The position numbers and the translations under genes are program-made. The notes under the pieces were generated by a model. That model searched no databases and was not told where the DNA came from. It was given only the letters and a program-made list of their open reading frames with translations. DNA of 64,000 nt from Bacteroidales bacterium UBA1184 (lineage in GTDB: Bacteria; Bacteroidota; Bacteroidia; Bacteroidales; ML635J-15), in contig DBYO01000024.1 in assembly GCA_002310235.1 (NCBI GenBank), positions 25,246-89,245 of the forward strand, written 5' to 3'. This document shows positions 1 to 64,000 of this stretch, piece after piece. Every line of letters begins with the position of its first letter. Position 1 is the first letter of the stretch.

Positions 1-870
1 GAATTCAACGAAGCTTGCTTCTCAAATGCAGCAGGAACAATCCAAGTTGTTGAATCTCCTTATGGCGTTCACATCATTAAGATTAACTCGCAGACCAAGC
101 CTGTAAGAAAAGCTAAAATAGCTGTTCTTGACCAGGAAATAAAGTTCTCCGACAACACTTACGAAGCTGCTTTCCATGCTTCTAACAAGTTCATGGCAAC
201 AAGCCAAACTGCCGAAGATTTCGACAAGAATGCTACCGACCAGAAACTTAATGTAAGAATGGCAAACAGAATCACCGATATGAGCGACAACGTAATCCCA
301 GGCATCGACAATGGTCGTGAAATAGTTCGCTGGGCATTCAACGAAGACAGGAAAATTGGTGACGTATCAAATGTTTTCGAAAGCTCTGCACGTGACAAAT
401 TCCTCGTTGTAAAGCTCTCGAAGATTCGCGAAAAAGGTTTCACTCCTTTCGAGGATACCAAGGAAGTAATTGAACCGGAAGTAAGAAAGCAGATGAAGGC
501 AGAAAAGATGATGGCAGAAATGAAGGACATGACTGTTGAAGCTGTCGCACAAAAGTTTGAAGCTAAGACCGACACCCTCACCAACATCAACTTCGCAAGT
601 TTCTCACTGCAAGGTCTCGGACTTATCGAACCTAAGGTAAATGCAGTAGCAACCAGCCTCGAAGTAAACAAAGTTTCGGCTCCTATTGATGGCAACAACG
701 GCGTATATGTAATAAAGGTTTTGAAGCAAACTGCTGCTCCCGAAAAGCAAGACTTCGAAAACGACAAGCTTGCCAAGATGCAGGAATACCAGAGAAACTA
801 CTCTTACCGCATGAACAATGCTGTAAAGAAAATCATAAAGATGGACGACAGAAGAGCTAAGTTCTTCTAA
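1..870 (+). CDS. Peptidyl-prolyl isomerase, PpiD/SurA-like, C-terminal part (5' end outside window)
   Basis: Frame 1 is open from nt 1 (EFNEACFSNAAGTIQVVESPYGVHIIKINSQ..., parvulin-type PPIase signature) and runs into the listed 193..870 ORF. Stop TAA at 868-870 is followed by a hairpin terminator. Confidence 0.7.
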   Translation, partial: EFNEACFSNAAGTIQVVESPYGVHIIKINSQTKPVRKAKIAVLDQEIKFSDNTYEAAFHASNKFMATSQTAEDFDKNATDQKLNVRMANRITDMSDNVIPGIDNGREIVRWAFNEDRKIGDVSNVFESSARDKFLVVKLSKIREKGFTPFEDTKEVIEPEVRKQMKAEKMMAEMKDMTVEAVAQKFEAKTDTLTNINFASFSLQGLGLIEPKVNAVATSLEVNKVSAPIDGNNGVYVIKVLKQTAAPEKQDFENDKLAKMQEYQRNYSYRMNNAVKKIIKMDDRRAKFF

Positions 871-886
871 ACAAAGCATAATACAC

Positions 887-917
887 AAAAAAGAACCTTT
901 AACGAGGTTCTTTTTTT
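887..917 (+). terminator. Rho-independent terminator after the PPIase gene
   Basis: AGAACCT (892-898) pairs with AGGTTCT (905-911) and is followed by a T-run to 917. An A-run lies upstream. Confidence 0.75.
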
Positions 918-932
918 GTTTATACTGCCAAC

Positions 933-3332
933 ATGAAACGCATATTTCATTTTATAAAGCCATTCCTATTTGTCGCTTTTTGCTTCATAATAGCTATCAT
1001 ATTGACAAAAACTATAGAGTTTTTTGCAATAGAGATAGATCTGGATTTTGGAATATACGCGCGCTCAATAGCGACTAATCTCATTGTCTCCTGTCTTATT
1101 TGCCTCTGCATATTGCCAATATACCTTATAATAAATTATATATCGAAGAAAGGAGCATTACTTACTTTAGGCATACTACTATCAATTGTCCTATTGATGG
1201 AAATTTCGCTCGCCGTATATACAGCCCACAATGGAACGCTTTTGGGTGCAGAACTGCTCGTCAGACCAGCAGATGAATCTTTTATGGCAGTAAAGGGCGC
1301 TTTCGGAACATTTGTACCAATAATATCTGTGATTGCAATAATAACAGGCTTCACAACCATAGTAATGCTATTGTCGAAACTGAAAGTGCCAACAGGAATA
1401 CACATTGCTGCTCTTGCATTAATTCTACTTTCGATACCTTGCTCATTCTTTGTCCCAAAACTTATGCTCGATGATGAAGCGGCAAATAACTACATAAGTA
1501 GCAGAACATATTTTCTTATAAGCGATTGCATCGAATCGACAAAGTCAGATTCTGCAGACTACGACACCGATGCTATCAACACCTTTCTTGCCGACAACAA
1601 AGACTACTTAGTACTTGACCCCGCCTACCCCTTCGAGCGAATTGACAAAACCCCGGATAACCTTTCCGTATATTTTAACAATTTCAAGGGCAAACCCAAC
1701 ATTGTCATTCTAATCGTGGAATCGCTCGGATATGAATTTATGAATCCTCACATTGTCCCGTTTATTGATTCCATTGCAAAACAAGGACTATACTGGAAAA
1801 ACTGCCTGTCTGTATCAAACCGAAGTTTTGGTGCAATACCTGCTATAACATGTTCGTCAACAGGACCAAATGGCTTCCAATTCGGCAAAATGCCCGACCA
1901 CAACTCGCTGATTAAGATGCTAAAATCAAACGGATACCAAACCAATGCTTTTTATGCGGGCTACTGGACATTCGACTGCATATACGAGTACCTCAACGCA
2001 CAAGGAATCGACTATATGTCACCACTATGGCAAGAATACAAGAAAATAGCAGACAAGGAAGAAATAGGCACTGAATGGGGATACTACGACAATATAATGT
2101 TAGACAAAACCATTGAATACCTGAAGCAATCGAGAAACATTCCAAAGTTGAACCTTATTGTTACATTATCGTCACACGACAAATTTTCGAACAAAGACAA
2201 GACCCAGAAGAAATATATAGAGAAATTTGACAGCATAATATCTGAATACGGCGACGATTTTTGCGAAGCGGCAAGTAAAAACAAAGACTTTTGCGCTACT
2301 ATGCTGTACGTTGACGAATCAATAAGGGACTTTATGACCAAATACAAGGAACTAGACGGATACGAAAATACCATCTTTGTCATAACTGGAGACCATTCCT
2401 CTGCAATAACTATAAAAAGTAAGGTTGACAAACATCACGTACCACTAATAATATGGTCGCCAATGCTTAATTCCAACAAAGAATTTTCAAATATTGTAAC
2501 GCACAACGATATAGCGCCAAGCCTTACTACTCTGTTAAAAAACAAATATGACATTAACGCACCTTCAACAACACATTATATCGGAAACGGATTAATAACC
2601 GATAAAAAAAACAGTCACACGCAGAAACTTCTAATCGCAACCAGAGACAAAAGTTCAAAGCAGATGGTGTACGGCGACTATTTCATCGACATTGACCAAT
2701 ACGAAAGCACAAGGATATACAAGATTGACGACCAACTGAACCTAACAATAGTAGCAGACAATGATCTGCTAAAAGAGAAACTCACCGAAAAACTATATAA
2801 TTACAGAGATATAGTAAAATACACATACACGAACAACCGTATTACGAAAAAGCAATGGTCGGCAACCTTTAATATTGACACGTTGGAATGCAAAACCCTA
2901 GATGAAGAACTAACATTAAAGCATCCGGAAAACAAACCGTCGGAAGTCGGGAGGGAAATATGTAAAATATTCCCCCCATTTACACTTGATGCTAATATGA
3001 AATACAAAAATATACGTATATCTTTGGATGCTACAATAATACTTAGTAACGATAGAATTGACGCCGGAGAATACTTTTCTCTCGAGTTTACGTGCTACAA
3101 CAGCAAAAATCCAATTCTCTGCTCCGAAAACGTACTTATGGCAATAAACGAAGACAACATAAGAGAAAATACACCATATAGGATAAGCCTCTCGAAAGAT
3201 TTCCAATACGATAAGGACGTAGTAAATTTCTATATATTATCAATTGCAACAACAAACGACGATATCTGGTGGAATCCGAACTACCAGATCAAGATTACTG
3301 ACGCAACCTATTTAATCGAAGGATTATACTGA
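933..3332 (+). CDS. LTA-synthase / phosphoglycerol-transferase family membrane protein (sulfatase fold) with extra C-terminal domain
   Basis: ATG start. Five N-terminal hydrophobic helices are followed by alkaline-phosphatase/sulfatase-fold motifs (NIVILIVESLGYEF ... FVITGDHSS), as in LtaS-type enzymes. About 200 aa of unassigned C-terminal sequence. Confidence 0.75.
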   Translation: MKRIFHFIKPFLFVAFCFIIAIILTKTIEFFAIEIDLDFGIYARSIATNLIVSCLICLCILPIYLIINYISKKGALLTLGILLSIVLLMEISLAVYTAHNGTLLGAELLVRPADESFMAVKGAFGTFVPIISVIAIITGFTTIVMLLSKLKVPTGIHIAALALILLSIPCSFFVPKLMLDDEAANNYISSRTYFLISDCIESTKSDSADYDTDAINTFLADNKDYLVLDPAYPFERIDKTPDNLSVYFNNFKGKPNIVILIVESLGYEFMNPHIVPFIDSIAKQGLYWKNCLSVSNRSFGAIPAITCSSTGPNGFQFGKMPDHNSLIKMLKSNGYQTNAFYAGYWTFDCIYEYLNAQGIDYMSPLWQEYKKIADKEEIGTEWGYYDNIMLDKTIEYLKQSRNIPKLNLIVTLSSHDKFSNKDKTQKKYIEKFDSIISEYGDDFCEAASKNKDFCATMLYVDESIRDFMTKYKELDGYENTIFVITGDHSSAITIKSKVDKHHVPLIIWSPMLNSNKEFSNIVTHNDIAPSLTTLLKNKYDINAPSTTHYIGNGLITDKKNSHTQKLLIATRDKSSKQMVYGDYFIDIDQYESTRIYKIDDQLNLTIVADNDLLKEKLTEKLYNYRDIVKYTYTNNRITKKQWSATFNIDTLECKTLDEELTLKHPENKPSEVGREICKIFPPFTLDANMKYKNIRISLDATIILSNDRIDAGEYFSLEFTCYNSKNPILCSENVLMAINEDNIRENTPYRISLSKDFQYDKDVVNFYILSIATTNDDIWWNPNYQIKITDATYLIEGLY

Positions 3333-3334
3333 AA

Positions 3335-4054
3335 ATGAAAAAAATTTCTTTAATAATACTTGTAATATCGCTTATTTTCCACTGTTGCACAAATGTTGAC
3401 AGTCCATACCACTATCCTGAATCAAAAATGTGGGCGCACAAGGTCAACGATACAGCAATAGCAAAAGATAAGAGCAAAAAATTTGTAGGTCTGGAAGTCG
3501 ATGCCTTGTATTCCGAATACCAAGACAAAATATTTGTAGGGCACAACATAGAAGATACTGCAAACAATCTGACACTTGAAAACTGGTTCAACTATGTGGA
3601 GACTCCGTCGCAAAAACATTTCTGGTTAGACATAAAAAATCTTGACAAACACAATGCAAAAAATATAGCGAAAAAAATAGTCGGCATAATGAAACAACAC
3701 AATATGTCGGATAATGTTTTCGTCGAAAGTCCCGATATAAAAGCTCTAAAAAAAGTCAAAGAGTCAGGATTGAGAGTTATATTATGGACTGAGAATCTAA
3801 CATGGAACAATATAGATACCTCATCGTGGATAGAACACACCAAAAAGCACATAGACGAACTTAAACCCGACGCAATAAGCGAGGAATCGGGAATGTTTGA
3901 ACTGTTAACAGAATGCTTCCCCGAACAGAATATTCATCTGTGGCAAACATCAATGAAAACAAACGAGGTAGATACGGCAAAGTTAAAAGAATTATGTAGA
4001 AACAAATCGGTAAAGGTTATCCTAATTGACAATGAAGAGCCTATAGAATACTAA
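3335..4054 (+). CDS. Putative lipoprotein, GDPD / PI-PLC-like phosphodiesterase
   Basis: Starts 3 nt after the upstream stop. Signal peptide with Cys (LIFHCCTN). MWAHKVN ... GLEVDA ... FVGHN resembles the His/Glu-Asp/His pattern of glycerophosphodiester phosphodiesterases. Weak by-eye assignment. Confidence 0.45.
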   Translation: MKKISLIILVISLIFHCCTNVDSPYHYPESKMWAHKVNDTAIAKDKSKKFVGLEVDALYSEYQDKIFVGHNIEDTANNLTLENWFNYVETPSQKHFWLDIKNLDKHNAKNIAKKIVGIMKQHNMSDNVFVESPDIKALKKVKESGLRVILWTENLTWNNIDTSSWIEHTKKHIDELKPDAISEESGMFELLTECFPEQNIHLWQTSMKTNEVDTAKLKELCRNKSVKVILIDNEEPIEY

Positions 4055-4093
4055 AAATCCAAAATATTCTTAATTTTGCAATAAATTTTCTTA

Positions 4094-5662
4094 ATGATAT
4101 TCAAGCACTACACGGCAAATGACACAGCCATCATAAAGGGAGCAGCCATACTATTGATATGCCTGCACAATTTCTTTCACTGGCTGCCGCCATCACCAGG
4201 CGAAAACGAATTCCTTTTTTTGGCACAAAGAATCAGTAACCTATTCAACTTGCTGGCAGAGAAGCCACAGGAATTTGTAAATATAATTTTCAGTTACTTC
4301 GGCCATTTTGGAGTACAGTTGTTCCTGCTCATAAGCGGATACGGGCTTGCAATGTCGATGCTAAAAAAAGAACGCACTTGGCTGCCATTTTTCTGGGAAC
4401 GGATAAAGAAATTGTATCCTCTTCTTATCGTCGGAATAGTATTCCTTTTCTTGACGACAGTGCTTACTAACGGACGTCTTTTCACCGAAACCGAGCAAAC
4501 CGAACTATGCTATAAACTGCTGTTCATTCAAACGCTTGTACCCGGCTCGGCACTTACATTGAATGGCCCTTGGTGGTTTTTCGCACTTATACTGCAACTA
4601 TACATATTTTTCCCTTTACTATACCGACTTACAAAAAGGTTCGGATGGAAAGCTTTTCTCTCCATCTGCATATTATCTTATGCAATAATATTCATATACA
4701 AATTCCAACTTGGACTTTTCGACGGAGAAATGATAATGATGAATTTGCCCGGACATCTGCCGGAATTCTGTCTCGGAATCCTCTTGGCGACAAACAAACA
4801 ACCTAAAATCAGTATAGTCTGGCTTCTCGTTGCAATAGCCATCTTTATCCTCGGCAACTTCTACGAATATTTATATCCATTCACATTCCTTGCCATTACA
4901 GTAATAATAGTTTTTACATACCAAGGGTTGAAAGCTATTCCGATAAGAAAACGTGTCCTAAAAAAAGCACTGGTTCATTTCGGAGGAATATCAATGGCTA
5001 TTTTTGCTGTCCATGGTGCATTGAGGAATCCCGTTATCAAGGTTGCAATTATCTACGACAACGCTCTTTGGCATCTATTCGCAGGATTGGTATTCCTTAC
5101 AATAGTATGGCTTGCTGCAATCGCAGCAAAGCGACTATATGAACTGATGCTTAGACCAATCGAAAGGATACACATCAGCGAATGCCGTACATCGCGCATA
5201 CTGGGAATTACAGTACAATCCGGATTGGTCGCATTTCTAATATTCGTACTCGGATTTTATACTTATACATCCATTGATGCAAGACAAAAGGACAAAATAC
5301 AGTTCGGAGAACCTACACTATCCGCAAAAATAGGACAAAATGACACCTACTCAAGAATACTGGACTTCACAATCGACAAGGAATATTCAAATCTACAGTT
5401 GGACTGCAATATGGAATACAAGGCGACCGACAATTCAACGGAAACAATTCCAATTGTAATAGAAATCAAAGATGTACTTTGGCAAAAGATTGACATTCCC
5501 GCCGAATACGCAAAAGCAGACTTCAAAAAATTCAACCTTACATACAACTATGTCAAACCTTTCAACAAAAAATTGAAAGGTTCTACATTAAAAGTCTATT
5601 TCTGGAACCACAAAAGCGTTTCGGGGGAATTCAAAAACCTCGAAGCTTCAATATGTCATTAA
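4094..5662 (+). CDS. Acyltransferase family 3 (OafA-like) integral membrane O-acyltransferase with C-terminal extracytoplasmic domain
   Basis: About 10 hydrophobic helices. N-terminal IKGAAILLICLHNFFHW and later FGGISMAIFAVHG are typical of Acyl_transf_3. Soluble tail of about 130 aa after the last helix. Confidence 0.75.
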   Translation: MIFKHYTANDTAIIKGAAILLICLHNFFHWLPPSPGENEFLFLAQRISNLFNLLAEKPQEFVNIIFSYFGHFGVQLFLLISGYGLAMSMLKKERTWLPFFWERIKKLYPLLIVGIVFLFLTTVLTNGRLFTETEQTELCYKLLFIQTLVPGSALTLNGPWWFFALILQLYIFFPLLYRLTKRFGWKAFLSICILSYAIIFIYKFQLGLFDGEMIMMNLPGHLPEFCLGILLATNKQPKISIVWLLVAIAIFILGNFYEYLYPFTFLAITVIIVFTYQGLKAIPIRKRVLKKALVHFGGISMAIFAVHGALRNPVIKVAIIYDNALWHLFAGLVFLTIVWLAAIAAKRLYELMLRPIERIHISECRTSRILGITVQSGLVAFLIFVLGFYTYTSIDARQKDKIQFGEPTLSAKIGQNDTYSRILDFTIDKEYSNLQLDCNMEYKATDNSTETIPIVIEIKDVLWQKIDIPAEYAKADFKKFNLTYNYVKPFNKKLKGSTLKVYFWNHKSVSGEFKNLEASICH

Positions 5663-5681
5663 TCCTGAATCAAATTATTGA

Positions 5682-7034
5682 CTACCGACCCAAATCTTCT
5701 GGCTCAAGTCTCAACATATATGTGTAGGCGGCATTATCGTCAATTGATTCCTCGACACTGATACCTTTCTCATTTGCCTGCGACTTCACATTGTCGAGCC
5801 ATTCGGGAGTTGAAACGATTTCGTTCTTTATGTCATTTATTACCGACTGCTTGTACGAAGCATATATGCTATCAGCCGCATCGTAGTCGGACGGCGATTT
5901 TGCGACAAAAGAATAGTCGTATGAGGCAAGATATCGCCTGCAAAAGTTGAACGGAAACAGATGATTAGTCGCTTCGGTGCAAACAAGGAGAACAAATTCC
6001 TGTTCCTCAATCTCGCGTCGATAATCAATGTCATTTATCGACTGCACAGGATTTCTCTCTGGATAAATTGTGGTATTGTAGAACCAGAAACCACCATCGG
6101 AGAATATATTCTGCGGAATAGCCACATTCCACGCCCACACCGTCCACCAGTACGAATCCGAAATAGCAAGAACCTTGGGTTTGTAGCCGTCGTGAAAACC
6201 GAGAATAGGATTGTCGATGCGATTATGCTCGATCGGAAACATAAGATTCATCGACTTATATATGTCATCGTCTTGGTTGATAAGCGAATCGGAATCGACA
6301 AAACCGTCAATTGTAAAATAGGCATGTTTCTTTCCTGTTTTTGCTTCCATATACCTCGCAAGCGAATCCATTGCCAGCGATGCTGCATATATTGTCCAAT
6401 GCGCACCAAGATTACAATATATTGCCTTTTCGAAACCGCCCTTGTTGTCGCAGAAATACTTGTTAAAATCGATAAGATTCACACTGTCGCGAGCAAACTC
6501 TCCTACATATTCCTTGTAATTGTTTGTGGTATCAAGCTTTTTCAAATAATATTCGGGAATCATTTCCGGATAATACGAAGCTTTTCCTGGAGCAAAAACA
6601 GTAAGCAAAGTCACATTACGCACAGCAAGCATATCCTGCACCAGGCGTATCTGTCGTGCATTTTTACGGATCTTGTCCATCCCCACAAATGTTTCGCCAA
6701 TATAGCTTATTATATACGACTCCTCGAATAGCATTTTGTCCTTACCCGTAACAAATCCCTTTGTAGCATCTTTACCATAAATAGAATAGAGGTACTGATG
6801 ATAAAGCCTTATAAAAGTTTCACGGAACCCAAAATTTTCTTTGCTATACCTTTCAATACCGGCCTGATATTCGCCATTTTTGCAACTTGTAAACGAAAAT
6901 TTAGGCTTTTCTATCTTTTCCTCCGCTCCATTCAATTGTTTTATGTCAACGAAATGGAATTTTCCTTGCAGGAATATCGCTACGAAAACCAGCAATGTTA
7001 ATATGCACAATATTTGGGGAATCCTTTTTTTCAT
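5682..7034 (-). CDS. AlgJ/AlgX-like (DHHW-type) O-acetyltransferase accessory protein, membrane-anchored
   Basis: Single N-terminal anchor (ILCILTLLVFVAIFLQ). GAHWT motif in the position of the AlgJ/AlgX DxHW motif. Paralog of 7046..8557 and lies downstream of the MBOAT gene. The track start 7037 is TTG; ATG at 7034 is preferred. Confidence 0.55.
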   Translation of the reverse strand: MKKRIPQILCILTLLVFVAIFLQGKFHFVDIKQLNGAEEKIEKPKFSFTSCKNGEYQAGIERYSKENFGFRETFIRLYHQYLYSIYGKDATKGFVTGKDKMLFEESYIISYIGETFVGMDKIRKNARQIRLVQDMLAVRNVTLLTVFAPGKASYYPEMIPEYYLKKLDTTNNYKEYVGEFARDSVNLIDFNKYFCDNKGGFEKAIYCNLGAHWTIYAASLAMDSLARYMEAKTGKKHAYFTIDGFVDSDSLINQDDDIYKSMNLMFPIEHNRIDNPILGFHDGYKPKVLAISDSYWWTVWAWNVAIPQNIFSDGGFWFYNTTIYPERNPVQSINDIDYRREIEEQEFVLLVCTEATNHLFPFNFCRRYLASYDYSFVAKSPSDYDAADSIYASYKQSVINDIKNEIVSTPEWLDNVKSQANEKGISVEESIDDNAAYTYMLRLEPEDLGR

Positions 7035-7045
7035 CAAGTAAAATG

Positions 7046-8557
7046 CTACTCCGGTTTATGTTGATTGTAATACCATATTGCATCGCGCGTAACCGCCGAA
7101 TCGAGAGAAACATTCCATTTCTCAGCCTTCCGCCTTACATCATCGAGCCACTTTGGAGAACTATATATCTTGCTTTTTATCTTCTTTATGTATATGTCCT
7201 CATTTCTTACCTGCGGTACTCCCTCACCTCTCAGTTCCTCGAAATACGCCTCAGGATTATTGTAAAGAAGATACTTTGCGTCGCCAAGCATCACATCTTC
7301 GAGTTCGCGACCTTGCGAACTAGCCTTTTCCGAAAGCGACGCCATCCAATTTTTATCATTCTTCATAATTGAGATTATGTCATTCTGCACAGAATTTATT
7401 TTGCTGTCGCTGTAGCACAGATGGACAAGTGCATTTGGGATAAATCCATTGCCTAAATCATATATCATTGATGTGCAATAAGAAAGCATAACATAATCGG
7501 CCCCAAGCAATTCTGTTACCAAATCGATTTCGGACGTTGATGTGTAATTGGGAGAGAAATATACAGAACTATTGTAATACCAATACTGATAATCAGAAAA
7601 TATTGAATCCAATGGAACCTCATTGACAAAATTCCAAAAGAACGAATCTCCTATCACTATCAACTTCGGCTTTTCCGCTGTCGCGTCATCATCTACCGAC
7701 ACTGAAACATACATGCTGGAATCCTTGGGAATTTCTCTTATCAAATTCATCATCTTCTCAAGGTCATCATCAGGCTTGCGCGTTTTATCGCAATATGCCG
7801 AACCTATTTTTATATTGTGGATATTCTTTTTGCCAAGATGCTCCATATATCGGAAAAGCGTGTCGGCACTATGCACAGCTGCAATATTAGACCAATGAGT
7901 GCCCGTTTGTGGGAAAAGCGGATAATCGACCTTAGACTTCTGCTCTACAAAGTATTTTGAAAAGTCCACATAGTTTACGCCAATACTATCAAATAAATAT
8001 GGGTAATAATCGGCAGCCTTCACTCCCATCGGTTTTGTATATTTGTCGCCATCGGGAAGATGTTCTGGATATACGCGGTCTTTCCCAGGTTCAAGCATCA
8101 CAAACATAGTAACGCCAAATTCTTCGAGTATTTTCTGTATCTTGAACAAACGACTTGCCTCGGTTTGGAAATTATTCTTTATCACTTCGGGATCATCAGT
8201 GTATTTGTACATGCGGCTCTGATAATGATCGTCAACAAACCACGTCTCGTACAACCAATTATCCTGTCCAACAGAGACTCCCCATGCATTGGTCTTGTTA
8301 TAAAAATCCCACAAATACTGGTTGTAGCATCTTATCGCCCACTCCCTGAAACCGAAATTCTGCTTTGAATAATTTTCAAGATTATTTTGATATTCCCTAT
8401 CAATATAATCCTTCATAGTAAATTTAGGAAATGCTACTTCCACAACAACGCCATCAAGTTTTTTCATGTGGACAAAATGAGTCTTCTCCTGCAAGAATAT
8501 CAGAACGAAAACCAACATCGTCAGTATGCACAATATTCTAAGGACCCACTTCTCCAT
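7046..8557 (-). CDS. AlgJ/AlgX-like (DHHW-type) O-acetyltransferase accessory protein, membrane-anchored (paralog)
   Basis: The N-terminus is nearly identical in pattern to the neighbour (ILCILTMLVFVLIFLQEKTHFV). GTHWS motif. Its start ATG overlaps the MBOAT stop by 1 nt. Confidence 0.55.
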   Translation of the reverse strand: MEKWVLRILCILTMLVFVLIFLQEKTHFVHMKKLDGVVVEVAFPKFTMKDYIDREYQNNLENYSKQNFGFREWAIRCYNQYLWDFYNKTNAWGVSVGQDNWLYETWFVDDHYQSRMYKYTDDPEVIKNNFQTEASRLFKIQKILEEFGVTMFVMLEPGKDRVYPEHLPDGDKYTKPMGVKAADYYPYLFDSIGVNYVDFSKYFVEQKSKVDYPLFPQTGTHWSNIAAVHSADTLFRYMEHLGKKNIHNIKIGSAYCDKTRKPDDDLEKMMNLIREIPKDSSMYVSVSVDDDATAEKPKLIVIGDSFFWNFVNEVPLDSIFSDYQYWYYNSSVYFSPNYTSTSEIDLVTELLGADYVMLSYCTSMIYDLGNGFIPNALVHLCYSDSKINSVQNDIISIMKNDKNWMASLSEKASSQGRELEDVMLGDAKYLLYNNPEAYFEELRGEGVPQVRNEDIYIKKIKSKIYSSPKWLDDVRRKAEKWNVSLDSAVTRDAIWYYNQHKPE

Positions 8558-9972
8558 CAGAACCTGAAATAAATGAAAGGACTAAAACTTGAAACATTGA
8601 GTGCGGCAATGCTCATCAACAGCAAGAACATCGCCACTATCCATACCACAATGTGCTGCCAAGTGGAATATTCGGTATTGAATACAAATTTCTGCATTTT
8701 TTTGCCAAAGCCAAACAGAGCGACAAACGAAAATGCAAGTGCCACCACAAGTGTTGTCACAAACTGAGCATCGTGAATACTTACTGCTGCAAAGTCGAAA
8801 GAGAACAGACGCGTGATAAATGTCCAGCACTCTCCTATATTCTCGATTCTGAAAATTGCCCAACCAACCATCACGAGTATGAATGTGATCAGTACGCTTG
8901 GGACTTTGCCTATACGTTTATACACATTGCCGAGGAACAGTCTTTCCATGACAAGGAAAAAGCCGTGGTATGCACCCCAGATTACAAAGTTCCAGCTTGC
9001 GCCGTGCCAAAGTCCCGACAGCAGAAACACCACCCAGAGGTTGAAATACATACGCGGTTTCGAGCAACGGTTTCCGCCAAGCGGAATGTAAAGATAATTG
9101 CGCATGAATGAGCCGAGCGTCATGTGCCACCGTCTCCAAAACTCGCTTATGCTTGCCGAATTGTAAGGGTTGTCGAAGTTTTCGGGGAAGGAGAAGCCCA
9201 TTATCCGGCCAAGTCCTATTGCCATGTCAGAATAACCCGAAAAGTCGAAGTAAAGCTGCATGGTGTATGCCGCTATCACAATCCACGATGTGGCGGTGTC
9301 GAGTGTCGCCAAGTCACCAACAAGCATACTGTCAACCCAACGGCCAAGCACATCGGCAATAAGTATCTTCTTGCTCAAGCCGATTACAAAGCGGTAGAAT
9401 CCGTACAGGCATTCCGACCAGCTATGTTTGCGACCGGTAATCTGCCCTGCTATCTCGTTGTAGCGGACAATAGGTCCGGCAATAAGTTGCGGAAACATCA
9501 TTATGTAAACCATATAGTCCGACAGTTTCCTCATCGGCTGGTTTACCCCGCGGTAAGTATCAACGGTATAGGTAATACTTTGGAAAGTGAAAAACGAAAT
9601 ACCTACAGGAAGCAGAATCTTTATCCACTCAACTGGCTCGCTGCCAAATATTCCGCGTATGGCATTGATATTTTCCATTGTAAAGTTGCCATACTTGTAG
9701 TATGCAAGCAATCCGAGACTTATGGCAATTGAAATACCGCAAACAAGTTTTTTAAGACTTGTCTTTTCAAGCCTGCACATCAACTTTACAAGGAAAAAGT
9801 TCACTATGGTGGATGCCGTGAGCTGTATTACAAAGTCGGGGGCACCGTAGGCGTAGAAAACAATCGATGCCAGAAGCAATGTATAGTTGCGGAATTTGTT
9901 AGGCGTAACAAAATACAGCACCAGAAATGCCGGCAAAAAATACAAAAGAAATATGTTGCTGCTAAATACCAT
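8557..9972 (-). CDS. MBOAT family O-acyltransferase (AlgI/DltB/PatA-like)
   Basis: MVFSSNIFLLYFLPAFLVLYF N-terminus as in AlgI. FWRRWHMTL and GLWHGASWNFVIWG His motifs. Track start 9990 is TTG; ATG at 9972 gives the canonical N-terminus. Confidence 0.85.
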   Translation of the reverse strand: MVFSSNIFLLYFLPAFLVLYFVTPNKFRNYTLLLASIVFYAYGAPDFVIQLTASTIVNFFLVKLMCRLEKTSLKKLVCGISIAISLGLLAYYKYGNFTMENINAIRGIFGSEPVEWIKILLPVGISFFTFQSITYTVDTYRGVNQPMRKLSDYMVYIMMFPQLIAGPIVRYNEIAGQITGRKHSWSECLYGFYRFVIGLSKKILIADVLGRWVDSMLVGDLATLDTATSWIVIAAYTMQLYFDFSGYSDMAIGLGRIMGFSFPENFDNPYNSASISEFWRRWHMTLGSFMRNYLYIPLGGNRCSKPRMYFNLWVVFLLSGLWHGASWNFVIWGAYHGFFLVMERLFLGNVYKRIGKVPSVLITFILVMVGWAIFRIENIGECWTFITRLFSFDFAAVSIHDAQFVTTLVVALAFSFVALFGFGKKMQKFVFNTEYSTWQHIVVWIVAMFLLLMSIAALNVSSFSPFIYFRF

Positions 9973-9982
9973 CTTTCTTAAT

Positions 9983-11947
9983 TTATTCAATCACAATTTC
10001 ATAAACACGACCTTCGATATCGGACTTGTTGAACGGAATCAGTCCCTGCTCAAACACTATCGGTGGCCACCATTCCGAATAATGGTATTCCTGTGTTATG
10101 ATGCAGAGCATCTGATTGTTGGGAATCGACGTGACCTCATCGTTCATATACCCAACCACTTTCATATTGTCGGGCGAACTTCCCAATCGCCAGATAATTT
10201 CGGTGGGGCGCCATTCGATTTCGTAATAATAGTAGTCCTCGTTGAAAACATCGTTCGACATCGGGCTTTTGATAGTAAGTGCCTTGTACAAATCCGACCA
10301 ACGCATAGCCTCGTAAGTTGCCCCGTTGTAATTGATGTAATTTAATCCCGAAGCAAACTTCTTGGGCTGTGGGCAAGCCAAATCCCAGTTGGTACAGCAA
10401 TACATGATTTCATTATTGTGCATTGCATCGTCCTTTGGTGCTGGTTTATTATGGTAATACTGCTCAGGCCAGTACCTCGAAGCCTTAACTATCTCTATAT
10501 CAATCTCCGAATATTTGTTGAATGTCTCGCGCACAGGGTTTTCCGAGTCGTCGCCTTTGTCGATATAACCGCAGTTGTAGCAGCCACGGCGATTGTTCCA
10601 CGGATGATTATCCTGATATATCATCCAAAATGCATATGTAAGTCCGTTCCAAATATTGTGCTCGTTGAGCATTGACGGGAACTTTATCTTTCCACGATAT
10701 TTCCCGTATGTGAAGCCCAAACGCGTCTTTATGCCTGTCGATTCCTTTTTCATATTGTTGGCTTCGGAACCTGGGTTTACAATGCTTATATACTCGCCAT
10801 TTTCGGCAACTTTCACAGTGGAACACGGACTGTCGGTTATCTGCGGATAGTCCTGCAAGCGTTGCGAAGCAGGATATTTCTTGTCGCCATTCATATATTC
10901 CTCCAAAGTAAAATCGGAATTACCAATCACATCGCGCACTTCGGGGATATTGCGCAGCGTATATTGCTGGCTTACAGCAGGGAAAAACTGCTGATACAAT
11001 GCCTTCTGGTACAACGAATCGCTTGAACCACACTCGCTGCAAGAGGTGTCGATGGTGTATTCGGGCGTGCGGATGTTGAGCTCGTCAACAAAAACACCGT
11101 CCTTAGGTGTGATGACAGCCCTTGTTTTAAGCACTTTTTTGCTTTTTTCCACCACTATGTCTTCCGATTTGTTGTTGGCAAACCACTCGAAAGGATTTAC
11201 AAATTTGCCGTTTTCATCCGTAGCACCTATGTTTTTTATGTACTCGGGAATCTTAGCAAGACCTTTTTCGTTGCAAACTACAAGCATAAACGAATAGCAG
11301 CCCACGCGCGGGTTGCGTTTCCAACGGTGGTTTACATTCCCATCGGCATGGCGGTTGTTGGCAAGCACCCACTGAGCATCGAGAAACAACTGCTTATCAA
11401 CCGAATATCCGTTGTTTTTAGCTTTCTCCTTAATCGAAGCATACCATTCCGGCGAGCGCTTTATCATCTCTTCCGTCTTCTGTATCATCTCGTAGCTTGC
11501 AGTATTCTCCGTAATATCGCTGCCGTAATATATTTTCTCGTCGCGAGGATTGCCTACTATGCGAAAACTATCCTCAACCTTTTTTCCTTCGGAAATTTCC
11601 TTGAATCCAACAGAAACATCCTCCCAGCTTCCATAAAAATTCTCGCTACTCAACGAATCGCCTTCGGGGAACTTATAGGTTTCGTTTTGATAATAAATCT
11701 TATAGTACAACTTATCGCCATTCATCGACGGCACATCAAACGAAAATCTGAAGCCTCCGTCAGATGTCTGGCGCTCCGACGGCAACACAATACCATTAAG
11801 CACCACATCCTCCAAATCCATGTCAAGCGCAACAGTATCGTTTATCGAATCGAAATTTTCAATTGGATTGAAATTAAGAGTCTGACTGCTACACGACAAC
11901 AATACTGCCGAAACAGCAAATGATGCAAAAACAACCCAAAATCTCAT
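9983..11947 (-). CDS. Lipoprotein with glycoside hydrolase family 16-like catalytic domain
   Basis: Lipobox LLSCSS. The ExDxE motif EIDIE (nt 10493-10507) lies in the context KYSEIDIEIV, typical of GH16. Its ATG overlaps the ettA stop (TAATG). Confidence 0.6.
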   Translation of the reverse strand: MRFWVVFASFAVSAVLLSCSSQTLNFNPIENFDSINDTVALDMDLEDVVLNGIVLPSERQTSDGGFRFSFDVPSMNGDKLYYKIYYQNETYKFPEGDSLSSENFYGSWEDVSVGFKEISEGKKVEDSFRIVGNPRDEKIYYGSDITENTASYEMIQKTEEMIKRSPEWYASIKEKAKNNGYSVDKQLFLDAQWVLANNRHADGNVNHRWKRNPRVGCYSFMLVVCNEKGLAKIPEYIKNIGATDENGKFVNPFEWFANNKSEDIVVEKSKKVLKTRAVITPKDGVFVDELNIRTPEYTIDTSCSECGSSDSLYQKALYQQFFPAVSQQYTLRNIPEVRDVIGNSDFTLEEYMNGDKKYPASQRLQDYPQITDSPCSTVKVAENGEYISIVNPGSEANNMKKESTGIKTRLGFTYGKYRGKIKFPSMLNEHNIWNGLTYAFWMIYQDNHPWNNRRGCYNCGYIDKGDDSENPVRETFNKYSEIDIEIVKASRYWPEQYYHNKPAPKDDAMHNNEIMYCCTNWDLACPQPKKFASGLNYINYNGATYEAMRWSDLYKALTIKSPMSNDVFNEDYYYYEIEWRPTEIIWRLGSSPDNMKVVGYMNDEVTSIPNNQMLCIITQEYHYSEWWPPIVFEQGLIPFNKSDIEGRVYEIVIE

Positions 11948-13635
11948 TACTCCATCAATTTTCTGTACTTAATTCTGTGAGGATCGATGTCGCCCAAGCG
12001 CTTGCGCTTGTTCTCCTCGTATTCTGAGTATGATCCCTCGAAGAATACAACCTGCGAATCGCCTTCGAACGCCAAAATGTGAGTTGCAACACGGTCGAGG
12101 AACCAACGATCGTGGGTGATTACTACCGCGCAACCTGCAAAATCTTCCAAACCGTCTTCCAAAGCACGCAAGGTGTTTACATCAATATCGTTGGTAGGCT
12201 CATCAAGGAGCAATACGTTGGCTTCCGACTTCAATGTCAATGCCAGATGCAGACGGTTGCGCTCGCCACCCGACAGCACGCCGCACTTCTTTTCCTGGTC
12301 GGCACCACTGAAGTTGAAACGACCCACGTATGCACGCGCGTTAACCAACTTTCCTCCGAGCTGAACGAATTCTGCTCCTCCCGAAATTACCTCAAAAACG
12401 GTCTTTTCGGGGTCGATTGCTTCGTGAGCTTGGTCAACATAACCTATTTTTACAGTCTCGCCAATCTCGAAGCTTCCGCTGTCTGGCTGCACAAGTCCCA
12501 TCATCAAGCGGAAAAGCGTAGTCTTTCCTGCTCCGTTGGGACCAATAATACCGACGATTCCTGCAGGAGGTAGCGAGAAACTTAGGTTTTCGAACAACAA
12601 CTTGTCGCCGAATGCCTTGGTGATATTGTTGGCAACCAAAACCTTATCGCCCAGACGTGGTCCGTTGGGGATGAAGATTTCGAGTTTTTCTTCCTTCTGC
12701 TTTACATCCTCGTTAAGCATTCGGTCGTATGCCGACAGACGAGCTTTCGACTTGGTTCCACGCGCCTTTGGCGACATGCGCACCCACTCGAGCTCGCGTT
12801 CCAAAGTCTTGCGACGCTTCGAAGCAACTTTCTCCTCCATAGCCATTCGGGCGGTCTTCTGCTCCAACCACGACGAATAGTTGCCCTTCCACGGAATACC
12901 TTCGCCACGGTCGAGTTCGAGAATCCAACCGGCAACATTGTCGAGGAAGTAGCGGTCGTGAGTTACGCAGATTACTGTACCCTTATATTGCTGCAAGTGC
13001 TGTTCGAGCCAATGGATAGATTCGGCATCCAAGTGGTTGGTAGGCTCGTCGAGCAACAGGATATCGGGTTCGGTAAGCAATAGGCGGCATAATGCCACAC
13101 GACGGCGTTCGCCTCCCGAAAGGTGAGCTACCGACTCGTCGCCATCGGGACAACGCAAAGCATCCATGGCACGTTCGAGCTTCGAATCGATGTTCCAGGC
13201 GTCGGCGGCATCAATCTTGTCCTGCAGCTCGGCCTGACGGTTCATAAGTTTGTCCATCTTGTCAGGATCCTCGTAGTACTCGGGCAAACCGAACAAATCG
13301 TTTATCTCCTCGTACTCCTTAAGCATGGAGACTATTTCGTGTACGCCTTCTTCAACTATTTCCTTCACAGTCTTGCTGTTGTCGAGTTCCGGCTCCTGCG
13401 GTAGATAACCTACCGTGTATCCCGGAGAAAATGCAACTTCGCCCTCAAAAGCCTTGTCAACACCGGCGATTATTTTCAAGAGGGTGGATTTTCCCGAACC
13501 GTTGAGACCGATTATACCTATTTTCGCACCGTAGAAAAACGACAGGTAAATGTCCTTCAATATCTGCCTCTGCGGCGGAATCTTCTTGCTTACGTTGACC
13601 ATCGAAAAGATGATCTTGTTGTCTATATCACTCAT
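11947..13635 (-). CDS. ettA: Energy-dependent translational throttle protein EttA (ABC-F ATPase)
   Basis: Collinear by eye with E. coli EttA across its full length. Examples: DRYFLDNVAGWILELDRGEGIPW(K/E)GNYSSWLEQK, two Walker A sites, LSGGERRRVALCRLLL. Confidence 0.95.
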   Translation of the reverse strand: MSDIDNKIIFSMVNVSKKIPPQRQILKDIYLSFFYGAKIGIIGLNGSGKSTLLKIIAGVDKAFEGEVAFSPGYTVGYLPQEPELDNSKTVKEIVEEGVHEIVSMLKEYEEINDLFGLPEYYEDPDKMDKLMNRQAELQDKIDAADAWNIDSKLERAMDALRCPDGDESVAHLSGGERRRVALCRLLLTEPDILLLDEPTNHLDAESIHWLEQHLQQYKGTVICVTHDRYFLDNVAGWILELDRGEGIPWKGNYSSWLEQKTARMAMEEKVASKRRKTLERELEWVRMSPKARGTKSKARLSAYDRMLNEDVKQKEEKLEIFIPNGPRLGDKVLVANNITKAFGDKLLFENLSFSLPPAGIVGIIGPNGAGKTTLFRLMMGLVQPDSGSFEIGETVKIGYVDQAHEAIDPEKTVFEVISGGAEFVQLGGKLVNARAYVGRFNFSGADQEKKCGVLSGGERNRLHLALTLKSEANVLLLDEPTNDIDVNTLRALEDGLEDFAGCAVVITHDRWFLDRVATHILAFEGDSQVVFFEGSYSEYEENKRKRLGDIDPHRIKYRKLME

Positions 13636-13660
13636 GTTTATATTTTTACAAATGAAAGCA

Positions 13661-13668
13661 CAAAGATA
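13661..13668 (-). promoter_or_regulatory. Bacteroidetes -7 box (TAnnTTTG) upstream of ettA
   Basis: CAAAGATA on plus equals TATCTTTG on minus, 26 nt before the ettA ATG. Confidence 0.4.
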
Positions 13669-13700
13669 AGGAAAGATTCAAGAATTAGCTTCGATGATGC

Positions 13701-13821
13701 AAAAATTCAATAATTTAAAAATTCAAAGATTCAATAATTTAAAAATTCAAGGATTTGAGGGTTTGAAGATTTGAGGATTTGAGGATTTGAAGATTTGAGG
13801 ATTTGAGGGTTTGAGGATTTG
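13701..13821. repeat. 8-nt periodic tandem array (AAAATTCA/ATAATTTA grading into AGGATTTG/AAGATTTG units)
   Basis: Read directly: ...aaaattcaataatttaaaaattcaaagattcaataatttaaaaattcaaggatttgagggtttgaagatttgaggatttgaggatttgaagatttgagg... Confidence 0.9.
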
Positions 13822-13849
13822 CAGGGGATAATTTTAGGTTCCAAATCAC

Positions 13850-13905
13850 AAAGTCGCCCGAAAAAGTGTAAAGCAAGAAATAAAAGTCGCCCGAAAAAGT
13901 GTAAA
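13850..13905. repeat. Two identical 23-nt direct repeats at 33-nt spacing (AAAGTCGCCCGAAAAAGTGTAAA)
   Basis: Units at 13850-13872 and 13883-13905, 3' of the 374-aa ATPase gene. A plus-strand TATATTTG box follows at 13906-13913. Confidence 0.9.
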
Positions 13906-13952
13906 TATATTTGATTTTCAATGATTTACGAATACTCCTATTTGAGTATGCA

Positions 13953-15077
13953 TTATTTATACATTCTTTTAATCCACAATTCGAATAGTTTGTCGTAAAC
14001 GTTGTAAACATTTCGGTCCTGTGTGATGAAATCTTTTTCGAGAAGTCCCTTGGCTGCCGACAGAACAGAACTGGGCGACTGTAGCCTATGTTTCTTTACA
14101 AACTCTCCGCCCGATATGTTTTTTGCTTTACCATCCAATGCTATAGAAACAAGGAGGTCACGTTGCTTTTCGGGCATCTGGTACAAAATGGCTTCGTAGG
14201 TGTCTGACGAAAAATCAAGCAACTGCTCTATAGTGCTGTCAATCATATCAATAGTGCAAGTACCATTGGCTGGTGTCTTTACAAAAAGCAGGTTCATTAT
14301 GCGTTGCATATATGAGGTTATGCTGTCGAATTTTTCGTAAAGAGATGATATTACCTGCTTGTCGATGCTTTTGCCTGCTTCTTCGAAATGCTTGACAACG
14401 AACTCAGTGTATTTTTCAAGCGGGATTGGAGGAAGATTCATTATTGTTACTGACTGGAAAAAAGGTCGTGATGGCGATGCGAATATTGCACCCATAAGAT
14501 GTCGTTGCGAGCCAGAAAATATAAAGTGCGTGTTTGTACATTTTTGTATATAGGTGCGCAGTGTCGCTTCTATGTTTTTGTCGTTGTAGCGAGTGATTTG
14601 CTGAAATTCGTCAATTGCAACGAGGCATTTTTTGTCGGCAGATTCAAGATAACTGAAAATTTCGTCGAGCGAGACAGCAGGGTTTTCTATTTCGCCAATC
14701 CCTATGCTCCAGCTTGGATAGCCATTCATGTCGAATCCGATGTTATGCTTGAGAGACGAAACCGCGTTGATGAACTTTTCCCAGCTTTGGCGACCCTTGG
14801 ACTTTAGACCGTCGAGTACTGCCTTGCCCAAAAGGTTCACAAAATCGCGGACTGATGCCGTAGAATAAATGTCAACTATGAAGGTGTGGTACTTGTCACT
14901 TATTTCTGGCTGTGCGAAACAATGGTATATGAGGTCGGTCTTGCCGAGCCTGCGTGGAGAAATAAGTGCAAGGTTGTTCTCGTTTGTGAGCATCTGTACT
15001 ATGTTTTTTGTTTCTTTCTCCCTGTCGCAGAAATATTTAGATCCTGCATATCCGTTGGTTACAAATGGGTTATTCAT
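13953..15077 (-). CDS. Orphan ATP-binding protein (archaeal-type/STAND-like AAA ATPase with C-terminal wHTH-like region)
   Basis: Walker A SPRRLGKTDL and Walker B LVAIDEFQ. Length and layout resemble the multi-copy ATP-binding protein family of Bacteroidales. Confidence 0.7.
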   Translation of the reverse strand: MNNPFVTNGYAGSKYFCDREKETKNIVQMLTNENNLALISPRRLGKTDLIYHCFAQPEISDKYHTFIVDIYSTASVRDFVNLLGKAVLDGLKSKGRQSWEKFINAVSSLKHNIGFDMNGYPSWSIGIGEIENPAVSLDEIFSYLESADKKCLVAIDEFQQITRYNDKNIEATLRTYIQKCTNTHFIFSGSQRHLMGAIFASPSRPFFQSVTIMNLPPIPLEKYTEFVVKHFEEAGKSIDKQVISSLYEKFDSITSYMQRIMNLLFVKTPANGTCTIDMIDSTIEQLLDFSSDTYEAILYQMPEKQRDLLVSIALDGKAKNISGGEFVKKHRLQSPSSVLSAAKGLLEKDFITQDRNVYNVYDKLFELWIKRMYK

Positions 15078-15102
15078 AGTCTAAACATTTTGATTCACAA
15101 TG

Positions 15103-15110
15103 CAAAAGTA
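15103..15110 (-). promoter_or_regulatory. -7 box (TAnnTTTG) upstream of the 374-aa ATPase gene
   Basis: CAAAAGTA on plus equals TACTTTTG on minus, 26 nt before the ATG at 15077. Confidence 0.4.
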
Positions 15111-15128
15111 ATATTTTTTACATTTTCA

Positions 15129-15167
15129 TCATAAAATAATCATCAAAAAATGATGATTATTTTATGA
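15129..15167. repeat. Perfect 17-bp inverted repeat with A5 loop, just upstream of the ATPase -7 box (possible operator or hairpin)
   Basis: TCATAAAATAATCATCA-aaaaa-TGATGATTATTTTATGA. Confidence 0.85.
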
Positions 15168-15232
15168 TTATTACATAATGCATTGATAGACAATTTATTA
15201 CAACCGATTTTTATCTCTATTTATCTTGAAAT

Positions 15233-15339
15233 AACAACAGAGAACCGGCAATGCACCCTTGCAGTCATCGCGGAAGTCATGAGACTCAAGGTGATATGAA
15301 ATGAACCGATGAGAATCAGGCTGTCCGTGATCTCATACC
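15233..15339 (-). repeat. Conserved ~105-nt non-coding element, copy A (candidate structured RNA or MITE-like unit)
   Basis: The 76-nt core 15264-15339 differs at 2 positions from copy B. Conserved blocks on the minus strand: ATGAGATCACGGACAGCC ... CTTCCGCGATGAC. Confidence 0.85.
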
Positions 15340-15615
15340 TACAAAGAGATTTCATTCCGCTCAAGCCGCGGTGGCTTTTACTTTTTATTGGTAAAAAGTA
15401 AACAAAAACCATGTCCGCTGCGTCTGCTTCGCTAAAAATCAGCTGCTCTTCGCTAAAACGCAGGAACTTGTCTCCGTTTCACTCCGCCATCAAACAGCCT
15501 GCCTTTTTACGCTCCGTTTCGCCGATTTTCTTAACGCTCACCAGCCGATGCGGCAACCAAGGTATTGCTACGCAATGGTTTAATAAGTAATTATTGCTCC
15601 GTGAGATTACGTCAG

Positions 15616-15723
15616 AACAAACAGTGAACCGACAGTCCTCCCACACCGTCATCGCGGAAGCCATGAGACTCACGGTGATATGAAATGAACCGATGAGAAT
15701 CAGGCTGTCCGTGATCTCATACC
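15616..15723 (-). repeat. Conserved ~105-nt non-coding element, copy B
   Basis: Core at 15648-15723, 384 nt from copy A and in the same orientation. Confidence 0.85.
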
Positions 15724-15780
15724 AATAATGAGACAAGTAAAGCGTTCTTGCAATGCTCGAACGAAAAAGGTTTTACCACG

Positions 15781-15965
15781 AACCTTTAGCTCGGCGTAGC
15801 CACCCCTAGAAACTCAGAAACGGCGCCAGCCATAGAACGGCGAAGCCCTCAACGAAGTTAAACCCAGAAACGTGCGTAGCACATGAAACGGGCGAAGCCC
15901 ACAGAAACGGCGAAGCCATAGAAACTTAGAAACGGGCTTTAGCCCACGAAACGGGCTTTAGCCCC
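15781..15965. repeat. Degenerate tandem repeats of the GAAACGG(G)CGAAGCC / GAAACGGGCTTTAGCCC type
   Basis: Read directly: ...agaaacggcgccagccatagaacggcgaagccc...gaaacgggcgaagcccacagaaacggcgaagccatagaaacttagaaacgggctttagcccacgaaacgggctttagcccc. Confidence 0.8.
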
Positions 15966-16047
15966 AAAAAATGACACCCCCGAGGCGGGGAACCACGGAG
16001 GCATCACGTTCTATTTATTGTGTGTGTTAAACGAGGTTATGTATTCT

Positions 16048-16137
16048 AAATTTAAAAATTCAAAAATTTAAAAATTCAATGATTTAAAAATTCAATGATT
16101 TAAAAATTCAATGATTTAAAAATTCAAGAATTCAACG
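16048..16137. repeat. 16-nt (2x8) tandem array AAAATTCAATGATTTA immediately 3' of the giant gene
   Basis: At least three perfect ttaaaaattcaatgat units plus degenerate flanking units. Confidence 0.9.
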
Positions 16138-16142
16138 TTCAT

Positions 16143-19100
16143 TTATTGTTTTACGACTTTGCGGTTGATGACAAAGTCATTTGTTGCAACGCGTACCGTA
16201 TAGGTTGCCTCAGGCAAGCCGCCCAAATGCAATACCGTCTGGTAGCTGTTCTGCGGAGCATCGGCATCCTCGGTGTAAACAAGGCGACCAAGCACATCGT
16301 AAACATCGATGCGTGCCGGACGGTTGCTGAAGTTCTCGAGCTCTACCGTGAGTTCTCCGTTGAACGGGTTCGGGTAAGCCACAACCTCGGGTTCGCCAGA
16401 AGCCTCAACGCAGTTGGCAAGAACAATCTCCGATGCGGTGCGAGAGCCGTCGTAGTCGACCTGGACAAGGCGGTAGTAGTTATCGCCGCCACGTACACCG
16501 TAGTCGGTGTAGCTGTAGTCGATAGGCTCGATGCTATTGCCGGCTCCTGCAATACGTGCAACCTCGGTGAAGTTGATTGCATCGTCGGAACGTTCGAGCG
16601 AGAAGTAGTCATTGTTGCGTTCGCTAGCGGTAGTCCACTCAACGAGTGCCGACTTGCCGTTGCAGGTTGCGGTGAACGAAGTAAGCTCGATCGGCAATAC
16701 GGTATTATGGTCGGTTGAACCGAGGGTAATTATACCGTCGAAATTTCCAGCACGGGTGCGCGACAATGTCAGGATTTCACCCACGGTAATTGTTTGGTTC
16801 TCATTATCGAGCGATGCCGTACCTCCGATATTCTTCCAGCAGTCGTAGTGTGCTGCTGCAAAAATCTTATCGGCTTCACGACCTGAATAGTCCTGGTTGA
16901 AGTGTTCAAGCTGATTGCTAGCATCAACCTTGAGGGTTATGCTCGACAAGCTTGTGCTTGCACCAAGATTATCCATATCGACCTGCCAGTATTCGAAATT
17001 GCTTACGTGGTCAAGCTTAGGCAATCCATCGGCTTCGGGACACATATAGTTCTGGTTCCACCAATTTGGATATACATCAAGACCAAAACCAGCCTGACCT
17101 GTACCAGAAGCCCCTTCGTCACGCATGTGGTTGAACTTGACAGAAACGCCAGCATCGGTATTGGTTCCGATAGATGTTGCTATAGTTCCCAGCACACCAT
17201 CGGCACCTGTCGGGAAGGTAAATGCTCCGTTACCCTTCTTGGTTACGGTTCCATCGACATAGCTGTGGTAGCGTGCATTTGCATCGAAGATTGCACTTGA
17301 TCCGTCGTTGAAGAGAGCATTACCAGTAACGACACCATTCTTGAAGGTGGCAGTACCGTTGACGGTTATGCCGTTGGCAGCGGTTATTGTACCTGCTGAC
17401 GACTGGTCGAAGTTTACATTGTAGAATGCAAGCGGACCAGAATTGGTAATAGTCTGCAATGTTCCCTTGAACGCCACAGTACCTGCATTGCTGGTGAAAG
17501 TACCTGTATTGTTAAGGTCTCCGGCAAGGTTCAAAGTACCTGTGCTGCCGTCGAAAGTTCCTGAATTAACGAGGTCTCCTGCTACATCGATAGTACCCGT
17601 AGCTGTAATCGTACCGCTATTGTCGATATCCTGAGCAACCTCGAGATTTTTACCCGATGCAACTGTAACGCTAGCTCCACTACCGACAGTAAGGTTTTGT
17701 GCCTTGCCAGAAGTTTCTACGCTAGCCACCTGCGACATCTGTGCAGGCCAGCCTTTCCATACGCCTGAATTATGATTTCCATCCGAACATTGCGATGTTC
17801 CAATATAAACATTGGAAGATGATGTAGGCAATGTCGTACCACTTGATACCGAATATGTTCCGCTACCACTATTATATATATACCAGTTTGCAGCGGTATT
17901 CCAGTCGGTATTTGCCGCGCCACGCCATATGTAGTCGTAGTCGGTTGGCACATCTTCCGGCACCTTAATATCCACCACCTTGTGGAGAATACCACCGCAT
18001 CCAGCTGCATCGTACATCTCTACTCCAAATACATCGCTTGCCAGTTCCGGAGTTACGATAAGCTGAGTGATTGGATCGTGCGAATAAGGATATGTTGAAC
18101 CATTATGCATCCAACGTATATACTCAAGTGCTACCGGATTATTGCTTGCATCGTGTAGCGTGGCATCAAATTCAGCCTCCTCGCCCAAGCATATAACAGT
18201 CGGATCCAAATCTAGAATTGTAGGCTGTGTAACAGTATATGTGAATCCATTATCTTCGCTCCTACAGCCAAGATCGTCGATAAGCGTAAGGTTACAGCTA
18301 CGCAGCTCTCCAATAGTTACTGGAACTGAAGCAATATTTGCAATTGTAGGATGTATATAGAAGTCGGGACCTCCATTCGAATACACAAGATCATCGGTAG
18401 AAGTACCGCTACCAGGACAAACGCCAAGTTCTGTATTATCAAGACTTACAGTATATTTCCACGAATTGTCCTCAACTCCCTTCAAGGCTATCTCCCAGTT
18501 GAATATATAGCCGTTATCGTTTTCCCATGTGTCACATACCTGTATTTTCCAGTCACCATTAAGCTTGCAACCTACAAGGTTTTCGAAACCTTGCCAGGGC
18601 CTATAGAATCGGGTATGATTATCGACATCTGACTGCTCCACAACCATACTATTGGTGTCTCCTACCCTATGGTTCTGGGCATCCGTTACATATTCGTGAC
18701 CTGCATCATCGCCATAACTGTAATCATTATTGTTTGACCAGCAATAGTCAAATCCCTCTCCGAACGGATTGTACGCAGAATGACCTAAATGCTCATTTGA
18801 TATCCAGTCGTGCAAATTAGGTTTTCCAAACCCTAAAGAAGCCACTTTATGTTTACTCCATTCATAATTACCATAAGTATCACCTGTAGCAAGATTATTT
18901 GTATTATATTGATCTGCACTTTGATACCAGCCTTCGAACACATAATAAAATTCGCCATCACTAAAAGGCGCTGGGGTATTACCAGAATTTCTCATTCCTC
19001 TCAAATGTGCAAGCGCAGCATTATCCGACAATCCATCTTCGAAAGCAGTTGCCTCCTGCCTAACTCCTGTAGCGCTATAAGTACCGTCGACATATCTTAC

Positions 19101-22100
19101 AAATGTTCTCATAGCAACGCTTCCAATCTTATTACCGTCAGATACCCATTCTCCAGGACTTCCAGCATTTCCATATTTTCCATATGTTGCTTTACATTCT
19201 ATTATCTTATAATACCATTCATAAGTATCATCGTCAAGACCAGGAGGAGTAGCAGAAAAAGTATAATAATCCTGCAATATAACCACAGACTTTTCCTGTC
19301 CGGCAGGAGTCTTACAAATAAGCGAAATCTGCATGTCGCCAATATGGGAATGCTCCATATTTATGCGCACGTAGTCGATGTTTGAGGCATCGGTAATAAC
19401 AGTACTCTCCTTGAAGTCGGCAAAGGTAACTCTCGATTCATAACAATCACCAACTCCATCGGGAATGAAAGTTGTTTCGGCATGACCTTTTGTTGATTTA
19501 ATCTCAACCTGGTCGTTGTCGACTTCGATAATAGGCTCGGATACTACAGCAGGGTCACCGACGGTTATTTCCTTTGCCCTACCCACACATATATTTCCAA
19601 TATCCGGAGAATCGTCGTGCGTAACAAGGCCCTTCGACACGAATACGCGCAGAGGAATCTGCTCATGACAACCATTGTTTGCCGTTACAGTAAGCAGTAT
19701 GTCGTGACCTGTTGCATTTTCGACTGTATATGAGATACTGCCAGACGAGGATGTGAGATGGGCATTTCCGTCGTGGCGGTTAACATCCCACGAATAGGTA
19801 ATAGGCCGTGCGTTGGCAGGAATTCCATCCTTCTCTTCTACAGCAAGGGTAATCTCCGAACCCTTGCAAACATTAAATTTCTGAACACCGTTATCTGCCA
19901 CAACATTGCCTTCGTCATCTACCATGGAACCATCATTTGTGCCCTGCAGCGGTGTATTCTTTACTATATTCACATAGTCGCAGATAGTGTATTGCGCATA
20001 CAGGGTAATATCTTCGGTGAGCATTATTGATGCGCCTGGAGCATAAGTAGTTCCCGAGCCGTCCTGGGCTGTATTCCACGACAGGAATATACCGTCGCTA
20101 CACGAAGGTTCATCGCTCGATATTGTAGTTGGATAACCTTCTACACCATGGGTGGGAGGCATGGAGAAGGCTACACCACCAGTACAGTTTGCCGAAGTAT
20201 TGTAGGTGACGGTATGCAAGGTGCCTCCGTATATACAAAACTTGGTATTGGGGCGATAGGTATAATCTGTCATATTTGCAGACACCTCTTCTATATCATC
20301 ATTACTATAGTTATAACTATCGCTATAATATGAAATTACCGAATTAAAGCCTGTAGCAGTATATTTGAACTTATAATCCTGACCATGATATTCAGCAGAA
20401 TGATCATGAATAACGACCAACAGATTCTTAGTGTCGCTGTATACGAAAGGCTCGTCGAGTGTAAACGAGTTCCAGCCATTGGAACAGTTGAGCGGACCTG
20501 AATATACGAGATTGCTCCCAGATATGGCAGTAACCCAATCGCTTCCATCTGAAAATGACTCTTTGTTGGTCTCAACCATATATATATCTACATAATTCTT
20601 TTTGCTCATAGGCGTAGAATATGCATACTGGAATCCGATAGATGTTATTATACCTGCATCTAATCCGACTTCGGTACGCCTATACAGCATCTGCGTGTAT
20701 GAAAAGTTGTAATAATTGTTTAACGGCACCTTAAATGTTTCTGAACCTCCCGTACCTATTTTCGAGCAGTCGTCGGTAACCGTAACAGTAAACTCTGCCG
20801 TGCGGGCACAAAGGTCGGTATTGTCTGGTGTGTACTTTGCAATTATTACGGCACTTCCTTCGGCTACGCCTGTTATTATTCCTGCTGCACTTACAGTAGC
20901 TACATTGTCGTTGGACGAAACATACGACAATGCTCCAGGATATGTGGTTTGGTTGATACCATTGTTTACATATCCGCTTATGTCCAAGGTTGCAGGAGCA
21001 ACAATGCTACCCGATGTTGTTGTAAGCGTAAAAGTTCCAGGAATAGAAGTACACGCATGCTCTATACAGATATTGTCAATAACAACACTATAATACGAAC
21101 TGCTATTATACCACTTGAAGGCCAAGTATGCTCCCGACGGCATTGCTGCTGGAATTGTAAATTCATTCCGTCCTGTATATGAAGAACCACCATAATAATA
21201 TGAAGGAGTAGCAGTACCTATAGAAGTAAACGTAGATGCGTCGTTAGGATTTGTCATATAGCCGAATACCAATGTTCCACTGCTGGCATTTTCCCACCAT
21301 GCATTAAAACTTACCGCATCATTTTCCTGCAAGCCTTCAACATATGGAATTATAACATAGTTGCTATATCCAAAATAATCGTATTCATAATCCCAATCAT
21401 CATAATCATCGCCAGATGTGATGACTATTCCATTGCCATCCATAGCGAATGTTCCATTATATATGTGAGGAGCATAATTGGAATTATAATCTGCAACAGG
21501 TGTATGTCCAGAATTGCTATATAACCTCCTCCAGCAACTTGGCAGTCCTGCATCAATATTTATTTCATCCGTTGGCGATGCAAAACCATCGAAATCGAAG
21601 CAAACTGGAACCGTATATGGATTACACGAAACAGTTACATCGTATGTAACACTTGCTGGGCAGTAGTAAGTTCCTCCTACATGAGCAGCAGGAATATTTG
21701 CTGTAATAGTAGCAGAACCTTCGGTTACACCTGTTATGGCGACACCTGTGTTTGTCCCAGAAACCGTAGCAACCAAAGGATTGCTCGAAGTCCATGTTAC
21801 ATCGGTATTATTAGGATTAGTAAGAACCAAATTTACAGTAGCATCGACGGATACAGAACCCGATGCGGCAGGTAAAGATAATGCTGGTTCCGTACAGGGT
21901 GTACAGTTTGTAGTGTAACCTATATATGTTTGGGTATATCTATAAATTGAAATTGGGCTCTGCGAGGCACTTGCATAACAAGCGAATATTCCGTTTCCAT
22001 TATTATACTGCATCACCTTACGGCTATTTGTTCCTTGTGCCGTTATGGTTGCCGTACCACTTGATATGCTTATCACCCAACTTCCGTTGGCATCATTTAC

Positions 22101-24614
22101 GGCTTGCGTTTTCAATTGATTATTAGAAGAACTCGCAGCATAGATATATCCAGGGTTTGTAGCATCGTAGAACGCCCAAGTTCCACTTGTCGTTCCTGCC
22201 CTAAGGTCGAATTCGCAGACACTTGATGTCCATGTAATAGTAGAACTGCTCTTTGTTATTTCCGCCTTTCCTCTATTATTGGCATTTTGTGTTAGGCTCA
22301 TTGCAAAATCATAATCTTTTGCAGCAATAACTACCTTGTCGCCCACAGCAAGTAACGACGGAGATTCTACACGCGACCATGTCGGGGCAACACCGCTTTC
22401 GTATGCAAACACCGCATAGTAGGTTGTATTTGCCGAAACGTTTCCAGTAGGAGTTCTGAACAGGTCAGCTGGCGGATTGTCGGACGACCAGCTTGAATTT
22501 GCTGTCCAACCGACAAATACACGGTCGTAGCAATTATAACTGGTTGCATCGGTAGCAACTCCCGACGGAACCGTAAGCGCATAACTATTACCTATTGGAT
22601 AGTTCTGTGCAGTAAGATGTCCATCAATCGACCAGGTAACAGTATAGGTGGTGGTTGTACAGGATGTCACATAATTGGTATATGTGGTTGAAGGAATTGC
22701 TGCGGACAATTCAACATTATCAATACGAGCATTTTTACCACTATTACCATTTGAACTTGTATTTTTTAGAGTCAAATTAAAATTAGAAACACCACTTGTT
22801 GCTGTGATTGTCCAACTCTTATTAGAACCAGTTATAGTTATTCCTTGCGTTGTAGATGTTAATGCAAATATATTGTTCTGATTTGATAGGAAAGTCATTG
22901 TCATTTGTGTAGCACCTCCAGTTGGAATATTTGAAATGGTCCATGTATTATTGCCTTTGGAAAGCAACAATTCCGGAGCCGTTCCTCCTGCAATATTGTT
23001 ATTATATAGTTTAGTGTTATTATTACTTTGTGCATATGTAAGCGTTGCGCCACCATAAACGGTAGTACCCTCAAATCCGTATTCACTTGGTTTTTCATTA
23101 TCAGACCCTCCTGTCCATGTTTCGGACCACAGTGTAGTATTTACTGGTGCACCACTCGAAACATTTGCAAACACAGCATAATAAGTTACATCTGCGGCTA
23201 CGGATGCTCCTACAAGGTCACTACGTGAATACAACGGTGAAGGAGCACTATTTTGCGAACCAGATATAGGAGATGTTGTCCAGCCGACAAAAACCTTACC
23301 ACCACATGAAATTGTAGGGTCTGACTGCACCTGCCCATTAGTCAATGTAGATGTAGAAACGGTACTTGTACTACCATCAACAGACCATGTTACGGTATGT
23401 GGAGAAATTGCTCCTGTTACTGTTAATTTGTAATCCTCAACTTCTCCATAATTTGCAGAAATACATGGATCCACCGAATAAGAATACAACTGCTCTACAC
23501 GCATGCGATAGTCACCTGCTGCAGTATTAGCAGGTATAACAAACGAACTAGACCAATTATTTTGATTAATACTATTAGCTGAAGCTACTCGCTCCGTTGA
23601 ATTGTCAAAGACAAAATCCTTGTTCCAGTCAACCCATATTGCATAATTATAAGTATCACTATATCCTCTTCCTACAGAGAAATTTATTGTCGTCCCAGGA
23701 GCAGCCGACACATAATAGTCGTTATAATAATTGGTATAACCTCCAGAACCTTGAGTTGTATTAGTATTGCTAATATTATGTTCGCCACCAGTTGTAGTAA
23801 AAGATTTGATATAATCAGTGGAATAAGCATAACTTGGGGTACAATAGGAACCACCTCCTCCACCACCAGAAGTGGTCTGCGTAACAGTAATGTCATCGAT
23901 ATATAGATAATACATATTTGCAGCATATGTGCAATGAACAACTACTCTTACGCTTTGTCCCTTAAGCGCAGCATCCGTACTTGAGCCCGATACTTGTGCA
24001 TAAGTTTCATTAGTATAGGAAGCTGAACTAATAGCGTTGTATTTTGTTGCAGAAGCAACTGCGGCTGCAGTGGTCACGTCGCTTGCCTTTACGAAGAACA
24101 CTTCAAAAGTCTCTGGATAATAAGAACTTTCGACCCTCTCATACAGACTTACGCTTAGCCTTGTCATATTTGAGGAAACACTAAATGGTTCGGAAACCAA
24201 ATAGCAATTTGCCGCATAAGAAGAACTATATTCATACTTCGCACTATTTGAGACACTATATGCATAACTTGAAGTTGTATTAAGCGTCCAGTTATTGCCA
24301 TTACCAGTTTTGTATGCATACCAACCCGTGGAAGAATAGCTAGTGGAAATGCTACTCATTGCATCAAAGTTCTCAGACAACAGCTGTCCCCACGCTTCTC
24401 CTCCCATCATCATGCACAGGCAGAGAGCCAGAATTGTTAAAACGGATTTAAAATGTAAAAATTTGCTGCGGGAGGCTGCAGAATTAGCATCCAGGCAAAT
24501 TTGCTGTTTTTCAATAAGATTCCCTTTCTCCATAATAATCAATGTATTAGCAGTAGAGACAGCGTCCCTATATATTCCTAAATCGGTTGTCATATTTCCA
24601 CACTTCGTGCCCAT
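16143..24614 (-). CDS. Giant T9SS-sorted cell-surface protein (multi-domain adhesin-like)
   Basis: Single ORF of about 8.4 kb. Signal peptide ...SVLTILALCLCMMMGGEAWGQ and GEVED motif (ANYGEVEDYKL, ~23430-23455). Three Listeria-Bacteroides-type repeats (VFVGWT...YYAVFA), Big_2-like VTWTSSNPLVATVS, and P-domain-like halves (18481-19385). C-terminal T9SS type-A sorting domain (YPNPFNGELTVEL...YDVLGRLVY...TYTVRV). Start is uncertain: the track start 24629 is TTG, and in-frame ATGs lie at 24614, 24593 and 24533. Confidence 0.85.
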   Translation of the reverse strand: MGTKCGNMTTDLGIYRDAVSTANTLIIMEKGNLIEKQQICLDANSAASRSKFLHFKSVLTILALCLCMMMGGEAWGQLLSENFDAMSSISTSYSSTGWYAYKTGNGNNWTLNTTSSYAYSVSNSAKYEYSSSYAANCYLVSEPFSVSSNMTRLSVSLYERVESSYYPETFEVFFVKASDVTTAAAVASATKYNAISSASYTNETYAQVSGSSTDAALKGQSVRVVVHCTYAANMYYLYIDDITVTQTTSGGGGGGSYCTPSYAYSTDYIKSFTTTGGEHNISNTNTTQGSGGYTNYYNDYYVSAAPGTTINFSVGRGYSDTYNYAIWVDWNKDFVFDNSTERVASANSINQNNWSSSFVIPANTAAGDYRMRVEQLYSYSVDPCISANYGEVEDYKLTVTGAISPHTVTWSVDGSTSTVSTSTLTNGQVQSDPTISCGGKVFVGWTTSPISGSQNSAPSPLYSRSDLVGASVAADVTYYAVFANVSSGAPVNTTLWSETWTGGSDNEKPSEYGFEGTTVYGGATLTYAQSNNNTKLYNNNIAGGTAPELLLSKGNNTWTISNIPTGGATQMTMTFLSNQNNIFALTSTTQGITITGSNKSWTITATSGVSNFNLTLKNTSSNGNSGKNARIDNVELSAAIPSTTYTNYVTSCTTTTYTVTWSIDGHLTAQNYPIGNSYALTVPSGVATDATSYNCYDRVFVGWTANSSWSSDNPPADLFRTPTGNVSANTTYYAVFAYESGVAPTWSRVESPSLLAVGDKVVIAAKDYDFAMSLTQNANNRGKAEITKSSSTITWTSSVCEFDLRAGTTSGTWAFYDATNPGYIYAASSSNNQLKTQAVNDANGSWVISISSGTATITAQGTNSRKVMQYNNGNGIFACYASASQSPISIYRYTQTYIGYTTNCTPCTEPALSLPAASGSVSVDATVNLVLTNPNNTDVTWTSSNPLVATVSGTNTGVAITGVTEGSATITANIPAAHVGGTYYCPASVTYDVTVSCNPYTVPVCFDFDGFASPTDEINIDAGLPSCWRRLYSNSGHTPVADYNSNYAPHIYNGTFAMDGNGIVITSGDDYDDWDYEYDYFGYSNYVIIPYVEGLQENDAVSFNAWWENASSGTLVFGYMTNPNDASTFTSIGTATPSYYYGGSSYTGRNEFTIPAAMPSGAYLAFKWYNSSSYYSVVIDNICIEHACTSIPGTFTLTTTSGSIVAPATLDISGYVNNGINQTTYPGALSYVSSNDNVATVSAAGIITGVAEGSAVIIAKYTPDNTDLCARTAEFTVTVTDDCSKIGTGGSETFKVPLNNYYNFSYTQMLYRRTEVGLDAGIITSIGFQYAYSTPMSKKNYVDIYMVETNKESFSDGSDWVTAISGSNLVYSGPLNCSNGWNSFTLDEPFVYSDTKNLLVVIHDHSAEYHGQDYKFKYTATGFNSVISYYSDSYNYSNDDIEEVSANMTDYTYRPNTKFCIYGGTLHTVTYNTSANCTGGVAFSMPPTHGVEGYPTTISSDEPSCSDGIFLSWNTAQDGSGTTYAPGASIMLTEDITLYAQYTICDYVNIVKNTPLQGTNDGSMVDDEGNVVADNGVQKFNVCKGSEITLAVEEKDGIPANARPITYSWDVNRHDGNAHLTSSSGSISYTVENATGHDILLTVTANNGCHEQIPLRVFVSKGLVTHDDSPDIGNICVGRAKEITVGDPAVVSEPIIEVDNDQVEIKSTKGHAETTFIPDGVGDCYESRVTFADFKESTVITDASNIDYVRINMEHSHIGDMQISLICKTPAGQEKSVVILQDYYTFSATPPGLDDDTYEWYYKIIECKATYGKYGNAGSPGEWVSDGNKIGSVAMRTFVRYVDGTYSATGVRQEATAFEDGLSDNAALAHLRGMRNSGNTPAPFSDGEFYYVFEGWYQSADQYNTNNLATGDTYGNYEWSKHKVASLGFGKPNLHDWISNEHLGHSAYNPFGEGFDYCWSNNNDYSYGDDAGHEYVTDAQNHRVGDTNSMVVEQSDVDNHTRFYRPWQGFENLVGCKLNGDWKIQVCDTWENDNGYIFNWEIALKGVEDNSWKYTVSLDNTELGVCPGSGTSTDDLVYSNGGPDFYIHPTIANIASVPVTIGELRSCNLTLIDDLGCRSEDNGFTYTVTQPTILDLDPTVICLGEEAEFDATLHDASNNPVALEYIRWMHNGSTYPYSHDPITQLIVTPELASDVFGVEMYDAAGCGGILHKVVDIKVPEDVPTDYDYIWRGAANTDWNTAANWYIYNSGSGTYSVSSGTTLPTSSSNVYIGTSQCSDGNHNSGVWKGWPAQMSQVASVETSGKAQNLTVGSGASVTVASGKNLEVAQDIDNSGTITATGTIDVAGDLVNSGTFDGSTGTLNLAGDLNNTGTFTSNAGTVAFKGTLQTITNSGPLAFYNVNFDQSSAGTITAANGITVNGTATFKNGVVTGNALFNDGSSAIFDANARYHSYVDGTVTKKGNGAFTFPTGADGVLGTIATSIGTNTDAGVSVKFNHMRDEGASGTGQAGFGLDVYPNWWNQNYMCPEADGLPKLDHVSNFEYWQVDMDNLGASTSLSSITLKVDASNQLEHFNQDYSGREADKIFAAAHYDCWKNIGGTASLDNENQTITVGEILTLSRTRAGNFDGIITLGSTDHNTVLPIELTSFTATCNGKSALVEWTTASERNNDYFSLERSDDAINFTEVARIAGAGNSIEPIDYSYTDYGVRGGDNYYRLVQVDYDGSRTASEIVLANCVEASGEPEVVAYPNPFNGELTVELENFSNRPARIDVYDVLGRLVYTEDADAPQNSYQTVLHLGGLPEATYTVRVATNDFVINRKVVKQ

Positions 24615-24686
24615 AATAGGCGTTAACAAATAGATTAAAAATTAACACAAATAAAACCAACGAGCCTACGTATAATAAACTCGTTG

Positions 24687-24694
24687 CAAAAGTA
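24687..24694 (-). promoter_or_regulatory. -7 box (TAnnTTTG) upstream of the giant adhesin gene
   Basis: CAAAAGTA on plus equals TACTTTTG on minus. It lies upstream of all candidate starts. Confidence 0.35.
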
Positions 24695-24820
24695 TAATGT
24701 ATTTGCATTTTATAGGTAATATTACGCGGTTATTATACATACAAAAATATAAATAATACAACATTAAGTTTTTATTATACGAATAATGAGAAAGGAAAGA
24801 TGAAAGAGTTTTCTGATGGG

Positions 24821-25041
24821 CGAAACGGAAGAACAGGCGGACGGACGGGGCGAAAAGGCTGGAAGGCTAGAAGGCTAAAAGGCTGGAAGGCTAGAAGGCT
24901 GGAAGGCTAGAAGGCTGGAAGGCTAAAAGGCTAAAAGGCTGGAAGGCTAGAAGGCTAGAAGGCTGGAAGGCTAGAAGGCTGGAAGGCGAAAAGGCTAACA
25001 GGCTAACTGGCTAACAGGCGAATAGGCGAAAAGGCTAACAG
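24821..25041. repeat. 8-nt periodic array (AGGCTGGA / AGGCTAGA / AGGCTAAA units, ~25 units)
   Basis: Read directly: ggcgaaaaggctggaaggctagaaggctaaaaggctggaaggctagaaggctggaagg... Confidence 0.9.
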
Positions 25042-25129
25042 CCAAATTCAAACAACTTCAAACCCAAAGGCTACCGCAGCTATCGCTGCTACGTATATGT
25101 GACCCCGCTGGGGTATGTGGCGAGAAAAT

Positions 25130-25223
25130 ACCGCAATGTTTTTTGCCCCCTCGCCCTATGTAGGGGCAGGTTTAAACCTGCCCCTACATGGCGTTAAATT
25201 GGGGCAGGGCAAAAACCTGCGGT
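25130..25223. repeat. Nested hairpin element: perfect 15-bp inverted repeat inside a longer imperfect stem
   Basis: The inner stem ATGTAGGGGCAGGTT-taa-AACCTGCCCCTACAT lies within 25157-25191. The outer arms ACCGCAATGTTTTTTGCCCCCTCGCCC and GGGGCAGGGCAAAAACCTGCGGT are largely complementary. Confidence 0.8.
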
Positions 25224-25224
25224 A

Positions 25225-25310
25225 ATGACCATGAGATCACGGATAGCCGACCGCGACAACGCTCCCCCACCGTATCGCGTGTGCGCTCTGGCTTCCGCGA
25301 TGACGGAGGG
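25225..25310 (+). repeat. Conserved element, diverged copy C (opposite orientation to A/B)
   Basis: ATGAGATCACGGATAGCC (25231-25248) and GGCTTCCGCGATGACGG (25290-25306) match the two conserved blocks of A/B. The interior differs in both sequence and length. Confidence 0.75.
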
Positions 25311-25362
25311 AAAAGAAAAAACAAGTAACATTACTCGCTAGGAAAAACCGATTATTTCAAAA

Positions 25363-25457
25363 AGGCGGACAGGCGAACAGGCGGACGGACGGGGCTAAAA
25401 GGCTGGAAGGCGAAAAGGCTAAAAGGCGAACTGGCGAACAGGCTAACGGGCGACCTA
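25363..25457. repeat. Second 8-nt periodic array (xxxxxGGC units). Repeats the AGGCGGACGGACGGGGC.AAAAGGCTGGAAGGC leader seen at ~24834
   Basis: aggcggacaggcgaacaggcggacggacggggctaaaaggctggaaggcgaaaaggctaaaaggcgaactggcgaacaggctaacgggcgacc. Confidence 0.85.
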
Positions 25458-25483
25458 GATGCGCAATATAACACTGTGCAAAT

Positions 25484-25570
25484 GTTGGAAAAACGGACAA
25501 AATATTTTGTTTTTGTGTTGGAAAAACGGACAAAATAGATTAATTTTGCGTTGGAAAAACAGACAAAATA
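25484..25570 (+). repeat. Three 21-nt direct repeats at exact 33-nt spacing (GTTGGAAAAACGGACAAAATA) ending at the ATPase start codon
   Basis: Units at 25484, 25517 and 25550. The third has one mismatch, and its last A is the A of the ATG. Confidence 0.9.
25541..25548 (+). promoter_or_regulatory. -7 box (TAnnTTTG) for the AAA_14/DUF4143 ATPase gene, between direct repeats 2 and 3
   Basis: TAATTTTG lies 22 nt before ATG 25570. Confidence 0.4.
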
Positions 25571-26919
25571 TGATTAAACGAAAGATAGACAGATACTTAG
25601 CTGACTTTTACTCAAAGAACAAAAAGGCATTGCTTGTTACAGGAGCTAGACAAACAGGAAAATCCTTTTCGATTCGACAGTTCGGAAATACACATTTCGA
25701 CAATTTTGTGGAAATTAACTTTCATGAGCACCCCGAATTTGTTGCCATGCTATCGGAAGCAGAAGGAAGCAACGATATTATATTGAGATTGTCTGCATTT
25801 GCAAGCAAACCTCTGGTTAAGGGCAAGACATTGATCTTTTTTGACGAAGTGCAGGAATTTCCCGAAATTGTTACCGCCATAAAATTCCTTGTCGAAGAAG
25901 GGAGCTACAAGTATGTTCTTAGCGGCTCGCTACTCGGAATCGAACTTAACGATTTGCGTTCGGAACCTGTGGGATATTTGGACATAAAAGAAATGTTTCC
26001 GCTTGATATCGAGGAGTTTTTTACTGCCCTAGGCATAAGCCAAAAGGTGATAGATGCGGTAAGACTGGCATGGGAACAAAAGTCGCCTGTTGATTCGTAC
26101 GTCCACGGAAAACTAATGGAATTATTCAGGCTTTATCTTATTGTAGGTGGCATGCCAGCCGTTGTCCAAAAGTACATCGACACCAACAATCTACAGGAAG
26201 TGCTTGCCGAACAGCAGTCGATAATTAGGCTTTACAAACGCGACATCGCAAAGTACGACCGCAACAACAAGCTATATCTTGAAGAAATATTCGAATTGAT
26301 TCCACCCGAACTCAATGCAATGAACAAGCGTTTTATTCTCAAGAACCTAAACGAAAACATAAAGTTTTCGCGCTTCGAAAATAGTTTTATCTGGCTAAAG
26401 GATGCAGGAGTTGCAATCCCGGCATACAATGTAGAGGAGCCTACTTCACCACTAAAACTATCGCGTTCCCGCAGTTTGTTCAAGCTGTTCCAGAACGACT
26501 TGGGACTGCTTGCTGCGCAATATGCCGACGGCATACAGATTAGGATTTTGTCAAATGCAGCAGATATAAATTTTGGCTCTGTCTACGAAAATGCCGTTGC
26601 TCAGGAATTGCTGGCTCATGGTTTCGACCTATACTATTTCAATAGCAAGAAGCAGGGCGAACTAGACTTTGTTGTCGAACAAAGCGGAAAGATCGTACCA
26701 ATAGAAGTCAAATCGGGGAAAGATTACCGGAGGCACAACGCTTTGTCGAATGTGATGGGCAACAGCAACTATGGCATCGAATGCGCGTATGTGTTCTGCA
26801 ACGACAATGTGAGTCAATCGGGAAATGTTTATTATTTGCCTATTTATATGGTAGCCTTTATGGAGAAGAATGTTCCGGTTGACATTGTATATCGTTTAGA
26901 TTTGTCCGGATTGCAATGA
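25570..26919 (+). CDS. Orphan AAA ATPase (AAA_14 + DUF4143-like)
   Basis: MIKRKIDRYLADFYSKNKKALLVTGARQTGKS (Walker A) and LIFFDEVQ (Walker B). C-terminal ELDFVVE...IPIEVKSG is a restriction-endonuclease-like motif typical of DUF4143. The 37 codons upstream (from 25459) are translated direct repeats, so the start is placed at 25570. Confidence 0.8.
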   Translation: MIKRKIDRYLADFYSKNKKALLVTGARQTGKSFSIRQFGNTHFDNFVEINFHEHPEFVAMLSEAEGSNDIILRLSAFASKPLVKGKTLIFFDEVQEFPEIVTAIKFLVEEGSYKYVLSGSLLGIELNDLRSEPVGYLDIKEMFPLDIEEFFTALGISQKVIDAVRLAWEQKSPVDSYVHGKLMELFRLYLIVGGMPAVVQKYIDTNNLQEVLAEQQSIIRLYKRDIAKYDRNNKLYLEEIFELIPPELNAMNKRFILKNLNENIKFSRFENSFIWLKDAGVAIPAYNVEEPTSPLKLSRSRSLFKLFQNDLGLLAAQYADGIQIRILSNAADINFGSVYENAVAQELLAHGFDLYYFNSKKQGELDFVVEQSGKIVPIEVKSGKDYRRHNALSNVMGNSNYGIECAYVFCNDNVSQSGNVYYLPIYMVAFMEKNVPVDIVYRLDLSGLQ

Positions 26920-26952
26920 TAATTGCAGCGGAAAACAAATCTTCAAATCCAC

Positions 26953-29900
26953 CTACTCCACCTTCACTCTTATTCCCGTGCTATGGCTCGTATATTCGGG
27001 TGCGTACATGCTCTGGATAGTCGTTATGCCATTCGAGAAATTACCCTTCTGCGTAGCGATAACCTGATACTCGAACACGTAGGTGCCCTTTGGCAGAATA
27101 TCGATGAAGAAGTTGATGGAAGCATCCTTAATTGCCTGATAGTAGCCCAACGAATGCTTGAACCTATAGCCCGAAAGTTTTTCGGTTGGCTCGAACGCCG
27201 AAGCACGCATATCCTTCAGATGAACATATTCCATGTTGCGGTCAACTTCGATTTCGATGCGGACTGTAACCCTGTCGCCTACCTTGAGGTTGGCATTCTT
27301 CTGCGTGATAGGCACAATGACTTCCGTGCCGTTCTCCACACGGTTGACAAACAAATCCTTGCGAATCTTAAGCGGGGTATCCTCGAAGCCCTTTATCTTG
27401 TCGATGTCCTCAAAGTACTGCCAGTAAATACCGCCCCAAGCCACAGTGCTGTCGGCTTTGGTAACCGAAACATCGCCCCAGGTGCTCGAAATCTCGTCCT
27501 GCTTCCACATTTTCTTGTAGTAGCCGGTGCCGTCCTCGGTAGTTTCGGCAGCAAGGTCTATCTGCTTATCACCAAGAGAAATTACCGGATAGTCGGTTTC
27601 GCTGAGGATGCTTGTACCGTCGAGCAAAAGTGCATAAACGGCTTCGGCAGTGGCCTTGGTGGTCTTCCAGTTGGTAGTCTGCTTCTGCTTCAACAGCCAG
27701 ACTTTCATTTCGTTGACATCGTGAACCTCGCCAATCTCATCGAAAAGTTCAATAAGCAAGGCCTGAGTCTCAATGCCACTGTTGTACCAATACCAACCGC
27801 GCTCCAAATCCCAATACATACCAAGTTCCTCGCTATGCTGTGCATACTCCTTCAACGATGCCACAATATCCTTCACTGTTGCTGTGCGATCGCTGCGCTG
27901 CATTGCCAAGGCAAGCATTCCGCGCATGTAGAAACCCCACGACGGCCAGTCCTTCTCGCCAAGCTTCATATACACATCGAAAACCTTCTGCGTGGATTTG
28001 TCCATAGGGTATTTCTTCAGGAAGAACGAACGTACATATAAATAATGTATCTGAGTGTAACCAAGAGCTACCGCATTGTACTTTTTCTGCAAATCATAAA
28101 TTCTCTCGATTTCCCTGTCGATGTACTTTACAGCCTTCTTAATCATGCCTTCCATCGACGAGTCTGGAAATTTTACACCGAGTTTCTGCAGATGTCCGTA
28201 GTTGCCAACAATGTGCTGGGTGACATATAGGTTGTCGGGCATTCCGTCGAACCACGGGAAACCGCCGTTTGCCTTCTGCATCTTCGACAGTTTGTCGGTG
28301 GCTTTCTTGGTTTCGTCCTTTATGCGGTCAATATCGAAAAGTACACCTATATTATATTTACGTTCAGCTTCGTTTTCGGCATCGAGAAGCCAAGGCGAAT
28401 TTTCGAGCAAAACAGATTTCAGTTCCTCGTTGCGCTGCAGGTTCGACTTCAGAGCCTCGGCATCGGTCGATTTCCACTTGTTGAACATTTCCTCAATCTT
28501 TTTGTCGGAATTTGCCACGTGCGAAGCAATGAGGTTGGAATAAATGCGCGAGAAAGTCTGTTCGGCACATTCGTATGGATATTCCATCATGTAAGGCAGT
28601 GCTAGCACGGCGTACCAAGCCGGATTTGGCGTAAATTCGAGGGTGTATGAGTAGTTTTCGAGTGATTTCGACTTGTTGTTCTTCATAGCGTTGAACGAAA
28701 AATGCGTTGTTCCGGCACGACGCACCGGCAAAGGCATTGTCTCGGTCACCATCATACGATTGGTAAGTATCGGCAACACTTTTTCCTCGCCGTCGGAATG
28801 ACCTTCGGCAATAGCAACAATGCGCACTGCCACCGCGCCAATGCTCTTCGGAACAGAAATTTTCCATTCTACAGAAGTGTTGCGGCTTGCATCGGCAGAG
28901 AATGTTACAATATTGTTTTTCAGGAATTTATCTGTAATATCCTCGGAATTCTGAGTGTTTATGAATTCGATTTTTGCCTTGCCGCTGATTGTGTTTTCGG
29001 TGAGATTTGCGATCTTGGCCGAAATGTACATTTCGTCGCCCTCGCGCATGAAACGCGGCAGGTTTGGCGTTACCGAGACATTTTTCTGAGTTACCAACGA
29101 ACTGCTTACATCGCCTATTTTCATGTCCTTGGTGTGGGCAAGTCCCATCACGTTCCAGCGTGTCATGCTTTCGGGCATTGTGAAATTGATGAAAATATTA
29201 CCGTCCTGGTCGGTGGTAAGATTGCTAGCGAAATAGGCTGTCTCGTTGAAATTGGTACGCACTTCGGCATTGTCGAAAGCTTCGGCTTCCTCTTCAGAGA
29301 GTTCCTCCTCCATTTCAACAGCCTCGTTGAGCGCAACGGCATCGGCGGCTATCAAACTGGACTCCTCTTCGACAACACCTCCGGCAGCATTGGCTCTATA
29401 GAGTACGCGCCCGCTCTTGTAATCGGTTGCGTACGACGAATAGTAAGCACTTAGCACATTGAAGAAAACCGGTGTGGGATAAGGAGTATATTCATAGCGG
29501 TTAGATGCATAGACATAGCGTCTGGAATTGCTGTTTGAGTATCCAAAACCCTTATATTCGAAATTGTAGTTCATCGTATTCGACGAATATGGCCAGAAAT
29601 ACCATGAGTGCGACTTGTACGAATCGAGCGAAGCATCATAGACTGTGGCTGCAAGTTCTGCTTCGATGGGTTTGTCGAACTTGTCGGTAATCTTCATCTG
29701 CCACGACTCCTCTGATCCCGGCAAGGTCTTGTCGCGGAAAGTCACCAACTTGACATCCAATTGCTTATCGACGCGCGAAACGCTTATGGTTTTGCTTTCC
29801 TTATATGCTCTGCCATGACGCACAAAGATCGCAGTGACAAACACATCACCGTAGCACTTTTCGGTAATCGGAATATCAAAGCTCTTAACCTCGTTGCTCA

Positions 29901-32811
29901 GCTTCATGCTCTTTATTTCGAGTGCGCCCTTGCCTATCTGCAGTGTGTAGAAAACAGTAACATCGTCGAACGACGAACCAATACGCACCTGCACCTTATC
30001 GCCCACCTTTGCCGAGTATTTCGACACTTTGAAGTACGACGCCATTGGGTACGACATCTTGTCCGACGAGTTGTCGGTGATGTGGAAGTTTGTGGTGTCG
30101 GCTACCGGGTTGCCGTCCTTGTCCTTGGCAGTCATTATTATGCGATAGGAACCTGGCGTGAACTTCATCTTTTTGGTGATGGCGATTGGGGTTGTGTCGG
30201 CAGTATTCACAGAGCCTTTCAACATCGACGATGTAACTTTGCGATTATACAGCGTATTTTCGTCGCCATAGCCGAGTGCGGGACAAAGTTTTTCCCACTC
30301 CTCGCGGCTGTACATCTGCATGTCGGCGGTCTTTAGCCTTGCCACGGTTGCATGCGACGGCTCCTCGAGCTTGAAGATTTCGTAATCGACAGTCGCATCG
30401 ATGTGGCTGCCCGAAATGTTTTCGCTATATATTTTGAAGCTGTTGAAGTCGGCAATGTCAACGGTTTCGGAAATACTATTCGAAATCCATAGCGACTGGC
30501 GCGAAACCATGAACGACCTTTCTATGGTATGCGATTCGCCGTTGATGTCGGCAACTACAGCCGAAATTCTGTAACGGTTGGTATTGCTAAAGCACTGCTT
30601 GGCGACAAAACTAATGGTAAACTCACCGTTTTCGTCGGTCTTGATGGTTCCGTCGGCAAGAAGTTTCTTTTCGGAATTGCTATAACTCCACCAATAATAC
30701 GAATACGAAGAGCAGTTGACGGTGAAATTGACGTCGGCACCGCTGACGGGCACACCCGAATAGCTTTTTGCACGTCCCTTGATGCTTACCGAGTCGCCAA
30801 ACGACACCTCATCCTTAATGTAGTCCATCTCTATCTCGAAGGTAGGACGCTTGTATTCCTCCACTTTGATGTATTCCGAACCCGACGAGAATCCAGTACC
30901 GCGAGCTTCGATGTGGAAATTACCGGTAAGTACGTTTTCGGGAATCTTGAATTCACCATTAACACTTCCATACTGGTTAGATTTAAGATTTAGCGTAGCT
31001 ATTTCCTTGTAGTTGACATCCTTAAGCGTGACTTTTATGCTATCGTTAGGCACAACACTGAAATTGTTGTCCTTGCCGCGGTATTCGATAGCCTTGAAAT
31101 ACACGGTCTGTCCCGGACGATAAATCGCCCTGTCGGTGAATATCTTAATCGATGTGCGCTCCTTTTCTACCTCGTCCTGCTGGTAGTATCCGTAAACCGA
31201 GAAGCACATGTCGTCGTTGTCCTTTTTCAAGTAAATAATTGTGTTGTAATTGCATTTTTTTGTATCGAAACTGAAAATGCCATCGGCAGCGGTTTCGGTG
31301 TTAAGTAAGGTTTCGGTCTTGTTGTAGTCGCGCGTGGTGACTTTCACCTTTACCTTGTCGATAGGCTTGCCAGAATTTCGGTCAACAGCCATGTATTTGC
31401 CATCGTCGATGCGAAGCAAAGCAAAGCGAGAAACTGTGAGCATGGTAAAACTCTCGATTCTGGAGCTGTCGCTTTCGGCAAAGACAAGATAGAAACCTGT
31501 AGGCAGACCTTTTTCCACATAGTAGGTGCTGTGGGTAGAATAATCGTGAGCATCGGGAAGATTTATAGTGCCTTCGGTTACAGACTTACTTTCGTAGTAT
31601 TTGTTTACATTGGCTGAATTGGTATTGAAAGTTTCGTATTCCGAAGCCTTGTCCGACACTTTTACAACCTTGATTTTAGCTGTTTTTGTATTGGCATATT
31701 CAATGTAAAGCGGAATATTTTCGTTTGGATAAGTAACCTTGTCACCCGATATGCTTATTGATGGAAATGTGAGTTTAGAAAGCAGGTTGGAGCAATGGGT
31801 TACATACTTGCTATCCTTAAACTCTTCAATTGTGGAGGTCAGAAGGTTCACAGCCTCGATGCGGTCGGCAGCTGATTTTTTCGACAGACGGTCGGCAATC
31901 TCCTTGTTGATGAAAATCACGCTTTCGTTGCCCTTGTATTGTTTTGCGGCATCGGTGAAAAGTTCCATGATAAGGTCGTCCTTACCGCTTTGCTTGCTTG
32001 CGATATAACATATGCGGCGGTAGTCGGTAAATGCGTAAGCACTACTGTTGGGTTTGTTTTCTTTAAGCATCTGTTGCATGAAAAACAAAGTCGCCATTTC
32101 GGGATTTTGGTCGGTGTCGAGGATTTCTATTTTTGAGAAATCGTCGGCATTGCAAAAGAAGCTGTTGTCCAAATTGGTGCCTGTATATCTGTATAGTTTT
32201 GCAAGCTGATTGATAATCGAATATGCAATTTCATCGTAAAGTGTTGGGAAAAAGTCGTTTTCCTTGTTGTTGTCTCTGAAAAATTCCTTGTAATCGTCGG
32301 CAGCGACATTTTTCAGTTCGGCATTCAGCGCCAGCTTGTAATGACTGATTATCAGCTTCATGAACTCGTTTTTGTCGTAAAATTCGAGGCGCGAACCTTT
32401 TTTGTCGGCAGAATCGCTCACTGCCGAACGCGAATCGATCTGATAGCGATGACGCGAGTAGTAGTTCTGATACGAAGCACCGAGTAGGAAATTGCAAACA
32501 TGCTTACATGTGCCCGACTGGATTTTGGCTTGTTCCTCAAGAAAATCGACGGCTTTAAGGTTGCCGGTCTGCTCCGACTCGATAAGGAACTTGGTTTTGT
32601 ATGTTATTGCTTTTAACTGCTGATATGCATCGTTGTCCTTGGTTGCCATGTCGAGAATACTTTCGACCTTCTGCAAGGCGCTCTTGGGCAGATCCCTGTT
32701 TTCAAAACCAGTGACCTCGATCCACAATTTCTTGTATTTGTCGTCGGTTGTCTGAGCAAATGCAGAAACTGCCAATGCTACAAAAATAATTAAGGTTACT
32801 ATCTTCTTCAT
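26953..32811 (-). CDS. Bacterial alpha-2-macroglobulin family protein with thioester motif
   Basis: About 1950 aa with a signal peptide (MKKIVTLIIFVALAVSAFAQ). YPYECAEQTF thioester CxEQ motif at nt 28558-28569, and long MG-domain-like beta-rich repeats. Track start 32817 is TTG; ATG at 32811 is preferred. Confidence 0.9.
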   Translation of the reverse strand: MKKIVTLIIFVALAVSAFAQTTDDKYKKLWIEVTGFENRDLPKSALQKVESILDMATKDNDAYQQLKAITYKTKFLIESEQTGNLKAVDFLEEQAKIQSGTCKHVCNFLLGASYQNYYSRHRYQIDSRSAVSDSADKKGSRLEFYDKNEFMKLIISHYKLALNAELKNVAADDYKEFFRDNNKENDFFPTLYDEIAYSIINQLAKLYRYTGTNLDNSFFCNADDFSKIEILDTDQNPEMATLFFMQQMLKENKPNSSAYAFTDYRRICYIASKQSGKDDLIMELFTDAAKQYKGNESVIFINKEIADRLSKKSAADRIEAVNLLTSTIEEFKDSKYVTHCSNLLSKLTFPSISISGDKVTYPNENIPLYIEYANTKTAKIKVVKVSDKASEYETFNTNSANVNKYYESKSVTEGTINLPDAHDYSTHSTYYVEKGLPTGFYLVFAESDSSRIESFTMLTVSRFALLRIDDGKYMAVDRNSGKPIDKVKVKVTTRDYNKTETLLNTETAADGIFSFDTKKCNYNTIIYLKKDNDDMCFSVYGYYQQDEVEKERTSIKIFTDRAIYRPGQTVYFKAIEYRGKDNNFSVVPNDSIKVTLKDVNYKEIATLNLKSNQYGSVNGEFKIPENVLTGNFHIEARGTGFSSGSEYIKVEEYKRPTFEIEMDYIKDEVSFGDSVSIKGRAKSYSGVPVSGADVNFTVNCSSYSYYWWSYSNSEKKLLADGTIKTDENGEFTISFVAKQCFSNTNRYRISAVVADINGESHTIERSFMVSRQSLWISNSISETVDIADFNSFKIYSENISGSHIDATVDYEIFKLEEPSHATVARLKTADMQMYSREEWEKLCPALGYGDENTLYNRKVTSSMLKGSVNTADTTPIAITKKMKFTPGSYRIIMTAKDKDGNPVADTTNFHITDNSSDKMSYPMASYFKVSKYSAKVGDKVQVRIGSSFDDVTVFYTLQIGKGALEIKSMKLSNEVKSFDIPITEKCYGDVFVTAIFVRHGRAYKESKTISVSRVDKQLDVKLVTFRDKTLPGSEESWQMKITDKFDKPIEAELAATVYDASLDSYKSHSWYFWPYSSNTMNYNFEYKGFGYSNSNSRRYVYASNRYEYTPYPTPVFFNVLSAYYSSYATDYKSGRVLYRANAAGGVVEEESSLIAADAVALNEAVEMEEELSEEEAEAFDNAEVRTNFNETAYFASNLTTDQDGNIFINFTMPESMTRWNVMGLAHTKDMKIGDVSSSLVTQKNVSVTPNLPRFMREGDEMYISAKIANLTENTISGKAKIEFINTQNSEDITDKFLKNNIVTFSADASRNTSVEWKISVPKSIGAVAVRIVAIAEGHSDGEEKVLPILTNRMMVTETMPLPVRRAGTTHFSFNAMKNNKSKSLENYSYTLEFTPNPAWYAVLALPYMMEYPYECAEQTFSRIYSNLIASHVANSDKKIEEMFNKWKSTDAEALKSNLQRNEELKSVLLENSPWLLDAENEAERKYNIGVLFDIDRIKDETKKATDKLSKMQKANGGFPWFDGMPDNLYVTQHIVGNYGHLQKLGVKFPDSSMEGMIKKAVKYIDREIERIYDLQKKYNAVALGYTQIHYLYVRSFFLKKYPMDKSTQKVFDVYMKLGEKDWPSWGFYMRGMLALAMQRSDRTATVKDIVASLKEYAQHSEELGMYWDLERGWYWYNSGIETQALLIELFDEIGEVHDVNEMKVWLLKQKQTTNWKTTKATAEAVYALLLDGTSILSETDYPVISLGDKQIDLAAETTEDGTGYYKKMWKQDEISSTWGDVSVTKADSTVAWGGIYWQYFEDIDKIKGFEDTPLKIRKDLFVNRVENGTEVIVPITQKNANLKVGDRVTVRIEIEVDRNMEYVHLKDMRASAFEPTEKLSGYRFKHSLGYYQAIKDASINFFIDILPKGTYVFEYQVIATQKGNFSNGITTIQSMYAPEYTSHSTGIRVKVE

Positions 32812-32845
32812 ATTCAAATTGATGTTTCAATGTTTATTATAAACG

Positions 32846-32853
32846 CAAAGTTA
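32846..32853 (-). promoter_or_regulatory. -7 box upstream of the alpha-2-macroglobulin gene
   Basis: CAAAGTTA on plus equals TAACTTTG on minus, 35 nt before ATG 32811. Confidence 0.4.
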
Positions 32854-32905
32854 GGTAAAATATTTTGATTGGTGGAATGCATAAATTGTACCAGCATTTT
32901 TGTTT

Positions 32906-32957
32906 AGTTGAAAGTTCAAAGTTGAAAGTTGAAAGAAGTTCAAGGTTCAACGTTCAA
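32906..32957. repeat. 7-nt periodic array (AGTTGAA/AGTTCAA) upstream of ssb
   Basis: agttgaaagttcaaagttgaaagttgaaagaagttcaaggttcaacgttcaaaa. Confidence 0.85.
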
Positions 32958-32973
32958 AATCGTAAAAAATATT

Positions 32974-32981
32974 TATCTTTG
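32974..32981 (+). promoter_or_regulatory. -7 box upstream of ssb
   Basis: TATCTTTG lies 17 nt before ATG 32998. Confidence 0.4.
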
Positions 32982-32997
32982 CAGAAAAATTTTCGAT

Positions 32998-33480
32998 ATG
33001 TACCTAAACAAAGTTATGCTTATTGGACGGCTTGGTGTAAAGCCCGAAATTCGTTATGTAAAAGAAGATACACCAGTGGCAACATTCCGTATGGCGACCA
33101 CAGAACCTTACCGCACAAAGGAAGGTGAAAGACGCGAAAATACCGAATGGCACAATATAGTTGCATGGCGCAACCTCGCTAAATTCTGCGAAACCTACCT
33201 CGACAAAGGTATGCTTGTTTACGTGGAAGGACGTCTGCAGACACGCTCATGGCAGGGACAAGACAACGCCACACATTACACTACCGAAATCCTAGCCGAC
33301 ACAATTCGCATGATGGAACCGAAATCGGCTCGCGATGGACAGCCCTTAACACAGGGCGCATCAATGCCACAGCCCGCCGAAGCTCAGCCATTTGCCGACC
33401 AGCCGGCACAGAGCCCAGTCGCAGCAGAGCCTAGCGCATTCCAGCCAGCAGCAGAACCAGAAGACGATTTACCATTCTAA
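32998..33480 (+). CDS. ssb: Single-stranded DNA-binding protein
   Basis: MYLNKVMLIGRLGVKPEIRY...TEWHNIVAWRNLAE-like OB fold, Pro/Gln/Ala-rich linker and acidic tail DDLPF. ATG at 32998 is chosen over the longer track ORF, which starts inside a heptamer array. Confidence 0.9.
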   Translation: MYLNKVMLIGRLGVKPEIRYVKEDTPVATFRMATTEPYRTKEGERRENTEWHNIVAWRNLAKFCETYLDKGMLVYVEGRLQTRSWQGQDNATHYTTEILADTIRMMEPKSARDGQPLTQGASMPQPAEAQPFADQPAQSPVAAEPSAFQPAAEPEDDLPF

Positions 33481-33552
33481 TGCATATTGGAAATTTGAAA
33501 TATTAAAATATTAATTTGTACGGGCGCGTTTTAAACACGCCCCTCATTCAAA

Positions 33553-34854
33553 ATGGATCCCGACCCTTATAATCAATCGACAATAATAGGAATTATCGTT
33601 GTGGTAATTCTGCTCGTATGCTCCGGACTTGTTTCGGCAAGCGAGACTGGCTTTTTCGGACTTTCGGCAGGCGACAAGGAAAAAATCCGCAAGGCTAAGA
33701 CCGCAAAGGGAAAACTTATTGCAAAACTGCTGTCGAACCCCGAAAAACTGTTGGCTACAATACTTGTAGCCAACAATTTCATCAACATTGCAATAGTGAT
33801 AATCACAGCATTCCTGTCGGACAGGATTTTTGCCCACATCGACAATACAGTGCTCATAATTGTACTGCAAACCGTTGTCATTACATTCATAATCTTACTG
33901 TTCGGCGAGATGATACCAAAGATTCTGGCGGCAAAATATCCGCTGTCGATTTCAAAGTTAATGGCTTATCCTCTTTGGATACTCGAGCCGCTGTGCTTCC
34001 CGTTCAGCATAATCCTCATAAAATCGACCAATGCTGTAAAAAAACGTTTGCAGAAAAAGCACACTTCCGAAATCAGCATCGAAGACCTCTCGCAAGCCAT
34101 CGAACTTGCATCAGACGACCTTAAGGACGACCGCGAAATGCTTGAGGACATCGTCGCCTCTTCGTCGCTCGATGCCCGCGAAGTAATGACCTCGCGCGTG
34201 GATGTATTCGCCATCGAGTACGACTCAAAATTCTCGAAGGTAATTGGCGACATCGTGGAATCGGGATTTTCACGAATACCTGTTTACGAAGACAATCTCG
34301 ACAACGTCATGGGTATTCTTTACATCAAGGACGTGCTTGCCCATGTGGACGAACACGATTTCGACTGGCATAAGCTTATTCGTCCGCACTTTATTGTCCC
34401 CGAAACCAAGAAGATAAACGACCTTTTGTCCGACTTCCAGTCGAAGAAGATGCATATTGCAATCGTAATCGACGAATACGGAGGTGTGAGCGGAATTGTA
34501 ACGCTTGAGGACATCTTGGAAGAATTTGTGGGCGAAATTCACGACGAGTTCGATACCGACGAAGACATGTTCAAGAAGATTGACGACCGCACCTACGAAT
34601 TCGACGCCAAGACCAGCATTGTCGATTTCTGCAAAATTGTGAATGTTGACTACGAATTGTTCCAGGAAACAAAGGGCGAATCGGAAACTCTTGCGGGAAT
34701 GCTGCTCGAAATAAACCAGGAAATCCCAGCCAAGAACAAAACCATCAGCATCAAGGATTTTGATTTTACCGTAACGGCATCTAACGAGCGTAGAATAAAG
34801 AAGATACGTGTCAAACTGCCAAAAACTGAAAATACCGACACCGATGAAAAATAA
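33553..34854 (+). CDS. gldE: Gliding-motility/T9SS-associated protein GldE (DUF21-CBS-CorC)
   Basis: N-terminal DUF21 helices, a CBS pair, and a CorC/HlyC C-terminal domain (GIVTLEDILEEFVGEIHDEFD). Classic ssb-gldE-gldD neighbourhood. Confidence 0.85.
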   Translation: MDPDPYNQSTIIGIIVVVILLVCSGLVSASETGFFGLSAGDKEKIRKAKTAKGKLIAKLLSNPEKLLATILVANNFINIAIVIITAFLSDRIFAHIDNTVLIIVLQTVVITFIILLFGEMIPKILAAKYPLSISKLMAYPLWILEPLCFPFSIILIKSTNAVKKRLQKKHTSEISIEDLSQAIELASDDLKDDREMLEDIVASSSLDAREVMTSRVDVFAIEYDSKFSKVIGDIVESGFSRIPVYEDNLDNVMGILYIKDVLAHVDEHDFDWHKLIRPHFIVPETKKINDLLSDFQSKKMHIAIVIDEYGGVSGIVTLEDILEEFVGEIHDEFDTDEDMFKKIDDRTYEFDAKTSIVDFCKIVNVDYELFQETKGESETLAGMLLEINQEIPAKNKTISIKDFDFTVTASNERRIKKIRVKLPKTENTDTDEK

Positions 34855-35440
34855 GATTCTTGCTATAATACTAGTCGTAGGACTTGCGATGCTTTGCGCC
34901 TGTGGCGAAAAAGCTTACGCGCCACGTCCCAGAGGCTATTTCCGCATCGATTTTCCAGAGAAAACCTATAAGCAGTACAACGGCGAATGCCCTTTCACGT
35001 TCGAGATTCCAGAATATTCGTATCTAATAAAGGAGAAGGAAGACAATTGCTGGTTCGACATCTATTTCCCGAAGTACAAGGCAACAGTGTATTTGACCTA
35101 CCGTGGCATAGACAACAGCAAATACAGCGAAATAGACACACTGCTCAACGATGCCCACGACTTTGCATACAAACACACCATAAAAGCCGACGCCATTGAG
35201 GAAAACATTTTCGAGAAGGATTCGTCGCGGGTTTACGGATGCCTATATAACATCAAAGGGAATGTAGCCTCACAGGTACAGTTTTTCCTCACCGACAGCA
35301 CTACGCATTTCATGCGCGGCTCGCTATATTTCGAAGCACGCCCCAACAAGGATTCGCTTGCCCCAGTGGTCGATTTTGTCCGCGAGGACATCGAACATTT
35401 TATGGAGAGTTTTGAGTGGAAGGATTCAAAAATTCAATGA
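34844..35440 (+). CDS. gldD: Gliding-motility/T9SS-associated lipoprotein GldD
   Basis: MKNKILAIILVVGLAMLCACG lipobox and PRPRGYFRIDFPEKTY, typical of the GldD N-terminus. Overlaps the gldE stop by 11 nt. ATG at 34844 is chosen over the track start 34808. Confidence 0.75.
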   Translation: MKNKILAIILVVGLAMLCACGEKAYAPRPRGYFRIDFPEKTYKQYNGECPFTFEIPEYSYLIKEKEDNCWFDIYFPKYKATVYLTYRGIDNSKYSEIDTLLNDAHDFAYKHTIKADAIEENIFEKDSSRVYGCLYNIKGNVASQVQFFLTDSTTHFMRGSLYFEARPNKDSLAPVVDFVREDIEHFMESFEWKDSKIQ

Positions 35441-35541
35441 TTCAAAGATTCAATGATTCAAAGATTCAACAATTTGAAAATTTGGCTTACGCCGAGCTAA
35501 AGGTTGATGATTTGAAAATTTGATGATTTGAAAATTCAAAT
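35423..35541. repeat. 8-nt periodic array (A..ATTCA then A..ATTTG units) overlapping the gldD stop, interrupted by a 22-nt unrelated motif
   Basis: gattcaaaaattcaatgattcaaagattcaatgattcaaagattcaacaatttgaaaatttg[GGCTTACGCCGAGCTAAAGGTT]gatgatttgaaaatttgatgatttgaaaattcaaa. Confidence 0.85.
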
Positions 35542-35579
35542 CGTAAATCAATTGTCCATTATTCATTATCCATTGTCAA

Positions 35580-36305
35580 TTGTTAATTCATAAATCCATA
35601 TTACCTGACAATTCCCTTCTAGCCTTCTGGAAAATGGAGGAGACTGAGGAGCAGCTGCGCACAATGTGCGACCTGTGCGACGAAGACCTGAAGGTAATCG
35701 GGAACAACTCAGCCCACAAGCGCCGCATAGAACTGCTATCGGTACGGGCATTGCTAAAGGCTGTCGGCATAAACCAGACAATACACTACAACGACCGTAG
35801 GCCATATCTCAACAAAGGCTACATCTCGATAAGCCATTCTGCCGACATTGCCGCAATAATCTATAATCCCGACTTCCCGGTCGGCATCGACATCGAAAAA
35901 ATATCGCCAAAGATACAACACATAGCCTCACGTGTATTCTCCGACAAGGAACTTGCAGCAGCCAATGGCGACCTTGAAAAACTGACCGTCCTCTGGAACT
36001 GCAAGGAGTGCGTCGTCAAGCTTTCAAACGACGATGGTATCGATTTCCAGGAAATGATAGAAGTAGATATACCATCCGATTTTTTGCTTCAGGATAATAT
36101 CTGCCAAGAAAAACCCATTGTCAACCTTCAGCTCAGCGAAGCTAATTATCCATTATCAATTGTACATTATCAATTACCCATTATCCATTGTACATTAAAA
36201 AAATCAGAGCACACTAAGGTTTTCTCGCTTTCCGCGATGAAAATTGAAGGAAATACTGTTGTGTGGGGAAGGCTTGATGATTGGACTGGAGGCAGACACA
36301 TATAG
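35580..36305 (+). CDS. 4'-phosphopantetheinyl transferase superfamily protein (Sfp-type)
   Basis: SISHSADIAAII, GIDIEKIS and LWNCKECVVK motifs. The only in-frame start upstream of the conserved LLAFWKMEETEEQL segment is TTG at 35580. The C-terminal third carries a copy of an intergenic-type repeat (36140-36200). Confidence 0.65.
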   Translation: MLIHKSILPDNSLLAFWKMEETEEQLRTMCDLCDEDLKVIGNNSAHKRRIELLSVRALLKAVGINQTIHYNDRRPYLNKGYISISHSADIAAIIYNPDFPVGIDIEKISPKIQHIASRVFSDKELAAANGDLEKLTVLWNCKECVVKLSNDDGIDFQEMIEVDIPSDFLLQDNICQEKPIVNLQLSEANYPLSIVHYQLPIIHCTLKKSEHTKVFSLSAMKIEGNTVVWGRLDDWTGGRHI

Positions 36306-36318
36306 CCAGCAAGCCTGC

Positions 36319-36350
36319 CTTTCAATTTTCAACTTTCAATTTTCAACTTT
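36319..36350. repeat. 7-nt periodic array (CTTTCAA/TTTTCAA) after the PPTase gene
   Basis: ctttcaattttcaactttcaattttcaacttt. Confidence 0.85.
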
Positions 36351-36375
36351 TTATTGTTATTCCAAAAACATTTTC

Positions 36376-36383
36376 TACTTTTG
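36376..36383 (+). promoter_or_regulatory. -7 box upstream of the OmpA/zinc-ribbon gene
   Basis: TACTTTTG lies 33 nt before ATG 36416. Confidence 0.4.
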
Positions 36384-36415
36384 CTAAAAATTATAATGAT
36401 TAAATTCGGAATTTT

Positions 36416-37978
36416 ATGAAAAGATTGATAGTATTAGCATTGGCAACATTATTTTTGTCTTTTGCAGCAAATGCTCAGATTGGCAACCTGATTAGAAACA
36501 AGCTCAACCAGAAGGTCGAAGAAGGTGTAAACAATGCCATCGACAAGGCAGTTGACAATGCCGTTGACAAGACTTTCGAGAATACGCAGAAAGCCATTGA
36601 AAAGGAAAAGAACGACAACTCCAAAACAGTTCACGACGATGCTCACGACAATGGTGGCTGGACTTGTCCGGCATGTGGAGCAAAAGGTAATACCGGTAAT
36701 TTCTGCAAGGAATGTGCAGCCAAGAAGCCTGGAGCATCATCACAGGAAACCAACACTGCTGACGAAAGCGGTTGGACCTGCCCTGCCTGCGGACACAAGG
36801 GCAACAATGGCAAGTTCTGCAACGAGTGCGGAGCCAAGAAGCCCGAAGAGTCGACCGCTTCGGCAACTTGGAAGTGTGAAAAATGCGGACACGAAGGCAA
36901 CAAGGGTAAGTTCTGCGACGAGTGCGGTGCTCCGAAGGGCGCAGTAAATGTTGAAGGAAAGAAAAGCGACTTCGTCCCTGGTGAAATTGTAATTTTCGAA
37001 GATAAAGTTATTGGAGAACAAGTTGGGGAATTCCCTTCAAAATGGGATCTTGTAAGAGGAAATGCAGAAATTGCAAGAGTTGGAGGAGAATTAGCCATTG
37101 CAATGAATAAAGATGACAGTTGGATTTCACCATTGATGAAAGACGGCAGCAAGAATTATCTCGGCGATGTTTTCACGATTGAGTATGATATGCTTTTTGA
37201 TGACACTGAAAAGAATGGCGCACCATCCATAGAACTTGATATTATGAATGAAAATTCAAGTCGCGACAATGAACTTTTCACTATTACATATTGGTTGGGA
37301 GGCGACAGACACAGTTTTGATTGCCACTATTGTCTTTCATCAGAATCTTCTTTTACATACAAACAAGGTAGTTCTAGGTCAGAATCAGGAACTTATAACG
37401 ATGGAAAATGGCATCATTACGCATTGTCCTTCAACAAGAGAGCTATTAAGTTCTATGTAGATGGAAATAGAATTATCAATGTTCCTAATGCTAAGCCTGG
37501 AGCTGGCTGGGTAACATTGTTTTCAAGTGGAGGAAGCAAGGATACTTATATTAAGAACTTCCGCATTGGAAAGGGTGCTGTGGAACTCTATGACCGCAAT
37601 GCTACGGACATAACTGAGGTAGAAAGAGCTATCGCTCAGAGTGGGAAATTTGTAACCAACAATATTCTCTTTGTAACAGGAAAGGCAGACCTAAAGCCTG
37701 AGAGCATGGAGGAAATCAAGAAGGTTGCAGAATATATGAAGAAGAATCCTAATGCAAGGTTTGAGGTTCAAGGTCACTGCGACAACCAAGGTTCTGACCA
37801 GGTAAACGACCCATTGTCGGAACAAAGGGCTCAAGCTGTTGTAAAGGCACTTGTTGATTTGGGTTGCGACAGTTTCAATCTTAGGGCTGTTGGCAAGGGT
37901 TCACACGAACCAGTTGCTGACAATAGTACTGAAGAAGGTAGAGCCAAGAACAGAAGGGTAGAATTTGTGAAGAAATAA
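36416..37978 (+). CDS. OmpA-family protein with three tandem zinc-ribbon-like repeats and a LamG/ConA-like domain
   Basis: Signal peptide MKRLIVLALATLFLSFAANAQ. Three repeats of GWTCPACG.KGN.GKFC.ECGAKKP (nt 36658-36940). KWHHYALSF / IKFYVDG is LamG-like. C-terminal OmpA_C region (FVTGKADL...RAKNRRVEF). Confidence 0.8.
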   Translation: MKRLIVLALATLFLSFAANAQIGNLIRNKLNQKVEEGVNNAIDKAVDNAVDKTFENTQKAIEKEKNDNSKTVHDDAHDNGGWTCPACGAKGNTGNFCKECAAKKPGASSQETNTADESGWTCPACGHKGNNGKFCNECGAKKPEESTASATWKCEKCGHEGNKGKFCDECGAPKGAVNVEGKKSDFVPGEIVIFEDKVIGEQVGEFPSKWDLVRGNAEIARVGGELAIAMNKDDSWISPLMKDGSKNYLGDVFTIEYDMLFDDTEKNGAPSIELDIMNENSSRDNELFTITYWLGGDRHSFDCHYCLSSESSFTYKQGSSRSESGTYNDGKWHHYALSFNKRAIKFYVDGNRIINVPNAKPGAGWVTLFSSGGSKDTYIKNFRIGKGAVELYDRNATDITEVERAIAQSGKFVTNNILFVTGKADLKPESMEEIKKVAEYMKKNPNARFEVQGHCDNQGSDQVNDPLSEQRAQAVVKALVDLGCDSFNLRAVGKGSHEPVADNSTEEGRAKNRRVEFVKK

Positions 37979-37987
37979 TATGTAACA

Positions 37988-38212
37988 ATGTCGCGCTTAC
38001 AATTGAACAAAATAGAATACCTCGTATGCTGCATAGGAAGTTTTGCTGAGCGTTTCGCTATTACAAATGCAAAAGCTTATAACTATCTTGGCAAGTATGG
38101 AGGATTTGACTTTCTTATCAAGCACTACGACATTGAACATACATTCTCGATTGACGAAGCAATAAATGATATCACAAGAATCTGTAGCCGCAACGGAGGA
38201 TATTTGCAATGA
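37988..38212 (+). CDS. DUF3791-like small protein
   Basis: 74 aa. IEYLVCCIGSFAERFAI...AYNYLGKYGGFDFLIKHYDIEHT matches my recollection of the DUF3791 pattern. Its stop overlaps the next start (ATGA). Confidence 0.55.
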   Translation: MSRLQLNKIEYLVCCIGSFAERFAITNAKAYNYLGKYGGFDFLIKHYDIEHTFSIDEAINDITRICSRNGGYLQ

Positions 38213-38691
38213 TACATCTTTTCCATGGTTCGAACATTCCGATAGAAGTCATCGACTTTTCTTTTTGCCATAAAGGGAAAGACTTTGGTCGTGGTTTTTA
38301 TCTAAGTGACAACCTAGAACAGGCAGAAAAGATGGCTAAGCTTGTTACATACAGAGAGGAATTTGGAGAACCTACTGTCAGTTCTTTCATGTTCGACGAA
38401 TCTTGCATGACTAATGGTATATTATCGGTAAAGCGTTTCGATTCATATAGCGCAGAGTGGGCAAACTTTATCATTCAAAACCGAACACACAAGCAAGATA
38501 CGAACATTCATTCCTACGATATTATATATGGTCCAATCGCTAATGATACTGTTGGCGTACAAATTCGCAGGTTCATGCAACAATATATAGATGTTGAGAG
38601 GCTAATCGAAGAATTAAAATACATACATCCTACTTTCCAGTACTATTTTGGAACCGAAACAGCATTGCAATACCTAAAGAAAATAAAATGA
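38209..38691 (+). CDS. DUF3990-like protein (possible ART-fold enzyme)
   Basis: 160 aa. LFHGS ... GRGFYLS ... YDIIYGPIANDTVG ... QYYFGTETAL matches my recollection of DUF3990. ATGA overlaps on both sides. Confidence 0.6.
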   Translation: MIHLFHGSNIPIEVIDFSFCHKGKDFGRGFYLSDNLEQAEKMAKLVTYREEFGEPTVSSFMFDESCMTNGILSVKRFDSYSAEWANFIIQNRTHKQDTNIHSYDIIYGPIANDTVGVQIRRFMQQYIDVERLIEELKYIHPTFQYYFGTETALQYLKKIK

Positions 38692-38933
38692 CTGTAGAGG
38701 AAAAACATAAGAACGATGTACAATTCCTGATAGAATGTCTCTCGCAGGACTTAGTTGTCATGATTATGGAAGATTTAGGCGTTGAACTGAGGCAGGCGTT
38801 TGACATATTGTACAATTCTCATACTTATAGAAAGTTGGAAAACGAATCCACGGGACTATGCTATCAGAGCAGCGTATATGTATTCGATTATCTGATGAAC
38901 GAACTAAAATCACAGCAGAGAGGAATAATGTAA
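38688..38933 (+). CDS. Second DUF3791-like small protein
   Basis: 81 aa helical protein (FLIECLSQDL...AFDILYNSHTYRKLENESTGL) in the position usually held by a second DUF3791 gene. Confidence 0.5.
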   Translation: MTVEEKHKNDVQFLIECLSQDLVVMIMEDLGVELRQAFDILYNSHTYRKLENESTGLCYQSSVYVFDYLMNELKSQQRGIM

Positions 38934-38955
38934 AACCAAATAAAAACTTAATAAT

Positions 38956-39390
38956 ATGAAAAGGACATTTTTAGCACTTATGTGCATTGCAAGTATAGCC
39001 TTAATGACTGCTTGCGGTAACAACAAGGAACAAAACACCGACAAAACCAGCGAATCCGCTGCCGAATCTGTAGAACAAGCAAAAGGTTCTGCTCCAGAAT
39101 CTGTTACAAGGACAAAATGGTTTTCTGAATCAGAAAACAGTACATATCGTTTGACTATCAGCGTCGAGGATAATGCAAATCTTTTCTTCACGAAGTATGA
39201 CGATGATGGCAATCTGCAGGATAGCGGCAATTTGTTTGGTGATGTCACATATAGCAACGGTGAAGGCAGTATTCCTCTTGGCGAAAATGGAAATGTTGTT
39301 GACAAGGCTACATTTACTGTCAGCGACAAGGAGATGAAGTTTACTTTTAAGGGTGAGACTGTAACAATGAAGCAAAAATCAATAGATTAA
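38956..39390 (+). CDS. Hypothetical lipoprotein
   Basis: MKRTFLALMCIASIALMTACGNNK lipobox. No recognisable motif. Confidence 0.6.
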   Translation: MKRTFLALMCIASIALMTACGNNKEQNTDKTSESAAESVEQAKGSAPESVTRTKWFSESENSTYRLTISVEDNANLFFTKYDDDGNLQDSGNLFGDVTYSNGEGSIPLGENGNVVDKATFTVSDKEMKFTFKGETVTMKQKSID

Positions 39391-39404
39391 CACAATACGT
39401 TCAG

Positions 39405-40067
39405 ATGATTATGAAAAAAAATGTTTTAATACAGATTCTTGTTTTATTGGCATTAGTATTCGCCAATGCAGGGTTCGCACAGACATATATGCCCGAAAAG
39501 GTCGGCACAAAAATCACCTACGTTGACAAGGACGCAAAGGGCAAGATAATACAGGCCTTCAGGTACGAGATAACCGACGTACAGAAGGACGAAGGCAAGA
39601 CCACAATACTTTTCGACATTGTTTGGCTGAAGGACAACTTCAAGGAGACTGGCGAAGTGTATAAGGGCAAGGTTTGGAGTGCCGACGGCTATTTCCACAC
39701 CGACGTACGCTATGCTCTCGGTTCGCTGGCTTCGATGGTAAATATCGACTCGATAAAGGGTCACACCATTATCCTTCCAGAACATCCGTCGAATGGCGAA
39801 AAGCTCGACGACTGCCACATTACTGGTCCCGGCATAGGCATTAACAATACCAACATTGCCGTTACCACCGGACAGAGCGTAACAACCAACGCCGGCACAT
39901 TCGACTGCATCCGCGTTGATTCGGAAGACAGCGCACAGATACTTTTCGTAAAGGTAAACGTAAGCTCAAAGCAGTGGTGGAAACTTGGCGTAGGCGCCAT
40001 AAAGTACGAATCGTACAACAAGAAAGGCAAGATGACGCTCAACAGGGAACTGTACTCTATAGAGTAG
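39405..40067 (+). CDS. Hypothetical secreted protein
   Basis: Signal peptide (MKKNVLIQILVLLALVFANAGFAQ) and beta-rich composition. An alternative ATG lies at 39411. Confidence 0.6.
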   Translation: MIMKKNVLIQILVLLALVFANAGFAQTYMPEKVGTKITYVDKDAKGKIIQAFRYEITDVQKDEGKTTILFDIVWLKDNFKETGEVYKGKVWSADGYFHTDVRYALGSLASMVNIDSIKGHTIILPEHPSNGEKLDDCHITGPGIGINNTNIAVTTGQSVTTNAGTFDCIRVDSEDSAQILFVKVNVSSKQWWKLGVGAIKYESYNKKGKMTLNRELYSIE

Positions 40068-40125
40068 TTGAGAGTTGAGAGTTGAAAGTTGAGAGTTGAA
40101 AGTTGAGAGTTGAAAGTTGAAAGTC
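40066..40125. repeat. 7-nt periodic array (AGTTGAG/AGTTGAA) starting at the stop codon of 39405..40067
   Basis: tagttgagagttgagagttgaaagttgagagttgaaagttgagagttgaaagttgaaagt. Confidence 0.9.
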
Positions 40126-40219
40126 GCAGTCAGTAACAAAAAAATTTGCAGCATTGCAGAATATTCATTTTATTTGCAAAAAATAATTTATTCATAATTT
40201 AAATAAAGGAGATAAACTC

Positions 40220-40630
40220 ATGGCAGAAGAACTCGAAAACAAGCCTGCAGAAAACAATGCAGCACAAGCAGAGGTTACACCAGAAGATGTACAGAACAAC
40301 AAGGCATTTGCAATTCTTGCATATTTCTGGCTATTAGTATTGGTTCCAATATTCGCAGCTAAAGAATCGAAATTTGCTCGTTTCCATGCAAACCAGGGTC
40401 TCGTACTTTGTATAGTTGAAACAGCATGGTGGTTGATCAACTTCATCATAACCGCAATATTGATTCACACTTTGTCGTGGAGTACTTTGTGGTTATTGTC
40501 GTTGTGGGGTGTAATATACTGGTTGGTTAGCGTTGGTATTTTCGTATTCGCTATCATCGGTATTGTAAACGCAGCACAGGGAAGCGTAAAACCGTTACCA
40601 ATTTTTGGCAAATACAAAATCTTGAAGTAA
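40220..40630 (+). CDS. DUF4870-like small membrane protein
   Basis: AAGGAG precedes the ATG. FAILAYFWLLVLVPIFAAKESKFARFHANQGL motif and three further helices. Hairpin terminator downstream. Confidence 0.65.
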   Translation: MAEELENKPAENNAAQAEVTPEDVQNNKAFAILAYFWLLVLVPIFAAKESKFARFHANQGLVLCIVETAWWLINFIITAILIHTLSWSTLWLLSLWGVIYWLVSVGIFVFAIIGIVNAAQGSVKPLPIFGKYKILK

Positions 40631-40652
40631 GCGGATCTTAATTTTAAATACG

Positions 40653-40680
40653 ACGGCTCTCAATAGGGAGCCGTTTTTGT
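40653..40680 (+). terminator. Rho-independent terminator after the DUF4870-like gene
   Basis: ACGGCTC pairs with GAGCCGT and is followed by TTTTT. Confidence 0.7.
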
Positions 40681-40723
40681 AAAAATTTCTCGTAAAACCT
40701 ATTCACAAGTCAGTTTATTTTTT

Positions 40724-40731
40724 TAGATTTG
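40724..40731 (+). promoter_or_regulatory. -7 box upstream of pruA
   Basis: TAGATTTG lies 34 nt before ATG 40765. Confidence 0.4.
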
Positions 40732-40764
40732 CGAAACAAAAAAATAACTTAAACAAAAAATATT

Positions 40765-42405
40765 ATGAATAACGCATTATTCTCATTCAGAGAACCTAAG
40801 AACGAACCGGGATTCTCATACGCACCCGGAACTCCAGAAAGACAGCTATTGAAAGAAGAACTCGAACGTCAGTTCAACCAGTGCATCGAAATTCCTTGCA
40901 TCATTGGCGGTAAGGAAGTTAAGACCGGTGACATGGGCAAGGTTGTTATGCCTACAAACCACAAGCATGTGCTTGCAAAGTACCACAAGGTTGGCAAGAA
41001 GGAAGTACAGATGGCTATCGATGCTGCATTGGCAGCTAAGAAGCAGTGGGAAGACACTCCATGGATCGAACGCGCTTCCATTATGATGCGAATCGGCGAA
41101 CTCCTTTCAAAGAAGTACAGATATGTAATCAACGCAGCTACAATGCTCGGACAGGGCAAGAACCCGATGCAGGCTGAAATCGACAGCGCACAGGAAACTA
41201 TCGACTTCCTCCGCTTCAACTCATACTTCGCATCGAAGATTTACGCTCAGCAGCCAATATCCGACAATTCGGTGCTCAACCGCAACGAATACCGCGCAAT
41301 GGAAGGATTTGTTTACGCAATCACTCCTTTCAACTTCACATCAATCGCTTGCAACCTCAACATTTCGCCAGTATTGATGGGTAATGTTACTATTTGGAAG
41401 CCGGCAACAACCGCTATCCTCTCCAACTACTACCTGATGAAGATTTTCCAGGAAGCAGGTTTGCCAGACGGCGTTATCAACTTCCTCCCAGGCAAGGGCT
41501 CGGTTATCAGCAGCGTAGCTTTCACTTCTCCACACCTTGCTGGTATCCACTTCACCGGAAGCACATCTACTTTCAAGGCATTCTGGAAGCAGATCGGCGA
41601 CAACATCGACAAGTACAACACTTATCCTAAGATTGTCGGCGAAACTGGCGGTAAGGACTTCATCTTTGCACACAAGTCGGCTGACCCACGCGAACTCGCA
41701 GTTGCAATCGTTCGTGGTGCTTTCGAATTCCAGGGACAGAAGTGCTCGGCAGCTTCACGCGCATACATTCCAAAGTCGTTGTGGAACGAAACCTTGAAGA
41801 ATGTTAAGGAAATGATGAAGACCGTAAAGGTCGGTGATGTATTCGACTTCACAAACTTCGTAAACGCAGTTATCGACGAAGAATCGTTCGACAAGATTGC
41901 CGGCTACATCGACAGAGCAAAGAAGTCGCGCAAGGCTAAAATCGCTCTCGGTGGAACATACGACAAGAAGGTCGGTTACTTCATCGACCCGACCATCATC
42001 GTTACTACCGACCCGCACTACGAGGCTATCCAGGAAGAAATGTTCGGTCCGGTAATCACAGTTTTCGTTTACGACGACGACAAATATACCGAAACCCTTC
42101 ACCTCTGCGACGAAACTTCGCCATACGCACTTACAGGTTCAATCTTTGCAAAGTGCCGTTATGCAATCATCGAAGCAGAAAATGTACTTCGCCATGCAGC
42201 AGGTAACTTCTACATCAACGACAAGCCGACTGGAGCAGTTGTAGGCAACCAGCCATTCGGCGGTGCTAGAGCTTCGGGAACCAACGACAAGGCAGGTAGC
42301 GAACTCAACCTTTACAGGTGGATTAGCACTCGCTCGATTAAGGAAACTTTCTGCCCACCGACAGAATACGGTTATCCTTTCCTTGGCGCAGACAAAAAGA
42401 AATAA
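40765..42405 (+). CDS. pruA: L-glutamate gamma-semialdehyde (1-pyrroline-5-carboxylate) dehydrogenase
   Basis: ALDH superfamily (ETGGKDF, FEFQGQKCSA catalytic Cys, GARASGTNDKAGS). The ~540-aa PruA-type length and termini match. Confidence 0.9.
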   Translation: MNNALFSFREPKNEPGFSYAPGTPERQLLKEELERQFNQCIEIPCIIGGKEVKTGDMGKVVMPTNHKHVLAKYHKVGKKEVQMAIDAALAAKKQWEDTPWIERASIMMRIGELLSKKYRYVINAATMLGQGKNPMQAEIDSAQETIDFLRFNSYFASKIYAQQPISDNSVLNRNEYRAMEGFVYAITPFNFTSIACNLNISPVLMGNVTIWKPATTAILSNYYLMKIFQEAGLPDGVINFLPGKGSVISSVAFTSPHLAGIHFTGSTSTFKAFWKQIGDNIDKYNTYPKIVGETGGKDFIFAHKSADPRELAVAIVRGAFEFQGQKCSAASRAYIPKSLWNETLKNVKEMMKTVKVGDVFDFTNFVNAVIDEESFDKIAGYIDRAKKSRKAKIALGGTYDKKVGYFIDPTIIVTTDPHYEAIQEEMFGPVITVFVYDDDKYTETLHLCDETSPYALTGSIFAKCRYAIIEAENVLRHAAGNFYINDKPTGAVVGNQPFGGARASGTNDKAGSELNLYRWISTRSIKETFCPPTEYGYPFLGADKKK

Positions 42406-42425
42406 TAAGTATTAATTCAAACTAT

Positions 42426-42456
42426 GGGCGGAGACAAAAAACTCCGCCTTTTTTTT
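42426..42456 (+). terminator. Rho-independent terminator after pruA
   Basis: GGGCGGAG pairs with CTCCGCC and is followed by eight T. Confidence 0.8.
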
Positions 42457-42486
42457 GGCATAGCATTTGAATAACAAATATTTTGT

Positions 42487-42494
42487 TACTTTTG
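42487..42494 (+). promoter_or_regulatory. -7 box (with TTTG at 42466-42469 as a possible -33) upstream of the CW-repeat protein gene
   Basis: TACTTTTG lies 29 nt before ATG 42523. A TTTG lies 17 nt upstream of the box. Confidence 0.45.
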
Positions 42495-42522
42495 TATTAA
42501 TAATTTTAAAAACGTATAAAAT

Positions 42523-43212
42523 ATGAGAAACGTACTATCGATTTCATTCTTTATGATTTTCACACTTGCAGCATGCTGCGTATATGCGCAGAAACCAAGA
42601 ACACAAACCTTACAAAATAACTCCAATAGGAGGACTAATACTACTTCCGCAACAAATCTTAACCTTACAAATACAAAACCTTCATGCTGGGAGATTAGAA
42701 ACAAGGAAAGTGGTGACAGAGAATATCGTTGGGACACAGAAGCCAATGTAATACGTTGGATTGATGGAATGAGAACCCAGCACAACGAAACATACCAGTA
42801 TTCAGCTAGCGTAAATACTGATGTTAATTCTTGCGATGCCTGCAACGAAAAATTTCAACCGAAGAAATGCTGGAAGATAACCGCCACCAAGAACGGACAA
42901 GGATTAGAACAGTACATGTGGGCAACCGAAAACGTAGCTCGCCGTAAAATTACAAACTTGCAAGCCGACGGCTACCAGCAGGCAAAATATGTTGAAACTC
43001 CCGCCAATGATGAAAAATCGTGCCAGGCTCCTCCAGCAAATACAACCACCAACGAAATTGCATGCTGGAAAATTACTATTGGAATCACTGTCACATATAG
43101 ATGGTGCTACGAACGAGACGCTCAGTCAATCGTAAATAACGCTATAAATTCGGGACAATCCGCCTCGTACGAGCTTTCGCCAAACAAGACTAAAGATAAT
43201 TGCTACGAATAA
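42523..43212 (+). CDS. Hypothetical secreted Cys-rich protein with three internal CW(K/E)I repeats
   Basis: Signal peptide. CWEIRNKESGDREYRWDTE, CWKITATKNGQGLEQYMWATE and CWKITIGITVTYRWCYE recur at roughly 55-60-aa spacing. Confidence 0.6.
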   Translation: MRNVLSISFFMIFTLAACCVYAQKPRTQTLQNNSNRRTNTTSATNLNLTNTKPSCWEIRNKESGDREYRWDTEANVIRWIDGMRTQHNETYQYSASVNTDVNSCDACNEKFQPKKCWKITATKNGQGLEQYMWATENVARRKITNLQADGYQQAKYVETPANDEKSCQAPPANTTTNEIACWKITIGITVTYRWCYERDAQSIVNNAINSGQSASYELSPNKTKDNCYE

Positions 43213-43215
43213 AAC

Positions 43216-43242
43216 AAAAAAGTGGCATTCGCCACTTTTTTT
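43216..43242. terminator. Bidirectional hairpin terminator between convergent genes
   Basis: AAAAA-AGTGGC-attc-GCCACT-TTTTTT. The A-run and T-run flanks allow use on both strands. Confidence 0.7.
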
Positions 43243-43280
43243 GTTTTAATACATTTGCACAAAGCATTACACAACTGCCA

Positions 43281-43322
43281 ACTGTTAACTTTCAACTTTA
43301 AACTTTCAACTCTCAACTCAAA
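43281..43322. repeat. 7-nt periodic array (CTTTCAA family) between convergent genes
   Basis: actgttaactttcaactttaaactttcaactctcaactcaaa. Confidence 0.8.
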
Positions 43323-43326
43323 TACC

Positions 43327-44679
43327 TCACCATGCCCAAACCAACAATCCTCCACAGATTATAATTCCACTCACAACCAAGTCTATTATGCAAAATCCCA
43401 TAATATCCTTGGCATTGAGTTTTGCTATTGCAAGTGCAGGAATTGCCCAGAAAGGCTGAATTAAGTTTGTCCACGCATCACCCCACGAAATAGCCATGCC
43501 CGTCAGTCCCGGATCGACAGCAAGGTTTGCTCCGGCAGTGAACATAATAGGTGCCTGTATAGCCCAGTGTCCCCCACCCGACGGCACAAACATATTGAGC
43601 ACAGCAGCACATAAGAAAGTAAGCAGCGGATATGTCTGTGGTGTGGAAACCGATATGCAAGCATCACTTATTACAGTTCCGAGACAAATGCCCGATTCTC
43701 CAACTCCAGTGATAATTCCCATTATGCCGGCATAGAACGGAAACTGCAACAATATGCCTGCAGCCCCAGTTGCCGACTTAGTAAAAGCATGCACGTATGC
43801 AAGCGGTGTTTTGTGAAGAATTACACCGAGAAACAAAAACAGCATTATCACCGAGTTTAGATCAAGCGAACCTCCACGGAAAAACAGTTTTATTGTAAGG
43901 TAAGTCAATCCCAACAATGCTATTATCCAACTCAATATGCGGCTGTTTTCCATCTTCTCGGCAGGAGTGCTGCCTTTTTCATCCTTCACTGGCTCATCTT
44001 CGGCAAGCAGTTCGGGATTTATTGCTACTACTTTGTCGGCTTTAGGATGCATAAGAGCATTTACTGCGACAAGCGCGACTATTATCAAAGCGACAATAAC
44101 AATATTGTAAGGGCTAAGTACCGTGTCTGTTATCGGAATAGGATTTTCCAAGGCACCGCGAGTGACCTCCTTGAGCCCAGAACCCTGTGTAGCCATCGTA
44201 AGCGGAATAGAACCCGACAGACCAGCATGCCACACTACAAAGCCACTGTACGCCGAAGCAATGAGCAGACGATAATCGACTCCAGGCAACTTGCGAGCAA
44301 TCTCCTTGGCGAAAATCACGCCCACGATAAGTCCGAAGCCCCAATTGAGCCAACAAGCAAGCGACGAAATAGCTGTCACCAATGCTATTGCACCCATGGG
44401 CTTCTTTGGCAGCGAAGCCAAACGGCTTATTCCTTTCTTTATTAACGGAGCCGATGCCAGAGTGGAGCCACACACCAACACCAAAGCCATCTGCATTGCA
44501 AAGGCCAGTAGCGACCATACTCCGTTTCCCCAGTTCTCGACCACCTCGAGAGGTGTCTGATGACAAACCGGCATGGCTATCAAAAAAGCAACTACAGTGA
44601 GTATCACTGCAAAGATAAATGGTTCAGGCAGAAGTTTCTGCACCAATTTTACGCAGCCATTTATTATTTTCTGAAACAT
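43327..44679 (-). CDS. atoE: Short-chain fatty acid transporter (AtoE family)
   Basis: Collinear by eye with E. coli AtoE (LPEPFIFA, WGNGVWSLLAFAMQMALVLV, VPSGGGHWAIQAP, QPFWAIPALAIA). Confidence 0.9.
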   Translation of the reverse strand: MFQKIINGCVKLVQKLLPEPFIFAVILTVVAFLIAMPVCHQTPLEVVENWGNGVWSLLAFAMQMALVLVCGSTLASAPLIKKGISRLASLPKKPMGAIALVTAISSLACWLNWGFGLIVGVIFAKEIARKLPGVDYRLLIASAYSGFVVWHAGLSGSIPLTMATQGSGLKEVTRGALENPIPITDTVLSPYNIVIVALIIVALVAVNALMHPKADKVVAINPELLAEDEPVKDEKGSTPAEKMENSRILSWIIALLGLTYLTIKLFFRGGSLDLNSVIMLFLFLGVILHKTPLAYVHAFTKSATGAAGILLQFPFYAGIMGIITGVGESGICLGTVISDACISVSTPQTYPLLTFLCAAVLNMFVPSGGGHWAIQAPIMFTAGANLAVDPGLTGMAISWGDAWTNLIQPFWAIPALAIAKLNAKDIMGFCIIDLVVSGIIICGGLLVWAW

Positions 44680-44695
44680 ATTCTGAAATTTTACG

Positions 44696-44703
44696 CAAAA
44701 ATA
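44696..44703 (-). promoter_or_regulatory. -7 box upstream of the atoE-like gene
   Basis: CAAAAATA on plus equals TATTTTTG on minus, 17 nt before the ATG. Confidence 0.35.
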
Positions 44704-44745
44704 AAAAAATTACGCAAACAGTTTTGTCTGTTTAAAAACAAACTA

Positions 44746-44753
44746 TACCTTTG
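44746..44753 (+). promoter_or_regulatory. -7 box upstream of the NUDIX fusion gene
   Basis: TACCTTTG lies 20 nt before ATG 44773. Confidence 0.4.
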
Positions 44754-44772
44754 AGTAGAATTTACACAAACC

Positions 44773-45675
44773 ATGGAACACGGCTATACATACAAGTACC
44801 CACATCCTGCAGTCACAGCCGACTGCGTGGTTTTCGGATTCAACGGACAAGATCTGAAGATCCTGCTCATCGAACGAGGAAACGATCCATACAAAGGTTG
44901 CTGGGCTTTCCCTGGCGGCTTCATGAACATCGACGAAACAGCAGAACAATGCGCAAAACGCGAGCTTAAGGAGGAAACAGGACTTGACATTGCAAACATC
45001 GAGCAATTCCACACTTTCACCGATGTGAACCGCGACCCACGCGAAAGGGTTATCACAGTGGCATTCTTCGGTTTTGCAAGACTTTCAGCAGTAAAAGGTA
45101 ACGACGATGCGGCTAGCGCACAATGGTTTGCAATAAACGACATTCCACGCCTTGCCTTCGACCACGACAAAATACTTCACATGGCTATGCAAACTCTCAG
45201 AAATAAAGTCATCGCCAAACAACTATCCAACTCTATTGCCAATTTCACAGAAACAGAACAGCAAAAAATTTTAGATATGATACAAGAACAAAAAACAGAA
45301 CGCATTACTCCAGAATATATAAGCTCACTTGACAAAGACGAAATTTTTGTCTTCGGTAGCAATCTTTCAGGACATCATGGCGGAGGTGCAGCAAGAATAG
45401 CACTGGACAAATTTGGTGCAATATGGGGACAAGGCGTCGGCCTGCAAGGACAAAGCTACGGCATCCCGACCATGCAGGGTGGTGTAGATACCATAAAGCC
45501 TTACGTTGATGAATTTATTGAGTTTGCAAAGGTGCATACAGAATATAAATTTCTGGTAACACGCATCGGTTGCGGAATTGCAGGCTTTACCGACCAAGAA
45601 ATCGCTCCACTGTTCAGGAACGCCCAGACACTCGAAAACGTATGGTTACCAAAGAGTTTCATAAAGAACATGTAA
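44773..45675 (+). CDS. NUDIX hydrolase (NrtR/ADP-ribose pyrophosphatase-like) fused to a Gly-rich Rossmann-like C-terminal domain
   Basis: Nudix box GGFMNIDETAEQCAKRELKEETGL with HPAVTADCVVF and LAFDHDKIL flanks. The C-terminal ~110 aa (from ~45340) read IFVFGSNLSGHHGGGAARIALDKFGAIWGQGVGLQGQSYGIPT. Confidence 0.8.
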   Translation: MEHGYTYKYPHPAVTADCVVFGFNGQDLKILLIERGNDPYKGCWAFPGGFMNIDETAEQCAKRELKEETGLDIANIEQFHTFTDVNRDPRERVITVAFFGFARLSAVKGNDDAASAQWFAINDIPRLAFDHDKILHMAMQTLRNKVIAKQLSNSIANFTETEQQKILDMIQEQKTERITPEYISSLDKDEIFVFGSNLSGHHGGGAARIALDKFGAIWGQGVGLQGQSYGIPTMQGGVDTIKPYVDEFIEFAKVHTEYKFLVTRIGCGIAGFTDQEIAPLFRNAQTLENVWLPKSFIKNM

Positions 45676-45783
45676 AATTTCACACATATTCAAAAAATGT
45701 TGTAAACTTGCATTTATTATCCAAAATCGGGAATGGAACGATTTTTGAAAATAGGCGTAGAAACAAAATTGGGAGGAACTGAT

Positions 45784-46437
45784 ATGAAAACAAAAGCAAT
45801 AGCTATCGCATTTGCAATCATAGCATTAACATCGCTACCATTTGCAATGAACGGACAGGAAAACGAAACTTACTTGACCGAGCCCGACACCAACACATCC
45901 ACATACGACTACAAAGACGCCCCAAGAAATGAAATCAGTGCTAGCATTGGCGTTGTATCTGCTTTCGGAGGCGTATTCGACTTCTTCAAGGTTCTCATCG
46001 AAGGTGTAGGCAACGGAATTGCAGGAAATAAAACCGATACAAAATTCATCGGAACATACGGACTCGACTACTACTATCAGGTGAATAAATGGTTCCGTCC
46101 AGGTGCAAAAGTTGTCTATGAAGGCCTTACAACAACCATACGAGACTCAACCAATGCGATAGTCAACCACTACAACACATCCACATTGTCGGTTATGGCA
46201 AGCAGCCAGTTCTCGTACCTCAACAAAAAACACGTCAAGTTGTATTCGGGTATCGACCTTGGCATTGGTACCATATTCGACGACAACAAGAAGGGCTCGG
46301 GAACTACCTCTACATTCTGCGCCTTCAACGTGACTGTCATCGGAATACGTGTCGGAAACGACAATATCTTCGGTCTAGTTGAGACAAATATTGGAATGGA
46401 CGCCCTAATAAAAGCAGGATTCGGAGCCCGATTCTGA
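45784..46437 (+). CDS. Hypothetical outer-membrane beta-barrel-like protein
   Basis: GGAGG lies 9 nt upstream of ATG 45784. Signal peptide MKTKAIAIAFAIIALTSLPFAMNGQ, alternating beta-strand pattern and C-terminal ...GFGARF (terminal Phe). Confidence 0.5.
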   Translation: MKTKAIAIAFAIIALTSLPFAMNGQENETYLTEPDTNTSTYDYKDAPRNEISASIGVVSAFGGVFDFFKVLIEGVGNGIAGNKTDTKFIGTYGLDYYYQVNKWFRPGAKVVYEGLTTTIRDSTNAIVNHYNTSTLSVMASSQFSYLNKKHVKLYSGIDLGIGTIFDDNKKGSGTTSTFCAFNVTVIGIRVGNDNIFGLVETNIGMDALIKAGFGARF

Positions 46438-46451
46438 TGTGCTTTTGATAC

Positions 46452-46486
46452 AAAAAAAGAAAGGCAGCCACAAAAGCTGCCTTTCT
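46452..46486. terminator. Hairpin terminator between the OMP-like gene and lpxA (best U-run on the minus strand)
   Basis: AGAAAGGCAGC (46458-46468) pairs with GCTGCCTTTCT (46476-46486). The A7 tract on the plus side gives a U-run for the lpxA transcript. Confidence 0.65.
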
Positions 46487-46505
46487 TCTCATATAACATA
46501 TAAAA

Positions 46506-47291
46506 CTATTCTTTCTCGCCTGTTCCTCTGATGATTCCCCTATTAGAATTGCGAAGGAAAAGCACTATTTCGTCGCGCTCCTTGGTAGCAGGAAGTTCGT
46601 TCTCGATATACTCGAGAGCCTGGCTTACATTCAATCCCTTGTTGTAGAGAACCCTGTAAATATCCTGAATGTTATTTATCATCTCGTTGGTAAATCCACG
46701 ACGACGAAGTCCGATGGAATTAACACCCGAATAAGCCAGCGGATTTCTTGCTGCGCGAATATATGGAGGGACGTCCTTGCCAACCAGCGAATTACCGGCA
46801 AACATAGTGTGCGCACCAATGTGGCAGAACTGATGTACAAGAGTGTTGGCGCTTAGGATAGCAAAATCGTCAACGACAACCTCGCCAGCCAGAGTGGCAC
46901 CATTCACAAGTATCACATTGTTTCCGACAACACAGTCGTGAGCTACATGGCAATAAGCCATTATAAGGCAGTTGGAACCTATTACGGTACGTCCCTTGGC
47001 AAGTGTGCCGCGGCTTACTGTAACGCATTCGCGAATCATAGTATTGTCGCCGATTTCGGCAGTAGTCTTTTCGCCCTTGAACTTAAGATCCTGCGGGATG
47101 GCTGCAATTACAGCTCCTGGGAATATCTTGCAGTTCTTGCCTATCTTTGCGCCTTCCATTATGGTGGCGTGCGGACCTATCCAAGTACCCTCACCTATCT
47201 CAACATTTTTCTCTATATATGCAAACGGTTCAATTATAACGTTTTCGGCTATCTTGGCCGACGGATGAACATATGCAAGTGGTTGATTCAT
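46506..47291 (-). CDS. lpxA: Acyl-ACP--UDP-N-acetylglucosamine O-acyltransferase
   Basis: Left-handed beta-helix hexapeptide repeats. N-terminus AYVHPSAKIAENVIIEPFAYI, and the C-terminal helical domain has the YIENE-type ending typical of LpxA. Confidence 0.95.
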   Translation of the reverse strand: MNQPLAYVHPSAKIAENVIIEPFAYIEKNVEIGEGTWIGPHATIMEGAKIGKNCKIFPGAVIAAIPQDLKFKGEKTTAEIGDNTMIRECVTVSRGTLAKGRTVIGSNCLIMAYCHVAHDCVVGNNVILVNGATLAGEVVVDDFAILSANTLVHQFCHIGAHTMFAGNSLVGKDVPPYIRAARNPLAYSGVNSIGLRRRGFTNEMINNIQDIYRVLYNKGLNVSQALEYIENELPATKERDEIVLFLRNSNRGIIRGTGEKE

Positions 47292-47299
47292 GTCTAAAA

Positions 47300-48205
47300 T
47301 TATCTGTTTAGTAAATAATGTCTTAAATCTTTTGATAGCTGCGTATTAGCCGAATGCCCTGGACGAACAGCGTCTATTCTTGCATTGAAACGGAAACCGC
47401 ACAATGCGAGGTCGCCAATGATGTCGAGCAACTTATGGCGTGCCGGCTCGTTGTCGAACTGAAGCTTCAAGGTGTTGAGGATTCCGCTTTCCTGAGCCTT
47501 TATGCTTTCCTTTCCGCAAATAGCAGCTATGCGGTCGTACTCGCTCTGAGGCAACACCTTATCAACAACAACAATGGCATTGTCGAGGTCTCCACCTTTT
47601 ATAAGGTTCATTTTGAGCAAAGGCTCTATTTCGCTTAGAAAGACAAATGTCCTGCAGTTTGCAATCTCTGAAGCAAAGCCATCAAGGTTGGAAAGTTCGG
47701 CCGTCTGCGCTGGCATGGCAGCCCCATAATCCACAAGCACCTTAACGCTATAGCTGTCCGAAGGGTTAATGGTGATCTCTGTTCCTTTGCCATTCGAATA
47801 ATGTATTGGCTCGGCAATGTCGAGAACTCTTAGTTCGGCATCCTGTTCCACTACACCAACTTTGGCATAGCCTTCTACATAATATTTAGAACTGCCGTCG
47901 AGGATTGGGACTTCGGGACCATCAATGCAAAACTCGGCATTGTCGATACCCATAGCATAGGTAGCTGCAAGCAGATGTTCTATTGTGCTGACACTTATAC
48001 CGTTTTCTTCGATTGTTGTACCTCTCGAAGTTGCATTAACGTTGTCGGCAACAGCCTTTACTCGCGGACAACCGTCCAAGTCTGTCCTAACAAATACATA
48101 TCCGCTATTGGGTTCGGCAGGCTTTATCGTCAATGTTGACTCCTTGCCAAAATGCAAACCTCTTCCAGTTAGTCTTATTTCTGCAGCAATTGTCTTTTGC
48201 TTCAT
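47300..48205 (-). CDS. lpxC: UDP-3-O-acyl-N-acetylglucosamine deacetylase (stand-alone, no FabZ fusion)
   Basis: Collinear with E. coli LpxC (GRGLHFGK, STIEHLLAA, PILDGSS, HKLLDIIGDLAL). 301 aa; lpxA starts 9 nt after its stop. Confidence 0.9.
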   Translation of the reverse strand: MKQKTIAAEIRLTGRGLHFGKESTLTIKPAEPNSGYVFVRTDLDGCPRVKAVADNVNATSRGTTIEENGISVSTIEHLLAATYAMGIDNAEFCIDGPEVPILDGSSKYYVEGYAKVGVVEQDAELRVLDIAEPIHYSNGKGTEITINPSDSYSVKVLVDYGAAMPAQTAELSNLDGFASEIANCRTFVFLSEIEPLLKMNLIKGGDLDNAIVVVDKVLPQSEYDRIAAICGKESIKAQESGILNTLKLQFDNEPARHKLLDIIGDLALCGFRFNARIDAVRPGHSANTQLSKDLRHYLLNR

Positions 48206-48227
48206 TATACGCTTATAAAAATTCGTG

Positions 48228-48235
48228 CAAAGGTA
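48228..48235 (-). promoter_or_regulatory. -7 box upstream of lpxC
   Basis: CAAAGGTA on plus equals TACCTTTG on minus, 23 nt before the ATG. It sits in the 154-nt gap after rnc. Confidence 0.4.
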
Positions 48236-48359
48236 GTATTAATTTTGTTAATACTAAAAACTTTTTTTGCACCTACACAATAAATGCAGCGAATACTCGT
48301 TGTAACACAGATATAAACCACAAAACTTTTAGAGGAAAATATATCAGAACTACACCTTT

Positions 48360-49082
48360 TTACAGCTCTCTACCTAATATTTTCAGCACCTCATACGAAG
48401 CCATCTGCTCGGCTTCCTTCTTTGTCCAGCCCTTACCGCTAGCTATAAACTTGCCATCAATGCATACTTCGGTAACAAAATGATATAGTTTTTCGCAACC
48501 TTCCATGCACTCAAAGGTGTCGATTATAAGTGCAAACTTTTCCTTTTGTGAATACTGAAGCAAACGCGACTTGTAGTCGCTATTGTGTTTCATAAGATTC
48601 TCGACGTCGAAAAAGCGAGTGAAGATGTTTCGTATAAATTTCTCGCATATCGAATAGCCTCTGTCGAAGTATATTGCGCCAACCAGCGCTTCGAACGAGT
48701 TACCGGTTATGTTTTTAAGTTCGTTTGCCCTACCCTCCTTATATTGCATTAGCTTCTTGAGATCCAATTCGGTAGCCACGCGATTGAGACTCTTGCGGCT
48801 CACCAGCATCGACCTTAGCACCGACAACTCGCCTTCCGACGACTTGGGGTATTTCTCATAAAGCATAACGCTTGCAATAACGCTTATTATCGAATCGCCT
48901 AGAAACTCCAGTCGCTCGTTGTTGTAGCGTATCTCTTTTTGCTTCTTATTTGCCGAAGCATGACGAAGCGCCATCTTGTAATACAAGATTTCCTTGGGTT
49001 TGAAACCCAAAACCATCTTAAGTTGTTTCCTTAATTTTTCGTCCTTGGGATTTTTCTTCTTAAAAAGAAAAGACAGAAACAT
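48360..49082 (-). CDS. rnc: Ribonuclease III
   Basis: NERLEFLGDSII signature and a C-terminal dsRBD (GKGWTKKEAEQMASYEVL). Its start overlaps the fabF stop by 1 nt. Confidence 0.9.
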   Translation of the reverse strand: MFLSFLFKKKNPKDEKLRKQLKMVLGFKPKEILYYKMALRHASANKKQKEIRYNNERLEFLGDSIISVIASVMLYEKYPKSSEGELSVLRSMLVSRKSLNRVATELDLKKLMQYKEGRANELKNITGNSFEALVGAIYFDRGYSICEKFIRNIFTRFFDVENLMKHNSDYKSRLLQYSQKEKFALIIDTFECMEGCEKLYHFVTEVCIDGKFIASGKGWTKKEAEQMASYEVLKILGREL

Positions 49083-50332
49083 TACTCGGACATTTTTTTG
49101 AAAATGATGGATGTATTGTGACCGCTGAATCCGAATGCGTTCGACATGGCGAAATCGACATTGCGCTTTTGGGCCTTATGCAATGTAAGATTAAGTCTGC
49201 GGTCAATTTTTTCGTCAAACTGCTTGTGGTTAATTGTCGGAGGTACTATGCCCTCGTTTATTGCAAAAATGCAGAACATCGATTCGATAGCTCCAGCAGC
49301 ACCGAGTAGGTGACCTACTTCCGACTTGGTGGAACTGATGTTCAAATTGTAAGCATGCTCACCGAAAACTTTCTGTATTGCAAGTATTTCGGGGAGATCG
49401 CCGATAGGAGTGGATGTTGCATGAGCATTTATGTAGTCGATCTTTTCGGGAGCGACACCTGCATTTTTCAATGCATTGCTCATTGCAATCACACCGCCTA
49501 ATCCTTCGGGATGAGGAGCGGTAATATGGTAGGCATCGGCCGAAAGACCAACACCTGCAACCTCGGCGTAAATCTTTGCACCGCGGTTCTTTGCATGCTC
49601 GTACTCCTCGAGTACAAGAGCACAGCCGCCCTCGCCCATCACAAATCCGTCGCGCGTAGCGCAGAACGGACGCGATGCCGTCATGTATTCATCGTTGTTT
49701 TTCGACATTGCCTGCATCGACTGGAAACCTTCCATTCCAACCTCGTTGACCGAAGCTTCGGAACCACCCGTCACTATCATGTCGGCCATGCCGAGACGGA
49801 TGAGGTTTACAGAGTCGATGATGGCATTTGCCGACGATGCACACGCCGATACCGTGTTGTAGTTCGGCCCCATTAGTCCATACCTTATAGAAATGGTTCC
49901 GGCAGCTATGTCGGCAATCATCTTAGGTATGAAAAATGGAGAGAACCTTGAAACAGCACTGCCCGCATAGTCGAGAATCTCACCGAAAATAGTGTTCGAT
50001 CCGCCAATTCCCGAAGCCCAGATTACACCAGCCCTCGTCTTGTCGATTGTATTGAAATCGACTCCACTGTTCTTTATGGCCTCGTCGGAAGCTATAAGAG
50101 CAAACTGGCAGAACCTATCGAGCTTGCGGAGCTCTTTACGGTCGAAATATTGCTCGGGATTAAAATTCTTTACCGTGCAAGCAAATTTGGTCTTAGAAGA
50201 AGAGGTGTCGTAGGTGTCTATAAGGGCAGAACCACTCACACCGTCACGAACGTTGTTCCACGTTTCGAGACACGTCAGTCCAACGGGCGATATTGCGCCC
50301 ATGCCGGTTACGACAACCCTCTTAAGATCCAT
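49082..50332 (-). CDS. fabF: Beta-ketoacyl-ACP synthase II
   Basis: Active-site context SACASSANAI, HATSTPIGD and GHLLGAAGA. 416 aa, located directly after acpP. Confidence 0.95.
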   Translation of the reverse strand: MDLKRVVVTGMGAISPVGLTCLETWNNVRDGVSGSALIDTYDTSSSKTKFACTVKNFNPEQYFDRKELRKLDRFCQFALIASDEAIKNSGVDFNTIDKTRAGVIWASGIGGSNTIFGEILDYAGSAVSRFSPFFIPKMIADIAAGTISIRYGLMGPNYNTVSACASSANAIIDSVNLIRLGMADMIVTGGSEASVNEVGMEGFQSMQAMSKNNDEYMTASRPFCATRDGFVMGEGGCALVLEEYEHAKNRGAKIYAEVAGVGLSADAYHITAPHPEGLGGVIAMSNALKNAGVAPEKIDYINAHATSTPIGDLPEILAIQKVFGEHAYNLNISSTKSEVGHLLGAAGAIESMFCIFAINEGIVPPTINHKQFDEKIDRRLNLTLHKAQKRNVDFAMSNAFGFSGHNTSIIFKKMSE

Positions 50333-50337
50333 GCTAT

Positions 50338-50574
50338 TTACTTGATGTGCGCTTCAATATAAGCTATTGCAGCTCCTACTGTAGTGAGATTTTCTGCGTC
50401 AGTGTCAGGAATTTCAACACCAAATTCCTTTTCAAATTCCATTGTCAATTCTACTGTATCCAATGAATCAGCACCCAAATCGGAGATGAAACTTGCTTCT
50501 GGTGTTACTTCGGCTTCGTCAACGCCTAATTTCTCAACTATAATACTTTTTACTCTAGATGCAATGTCTGACAT
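50338..50574 (-). CDS. acpP: Acyl carrier protein
   Basis: 78 aa with the [11 protein letters not shown] phosphopantetheine attachment motif. Confidence 0.95.
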
Positions 50575-50730
50575 AAAACTTTAATTTTAGTTAATAAATT
50601 ACATTAAAAAAAAATCGCCGCAAAATAACAAAAATCATTTCAGATAGTCAAACTTTTTTTAATTCTTTTTGCCCATGACATTTTTTTTTGTGTTCTTTGC
50701 ATTGATAATCAAAACATAAAGGACAAAACT

Positions 50731-51315
50731 ATGGACAAAACCACAAAAATAGCGTTATTTGCCTCTGGCTCAGGTACAAACGTCGAAAATATAGCAAATT
50801 ATTTCAATGGCAAAACCACCGCGAAACCCGTATGTGTGCTCTGCAACAAGCCCGACGCCTACGTTCTGGAGCGAGCAAAACGTCTAGGACTCGACTCGAT
50901 GACCTTCAACCGCGCCGATTTCAACGACGGAAAACGAATAATGGAATACCTTAATAAATATAACATCGACATGATAGTCCTCGCTGGCTTCCTCTGGCTG
51001 GTTCCACAGTACCTAATCGATGCTTATCCAGGTCGCATAGTGAACATACACCCGGCGTTGTTGCCAAAGTTCGGAGGAAAGGGCATGTACGGCATGCACG
51101 TACATGAGGCCGTGAAGCAGAGCGGCGAAACCGAAACCGGCATCACCATCCACCTCATCGACGGCAACTACGACCAGGGCAGCACGGTTTTCCAGGCAAA
51201 GGTGCAGGTTAGCCCCAACGACTCTCCCGACGACATAGCAACCAAGGTACACGCACTCGAATACGAATATTATCCAAAAGTGATAGAAGAAATAGCAAAA
51301 TCAGTTAAAAGTTAA
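50731..51315 (+). CDS. purN: Phosphoribosylglycinamide formyltransferase
   Basis: ALFASGSGTN, IVLAGFLWLVP and NIHPALLPKFGGKGMYG motifs. 194 aa. Confidence 0.9.
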   Translation: MDKTTKIALFASGSGTNVENIANYFNGKTTAKPVCVLCNKPDAYVLERAKRLGLDSMTFNRADFNDGKRIMEYLNKYNIDMIVLAGFLWLVPQYLIDAYPGRIVNIHPALLPKFGGKGMYGMHVHEAVKQSGETETGITIHLIDGNYDQGSTVFQAKVQVSPNDSPDDIATKVHALEYEYYPKVIEEIAKSVKS

Positions 51316-51340
51316 AAGTTGAAAGTTGGAAGTTTATAGT
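51297..51340. repeat. 7-nt periodic array (AAGTTAA/AAGTTGA) spanning the purN stop
   Basis: aaatcagttaaaagttaaaagttgaaagttggaagtttatagtt. Confidence 0.8.
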
Positions 51341-51446
51341 TCCAGCGTTACGCTCGGAAAAGGTTGTCCGTTGTTGTCAAGGTTGTCGTAAAAAGGGGAA
51401 ACGACAACTAGAACAACAATCACTATTCTGCTCTGGTGCTTTTTGA

Positions 51447-51496
51447 ATTCTGCACAAATCATTGCAAACCGGCGCAACGCATTGCGCCGCTACAAT
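51447..51496 (+). repeat. Left copy of the 50-nt direct repeat bracketing the RHS islet
   Basis: attcTgcacaaatcattgcaaaccggcgcaAcgcattgcgccGctacaat. 47 of 50 nt are identical to 63541-63590. Contains the hairpin GGCGCAA-cgca-TTGCGCC. Confidence 0.9.
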
Positions 51497-51716
51497 AATT
51501 GAAACATTGCGTACTGTCATGTTTGAAACATGATCCGACATAGAAACGCCGCAGGGGCGGATTACAAACCCACCCCTGCGTATTGTGATTGAGTATTATG
51601 CTGCATAGAATCGACTCGTGCCTACATCACATAGCATCTGCATTGACCTCTCATTTGTATTGCCTCTTACTATAACAGAAGAAAGTCTAACAAATTTCGT
51701 TTCGTATCTTTGATGT

Positions 51717-52331
51717 TCAATCCATAACTCTTTGCTCCTTATTAGCACGTTCTTTAAACCGCCCTTTCATAAAAATTTCCATACGCTTTTTCACTTCAAT
51801 AGAATCGTACACTTCCAATAATTTTTTTTCAAGATATTTTTGTGTGCTACTATCAGCCTCAATTCCAGAAATTCCATTCACAAAAATTGTGTCATTCAAT
51901 TTAATTAAAGGAATGTTTATGTAAAACCCGTTTATATTATCATTAATGCGAACAAAAAATAATCCAACACATTGTACCAAATCAACACTTGTGATATATG
52001 GTCTAATACTAATAGTTTCTTTCTTATCAAATATAGTATCTTGTAAAAATACTCTTTTTAAATTTTCCAATTCATAAGATTTGAAACACCTTTTTGATAT
52101 TGTATCATTTAAACCAAAAAGTTCTACATTTTTGACATATTTTTCATCCGCAGCGTATGATCCATAAGGTTTTGGTCTCATCGTATTCGGCCTCCATATA
52201 AGGTGAATTTTACTTACCCCGTTTTTATTTTTTTCCTTTCGCTGAGGATAAAAACTAGAGTAAAACCATGTAGGGCAGCAAGATGTTAATTGTAACAACG
52301 ATATAATTAGTATGAATTTTATTATCCTCAT
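51717..52331 (-). CDS. Lipoprotein, candidate immunity protein for the upstream RHS toxin
   Basis: Start ATG lies 1 nt after the RHS gene stop. Lipobox LLQLTSCC. AT-rich like the toxin tip. No recognisable family. Confidence 0.5.
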   Translation of the reverse strand: MRIIKFILIISLLQLTSCCPTWFYSSFYPQRKEKNKNGVSKIHLIWRPNTMRPKPYGSYAADEKYVKNVELFGLNDTISKRCFKSYELENLKRVFLQDTIFDKKETISIRPYITSVDLVQCVGLFFVRINDNINGFYINIPLIKLNDTIFVNGISGIEADSSTQKYLEKKLLEVYDSIEVKKRMEIFMKGRFKERANKEQRVMD

Positions 52332-52332
52332 A

Positions 52333-55300
52333 TTAATTATAAGTTTTTATAAATTGTTTTCTCTGATATACTTCACGGCACATTGCAGGATACTCACTCT
52401 TATAACAATTATTACGCAAATATTTACTTTGGAACAAATGCGTTTCTTCATGTGCACCATTACCATGAATATACTCCTCTATAGACCTGTAAGGGTGCAT
52501 TTTATCAAACTTTTCTAATCCAGAATCTCTATATGCATCACTATAAACATCATTTCTATCGCTATTTCCACTCAAAACATTACTAGGATCAGCCGATATA
52601 TCTGTAGAACTACCATCTGGATTTATTAATATAGAACTAGAATAATCGTTGTCTTTTTTATCGCCAAAGTAATATGTCGAGATATAAATATGATTGTTTT
52701 CAGCAATTCCAGGTATTCTAGAGTACCCATTAGTTTCACCATCGTTATCTTCGATAAACATCGGTTTATCTGTAACATGTATATAAAACATTTTCCTTGA
52801 TCTTAGCATTCTCATAACGCCACGAGTTCCGCATTTTGTTAGAGTTCTTGCATTAATATATCGTTCGGTACCACGATCTTTCGCTTCTTGAGAATATTCA
52901 AATTTTTTAGTCTTTTTATTGTAAGTCACTCCATCTATCTTCCTTCCATCCGGGTCTCTAAGCATTATCGGATTTCCAGCGCAATACATATACGGGCTCA
53001 TGCTCGGATACTTGTCGCTCATCGGGTCCACACTAAGCCACATCATAATATTGTCGGTGTAGTATCGTGCGCCAAAGTAATTGTAGCCACTTTCGCTATC
53101 CTTTTCCTTTGCAGAGAAGGTGTAGGGGGATACATATCTGTCTCTGTGCTTGTCAACAAGAACTTCTCCGTATGGCATATACTGCAGGTACTGGTAGAAC
53201 TCGCCATGGTGGTTGGTAAGTGCCGATACGCTGCCCTGGTGGTTGTAGTGGTAGTAGAACTTTACAGGATCGAAATGAACATAATTGCCGCGGGCATATA
53301 CAATATCGCCTCTGTAGCCGACAGAATCAAGAGCATGCTGAACCTGCTTTCTAAGTCCGTAAATGAATTCTCTTTCGGTTCTGTTGTTTATTACTTCTAC
53401 CCCACTAGCATAATAATCACGTTCGGCAAAAGGAACGATCTCAGTACAAATTCTCTCTTCACCAACAAAGTAGTGCTTGTAAAGGCTACGATTGTCAATT
53501 GTTATTTGCTGTGTAGGATAGAATGTCTTGTCAAGTTCAATATCGCGGTTCATTAGCCTTTCGTTTCTATAGGCGTCAGTAACCATTCCCGAGAACTTCC
53601 ATACACGTTCGCCATCGGCATCATACAGATATGCAGCAACAGCACCTCTACCGCTTGGACGGGACATTTGACGTCCGTTTTCATCAACCATCCTGTCGCT
53701 TATTGCAGCAAGGCGGTTTTCCTCGTTGAAGTAAAGTTCGCGGACTTCTGGTCGCGGCGCCGCTCCTGGGACTATACATCTTTTTATATTGCCGTTGGCA
53801 TCCCATAAATATTTATTTGGACCAATTTTTGTCACAGCGTGAGGTTTCTGTGGATTTTCGTACGCATAGCCGTCCCTACGGTCGAAAACAGACACTTCCC
53901 CGTCTATATTATTGTGACCATTAAGAATATAGTCTCTTATATTTCCTGCCGGAGAATACGACATCTCAAAATGGTAACCAGCATCTATACCATTACTACG
54001 ACCATCAGATTTCACAAGACGATTGAGATTGTCGTACATGTACTCATAGCTGTACTGGAAATCGCCATCATTGCTTATGCCTACGATATTATAAACATCG
54101 TCATATTGATAGTGTATATCTTGTAAAACACAACCATCGCCGGCAAAACTACTCATATGCTCCAACTGCAGACTGAGCTCGTTGTATTCATAGCGATTGT
54201 ACGCACCGTTACCGTATTTACAATTGATGCGGTGGCCGTACTTGTCGTAACGAATATCGCCAACTATAATTTCTTCGCGCGAGTTCATATTGGACGAAAT
54301 CATACTCTCAAGTTTTCCAGCATTATCGTACCTATATCTAACAGTTTCACCATCGGGATATGTCATGTCCATAATACGTCCCCAGGTATCATACGTCCAC
54401 ATAGTCTTAAAAAGCATTAATTGTCCGTCTGGCATTGCAAAGGTACGAATATCTTTCACAATATCTCCCATTTCGTTGTAAAAATATTCTTGTACGCGCA
54501 CTCCGTCCTGGCGTTTGGTTACAAGACCAGCGCTCATTCCGTCGTTGATTCCTCCGTACTCGTAGTAAACGTCCATCTCTGAATTATTGGGGTAATGTAT
54601 CTCCTTAAGCCTGTCACCCATGTAAACGTAGTTTACTTCTTCACCCCTATTCTCCAACTTCTGGGTAACCTTACTAATAAGGTTGCCATTACTATAGGTA
54701 TAGCTTGTGTGTCCTGCATCGGGATGATAGCGAGAAACAAGACGTCCGAGCATATCGTAATAATATTTAGTACTATTATCCTCTGGATCAATACTTGCTA
54801 CCAACTCGCCCATCGGAGAATATATAAACTTAGTGGTTATACCGTCCGACTCGCTTGCCTGTTTTGTAGTGGTCTGCAATCCGCGGGAATCGGTATAGGA
54901 CATTAGTTCCCTGCCGAGCGGATCGCGAGTTGTTACAAGCATTGCCAATTGTCCCAATGCATCCTCCGATACATCATACGATTTTTCAATAAACTTTCCA
55001 TCTGGAGTTATTGTAGTCAAAACACGATCCATGCAGTCGTAGGTATATTTAGTAGGATTTTCAAACGAAGTTTGCAGGAATCCATCATCTTCTGTATTAA
55101 CAGTCACCTCGGCTGGCTGATAGCTTCCTACTACTCGGCCGTAATCGTCGTAAACATTCTTACCCGAAGCTACAAACTTTTCTACTCTGTCCACCACCGA
55201 CTTGCGTGCAGTCTGCATAGTTCGTCCAAGACCGTCGCATACCGTCTGCGTTACAAAGGTATTGCCTCTATTAATTGCATCTTTATGTATAACTCTTGCC

Positions 55301-58300
55301 CAACGTGGAGAACGGTTTCTCAATTCGTCCCAATATTTGAACTTCAGCGAATATTCCTGATCCATTGGACCTGTAATAGTATTTATTTTACCATCGGAAT
55401 AATAAGTATATACCATTCTTGTTCCGTTAGGAGCTGTAATTACTGTGGGTTTTCCAAACCTATAATCGTAACCTTCCAAAGTTGTGTTCAACCAGGCCTC
55501 TGTCTGATTTTGGTCGTTTATAAAATTCACCCCAATATTCGAAAGGTAAGTATGGGTCGCATCGTCGTAAGTATATATATAAAACATACGGTTCGGATAT
55601 GTAACCCCTATCAGATTTCCATTAGATTCTTCATAAGTGTACATGGTACTTTCCCATGTGTTTTCTGTAACAAAATTTCTGACCTGGAATATTTTACCGT
55701 TTTCGGTGTACTCGCGCTCAAACTTTCTTAAAAGCTGATTATCAGCCGACTTGACAGTCATTTCTGACATCATATCCAACAAGTTCTTGGTTCTATTAGG
55801 AACATAGGTCATTTCAGCCTTTACATATTCATCGGGTCGGTAATTATTGGTGTAACTTGTAATATTTCCGTATTTACCATACTTATAGTGCTTTACCGAA
55901 ACCAATTCATTCGAACCATAAACGATAGTCTGTTCCGACTCCAAGCGAGGATATACCTCCTGCTCACTACCACATTCATAGTCAGCCACTACTTCTCCTG
56001 TATTCAAGTCGTTGAGGGTCCAGTTATAGTCGGTACTTGTCTGCAAAACATCTCTAGCATCAAGAACTTCATCCCTGTATTTCAGTCCGTGACGCAATCC
56101 GTTTTCGGTAATGTAATATTCCTTTTGCTTTCTTAGCTCTTCAGAATTATCATGATTAACAATTCTAGTTGTCACTTCGGCAAATCCGTAGCTTTCGCGC
56201 TCAATGCGGTGATACTTCATGCCTGAATATTCAAATTGGTAATGTAAGTAGTCGCTACCATCTTCGAAATCTCCATCGTTATCGAGTACCGTCAATTCCG
56301 ACATCAACCATTTGCTGTGAGGATTATCTGCATTAGGATACAATAGAGAATACGAGATTTCGTATTCGCCAAAAGCGGGAGTTGTAACCTTCTTAAGGAT
56401 ATCGCGCCTCATCGGCTTTCCGTACTTTACAGAAGCACTCCTATTAACAAAATTCAATATATCAACAGCGCCGTCACCGTTTATATCCATCACTCTTGTC
56501 TTCTCTTTGCTAATGGTATATAGGAAGTCTGCGTATAAGCTTGCCGTTACTTTTAGGTTCTCTACAGGGAAGCCAACACTTCCTGAACCATTTACAGAAA
56601 TATTATGTGTGTGGTTATTAGACAAATCACTGTCAAAATTATTAACAGATATTGGCATTGCATAAAATCCTCTTCCATTGTTATAATAAACATTTATTCC
56701 ACTACCGTTTTTCTCAACAATGTCAACTAAACCATCCGAATTAATATCCATCATTGTGGCATTGTCAAAACTCTTATTACTATTCACATTTATGCCACCA
56801 GAAAACGAGAAATTGCTCGTATTATAACTCATTGGTAATGGTAAGAACTGCCACAAATTATTTAAAAGATCTAATAAGCTCGAATTGCTTTTATTAGAAG
56901 AAACATGACCTGGTGTAATAGATATAGGATATCGTTTAGAGAACTTGTATCCCATATTGTACTCCACATAATATCTGTCTTCATCATCATTGAAAGTTAC
57001 AATATCGGGCAGACCATCGGAATTGACATCTATATATGAATCTAGTACATTGTTTTCAGAAGCACTTGTATTTAGACCCATTGACGGAATATTCATTTCC
57101 GTAGATTCTGGACTTGTTCCCTTTCCCTTGATAATATTTGGTTTAAAAGAAATAGACCCTCCGTTTGATTTGCCTTTGCTGTAACTTGTATATACATCCT
57201 CGTGCTCATCGGCAAACCTTAAAATATTGTTAGACATGTCGCCATTGGGCAAGGTATATTGTATTTGTCTTATTCCAACAATATCGGGATAACCGTCGCC
57301 ATTCATATCCATCATATCGCTAAAGCCTTTTGTCCAAGTATTAGTGTGGTTGTACCCTATCTGATTACTACTTATAACAGCGAGAGAGGCTGAGAACGAA
57401 AGATTCTGTGTTTTTGACACTTTGTTTACTACAGGGAAGTGTCTAGAACCTAATGGATCATCAAAATTAGGCAATGCATCGCCATGCTCGGCAAAACCAT
57501 CAGAGTCTTGCTGCATATTTTCAAATTCATGCCTTGCATAATCCAAACCTATACCGCTACCAATAGAGCCATATACAGGATCAGGTTGCTGATTGGGAGC
57601 TGCGTTATGATTAGGCTTAACAAAAGCACTTCTAAACGGATCCATCCACCTTTCATTGCTCAAGTCGGTCAACATTGGCACAAACATGTGCATAAGTGGA
57701 TACTCCGACAGGGGACCATTGTTTACATAGTCTTCCAAATTCTGAGCATAATCGTCATTTTGATGATTAGAATTAGACTGACGTACTAGTCTGGTAAGAC
57801 TAGGATCTCCTGTTATATTATTTAATTCATCCTCAGTAGCATAAATTTTGTCGAAGTTGAATAAATGGAATGGTATTGCTTCGTAAGGATATATCTCAGC
57901 TACTCCGTCAGGAGTAATTCCTTCTTGAACATCAACTGGAGTCTTTACTATCAAAGTGTCCAAATAAGAGAACTGGCCCCATCCGCGATACATATTTCCA
58001 CCCATATATATCTTTTTAGCAGGATGTTTTGCATAAAGACCAGCAAAGTAACTTAATGGTACATTACTGCTAGCATTGCGGACTGCAACTTTGCTATTTG
58101 CATAATAATCATACTCTTCGTCATCTTCGGCAAACTCACTATTAATATTTTTAATTGTGTAATCGAAATATACATTATAAAAATCTCTTCCTCTAGGCAA
58201 AGTGAAAGACAACTCTTCTTGCCCATTTAGAAGCAACCTTTTGACTTTATTCTGGTTCAAAGTCTTTACTGTTAAATATATTTCCGCATCTTGATTGTTG

Positions 58301-61300
58301 CTGCGAAGATGGTTCACCAATTCAGAATTGGGAGTCACAATATAGCGTCCAGGCCTCAAATTATATGGTCGCGACATACATAATTGATTGGAGTATATGC
58401 TCATATTGAGTGAGGGATGATATGTTTCCCTATCCTGAACATTCTCACCGACATATTTAACGCTACTAGAAAACGAAATGTCGCTCCAATCGACATTACT
58501 GTTCGACCGCAATTCGAAAAGCAATTGGTCTTGTTCAGCGACAGGAAGAGATGCATTAATTATTTCAACAGATGGTATATCCTGCACGTTATCGTTGCTA
58601 AGGAAGATCTCACTATATTCTTCTAGAACCACGCGAGTGTAAGTATCATCATCGTTGTGTTTATTATGAACTACAAAAAATTCCAAGGTATCGCTCTTGG
58701 GTCTCGTAGCATGAAGGGATACCGAGAAATTCACTTCACCGTCAAAAGTTGAATAAAATGCGCTTCCATCCTGTACTACCGCATCAGCATTGTACTCATA
58801 ATGCAACAATGGCTTATCATCGGCATCAGTGCTATTTGCACCAATCTGTCCAACATAATTTACTATTTGTTGTGGGGTATGCTCATCTATAAGCGGATAT
58901 CGAGGGATTATCTCAATACTAAATGCATTAAAGATATCAATAGTCTCTTCACTATTAGAATGAACATGAAATAATATGTGTCCATCTTTGGGAATAAATA
59001 CATTATATTCATGTATTCCACAATCCTTATAAAATCTAGCATCCTGAAATGGGTATTCTTCACTATAAAACAGAAGGCTATCGGCTTTATATACATTATA
59101 TCCCATGACACATGATCCTCTAGTTCCATATTCATCGTGAGTATAGTCTGCAACTTTAAAATATATATGGAAAGGATGTCCCATTGGTAACGGATTTCTC
59201 CACAATACCACAGCATCACGCTTAGCTTCTTTTTTGTCAGGTTCCATACTCATATCAACATTGCCATCATACTCAAACTTATAGCATTGGTCGTAACGAG
59301 ATCTTTGTTCAGGATCATTCTCCCAATCTGTAAATTGTGGGATTCCTTCATTATCGGGGAAATTGATATATACAGTATTGCCAGAAACAAAATCTACAAA
59401 TCCATCCCCATTTACATCCAAGAAATAATCCGAATTTATTGTCTTTGTCATAGAATAGTTGCCACCTATCTGACCTTTGACAAACTGATTGAAAAACAAC
59501 TCGATACCTACGCTATTTGTTTTACTTGCCGATTTACCAAGTCTAGGTATGGTAAGCGAATGTGGTCTATCTACAAACGACACATAATTACCATCGCTTA
59601 TATAACCTTTGTAAAATTTAATAATATCTCCATTTTTTTCTACGCGGTCAACAACGCCATCGCCATTAAGGTCGATAATCTGAGTTTTCTGGTTGTTGAT
59701 ATCGTAAGAATAATGATAATTGACACCTATTGAGTTATTTTTGAGCATTGGCATAGCATCAACAAAACCAACGCTAGCGCTTCCTCCCACATTAATGGCA
59801 TAACTCGTATTCTTGCTAAGGTTAGACAATTCTTCTGTCTCTTCAACTTGACTACCATACACAACGGCCGGTTCTCCTACAGACATAGACAATGGTGTTC
59901 CTTCTTCAAAAGAAATCTCGTCATCCGAGAAATAATCGAAAGTATGTACATAAAAGCCTTGTCTCTGAATATCATCAAAATTTTGGTTTTCCATACCAGG
60001 ATCGGTAATTTCAGCTATTGCCACAAGTCTCCTTTTCGGCAAATTGCCATGATTCTCATTAAGAGAACCAGCCACTTCATACTTGAACCTATAACATTTT
60101 ACAAAATTGTTATCATAGGTAACCGTTATTTTCGAAAGCATTCTCATATCCGAAGTAAAGAATCCGTAGTTCGCCAATAATGAAGGGGTAACAGGTGTTT
60201 CATCATATTCAAATATCACATGGTATTTACCTGCCTCCAATTGCTGGTCTTCATATTCCCTTGATGTATATATTATTTCCGAAACTCGCATTTGCTTAGC
60301 CAATGGACGCAGTCCTAGCATAGACTCATCTTCAGTTTCTGTTTCTATATCATAAACATATTCTACAGTGTTTCCATACAGGTCTTTCATTTTAGCCAAT
60401 CCCCATACTGCGATGTTGTCATCAGGGTCATCGCCAGCCAACGAGAATCTTAATGCGGTATTTTCTTCCTGTACTTTGTCACCATAAATGTAATTAACAC
60501 CATTGCGGTCTGTTACTTCCCACCAATAGTTTTTCGGAGAGTCTCCGTGTCGCTTTATTTTATCAAACTTACCCTCGTTCAGATATGCATATGTCTTTTC
60601 TGCACCTCTCTCTCCTCCTCTTTCGACATACAAAGGTTTGTGGCGTGTAATTATTGTAGTATTAGGATCTTCCTCCGACTCTACTATAGCCTCACCGTTC
60701 ACAAGGTACGATTCTGACTCTACATCGGCCGAATATAGAGGCACACCCCAGCGGGTATCAACCGTTATGCTCGGGATGCTGAGGCTCCAGCCGGGACCCA
60801 TAAATCCGTCCTTAACGTCGCTGCTGTACGAAATGGAAATCTGCGGCGCCATACCGTTTCTTCCTGCCGGTATCTGTATGGGGTAGTTCATAGAACAATT
60901 TCCACTATTGTTGGCTGTAGGAGCCTGCATTATGGTCATTCCCTCCAGTGGATTTGCATACTCTATGCCTCGTATGCTTGTGTTAGCATAACCGCTTGCA
61001 TCGGGAATTTCGGGCTGAGTAAGAATTCCATTTATAAAATCGGTAAAATGATCGGTACTGGTCACCACAAGCTGGTGCTTGTGATCGATGCTGTCGATAG
61101 GCATGCATACCCACTGCGACTGATCTTCATCGTAGAAGAACGTCCTTATATCGTCGGGACGATAACCTGCAGGAATGAGCGAGGTGTCGTATCCTATGCT
61201 CAACTGCAACGGCTTGTTGAACTTTCCGTGAGGAAGACAACGGTAACCTCCGTAAGTTGAGGTTACGTTTACCAGACCGTAATCGAGTTCGGGCAACTCA

Positions 61301-61644
61301 TTGCCGCGCAAACCACGAACGGTTAAGTCCTTTTCGGAACTTACTGCTCCCATAGGAATCTCCAGAACAATGCTTCCTGCCGAAATCTTACATGCTTCCA
61401 AACTTGATATTTTCCTCTCTATAAACAGAATTGCATCTGACGATTCTGCGTCAAATGCATCTGTATTTCCATAATTCTCACTTGATTTGTCATCGGCACT
61501 TTCCATACCAGATGGATCTGCCATAGACTTACTCAAAAAATCATACTGCAATTCTGCAGATTTGCTCGATATTCTGTGCAACGAAATACCAAGCGATAAA
61601 ACAATGATACCTACTATAATAGGTATAATGACCTTATTATTCAT
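52333..61644 (-). CDS. SpvB / FG-GAP / RHS-repeat protein (Tc-toxin TcB-TcC-like fusion) with polymorphic C-terminal toxin
   Basis: 3103 aa with an N-terminal TM helix (IIPIIVGIIVLSLGISL). SpvB-like GMAPQISISYSSDVKDGFMGPGWSLSIPSITVDTRWGVPLY (~60730-60882). Six DxNGDGxxD loops and a TcdB-middle-like YHRIERESYGFAEV. Many YD repeats (e.g. YTYDCMDRVLTTITPDGKF, YYYDMLGRLVSRYHPDAGHTSYTY). RHS core end SVDPMSDKYPSMSPYMYCAGNPIMLRDPDG. Confidence 0.9.
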   Translation of the reverse strand: MNNKVIIPIIVGIIVLSLGISLHRISSKSAELQYDFLSKSMADPSGMESADDKSSENYGNTDAFDAESSDAILFIERKISSLEACKISAGSIVLEIPMGAVSSEKDLTVRGLRGNELPELDYGLVNVTSTYGGYRCLPHGKFNKPLQLSIGYDTSLIPAGYRPDDIRTFFYDEDQSQWVCMPIDSIDHKHQLVVTSTDHFTDFINGILTQPEIPDASGYANTSIRGIEYANPLEGMTIMQAPTANNSGNCSMNYPIQIPAGRNGMAPQISISYSSDVKDGFMGPGWSLSIPSITVDTRWGVPLYSADVESESYLVNGEAIVESEEDPNTTIITRHKPLYVERGGERGAEKTYAYLNEGKFDKIKRHGDSPKNYWWEVTDRNGVNYIYGDKVQEENTALRFSLAGDDPDDNIAVWGLAKMKDLYGNTVEYVYDIETETEDESMLGLRPLAKQMRVSEIIYTSREYEDQQLEAGKYHVIFEYDETPVTPSLLANYGFFTSDMRMLSKITVTYDNNFVKCYRFKYEVAGSLNENHGNLPKRRLVAIAEITDPGMENQNFDDIQRQGFYVHTFDYFSDDEISFEEGTPLSMSVGEPAVVYGSQVEETEELSNLSKNTSYAINVGGSASVGFVDAMPMLKNNSIGVNYHYSYDINNQKTQIIDLNGDGVVDRVEKNGDIIKFYKGYISDGNYVSFVDRPHSLTIPRLGKSASKTNSVGIELFFNQFVKGQIGGNYSMTKTINSDYFLDVNGDGFVDFVSGNTVYINFPDNEGIPQFTDWENDPEQRSRYDQCYKFEYDGNVDMSMEPDKKEAKRDAVVLWRNPLPMGHPFHIYFKVADYTHDEYGTRGSCVMGYNVYKADSLLFYSEEYPFQDARFYKDCGIHEYNVFIPKDGHILFHVHSNSEETIDIFNAFSIEIIPRYPLIDEHTPQQIVNYVGQIGANSTDADDKPLLHYEYNADAVVQDGSAFYSTFDGEVNFSVSLHATRPKSDTLEFFVVHNKHNDDDTYTRVVLEEYSEIFLSNDNVQDIPSVEIINASLPVAEQDQLLFELRSNSNVDWSDISFSSSVKYVGENVQDRETYHPSLNMSIYSNQLCMSRPYNLRPGRYIVTPNSELVNHLRSNNQDAEIYLTVKTLNQNKVKRLLLNGQEELSFTLPRGRDFYNVYFDYTIKNINSEFAEDDEEYDYYANSKVAVRNASSNVPLSYFAGLYAKHPAKKIYMGGNMYRGWGQFSYLDTLIVKTPVDVQEGITPDGVAEIYPYEAIPFHLFNFDKIYATEDELNNITGDPSLTRLVRQSNSNHQNDDYAQNLEDYVNNGPLSEYPLMHMFVPMLTDLSNERWMDPFRSAFVKPNHNAAPNQQPDPVYGSIGSGIGLDYARHEFENMQQDSDGFAEHGDALPNFDDPLGSRHFPVVNKVSKTQNLSFSASLAVISSNQIGYNHTNTWTKGFSDMMDMNGDGYPDIVGIRQIQYTLPNGDMSNNILRFADEHEDVYTSYSKGKSNGGSISFKPNIIKGKGTSPESTEMNIPSMGLNTSASENNVLDSYIDVNSDGLPDIVTFNDDEDRYYVEYNMGYKFSKRYPISITPGHVSSNKSNSSLLDLLNNLWQFLPLPMSYNTSNFSFSGGINVNSNKSFDNATMMDINSDGLVDIVEKNGSGINVYYNNGRGFYAMPISVNNFDSDLSNNHTHNISVNGSGSVGFPVENLKVTASLYADFLYTISKEKTRVMDINGDGAVDILNFVNRSASVKYGKPMRRDILKKVTTPAFGEYEISYSLLYPNADNPHSKWLMSELTVLDNDGDFEDGSDYLHYQFEYSGMKYHRIERESYGFAEVTTRIVNHDNSEELRKQKEYYITENGLRHGLKYRDEVLDARDVLQTSTDYNWTLNDLNTGEVVADYECGSEQEVYPRLESEQTIVYGSNELVSVKHYKYGKYGNITSYTNNYRPDEYVKAEMTYVPNRTKNLLDMMSEMTVKSADNQLLRKFEREYTENGKIFQVRNFVTENTWESTMYTYEESNGNLIGVTYPNRMFYIYTYDDATHTYLSNIGVNFINDQNQTEAWLNTTLEGYDYRFGKPTVITAPNGTRMVYTYYSDGKINTITGPMDQEYSLKFKYWDELRNRSPRWARVIHKDAINRGNTFVTQTVCDGLGRTMQTARKSVVDRVEKFVASGKNVYDDYGRVVGSYQPAEVTVNTEDDGFLQTSFENPTKYTYDCMDRVLTTITPDGKFIEKSYDVSEDALGQLAMLVTTRDPLGRELMSYTDSRGLQTTTKQASESDGITTKFIYSPMGELVASIDPEDNSTKYYYDMLGRLVSRYHPDAGHTSYTYSNGNLISKVTQKLENRGEEVNYVYMGDRLKEIHYPNNSEMDVYYEYGGINDGMSAGLVTKRQDGVRVQEYFYNEMGDIVKDIRTFAMPDGQLMLFKTMWTYDTWGRIMDMTYPDGETVRYRYDNAGKLESMISSNMNSREEIIVGDIRYDKYGHRINCKYGNGAYNRYEYNELSLQLEHMSSFAGDGCVLQDIHYQYDDVYNIVGISNDGDFQYSYEYMYDNLNRLVKSDGRSNGIDAGYHFEMSYSPAGNIRDYILNGHNNIDGEVSVFDRRDGYAYENPQKPHAVTKIGPNKYLWDANGNIKRCIVPGAAPRPEVRELYFNEENRLAAISDRMVDENGRQMSRPSGRGAVAAYLYDADGERVWKFSGMVTDAYRNERLMNRDIELDKTFYPTQQITIDNRSLYKHYFVGEERICTEIVPFAERDYYASGVEVINNRTEREFIYGLRKQVQHALDSVGYRGDIVYARGNYVHFDPVKFYYHYNHQGSVSALTNHHGEFYQYLQYMPYGEVLVDKHRDRYVSPYTFSAKEKDSESGYNYFGARYYTDNIMMWLSVDPMSDKYPSMSPYMYCAGNPIMLRDPDGRKIDGVTYNKKTKKFEYSQEAKDRGTERYINARTLTKCGTRGVMRMLRSRKMFYIHVTDKPMFIEDNDGETNGYSRIPGIAENNHIYISTYYFGDKKDNDYSSSILINPDGSSTDISADPSNVLSGNSDRNDVYSDAYRDSGLEKFDKMHPYRSIEEYIHGNGAHEETHLFQSKYLRNNCYKSEYPAMCREVYQRKQFIKTYN
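52336..52938 (-). other. C-terminal variable toxin domain of the RHS protein (201 aa after DPDGRK) with HExxH motif
   Basis: DPDG is encoded at 52945-52956. HEETH is encoded at 52438-52452, near the C-terminus (GNGAHEETHLFQ). The region is visibly more AT-rich than the adjacent RHS shell. Confidence 0.6.
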
Positions 61645-61661
61645 AACTTTATTTTATTTTT

Positions 61662-63269
61662 TTAATATACAACTATTGTCTTCGAAAGTTTGTCGGCTGC
61701 CGTACTTACTTCTATCAAGTATGTACCAGACATTTCAATATGCTTCTTTACCTCATAATGCTTCAATCCATCAATCTTGCTGTTCCAGATAAGCTTACCG
61801 TCAACACCAACTATTCTAATGTTGAATTTCTGTGCATCGGCGAGGTCAACGGTAACAACAAAATCACCATAGCATGGATTCGGGAAAACATCAACTCCCA
61901 TTATCCTTGTATCAATGCTTCCGTCCAATCTTGAATCGGAATTGTTATGTCCACCATTTCCAGTATTGTCATTTCTACCAAAATCGCTATTGGTATAACC
62001 GTCTGCAGCTTCTGCAATTTCTTGCTCTATCTGCTCTTCCAGAACTTTGTCAACGAATACCGTACCGAAACTGAATCTGTCGAACCCACTACCGTCGGTA
62101 TCCCATTTTATATTATTATAGTAATAATAGCCATCTGCATCTGCCGAATCGGGAGCAAAAGTCTCCATTTCACCTGGCATATATGTAAGACTGTCGGTGC
62201 GAACTATGAAAAGATTCGGAGCAAGAGTATCGGAAAGATTTTCGTATTTCAACTTCAGGTTTACTGGCATCATATGGAAATCTTGTCCAATGGTGGCGAT
62301 TTTCCACTCTTTAAGCGACCTTACATAAAATTCTGCATTACGTCCAGAATATATGGTGTCGGCTGTTGAACTTAACGATTCTCCATTGCTGGTTACTACA
62401 AGGTAATTGCCATCTTTAAGGACAACCTCGTTTTTCCTGTTGCTTTCGCGCAGGTTACCTACATATATTGCGAGCTCAGAAGATGCACAATTGGCACCGC
62501 ACTGTTTCTGGTGTACTCCATAACCATCGTCGCGGCATAGCACTGCCATTTCGTAGGGATACTCCGAATTTTCTTCGTAACGCCATATAGTGTCGTTTGC
62601 AGAATTTATAAGATCAAGGCCCTGCACTGTTATGCTGTGCTTCATCACAAGGTAACTATAAACCTTGCAAATATCAAGAGCATCAATTTGCTTGTCAAAA
62701 AACATGAACTCGGAAATCTTTCCGCAAAACTGTGTACTGTCGTCTCCAAACAATTTAACATGCGAATCGTCGCTTATTTCAAGCCCAGCCCACTTGTCCA
62801 TGTATAAATTTATCACCGCCGACGCAATAGTCGTGTCGGCAAATGTTATCAGACGACCACTGCGCTTACGCAATGTCTGAGTTGTAAAATGTATGTTCTC
62901 AATCGAATCCGGCACAATAGCCCATAATGTGGAAGGCGATTTGCTACCGGTTGGTTCGTAAACAACAAACACATTAATGTCCGAATTACGTTTCATCTTG
63001 TATGGTACAAGCAAACCCTTTTCGCCATTCTTATACGAAATGCACGGGTTGTAATTCATAAAACCGTCGGCCTTAGATTCAAAAATAACCTTATCACCTT
63101 TTTCGCTCTTCGACAACAGTTTTACAATACTGTCGTTGTCCGAAACCGCTTGAACCCAGACACTGGGAGTTAACAAGCCTTTCTGTGCATAAATAGATGC
63201 ACTCGATAACAGCATAATTGCTGTAAACACGCAATAATAAAAACGCAATGTTTTTCTGTATGCCCTCAT
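61662..63269 (-). CDS. T9SS-sorted secreted protein with LamG-like region, first gene of the RHS operon
   Basis: Signal peptide (AIMLLSSASIYAQ). KISEFMFFDKQID is LamG-like. Gly/Asn/Asp-rich linker. C-terminal T9SS type-A domain (VFPNPCYGDFVVTVDL...GTYLIEVS...TIVVY). 17 nt upstream of the RHS gene. Confidence 0.75.
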   Translation of the reverse strand: MRAYRKTLRFYYCVFTAIMLLSSASIYAQKGLLTPSVWVQAVSDNDSIVKLLSKSEKGDKVIFESKADGFMNYNPCISYKNGEKGLLVPYKMKRNSDINVFVVYEPTGSKSPSTLWAIVPDSIENIHFTTQTLRKRSGRLITFADTTIASAVINLYMDKWAGLEISDDSHVKLFGDDSTQFCGKISEFMFFDKQIDALDICKVYSYLVMKHSITVQGLDLINSANDTIWRYEENSEYPYEMAVLCRDDGYGVHQKQCGANCASSELAIYVGNLRESNRKNEVVLKDGNYLVVTSNGESLSSTADTIYSGRNAEFYVRSLKEWKIATIGQDFHMMPVNLKLKYENLSDTLAPNLFIVRTDSLTYMPGEMETFAPDSADADGYYYYNNIKWDTDGSGFDRFSFGTVFVDKVLEEQIEQEIAEAADGYTNSDFGRNDNTGNGGHNNSDSRLDGSIDTRIMGVDVFPNPCYGDFVVTVDLADAQKFNIRIVGVDGKLIWNSKIDGLKHYEVKKHIEMSGTYLIEVSTAADKLSKTIVVY

Positions 63270-63295
63270 AAATTTATCGTTTTAATGTTCGTGTG

Positions 63296-63303
63296 CAAAA
63301 ATA
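63296..63303 (-). promoter_or_regulatory. -7 box upstream of the T9SS-partner/RHS/immunity operon
   Basis: CAAAAATA on plus equals TATTTTTG on minus, 27 nt before ATG 63269. A very AT-rich ~240-nt tract lies upstream. Confidence 0.4.
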
Positions 63304-63540
63304 TTTTATTTTCATTAACATTACTAAACAATATTTTTACATTATACTTTATCAGAAAATTTTTTAAATATTATAGATAAGAATTTATATAATATGCAAA
63401 ATTGAGTGTTCGAAAAATTTGTTAAAGGACTACCTTTTCAAAAGAAATAAAACATAAACGTACAATATTTACAATTTTAGAATAACGAATTACATTTTTT
63501 TAGAATTGGATCTGTGTGCGGATGCAATATTTTGCGTCTC

Positions 63541-63590
63541 ATTCAGCACAAATCATTGCAAACCGGCGCAGCGCATTGCGCCTCTACAAT
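63541..63590 (+). repeat. Right copy of the 50-nt direct repeat bracketing the RHS islet
   Basis: attcAgcacaaatcattgcaaaccggcgcaGcgcattgcgccTctacaat. Confidence 0.9.
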
Positions 63591-63665
63591 CTTCGAATCA
63601 TCAAATCAATCGAACATCACACCTCGTAACCTTTAGCTCGGCTTTGCCAAATCGTAAATAATATT

Positions 63666-63673
63666 TATTTTTG
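63666..63673 (+). promoter_or_regulatory. -7 box upstream of the endonuclease I gene
   Basis: TATTTTTG lies 18 nt before ATG 63691. Confidence 0.4.
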
Positions 63674-63690
63674 CACAAAAATATTTGCTG

Positions 63691-64000
63691 ATGAACTTTT
63701 TGTCGAAAACCATTATTTTTGCAGCTTGCCTCTGCGCTACAACTGCATTCGCACAGGTTCCCGCCGGATACTACAACTCCACTCGCGACCTCTGCGACGA
63801 AGAACTGCGGCAACAACTACATACAATAATCAAAAATCACCTGGAACTTGACTACACTCAGTTGTGGGCAAAATTCCACCAAACCGACATGCGCAACGGA
63901 GATACTATTTGGGACATATACTCCGACTGCACTTTCATATACTCCGCCGATCAGTGTGGAAACTACAGCGAAGAATGCGACTGCTACAACCGCGAACACT
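63691..64000 (+). CDS. Extracellular endonuclease I family protein (3' end outside window)
   Basis: My own translation from ATG 63691: MNFLSKTIIFAACLCATTAFAQVPAGYYNS...LRQQLHTIIKNH..LDY..LW......D.....IWDIYS......DQCGNYSEECDCYNREH. This is the Endonuclease_1 N-terminal pattern. The frame stays open to the window end. Confidence 0.7.
   Translation, partial: MNFLSKTIIFAACLCATTAFAQVPAGYYNSTRDLCDEELRQQLHTIIKNHLELDYTQLWAKFHQTDMRNGDTIWDIYSDCTFIYSADQCGNYSEECDCYNREH

Follow-up and report, generated by a model that had tools for sequence, protein, structure and literature searches.

Metallopeptidase domains of the Tox-MPTase1-5/HopH1 type are established C-terminal tips of RHS polymorphic toxins, and such tips have been catalogued on TcdB/TcaC-type RHS proteins of Bacteroidetes; likewise, some versions of the PVC/eCIS metallopeptidase serve polymorphic toxins as the terminal toxin domain (Zhang et al. 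2012, PMC3482391). The Tox-MPTases of Bacteroidetes correspond to the Pfam families Tox-MPTase2 (PF15638) and Tox-MPTase3 (PF15639), and the PVC/eCIS metallopeptidase to eCIS_core (PF13699, formerly DUF4157). In contractile-injection cargo, eCIS_core serves as a marker at the N-terminus. Gluzincins classically combine HExxH with a Glu that sits on the helix after it. A C-terminal HExxH toxin is also found in VgrG2b of P. aeruginosa; in work attributed to Wood and colleagues from 2019 it reportedly acts in the periplasm and is neutralised by an adjacent exported lipoprotein.

The locus described here lies within a stretch of 64,000 nucleotides (the window) and encodes a 3103-aa RHS protein with an HExxH-containing tip, directly followed by a lipoprotein gene. 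The source host of this giant, shell-forming protein is described as a gut-type Bacteroidales bacterium. We consider it likely that the locus encodes an RHS-encapsulated, periplasm-acting zinc hydrolase toxin together with its cognate lipoprotein immunity. The features are as follows (window coordinates):

51297 to 63648, no strand: island of 12.35 kb with the T9SS-CTD gene, the RHS gene and the candidate immunity gene (flank homology)
51550 to 51580, minus strand: terminator-like hairpin closing the operon (14 bp, 9 GC, T-rich tail)
51717 to 52331, minus strand: 204-aa lipoprotein, predicted cognate immunity protein (translation, family of 10, synteny)
52333 to 61644, minus strand: 3103-aa TcdB/TcaC-type RHS polymorphic toxin (ORF and translation, Pfam, NCBIfam)
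52336 to 52944, minus strand: 203-aa toxin tip, one member of an unnamed HExxH...E domain family (family search, AF2 model)
52393 to 52395, minus strand: codon of E184, predicted gluzincin-like third metal ligand (invariance; start of helix 180-202)
52438 to 52452, minus strand: HEETH, tip residues 165-169 (invariance in 34 sequences; helix 155-170 of the model)
52945 to 53013, minus strand: final 23 core residues of the RHS protein, KYPSMSPYMYCAGNPIMLRDPDG, ending in DPDG (comparison of segment types)
53014 to 53016, minus strand: recombination junction at codon D2877 (...WLSVDPMSD/KYPSMSPY...; blastn)
61662 to 63269, minus strand: 535-aa protein with a T9SS C-terminal sorting domain (Por_Secre_tail match)

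The RHS protein starts with an N-terminal transmembrane or signal anchor, followed by SpvB (Pfam, residues 246-464), an FG-GAP propeller (FG-GAP_3), TcdB_toxin_midN (1710-1827), RHS/YD repeats (RHS_repeat, YD_repeat_2x), Rhs_assc_core (TIGR03696, 2822-2900) and the toxin tip. The core ends at DPDG (nt 52945-52956), exactly where the preliminary description had placed its end: the TIGR03696 match stops on residue 2900, the G of this motif, which is encoded by GAC CCG GAT GGA at 52956-52945 of the minus strand. With RHS repeats and an associated core that ends in the PxxxxDPxG motif, the protein is an RHS/YD polymorphic toxin, and DPDG is its predicted autoproteolytic release site, with cleavage at this position expected from knowledge of the RHS/TcC family. 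The stop codon TAA occupies 52335-52333 and the next ORF starts with ATG at 52331; as previously stated, only a single nucleotide, T 52332, lies between the two genes.

The tip consists of the 203 amino acids that follow DPDG (nt 52336-52944) and not of 201, as counted before. HEETH was correctly located at 52438-52452 (codons CAT GAA GAA ACG CAT at 52452-52438, minus strand); GNGAHEETHLFQ is not the end of the protein, however: another 34 residues follow, among them the invariant E184. The HExxH had been described as unusually close to the C-terminus, but there is nothing odd about its placement because the last helix is predicted to supply the third ligand. In an alignment of 34 sequences, H165, E166, H169, E184 and A187 are invariant, with the Glu 15 residues past the second His, and HE..H is kept in all homologues that reach the C-terminus; conservation of the HExxH among homologues, which had been left as a check, is thus established. 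The N-terminal 120 residues are strongly conserved in the same alignment (IxGVxY, RGTxxYIxAR, TxxG), and closer members of the family carry the signature HExxHxxQ...E, with the local form AHExTHxxQ. An AF2 model of the tip (pLDDT 91.3, pTM 0.88) has HEETH at the C-terminal end of helix 155-170 and E184 at the beginning of the last helix, 180-202. Sequence and model together thus give an invariant HExxH on a helix and a Glu on the following helix, the motif of gluzincins; H165 and H169 are predicted to bind metal and E166 to be the catalytic Glu.

The tip has no Pfam or NCBIfam match (hmmscan), which agrees with the earlier remark that the sequence was not recognised as a named Tox family. Membership in three candidate families was rejected: Tox-MPTase2 gave no hmmscan match and an hhalign probability of 0.65%, Tox-MPTase3 an hhalign probability of 3.8% and, for one of 34 family members, an E of 0.05 that falls short of the cut-off, and eCIS_core an hhalign probability of 13% across 11 columns that comprise the motif alone. 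In the alignments with the two Tox-MPTases only HExxH is aligned. No tip-family member matches eCIS_core among the 25 families listed, and searches of the genome of the host with the profiles of PF15638, PF15639 and PF13699 were negative. Sequence and profile searches against the PDB (phmmer, hmmsearch) returned only spurious matches to response regulators (E > 1). With the tip model, Foldseek found neither a zincin nor any other chain in the PDB (best E 1.4), the best E in BFVD was 0.29, and the solved structure of VgrG2b is absent among the matches listed; a sequence relation to VgrG2b was not found either. The tip is therefore a domain outside every curated family and without a solved structural relative, and a zincin fold is recognised neither by comparison with solved structures nor with profiles of peptidases. 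Because minimal zincin cores can escape Foldseek, the null match makes a zincin fold less likely but does not dismiss it. Since no link by fold, sequence or profile was found, it is only the motif and the arrangement of the helices that suggest a peptidase.

The tip family comprises 45 clusters among 1.84 billion representatives. Its domain is always C-terminal, after the DPxG of an RHS-type scaffold, and the scaffolds range from orphan-size fragments up to 3844 amino acids. The tip was not found in the 56 other genomes of the same taxonomic family, and a sample of 400 further genomes across the phylum contained only one weak partial match (E 1.8e-4). Single-sequence and word-index searches were nearly empty (1 and 5 matches, respectively) and the single tip as query identified no related loci in metagenome or genome contigs; a narrower tip alignment as query returned six loci, two of them on the same contig. 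The tip of the closest full-length relative (L010/L012) is 56-57% identical and has an intact HEERH. Matches to only the N- or C-terminal half raised the possibility of a tip built from two separable modules, but this was rejected, as P0047, P0051, P0053, P0054 and P0059 are either truncated by the end of a contig or frameshifted; the only copy that truly has no N-terminal part is L015 from Flavobacteriales.

The 204-aa product of the downstream gene begins with MRIIKFILIISLLQLTSCC, a type-II signal peptide with the lipobox L-T-S-C (MRIIKFILIISLLQL-TSC, in agreement with [LVI][ASTVI][GAS]C; codon of Cys18 at 52278-52280, minus strand), and it had rightly been called a lipoprotein. A shorter gene call of 154 amino acids (P0003, start at M51) was rejected because the signal peptide and the lipobox upstream of it are kept in homologues. 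Across the ten members of its family the lipobox Cys is near-invariant, C82, C121 and a DTISKRC motif are invariant, and the alignment has no acidic surface-export signal after the lipobox Cys. The model of the protein (pLDDT 78.8) has no Foldseek match in the PDB with E < 0.1.

Members of this lipoprotein family lie directly downstream of the tip in four of seven independent loci (the window, L006, L013 and L014; hmmsearch E 1e-47 to 1e-98), with a spacing of 0-4 nt or an overlap. The more distant tips of L011 and L015 are followed by small proteins with a signal peptide or a lipobox, and an orphan copy of the family is present at the head of an array of RHS orphan modules (L002-L005). The closest relative, L010/L012, has no immunity gene downstream and none elsewhere in its 3.0-Mb MAG. 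Synteny thus favours the original proposal that the downstream lipoprotein is the cognate immunity protein; it probably protects the periplasm of the producer, and an immunity family made up of lipoproteins suggests a target in the periplasm.

GC content is 0.323 in the tip and 0.294 in the immunity gene, while the RHS shell has 0.400 and the genome 0.428; GC3 of tip and immunity gene is 0.22-0.24, compared to 0.376 for the shell. Across 13,358 windows of 1228 nt from the genome the mean is 0.427 ± 0.038; tip and immunity gene together reach 0.308, roughly 3 SD less, and only 0.7% of these windows are as low. The AT-richness of tip and immunity gene, initially judged by eye, is therefore beyond chance (30.8% versus 42.7 ± 3.8%).

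Exchange of a toxin/immunity cassette had been proposed as well, with the breakpoint at DPDG. The exchange is real: the orthologous shells of two genomes of the same genus, G025 and G008, bear unrelated tips together with other immunity genes or lipoproteins. The breakpoint, however, is 20 codons upstream of DPDG: the G025 shell (75% identity in blastn; 68% amino acid identity between the shells) and the orphan modules of G008 (87-91% identity) both lose homology to the window at nt 53014/53015, and the protein thus has the variable tip of a polymorphic toxin. The 23 core residues between this junction and the tip are of the KYPSxSPYxYCxNNP...DPxG type, which is carried by tip-family members and differs from the type of the genus, ERxWISPYNYCQWNPIGRVDxWG. 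These core residues arrived by horizontal transfer together with the tip and the immunity gene, with the junction at nt 53014.

The cassette is nested within an island located between purN and the next conserved gene; the flanks are homologous to relatives up to 51296 and again from 63649 onwards. In G026 the site is empty, with about 75 bp between the flanks, and G008 has 5.3 kb inserted there, carrying two different orphan modules of tip and immunity gene. The RHS orphan array of G008 ends with the same terminator-like hairpin (39-nt match, 87% identity). The 535-aa T9SS-CTD gene is 17 nt upstream of the RHS gene, and in at least six other genomes of the genus a homologue (24-44% identity) immediately precedes an SpvB-RHS gene; the protein is a possible delivery partner of the RHS toxin. 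Delivery by a T6SS is not indicated, since the RHS protein has no PAAR or VgrG domain (Pfam) and the genome (91% complete) has no match to the sheath protein VipB/TssC, which was detected in the E. coli control.

In the mechanism that we consider likely, the 203-aa tip would be kept inside the RHS shell, freed at DPDG by the aspartyl autoprotease of the shell itself and delivered to a neighbouring Bacteroidota cell, where it would act in the periplasm. It would be a zinc-dependent hydrolase, most likely a minimal metallopeptidase of the gluzincin type, with H165, H169 and E184 binding the metal and E166 serving as general base, and its target could be an envelope protein or a peptide of the peptidoglycan. 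The co-transcribed lipoprotein would bind and neutralise tips coming from sibling cells; Cys18 would tether it in the periplasm, and a disulfide between C82 and C121 probably gives it stability. The cassette resides in a shell that itself belongs to the 12.3-kb island.

The same delivery and immunity would also serve a metal-dependent hydrolase that is not a peptidase, for example an amidase or esterase whose periplasmic substrate could be peptidoglycan, lipid II or a different lipid of the envelope. An exported immunity protein suits any envelope target, the conserved N-terminal 120 residues could build a site for a non-peptide substrate, and the tip has no structural or profile likeness to any zincin; we nevertheless regard this as unlikely, because HExxH with a Glu on the next helix is so typical of gluzincins and because the catalogued HExxH tips of polymorphic toxins were all given a metallopeptidase fold (PMC3482391). 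Even less probable is a role of the HExxH domain as a processing or releasing peptidase, or as a decayed and inactive remnant, instead of a toxic payload. The signature HExxHxxQ...E of the closer members does resemble the releasing metallopeptidase of PVC/eCIS (PMC3482391), and hhalign aligns the 11-residue motif with eCIS_core, but the probability of this alignment is low and it covers nothing else; the domain is the terminal payload past DPxG with nothing downstream to release, the cognate gene for an exported partner is conserved, and catalytic residues that are invariant across about 27-57% identity indicate purifying selection rather than decay. We consider this the least probable of all readings.

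Also very unlikely is a Tc-toxin-like role, in which a TcB-TcC fusion would be directed as an effector against cells of a eukaryotic host or a protist and the lipoprotein would be unrelated to immunity. The architecture of SpvB, TcdB_toxin_midN and RHS would fit TcB/TcC, and the closest full-length relative does without any immunity gene. On the other hand, the TcA markers VRP1 and TcA_TcB_BD have no match in the 91% complete genome (TcA control genomes were equally without match), the lipoprotein family recurs beside the tip in the four independent loci and as an orphan in RHS arrays, and relatives swap tip and downstream gene jointly, which is the signature of interbacterial toxin/immunity pairs. 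A periplasmic zinc hydrolase with a lipoprotein immunity remains our preferred reading. A more far-reaching version of it is conceivable, albeit doubtful: the tip would found a structurally new HExxHxxQ...E class of metallohydrolases with a periplasmic target, and the shell would represent an undescribed contact-dependent route of Bacteroidota, a TcA-less and T6SS-independent SpvB-RHS cocoon with an upstream T9SS partner.

The combination of RHS shell, swapped tip, immunity gene and AT-rich foreign cassette follows textbook genetic logic, which makes the finding solid but unsurprising; the new part is the tip family. The tips of polymorphic toxins have already yielded new enzymes and new antibacterial targets, and a compact, well conserved, confidently modelled HExxH...E domain with a matching immunity family is a cheap and well-posed project for expression and structure determination. 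Many Bacteroidales have SpvB-RHS proteins without TcA or T6SS, and the upstream T9SS-cargo gene offers a testable handle on their delivery.

Compared to known systems, the locus shares the YD/RHS shell, the SpvB/TcdB-type propeller plug and a payload after a DPxG autoproteolysis motif with both the TcB-TcC cocoon of Tc toxins (Photorhabdus/Yersinia) and Rhs effectors of the T6SS. Unlike the latter, it comes without PAAR, VgrG and T6SS sheath; unlike Tc toxins, it has no TcA gene found in the 91% complete genome (as in the controls), and the presence of an immunity gene points to a bacterial target. It differs from both in starting with a membrane anchor or signal and in having a conserved T9SS-cargo gene immediately in front of it. 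VgrG2b serves as a working analogy, with an HExxH toxin and an exported lipoprotein encoded alongside, roles that are predicted in our case; the VgrG2b toxin, however, rides on a T6SS spike and not in an RHS shell. The tip resembles PVC/eCIS_core in the AHExTHxxQ signature with a downstream Glu but, in contrast to that N-terminal marker, is an RHS payload after DPxG. The Tox-MPTases are also small C-terminal HExxH payloads behind the RHS core of TcdB/TcaC-type proteins with SpvB and propeller in Bacteroidetes, and take part in cassette exchange. The tip family differs from them by its own conserved N-terminal half and its invariant Glu, and, while no immunity family is listed for the Tox-MPTases (PMC3482391), a family of candidate lipoprotein immunity proteins is defined here.

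The predicted toxin tip ends the product of the middle gene of a three-gene operon, all of whose genes run in the same direction:

61662..63269, minus strand: 535-aa protein with a T9SS C-terminal sorting domain
52333..61644, minus strand: 3103-aa RHS protein, start 17 nt downstream of the 535-aa gene
51717..52331, minus strand: 204-aa protein (predicted immunity protein), start 1 nt past the RHS gene stop

The 3103-aa protein has a hydrophobic anchor at its N-terminus, an SpvB domain (246-464), FG-GAP repeats, a TcdB_toxin_midN domain (1710-1827), RHS/YD repeats and an Rhs_assc_core match with exactly 2900 as its last residue. Polymorphic toxins with this TcdB/TcaC-type architecture are listed for Bacteroidetes by Zhang et al. 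(PMC3482391). The DPDG codons (52956-52945) and the HEETH codons (52452-52438) are where the preliminary description had placed them; the tip after DPDG, there given as 201 aa, has 203 residues, of which HEETH is 165-169, and 34 residues are C-terminal to HEETH. The next gene indeed starts 1 nt after the stop (TAA 52335-52333, ATG 52331) and, as also described, encodes a lipobox protein: its N-terminus, MRIIKFILIISLLQLTSCC, is a type-II signal peptide with lipobox.

Among 1.84 billion representatives, searched exhaustively with phmmer, 45 clusters of tip homologues have E ≤ 1e-3, and 33 of them E ≤ 1e-10. In all cases the match is at the extreme C-terminus, nearly always directly after DPxG and the RHS core end KYPSxSPYxYCxNNP, in proteins as small as orphan-size fragments (about 200-350 aa) and as large as giants of 3070-3844 aa. 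Pfam scores SpvB/FG-GAP/RHS in the closest relative alone (P0013, whose tip is 56-57% identical); in the other homologues the RHS core ends are still present. When 34 sequences that are 27-56% identical to the window tip were aligned, T36, G39, H165, E166, H169, E184 and A187 were invariant, with the consensus HGxGAHEExHLxQ around the motif. Every homologue that reaches the C-terminus has kept HE..H, and the few that lack it are frameshifted or cut by contig ends. Thus, the HExxH is conserved among homologues, one of the points on which the preliminary description had made its reading depend. In a Flavobacteriales MAG (L015, 4515-5711) the tip is shortened by the N-terminal ~95 residues and DSG...HEETH...E is kept.

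The tip had not been recognised as a named Tox-domain family, and the searches agree: hmmscan found no Pfam-A family above threshold for the tip or any of the 34 members, with Tox-MPTase3 at E 0.05 in a single one, NCBIfam gave no match, and phmmer and profile searches of all PDB sequences gave no relevant match. Real Tox-MPTase3, Tox-MPTase2 and eCIS_core (PVC-metallopeptidase) domains from Bacteroidota genomes were aligned and compared to the tip profile with hhalign; the probabilities were only 3.8%, 0.65% and 13%, respectively, and the alignments were confined to 11-17 residues around HExxH. The resemblance of the tip to HExxHxxQ-E, the PVC-metallopeptidase signature given by Zhang et al. 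(PMC3482391), is therefore at motif level only.

AlphaFold2 modelled the tip confidently from an 11-sequence alignment, with a mean pLDDT of 91.3 and a pTM of 0.88 (five of five models ≥ 90). The model starts with a β-hairpin (6-17), then has three helices (19-47) and a seven-stranded sheet (53-118), followed by two more helices (129-149), the helix with HEETH at its end (155-170) and a long last helix (180-202) with E184 at its start. Gluzincins have two histidines on one helix and a glutamate on the next, and the model shares this arrangement. Among PDB chains, Foldseek gave no match with E < 1 (best 1.4, TM about 0.1-0.2), and BFVD yielded none; the peptidase reading is therefore well motivated but relies on the motif and on the two helices of the model. 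The predicted fold would be new, or else a minimal zincin that has diverged strongly.

The 204-aa protein is one of a small family (10 clusters, 30-74% identity), in which the signal peptide and the lipobox cysteine are conserved at the N-terminus; the automatic gene call of 154 aa, which skips both, is therefore wrong. Invariant positions include C121 and a DTISKRC motif with C82; as the protein is exported, these two cysteines may form a disulfide. The family alignment has no acidic surface-export signal behind the lipobox cysteine, and the protein is thus likely to face the periplasm. AF2 modelled it with moderate confidence (pLDDT 78.8), and the PDB has no match to the model.

Seven independent loci have sequence 3' of a tip, and in four of these (the window, L006/L007, L013 and L014) an immunity-family gene follows directly, with hmmsearch E-values of 1e-47 to 1e-98. 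Downstream of the two most distant tips (L011, 33% identity; L015, 36%), other small proteins with signal peptide or lipobox are encoded; the one in L015 is a 157-aa lipobox protein with a marginal match to the immunity profile (E 0.009). An exception is L010/L012 (5616-5732), an uncultured Bacteroidales MAG with the closest full-length toxin relative (3070 aa, HEERH intact): the toxin gene is followed by a terminator-like hairpin and then by a probable methionyl-tRNA synthetase gene (from translation only), and no immunity-family gene was found downstream of the tip or elsewhere in the 3.0-Mb MAG. An orphan immunity-family gene with no cognate toxin heads a module array in L002-L005, which consists of two RHS-core-end/tip modules, each with its own small exported protein (L002 9872-13541). 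A LKNLKGVKLGQK-type repeat lies in the translation immediately 5' of the L002 orphan gene and also at the end of the array in G008, a related genome (L041 2354-2872).

Several observations bear out the proposed horizontal exchange of the cassette. Shell, tip and immunity gene are each single copy in their own genome. The tip profile had no match in any of the family's 56 other genomes and only one weak partial match (E 1.8e-4) in a sample of 400 other genomes of the phylum. By contrast, RHS shells are frequent in the genus, present in 24 of 39 genomes, many of which also have orphan arrays. The best shell orthologue, in G025 (68% aa, 75% nt), departs from the window protein past ...WLSVDPMSD: its core end and its lipoprotein differ, and its tip of ~200 aa is unrelated. 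In G008, whose purN is the closest (96% aa), the same chromosomal site has two orphan modules with other tips, each with its own small exported protein, and one of these tips has a JAB-like HxHPxxxxxxPSxxD motif. The nucleotide homology of the G025 shell and the G008 modules to the window ends at 53014/53015, after codon D2877, and the 23 core residues past D2877 are of the type that accompanies the tip family elsewhere. From these alignments, the exchanged unit is taken to be core end, tip and immunity gene. The breakpoint had been expected at DPDG; the junction is indeed nearby, but 20 codons upstream.

That tip and immunity gene are more AT-rich than the shell, as had been judged by eye, was confirmed: GC is 0.323 for the tip (GC3 0.222) and 0.294 for the immunity gene (GC3 0.244), compared with 0.400 for the shell (GC3 0.376) and 0.428 for the genome. 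The 1228-nt stretch of tip and immunity gene has a GC of 0.308, ~3 SD under the mean of genome windows of the same size (0.427 ± 0.038); of 13,358 such windows, just 0.7% are equally low. The GC drop is placed only at about 52945-52900, whereas homology stops at 53014/53015.

Homology of the flanks to relatives stops at 51296 on the purN side and returns at 63649. In G026 the site is empty, with the flanks about 75 bp apart, and these data indicate that the whole operon is a 12.35-kb island (window 51297-63648). In G008 the same flanks are 5.3 kb apart and enclose an ATPase/STAS-like pair and the two orphan RHS tip/immunity modules. The region that separates purN from the next conserved gene is a hotspot, empty in L038 (G026) and filled in L041 (G008) and the window. 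A strong terminator-like hairpin (51580-51550), common to the G008 array end, closes the island. Near both island ends (51447-51507 and 63541-63601) are copies in direct orientation, 88.5% identical, of a ~61-nt dispersed intergenic repeat with the palindrome GGCGCAACGCATTGCGCC and about 15 genome copies; the repeat may serve as a substrate for recombination or be no more than a common terminator/REP-like element. Elsewhere, the window encodes two further giant exported proteins on the minus strand: a 2828-aa GEVED/Big_2/Listeria-Bacteroides-repeat protein with a T9SS sorting domain (16143-24629) and a 1954-aa bacterial alpha-2-macroglobulin (26953-32817).

In the toxin's own genome, which is 91% complete, no T6SS sheath gene was found and no TcA was detected, the latter by a search that gave no match in TcA control genomes either. 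Directly 5' of SpvB-RHS genes, six other genomes of the genus encode full-length homologues of the 535-aa T9SS-cargo protein (24-31% identity), at seven loci in total (genome:contig G004:C80, G003:C12, G003:C5, G020:C80, G002:C10 and G017:C66 among them), and in a seventh, G030 (C54), a 44% partial homologue (query 8-413) adjoins an RHS fragment. This adjacency suggests a functional pair, and hints that a T9SS-secreted partner may help to display or deliver TcA-less RHS toxins.

We propose that the RHS shell encloses the tip and that the aspartyl autoprotease in the core cleaves at DPDG, by analogy to TcC and Rhs proteins, for which such autoproteolysis is established. The payload would get into the periplasm of a neighbouring cell by a T6SS-independent route and act there as a Zn hydrolase with the ligands H165, H169 and E184 and E166 as base, most likely a peptidase with an envelope protein or a peptidoglycan peptide as target, while the periplasmic lipoprotein would neutralise incoming tips. 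The periplasmic site is inferred from the downstream partners, all of which are exported; that exported immunity indicates a periplasmic effector is established logic for T6SS periplasmic effectors. Both the observation and the interpretation of the preliminary description were essentially right: the system is an RHS toxin/immunity cassette of textbook kind, and what is new is the tip, whose HExxH...E family is unnamed, has no structural match and comes with a lipoprotein immunity family of its own. A direct precedent for its periplasmic action would be VgrG2b, reportedly a metallopeptidase with lipoprotein immunity.
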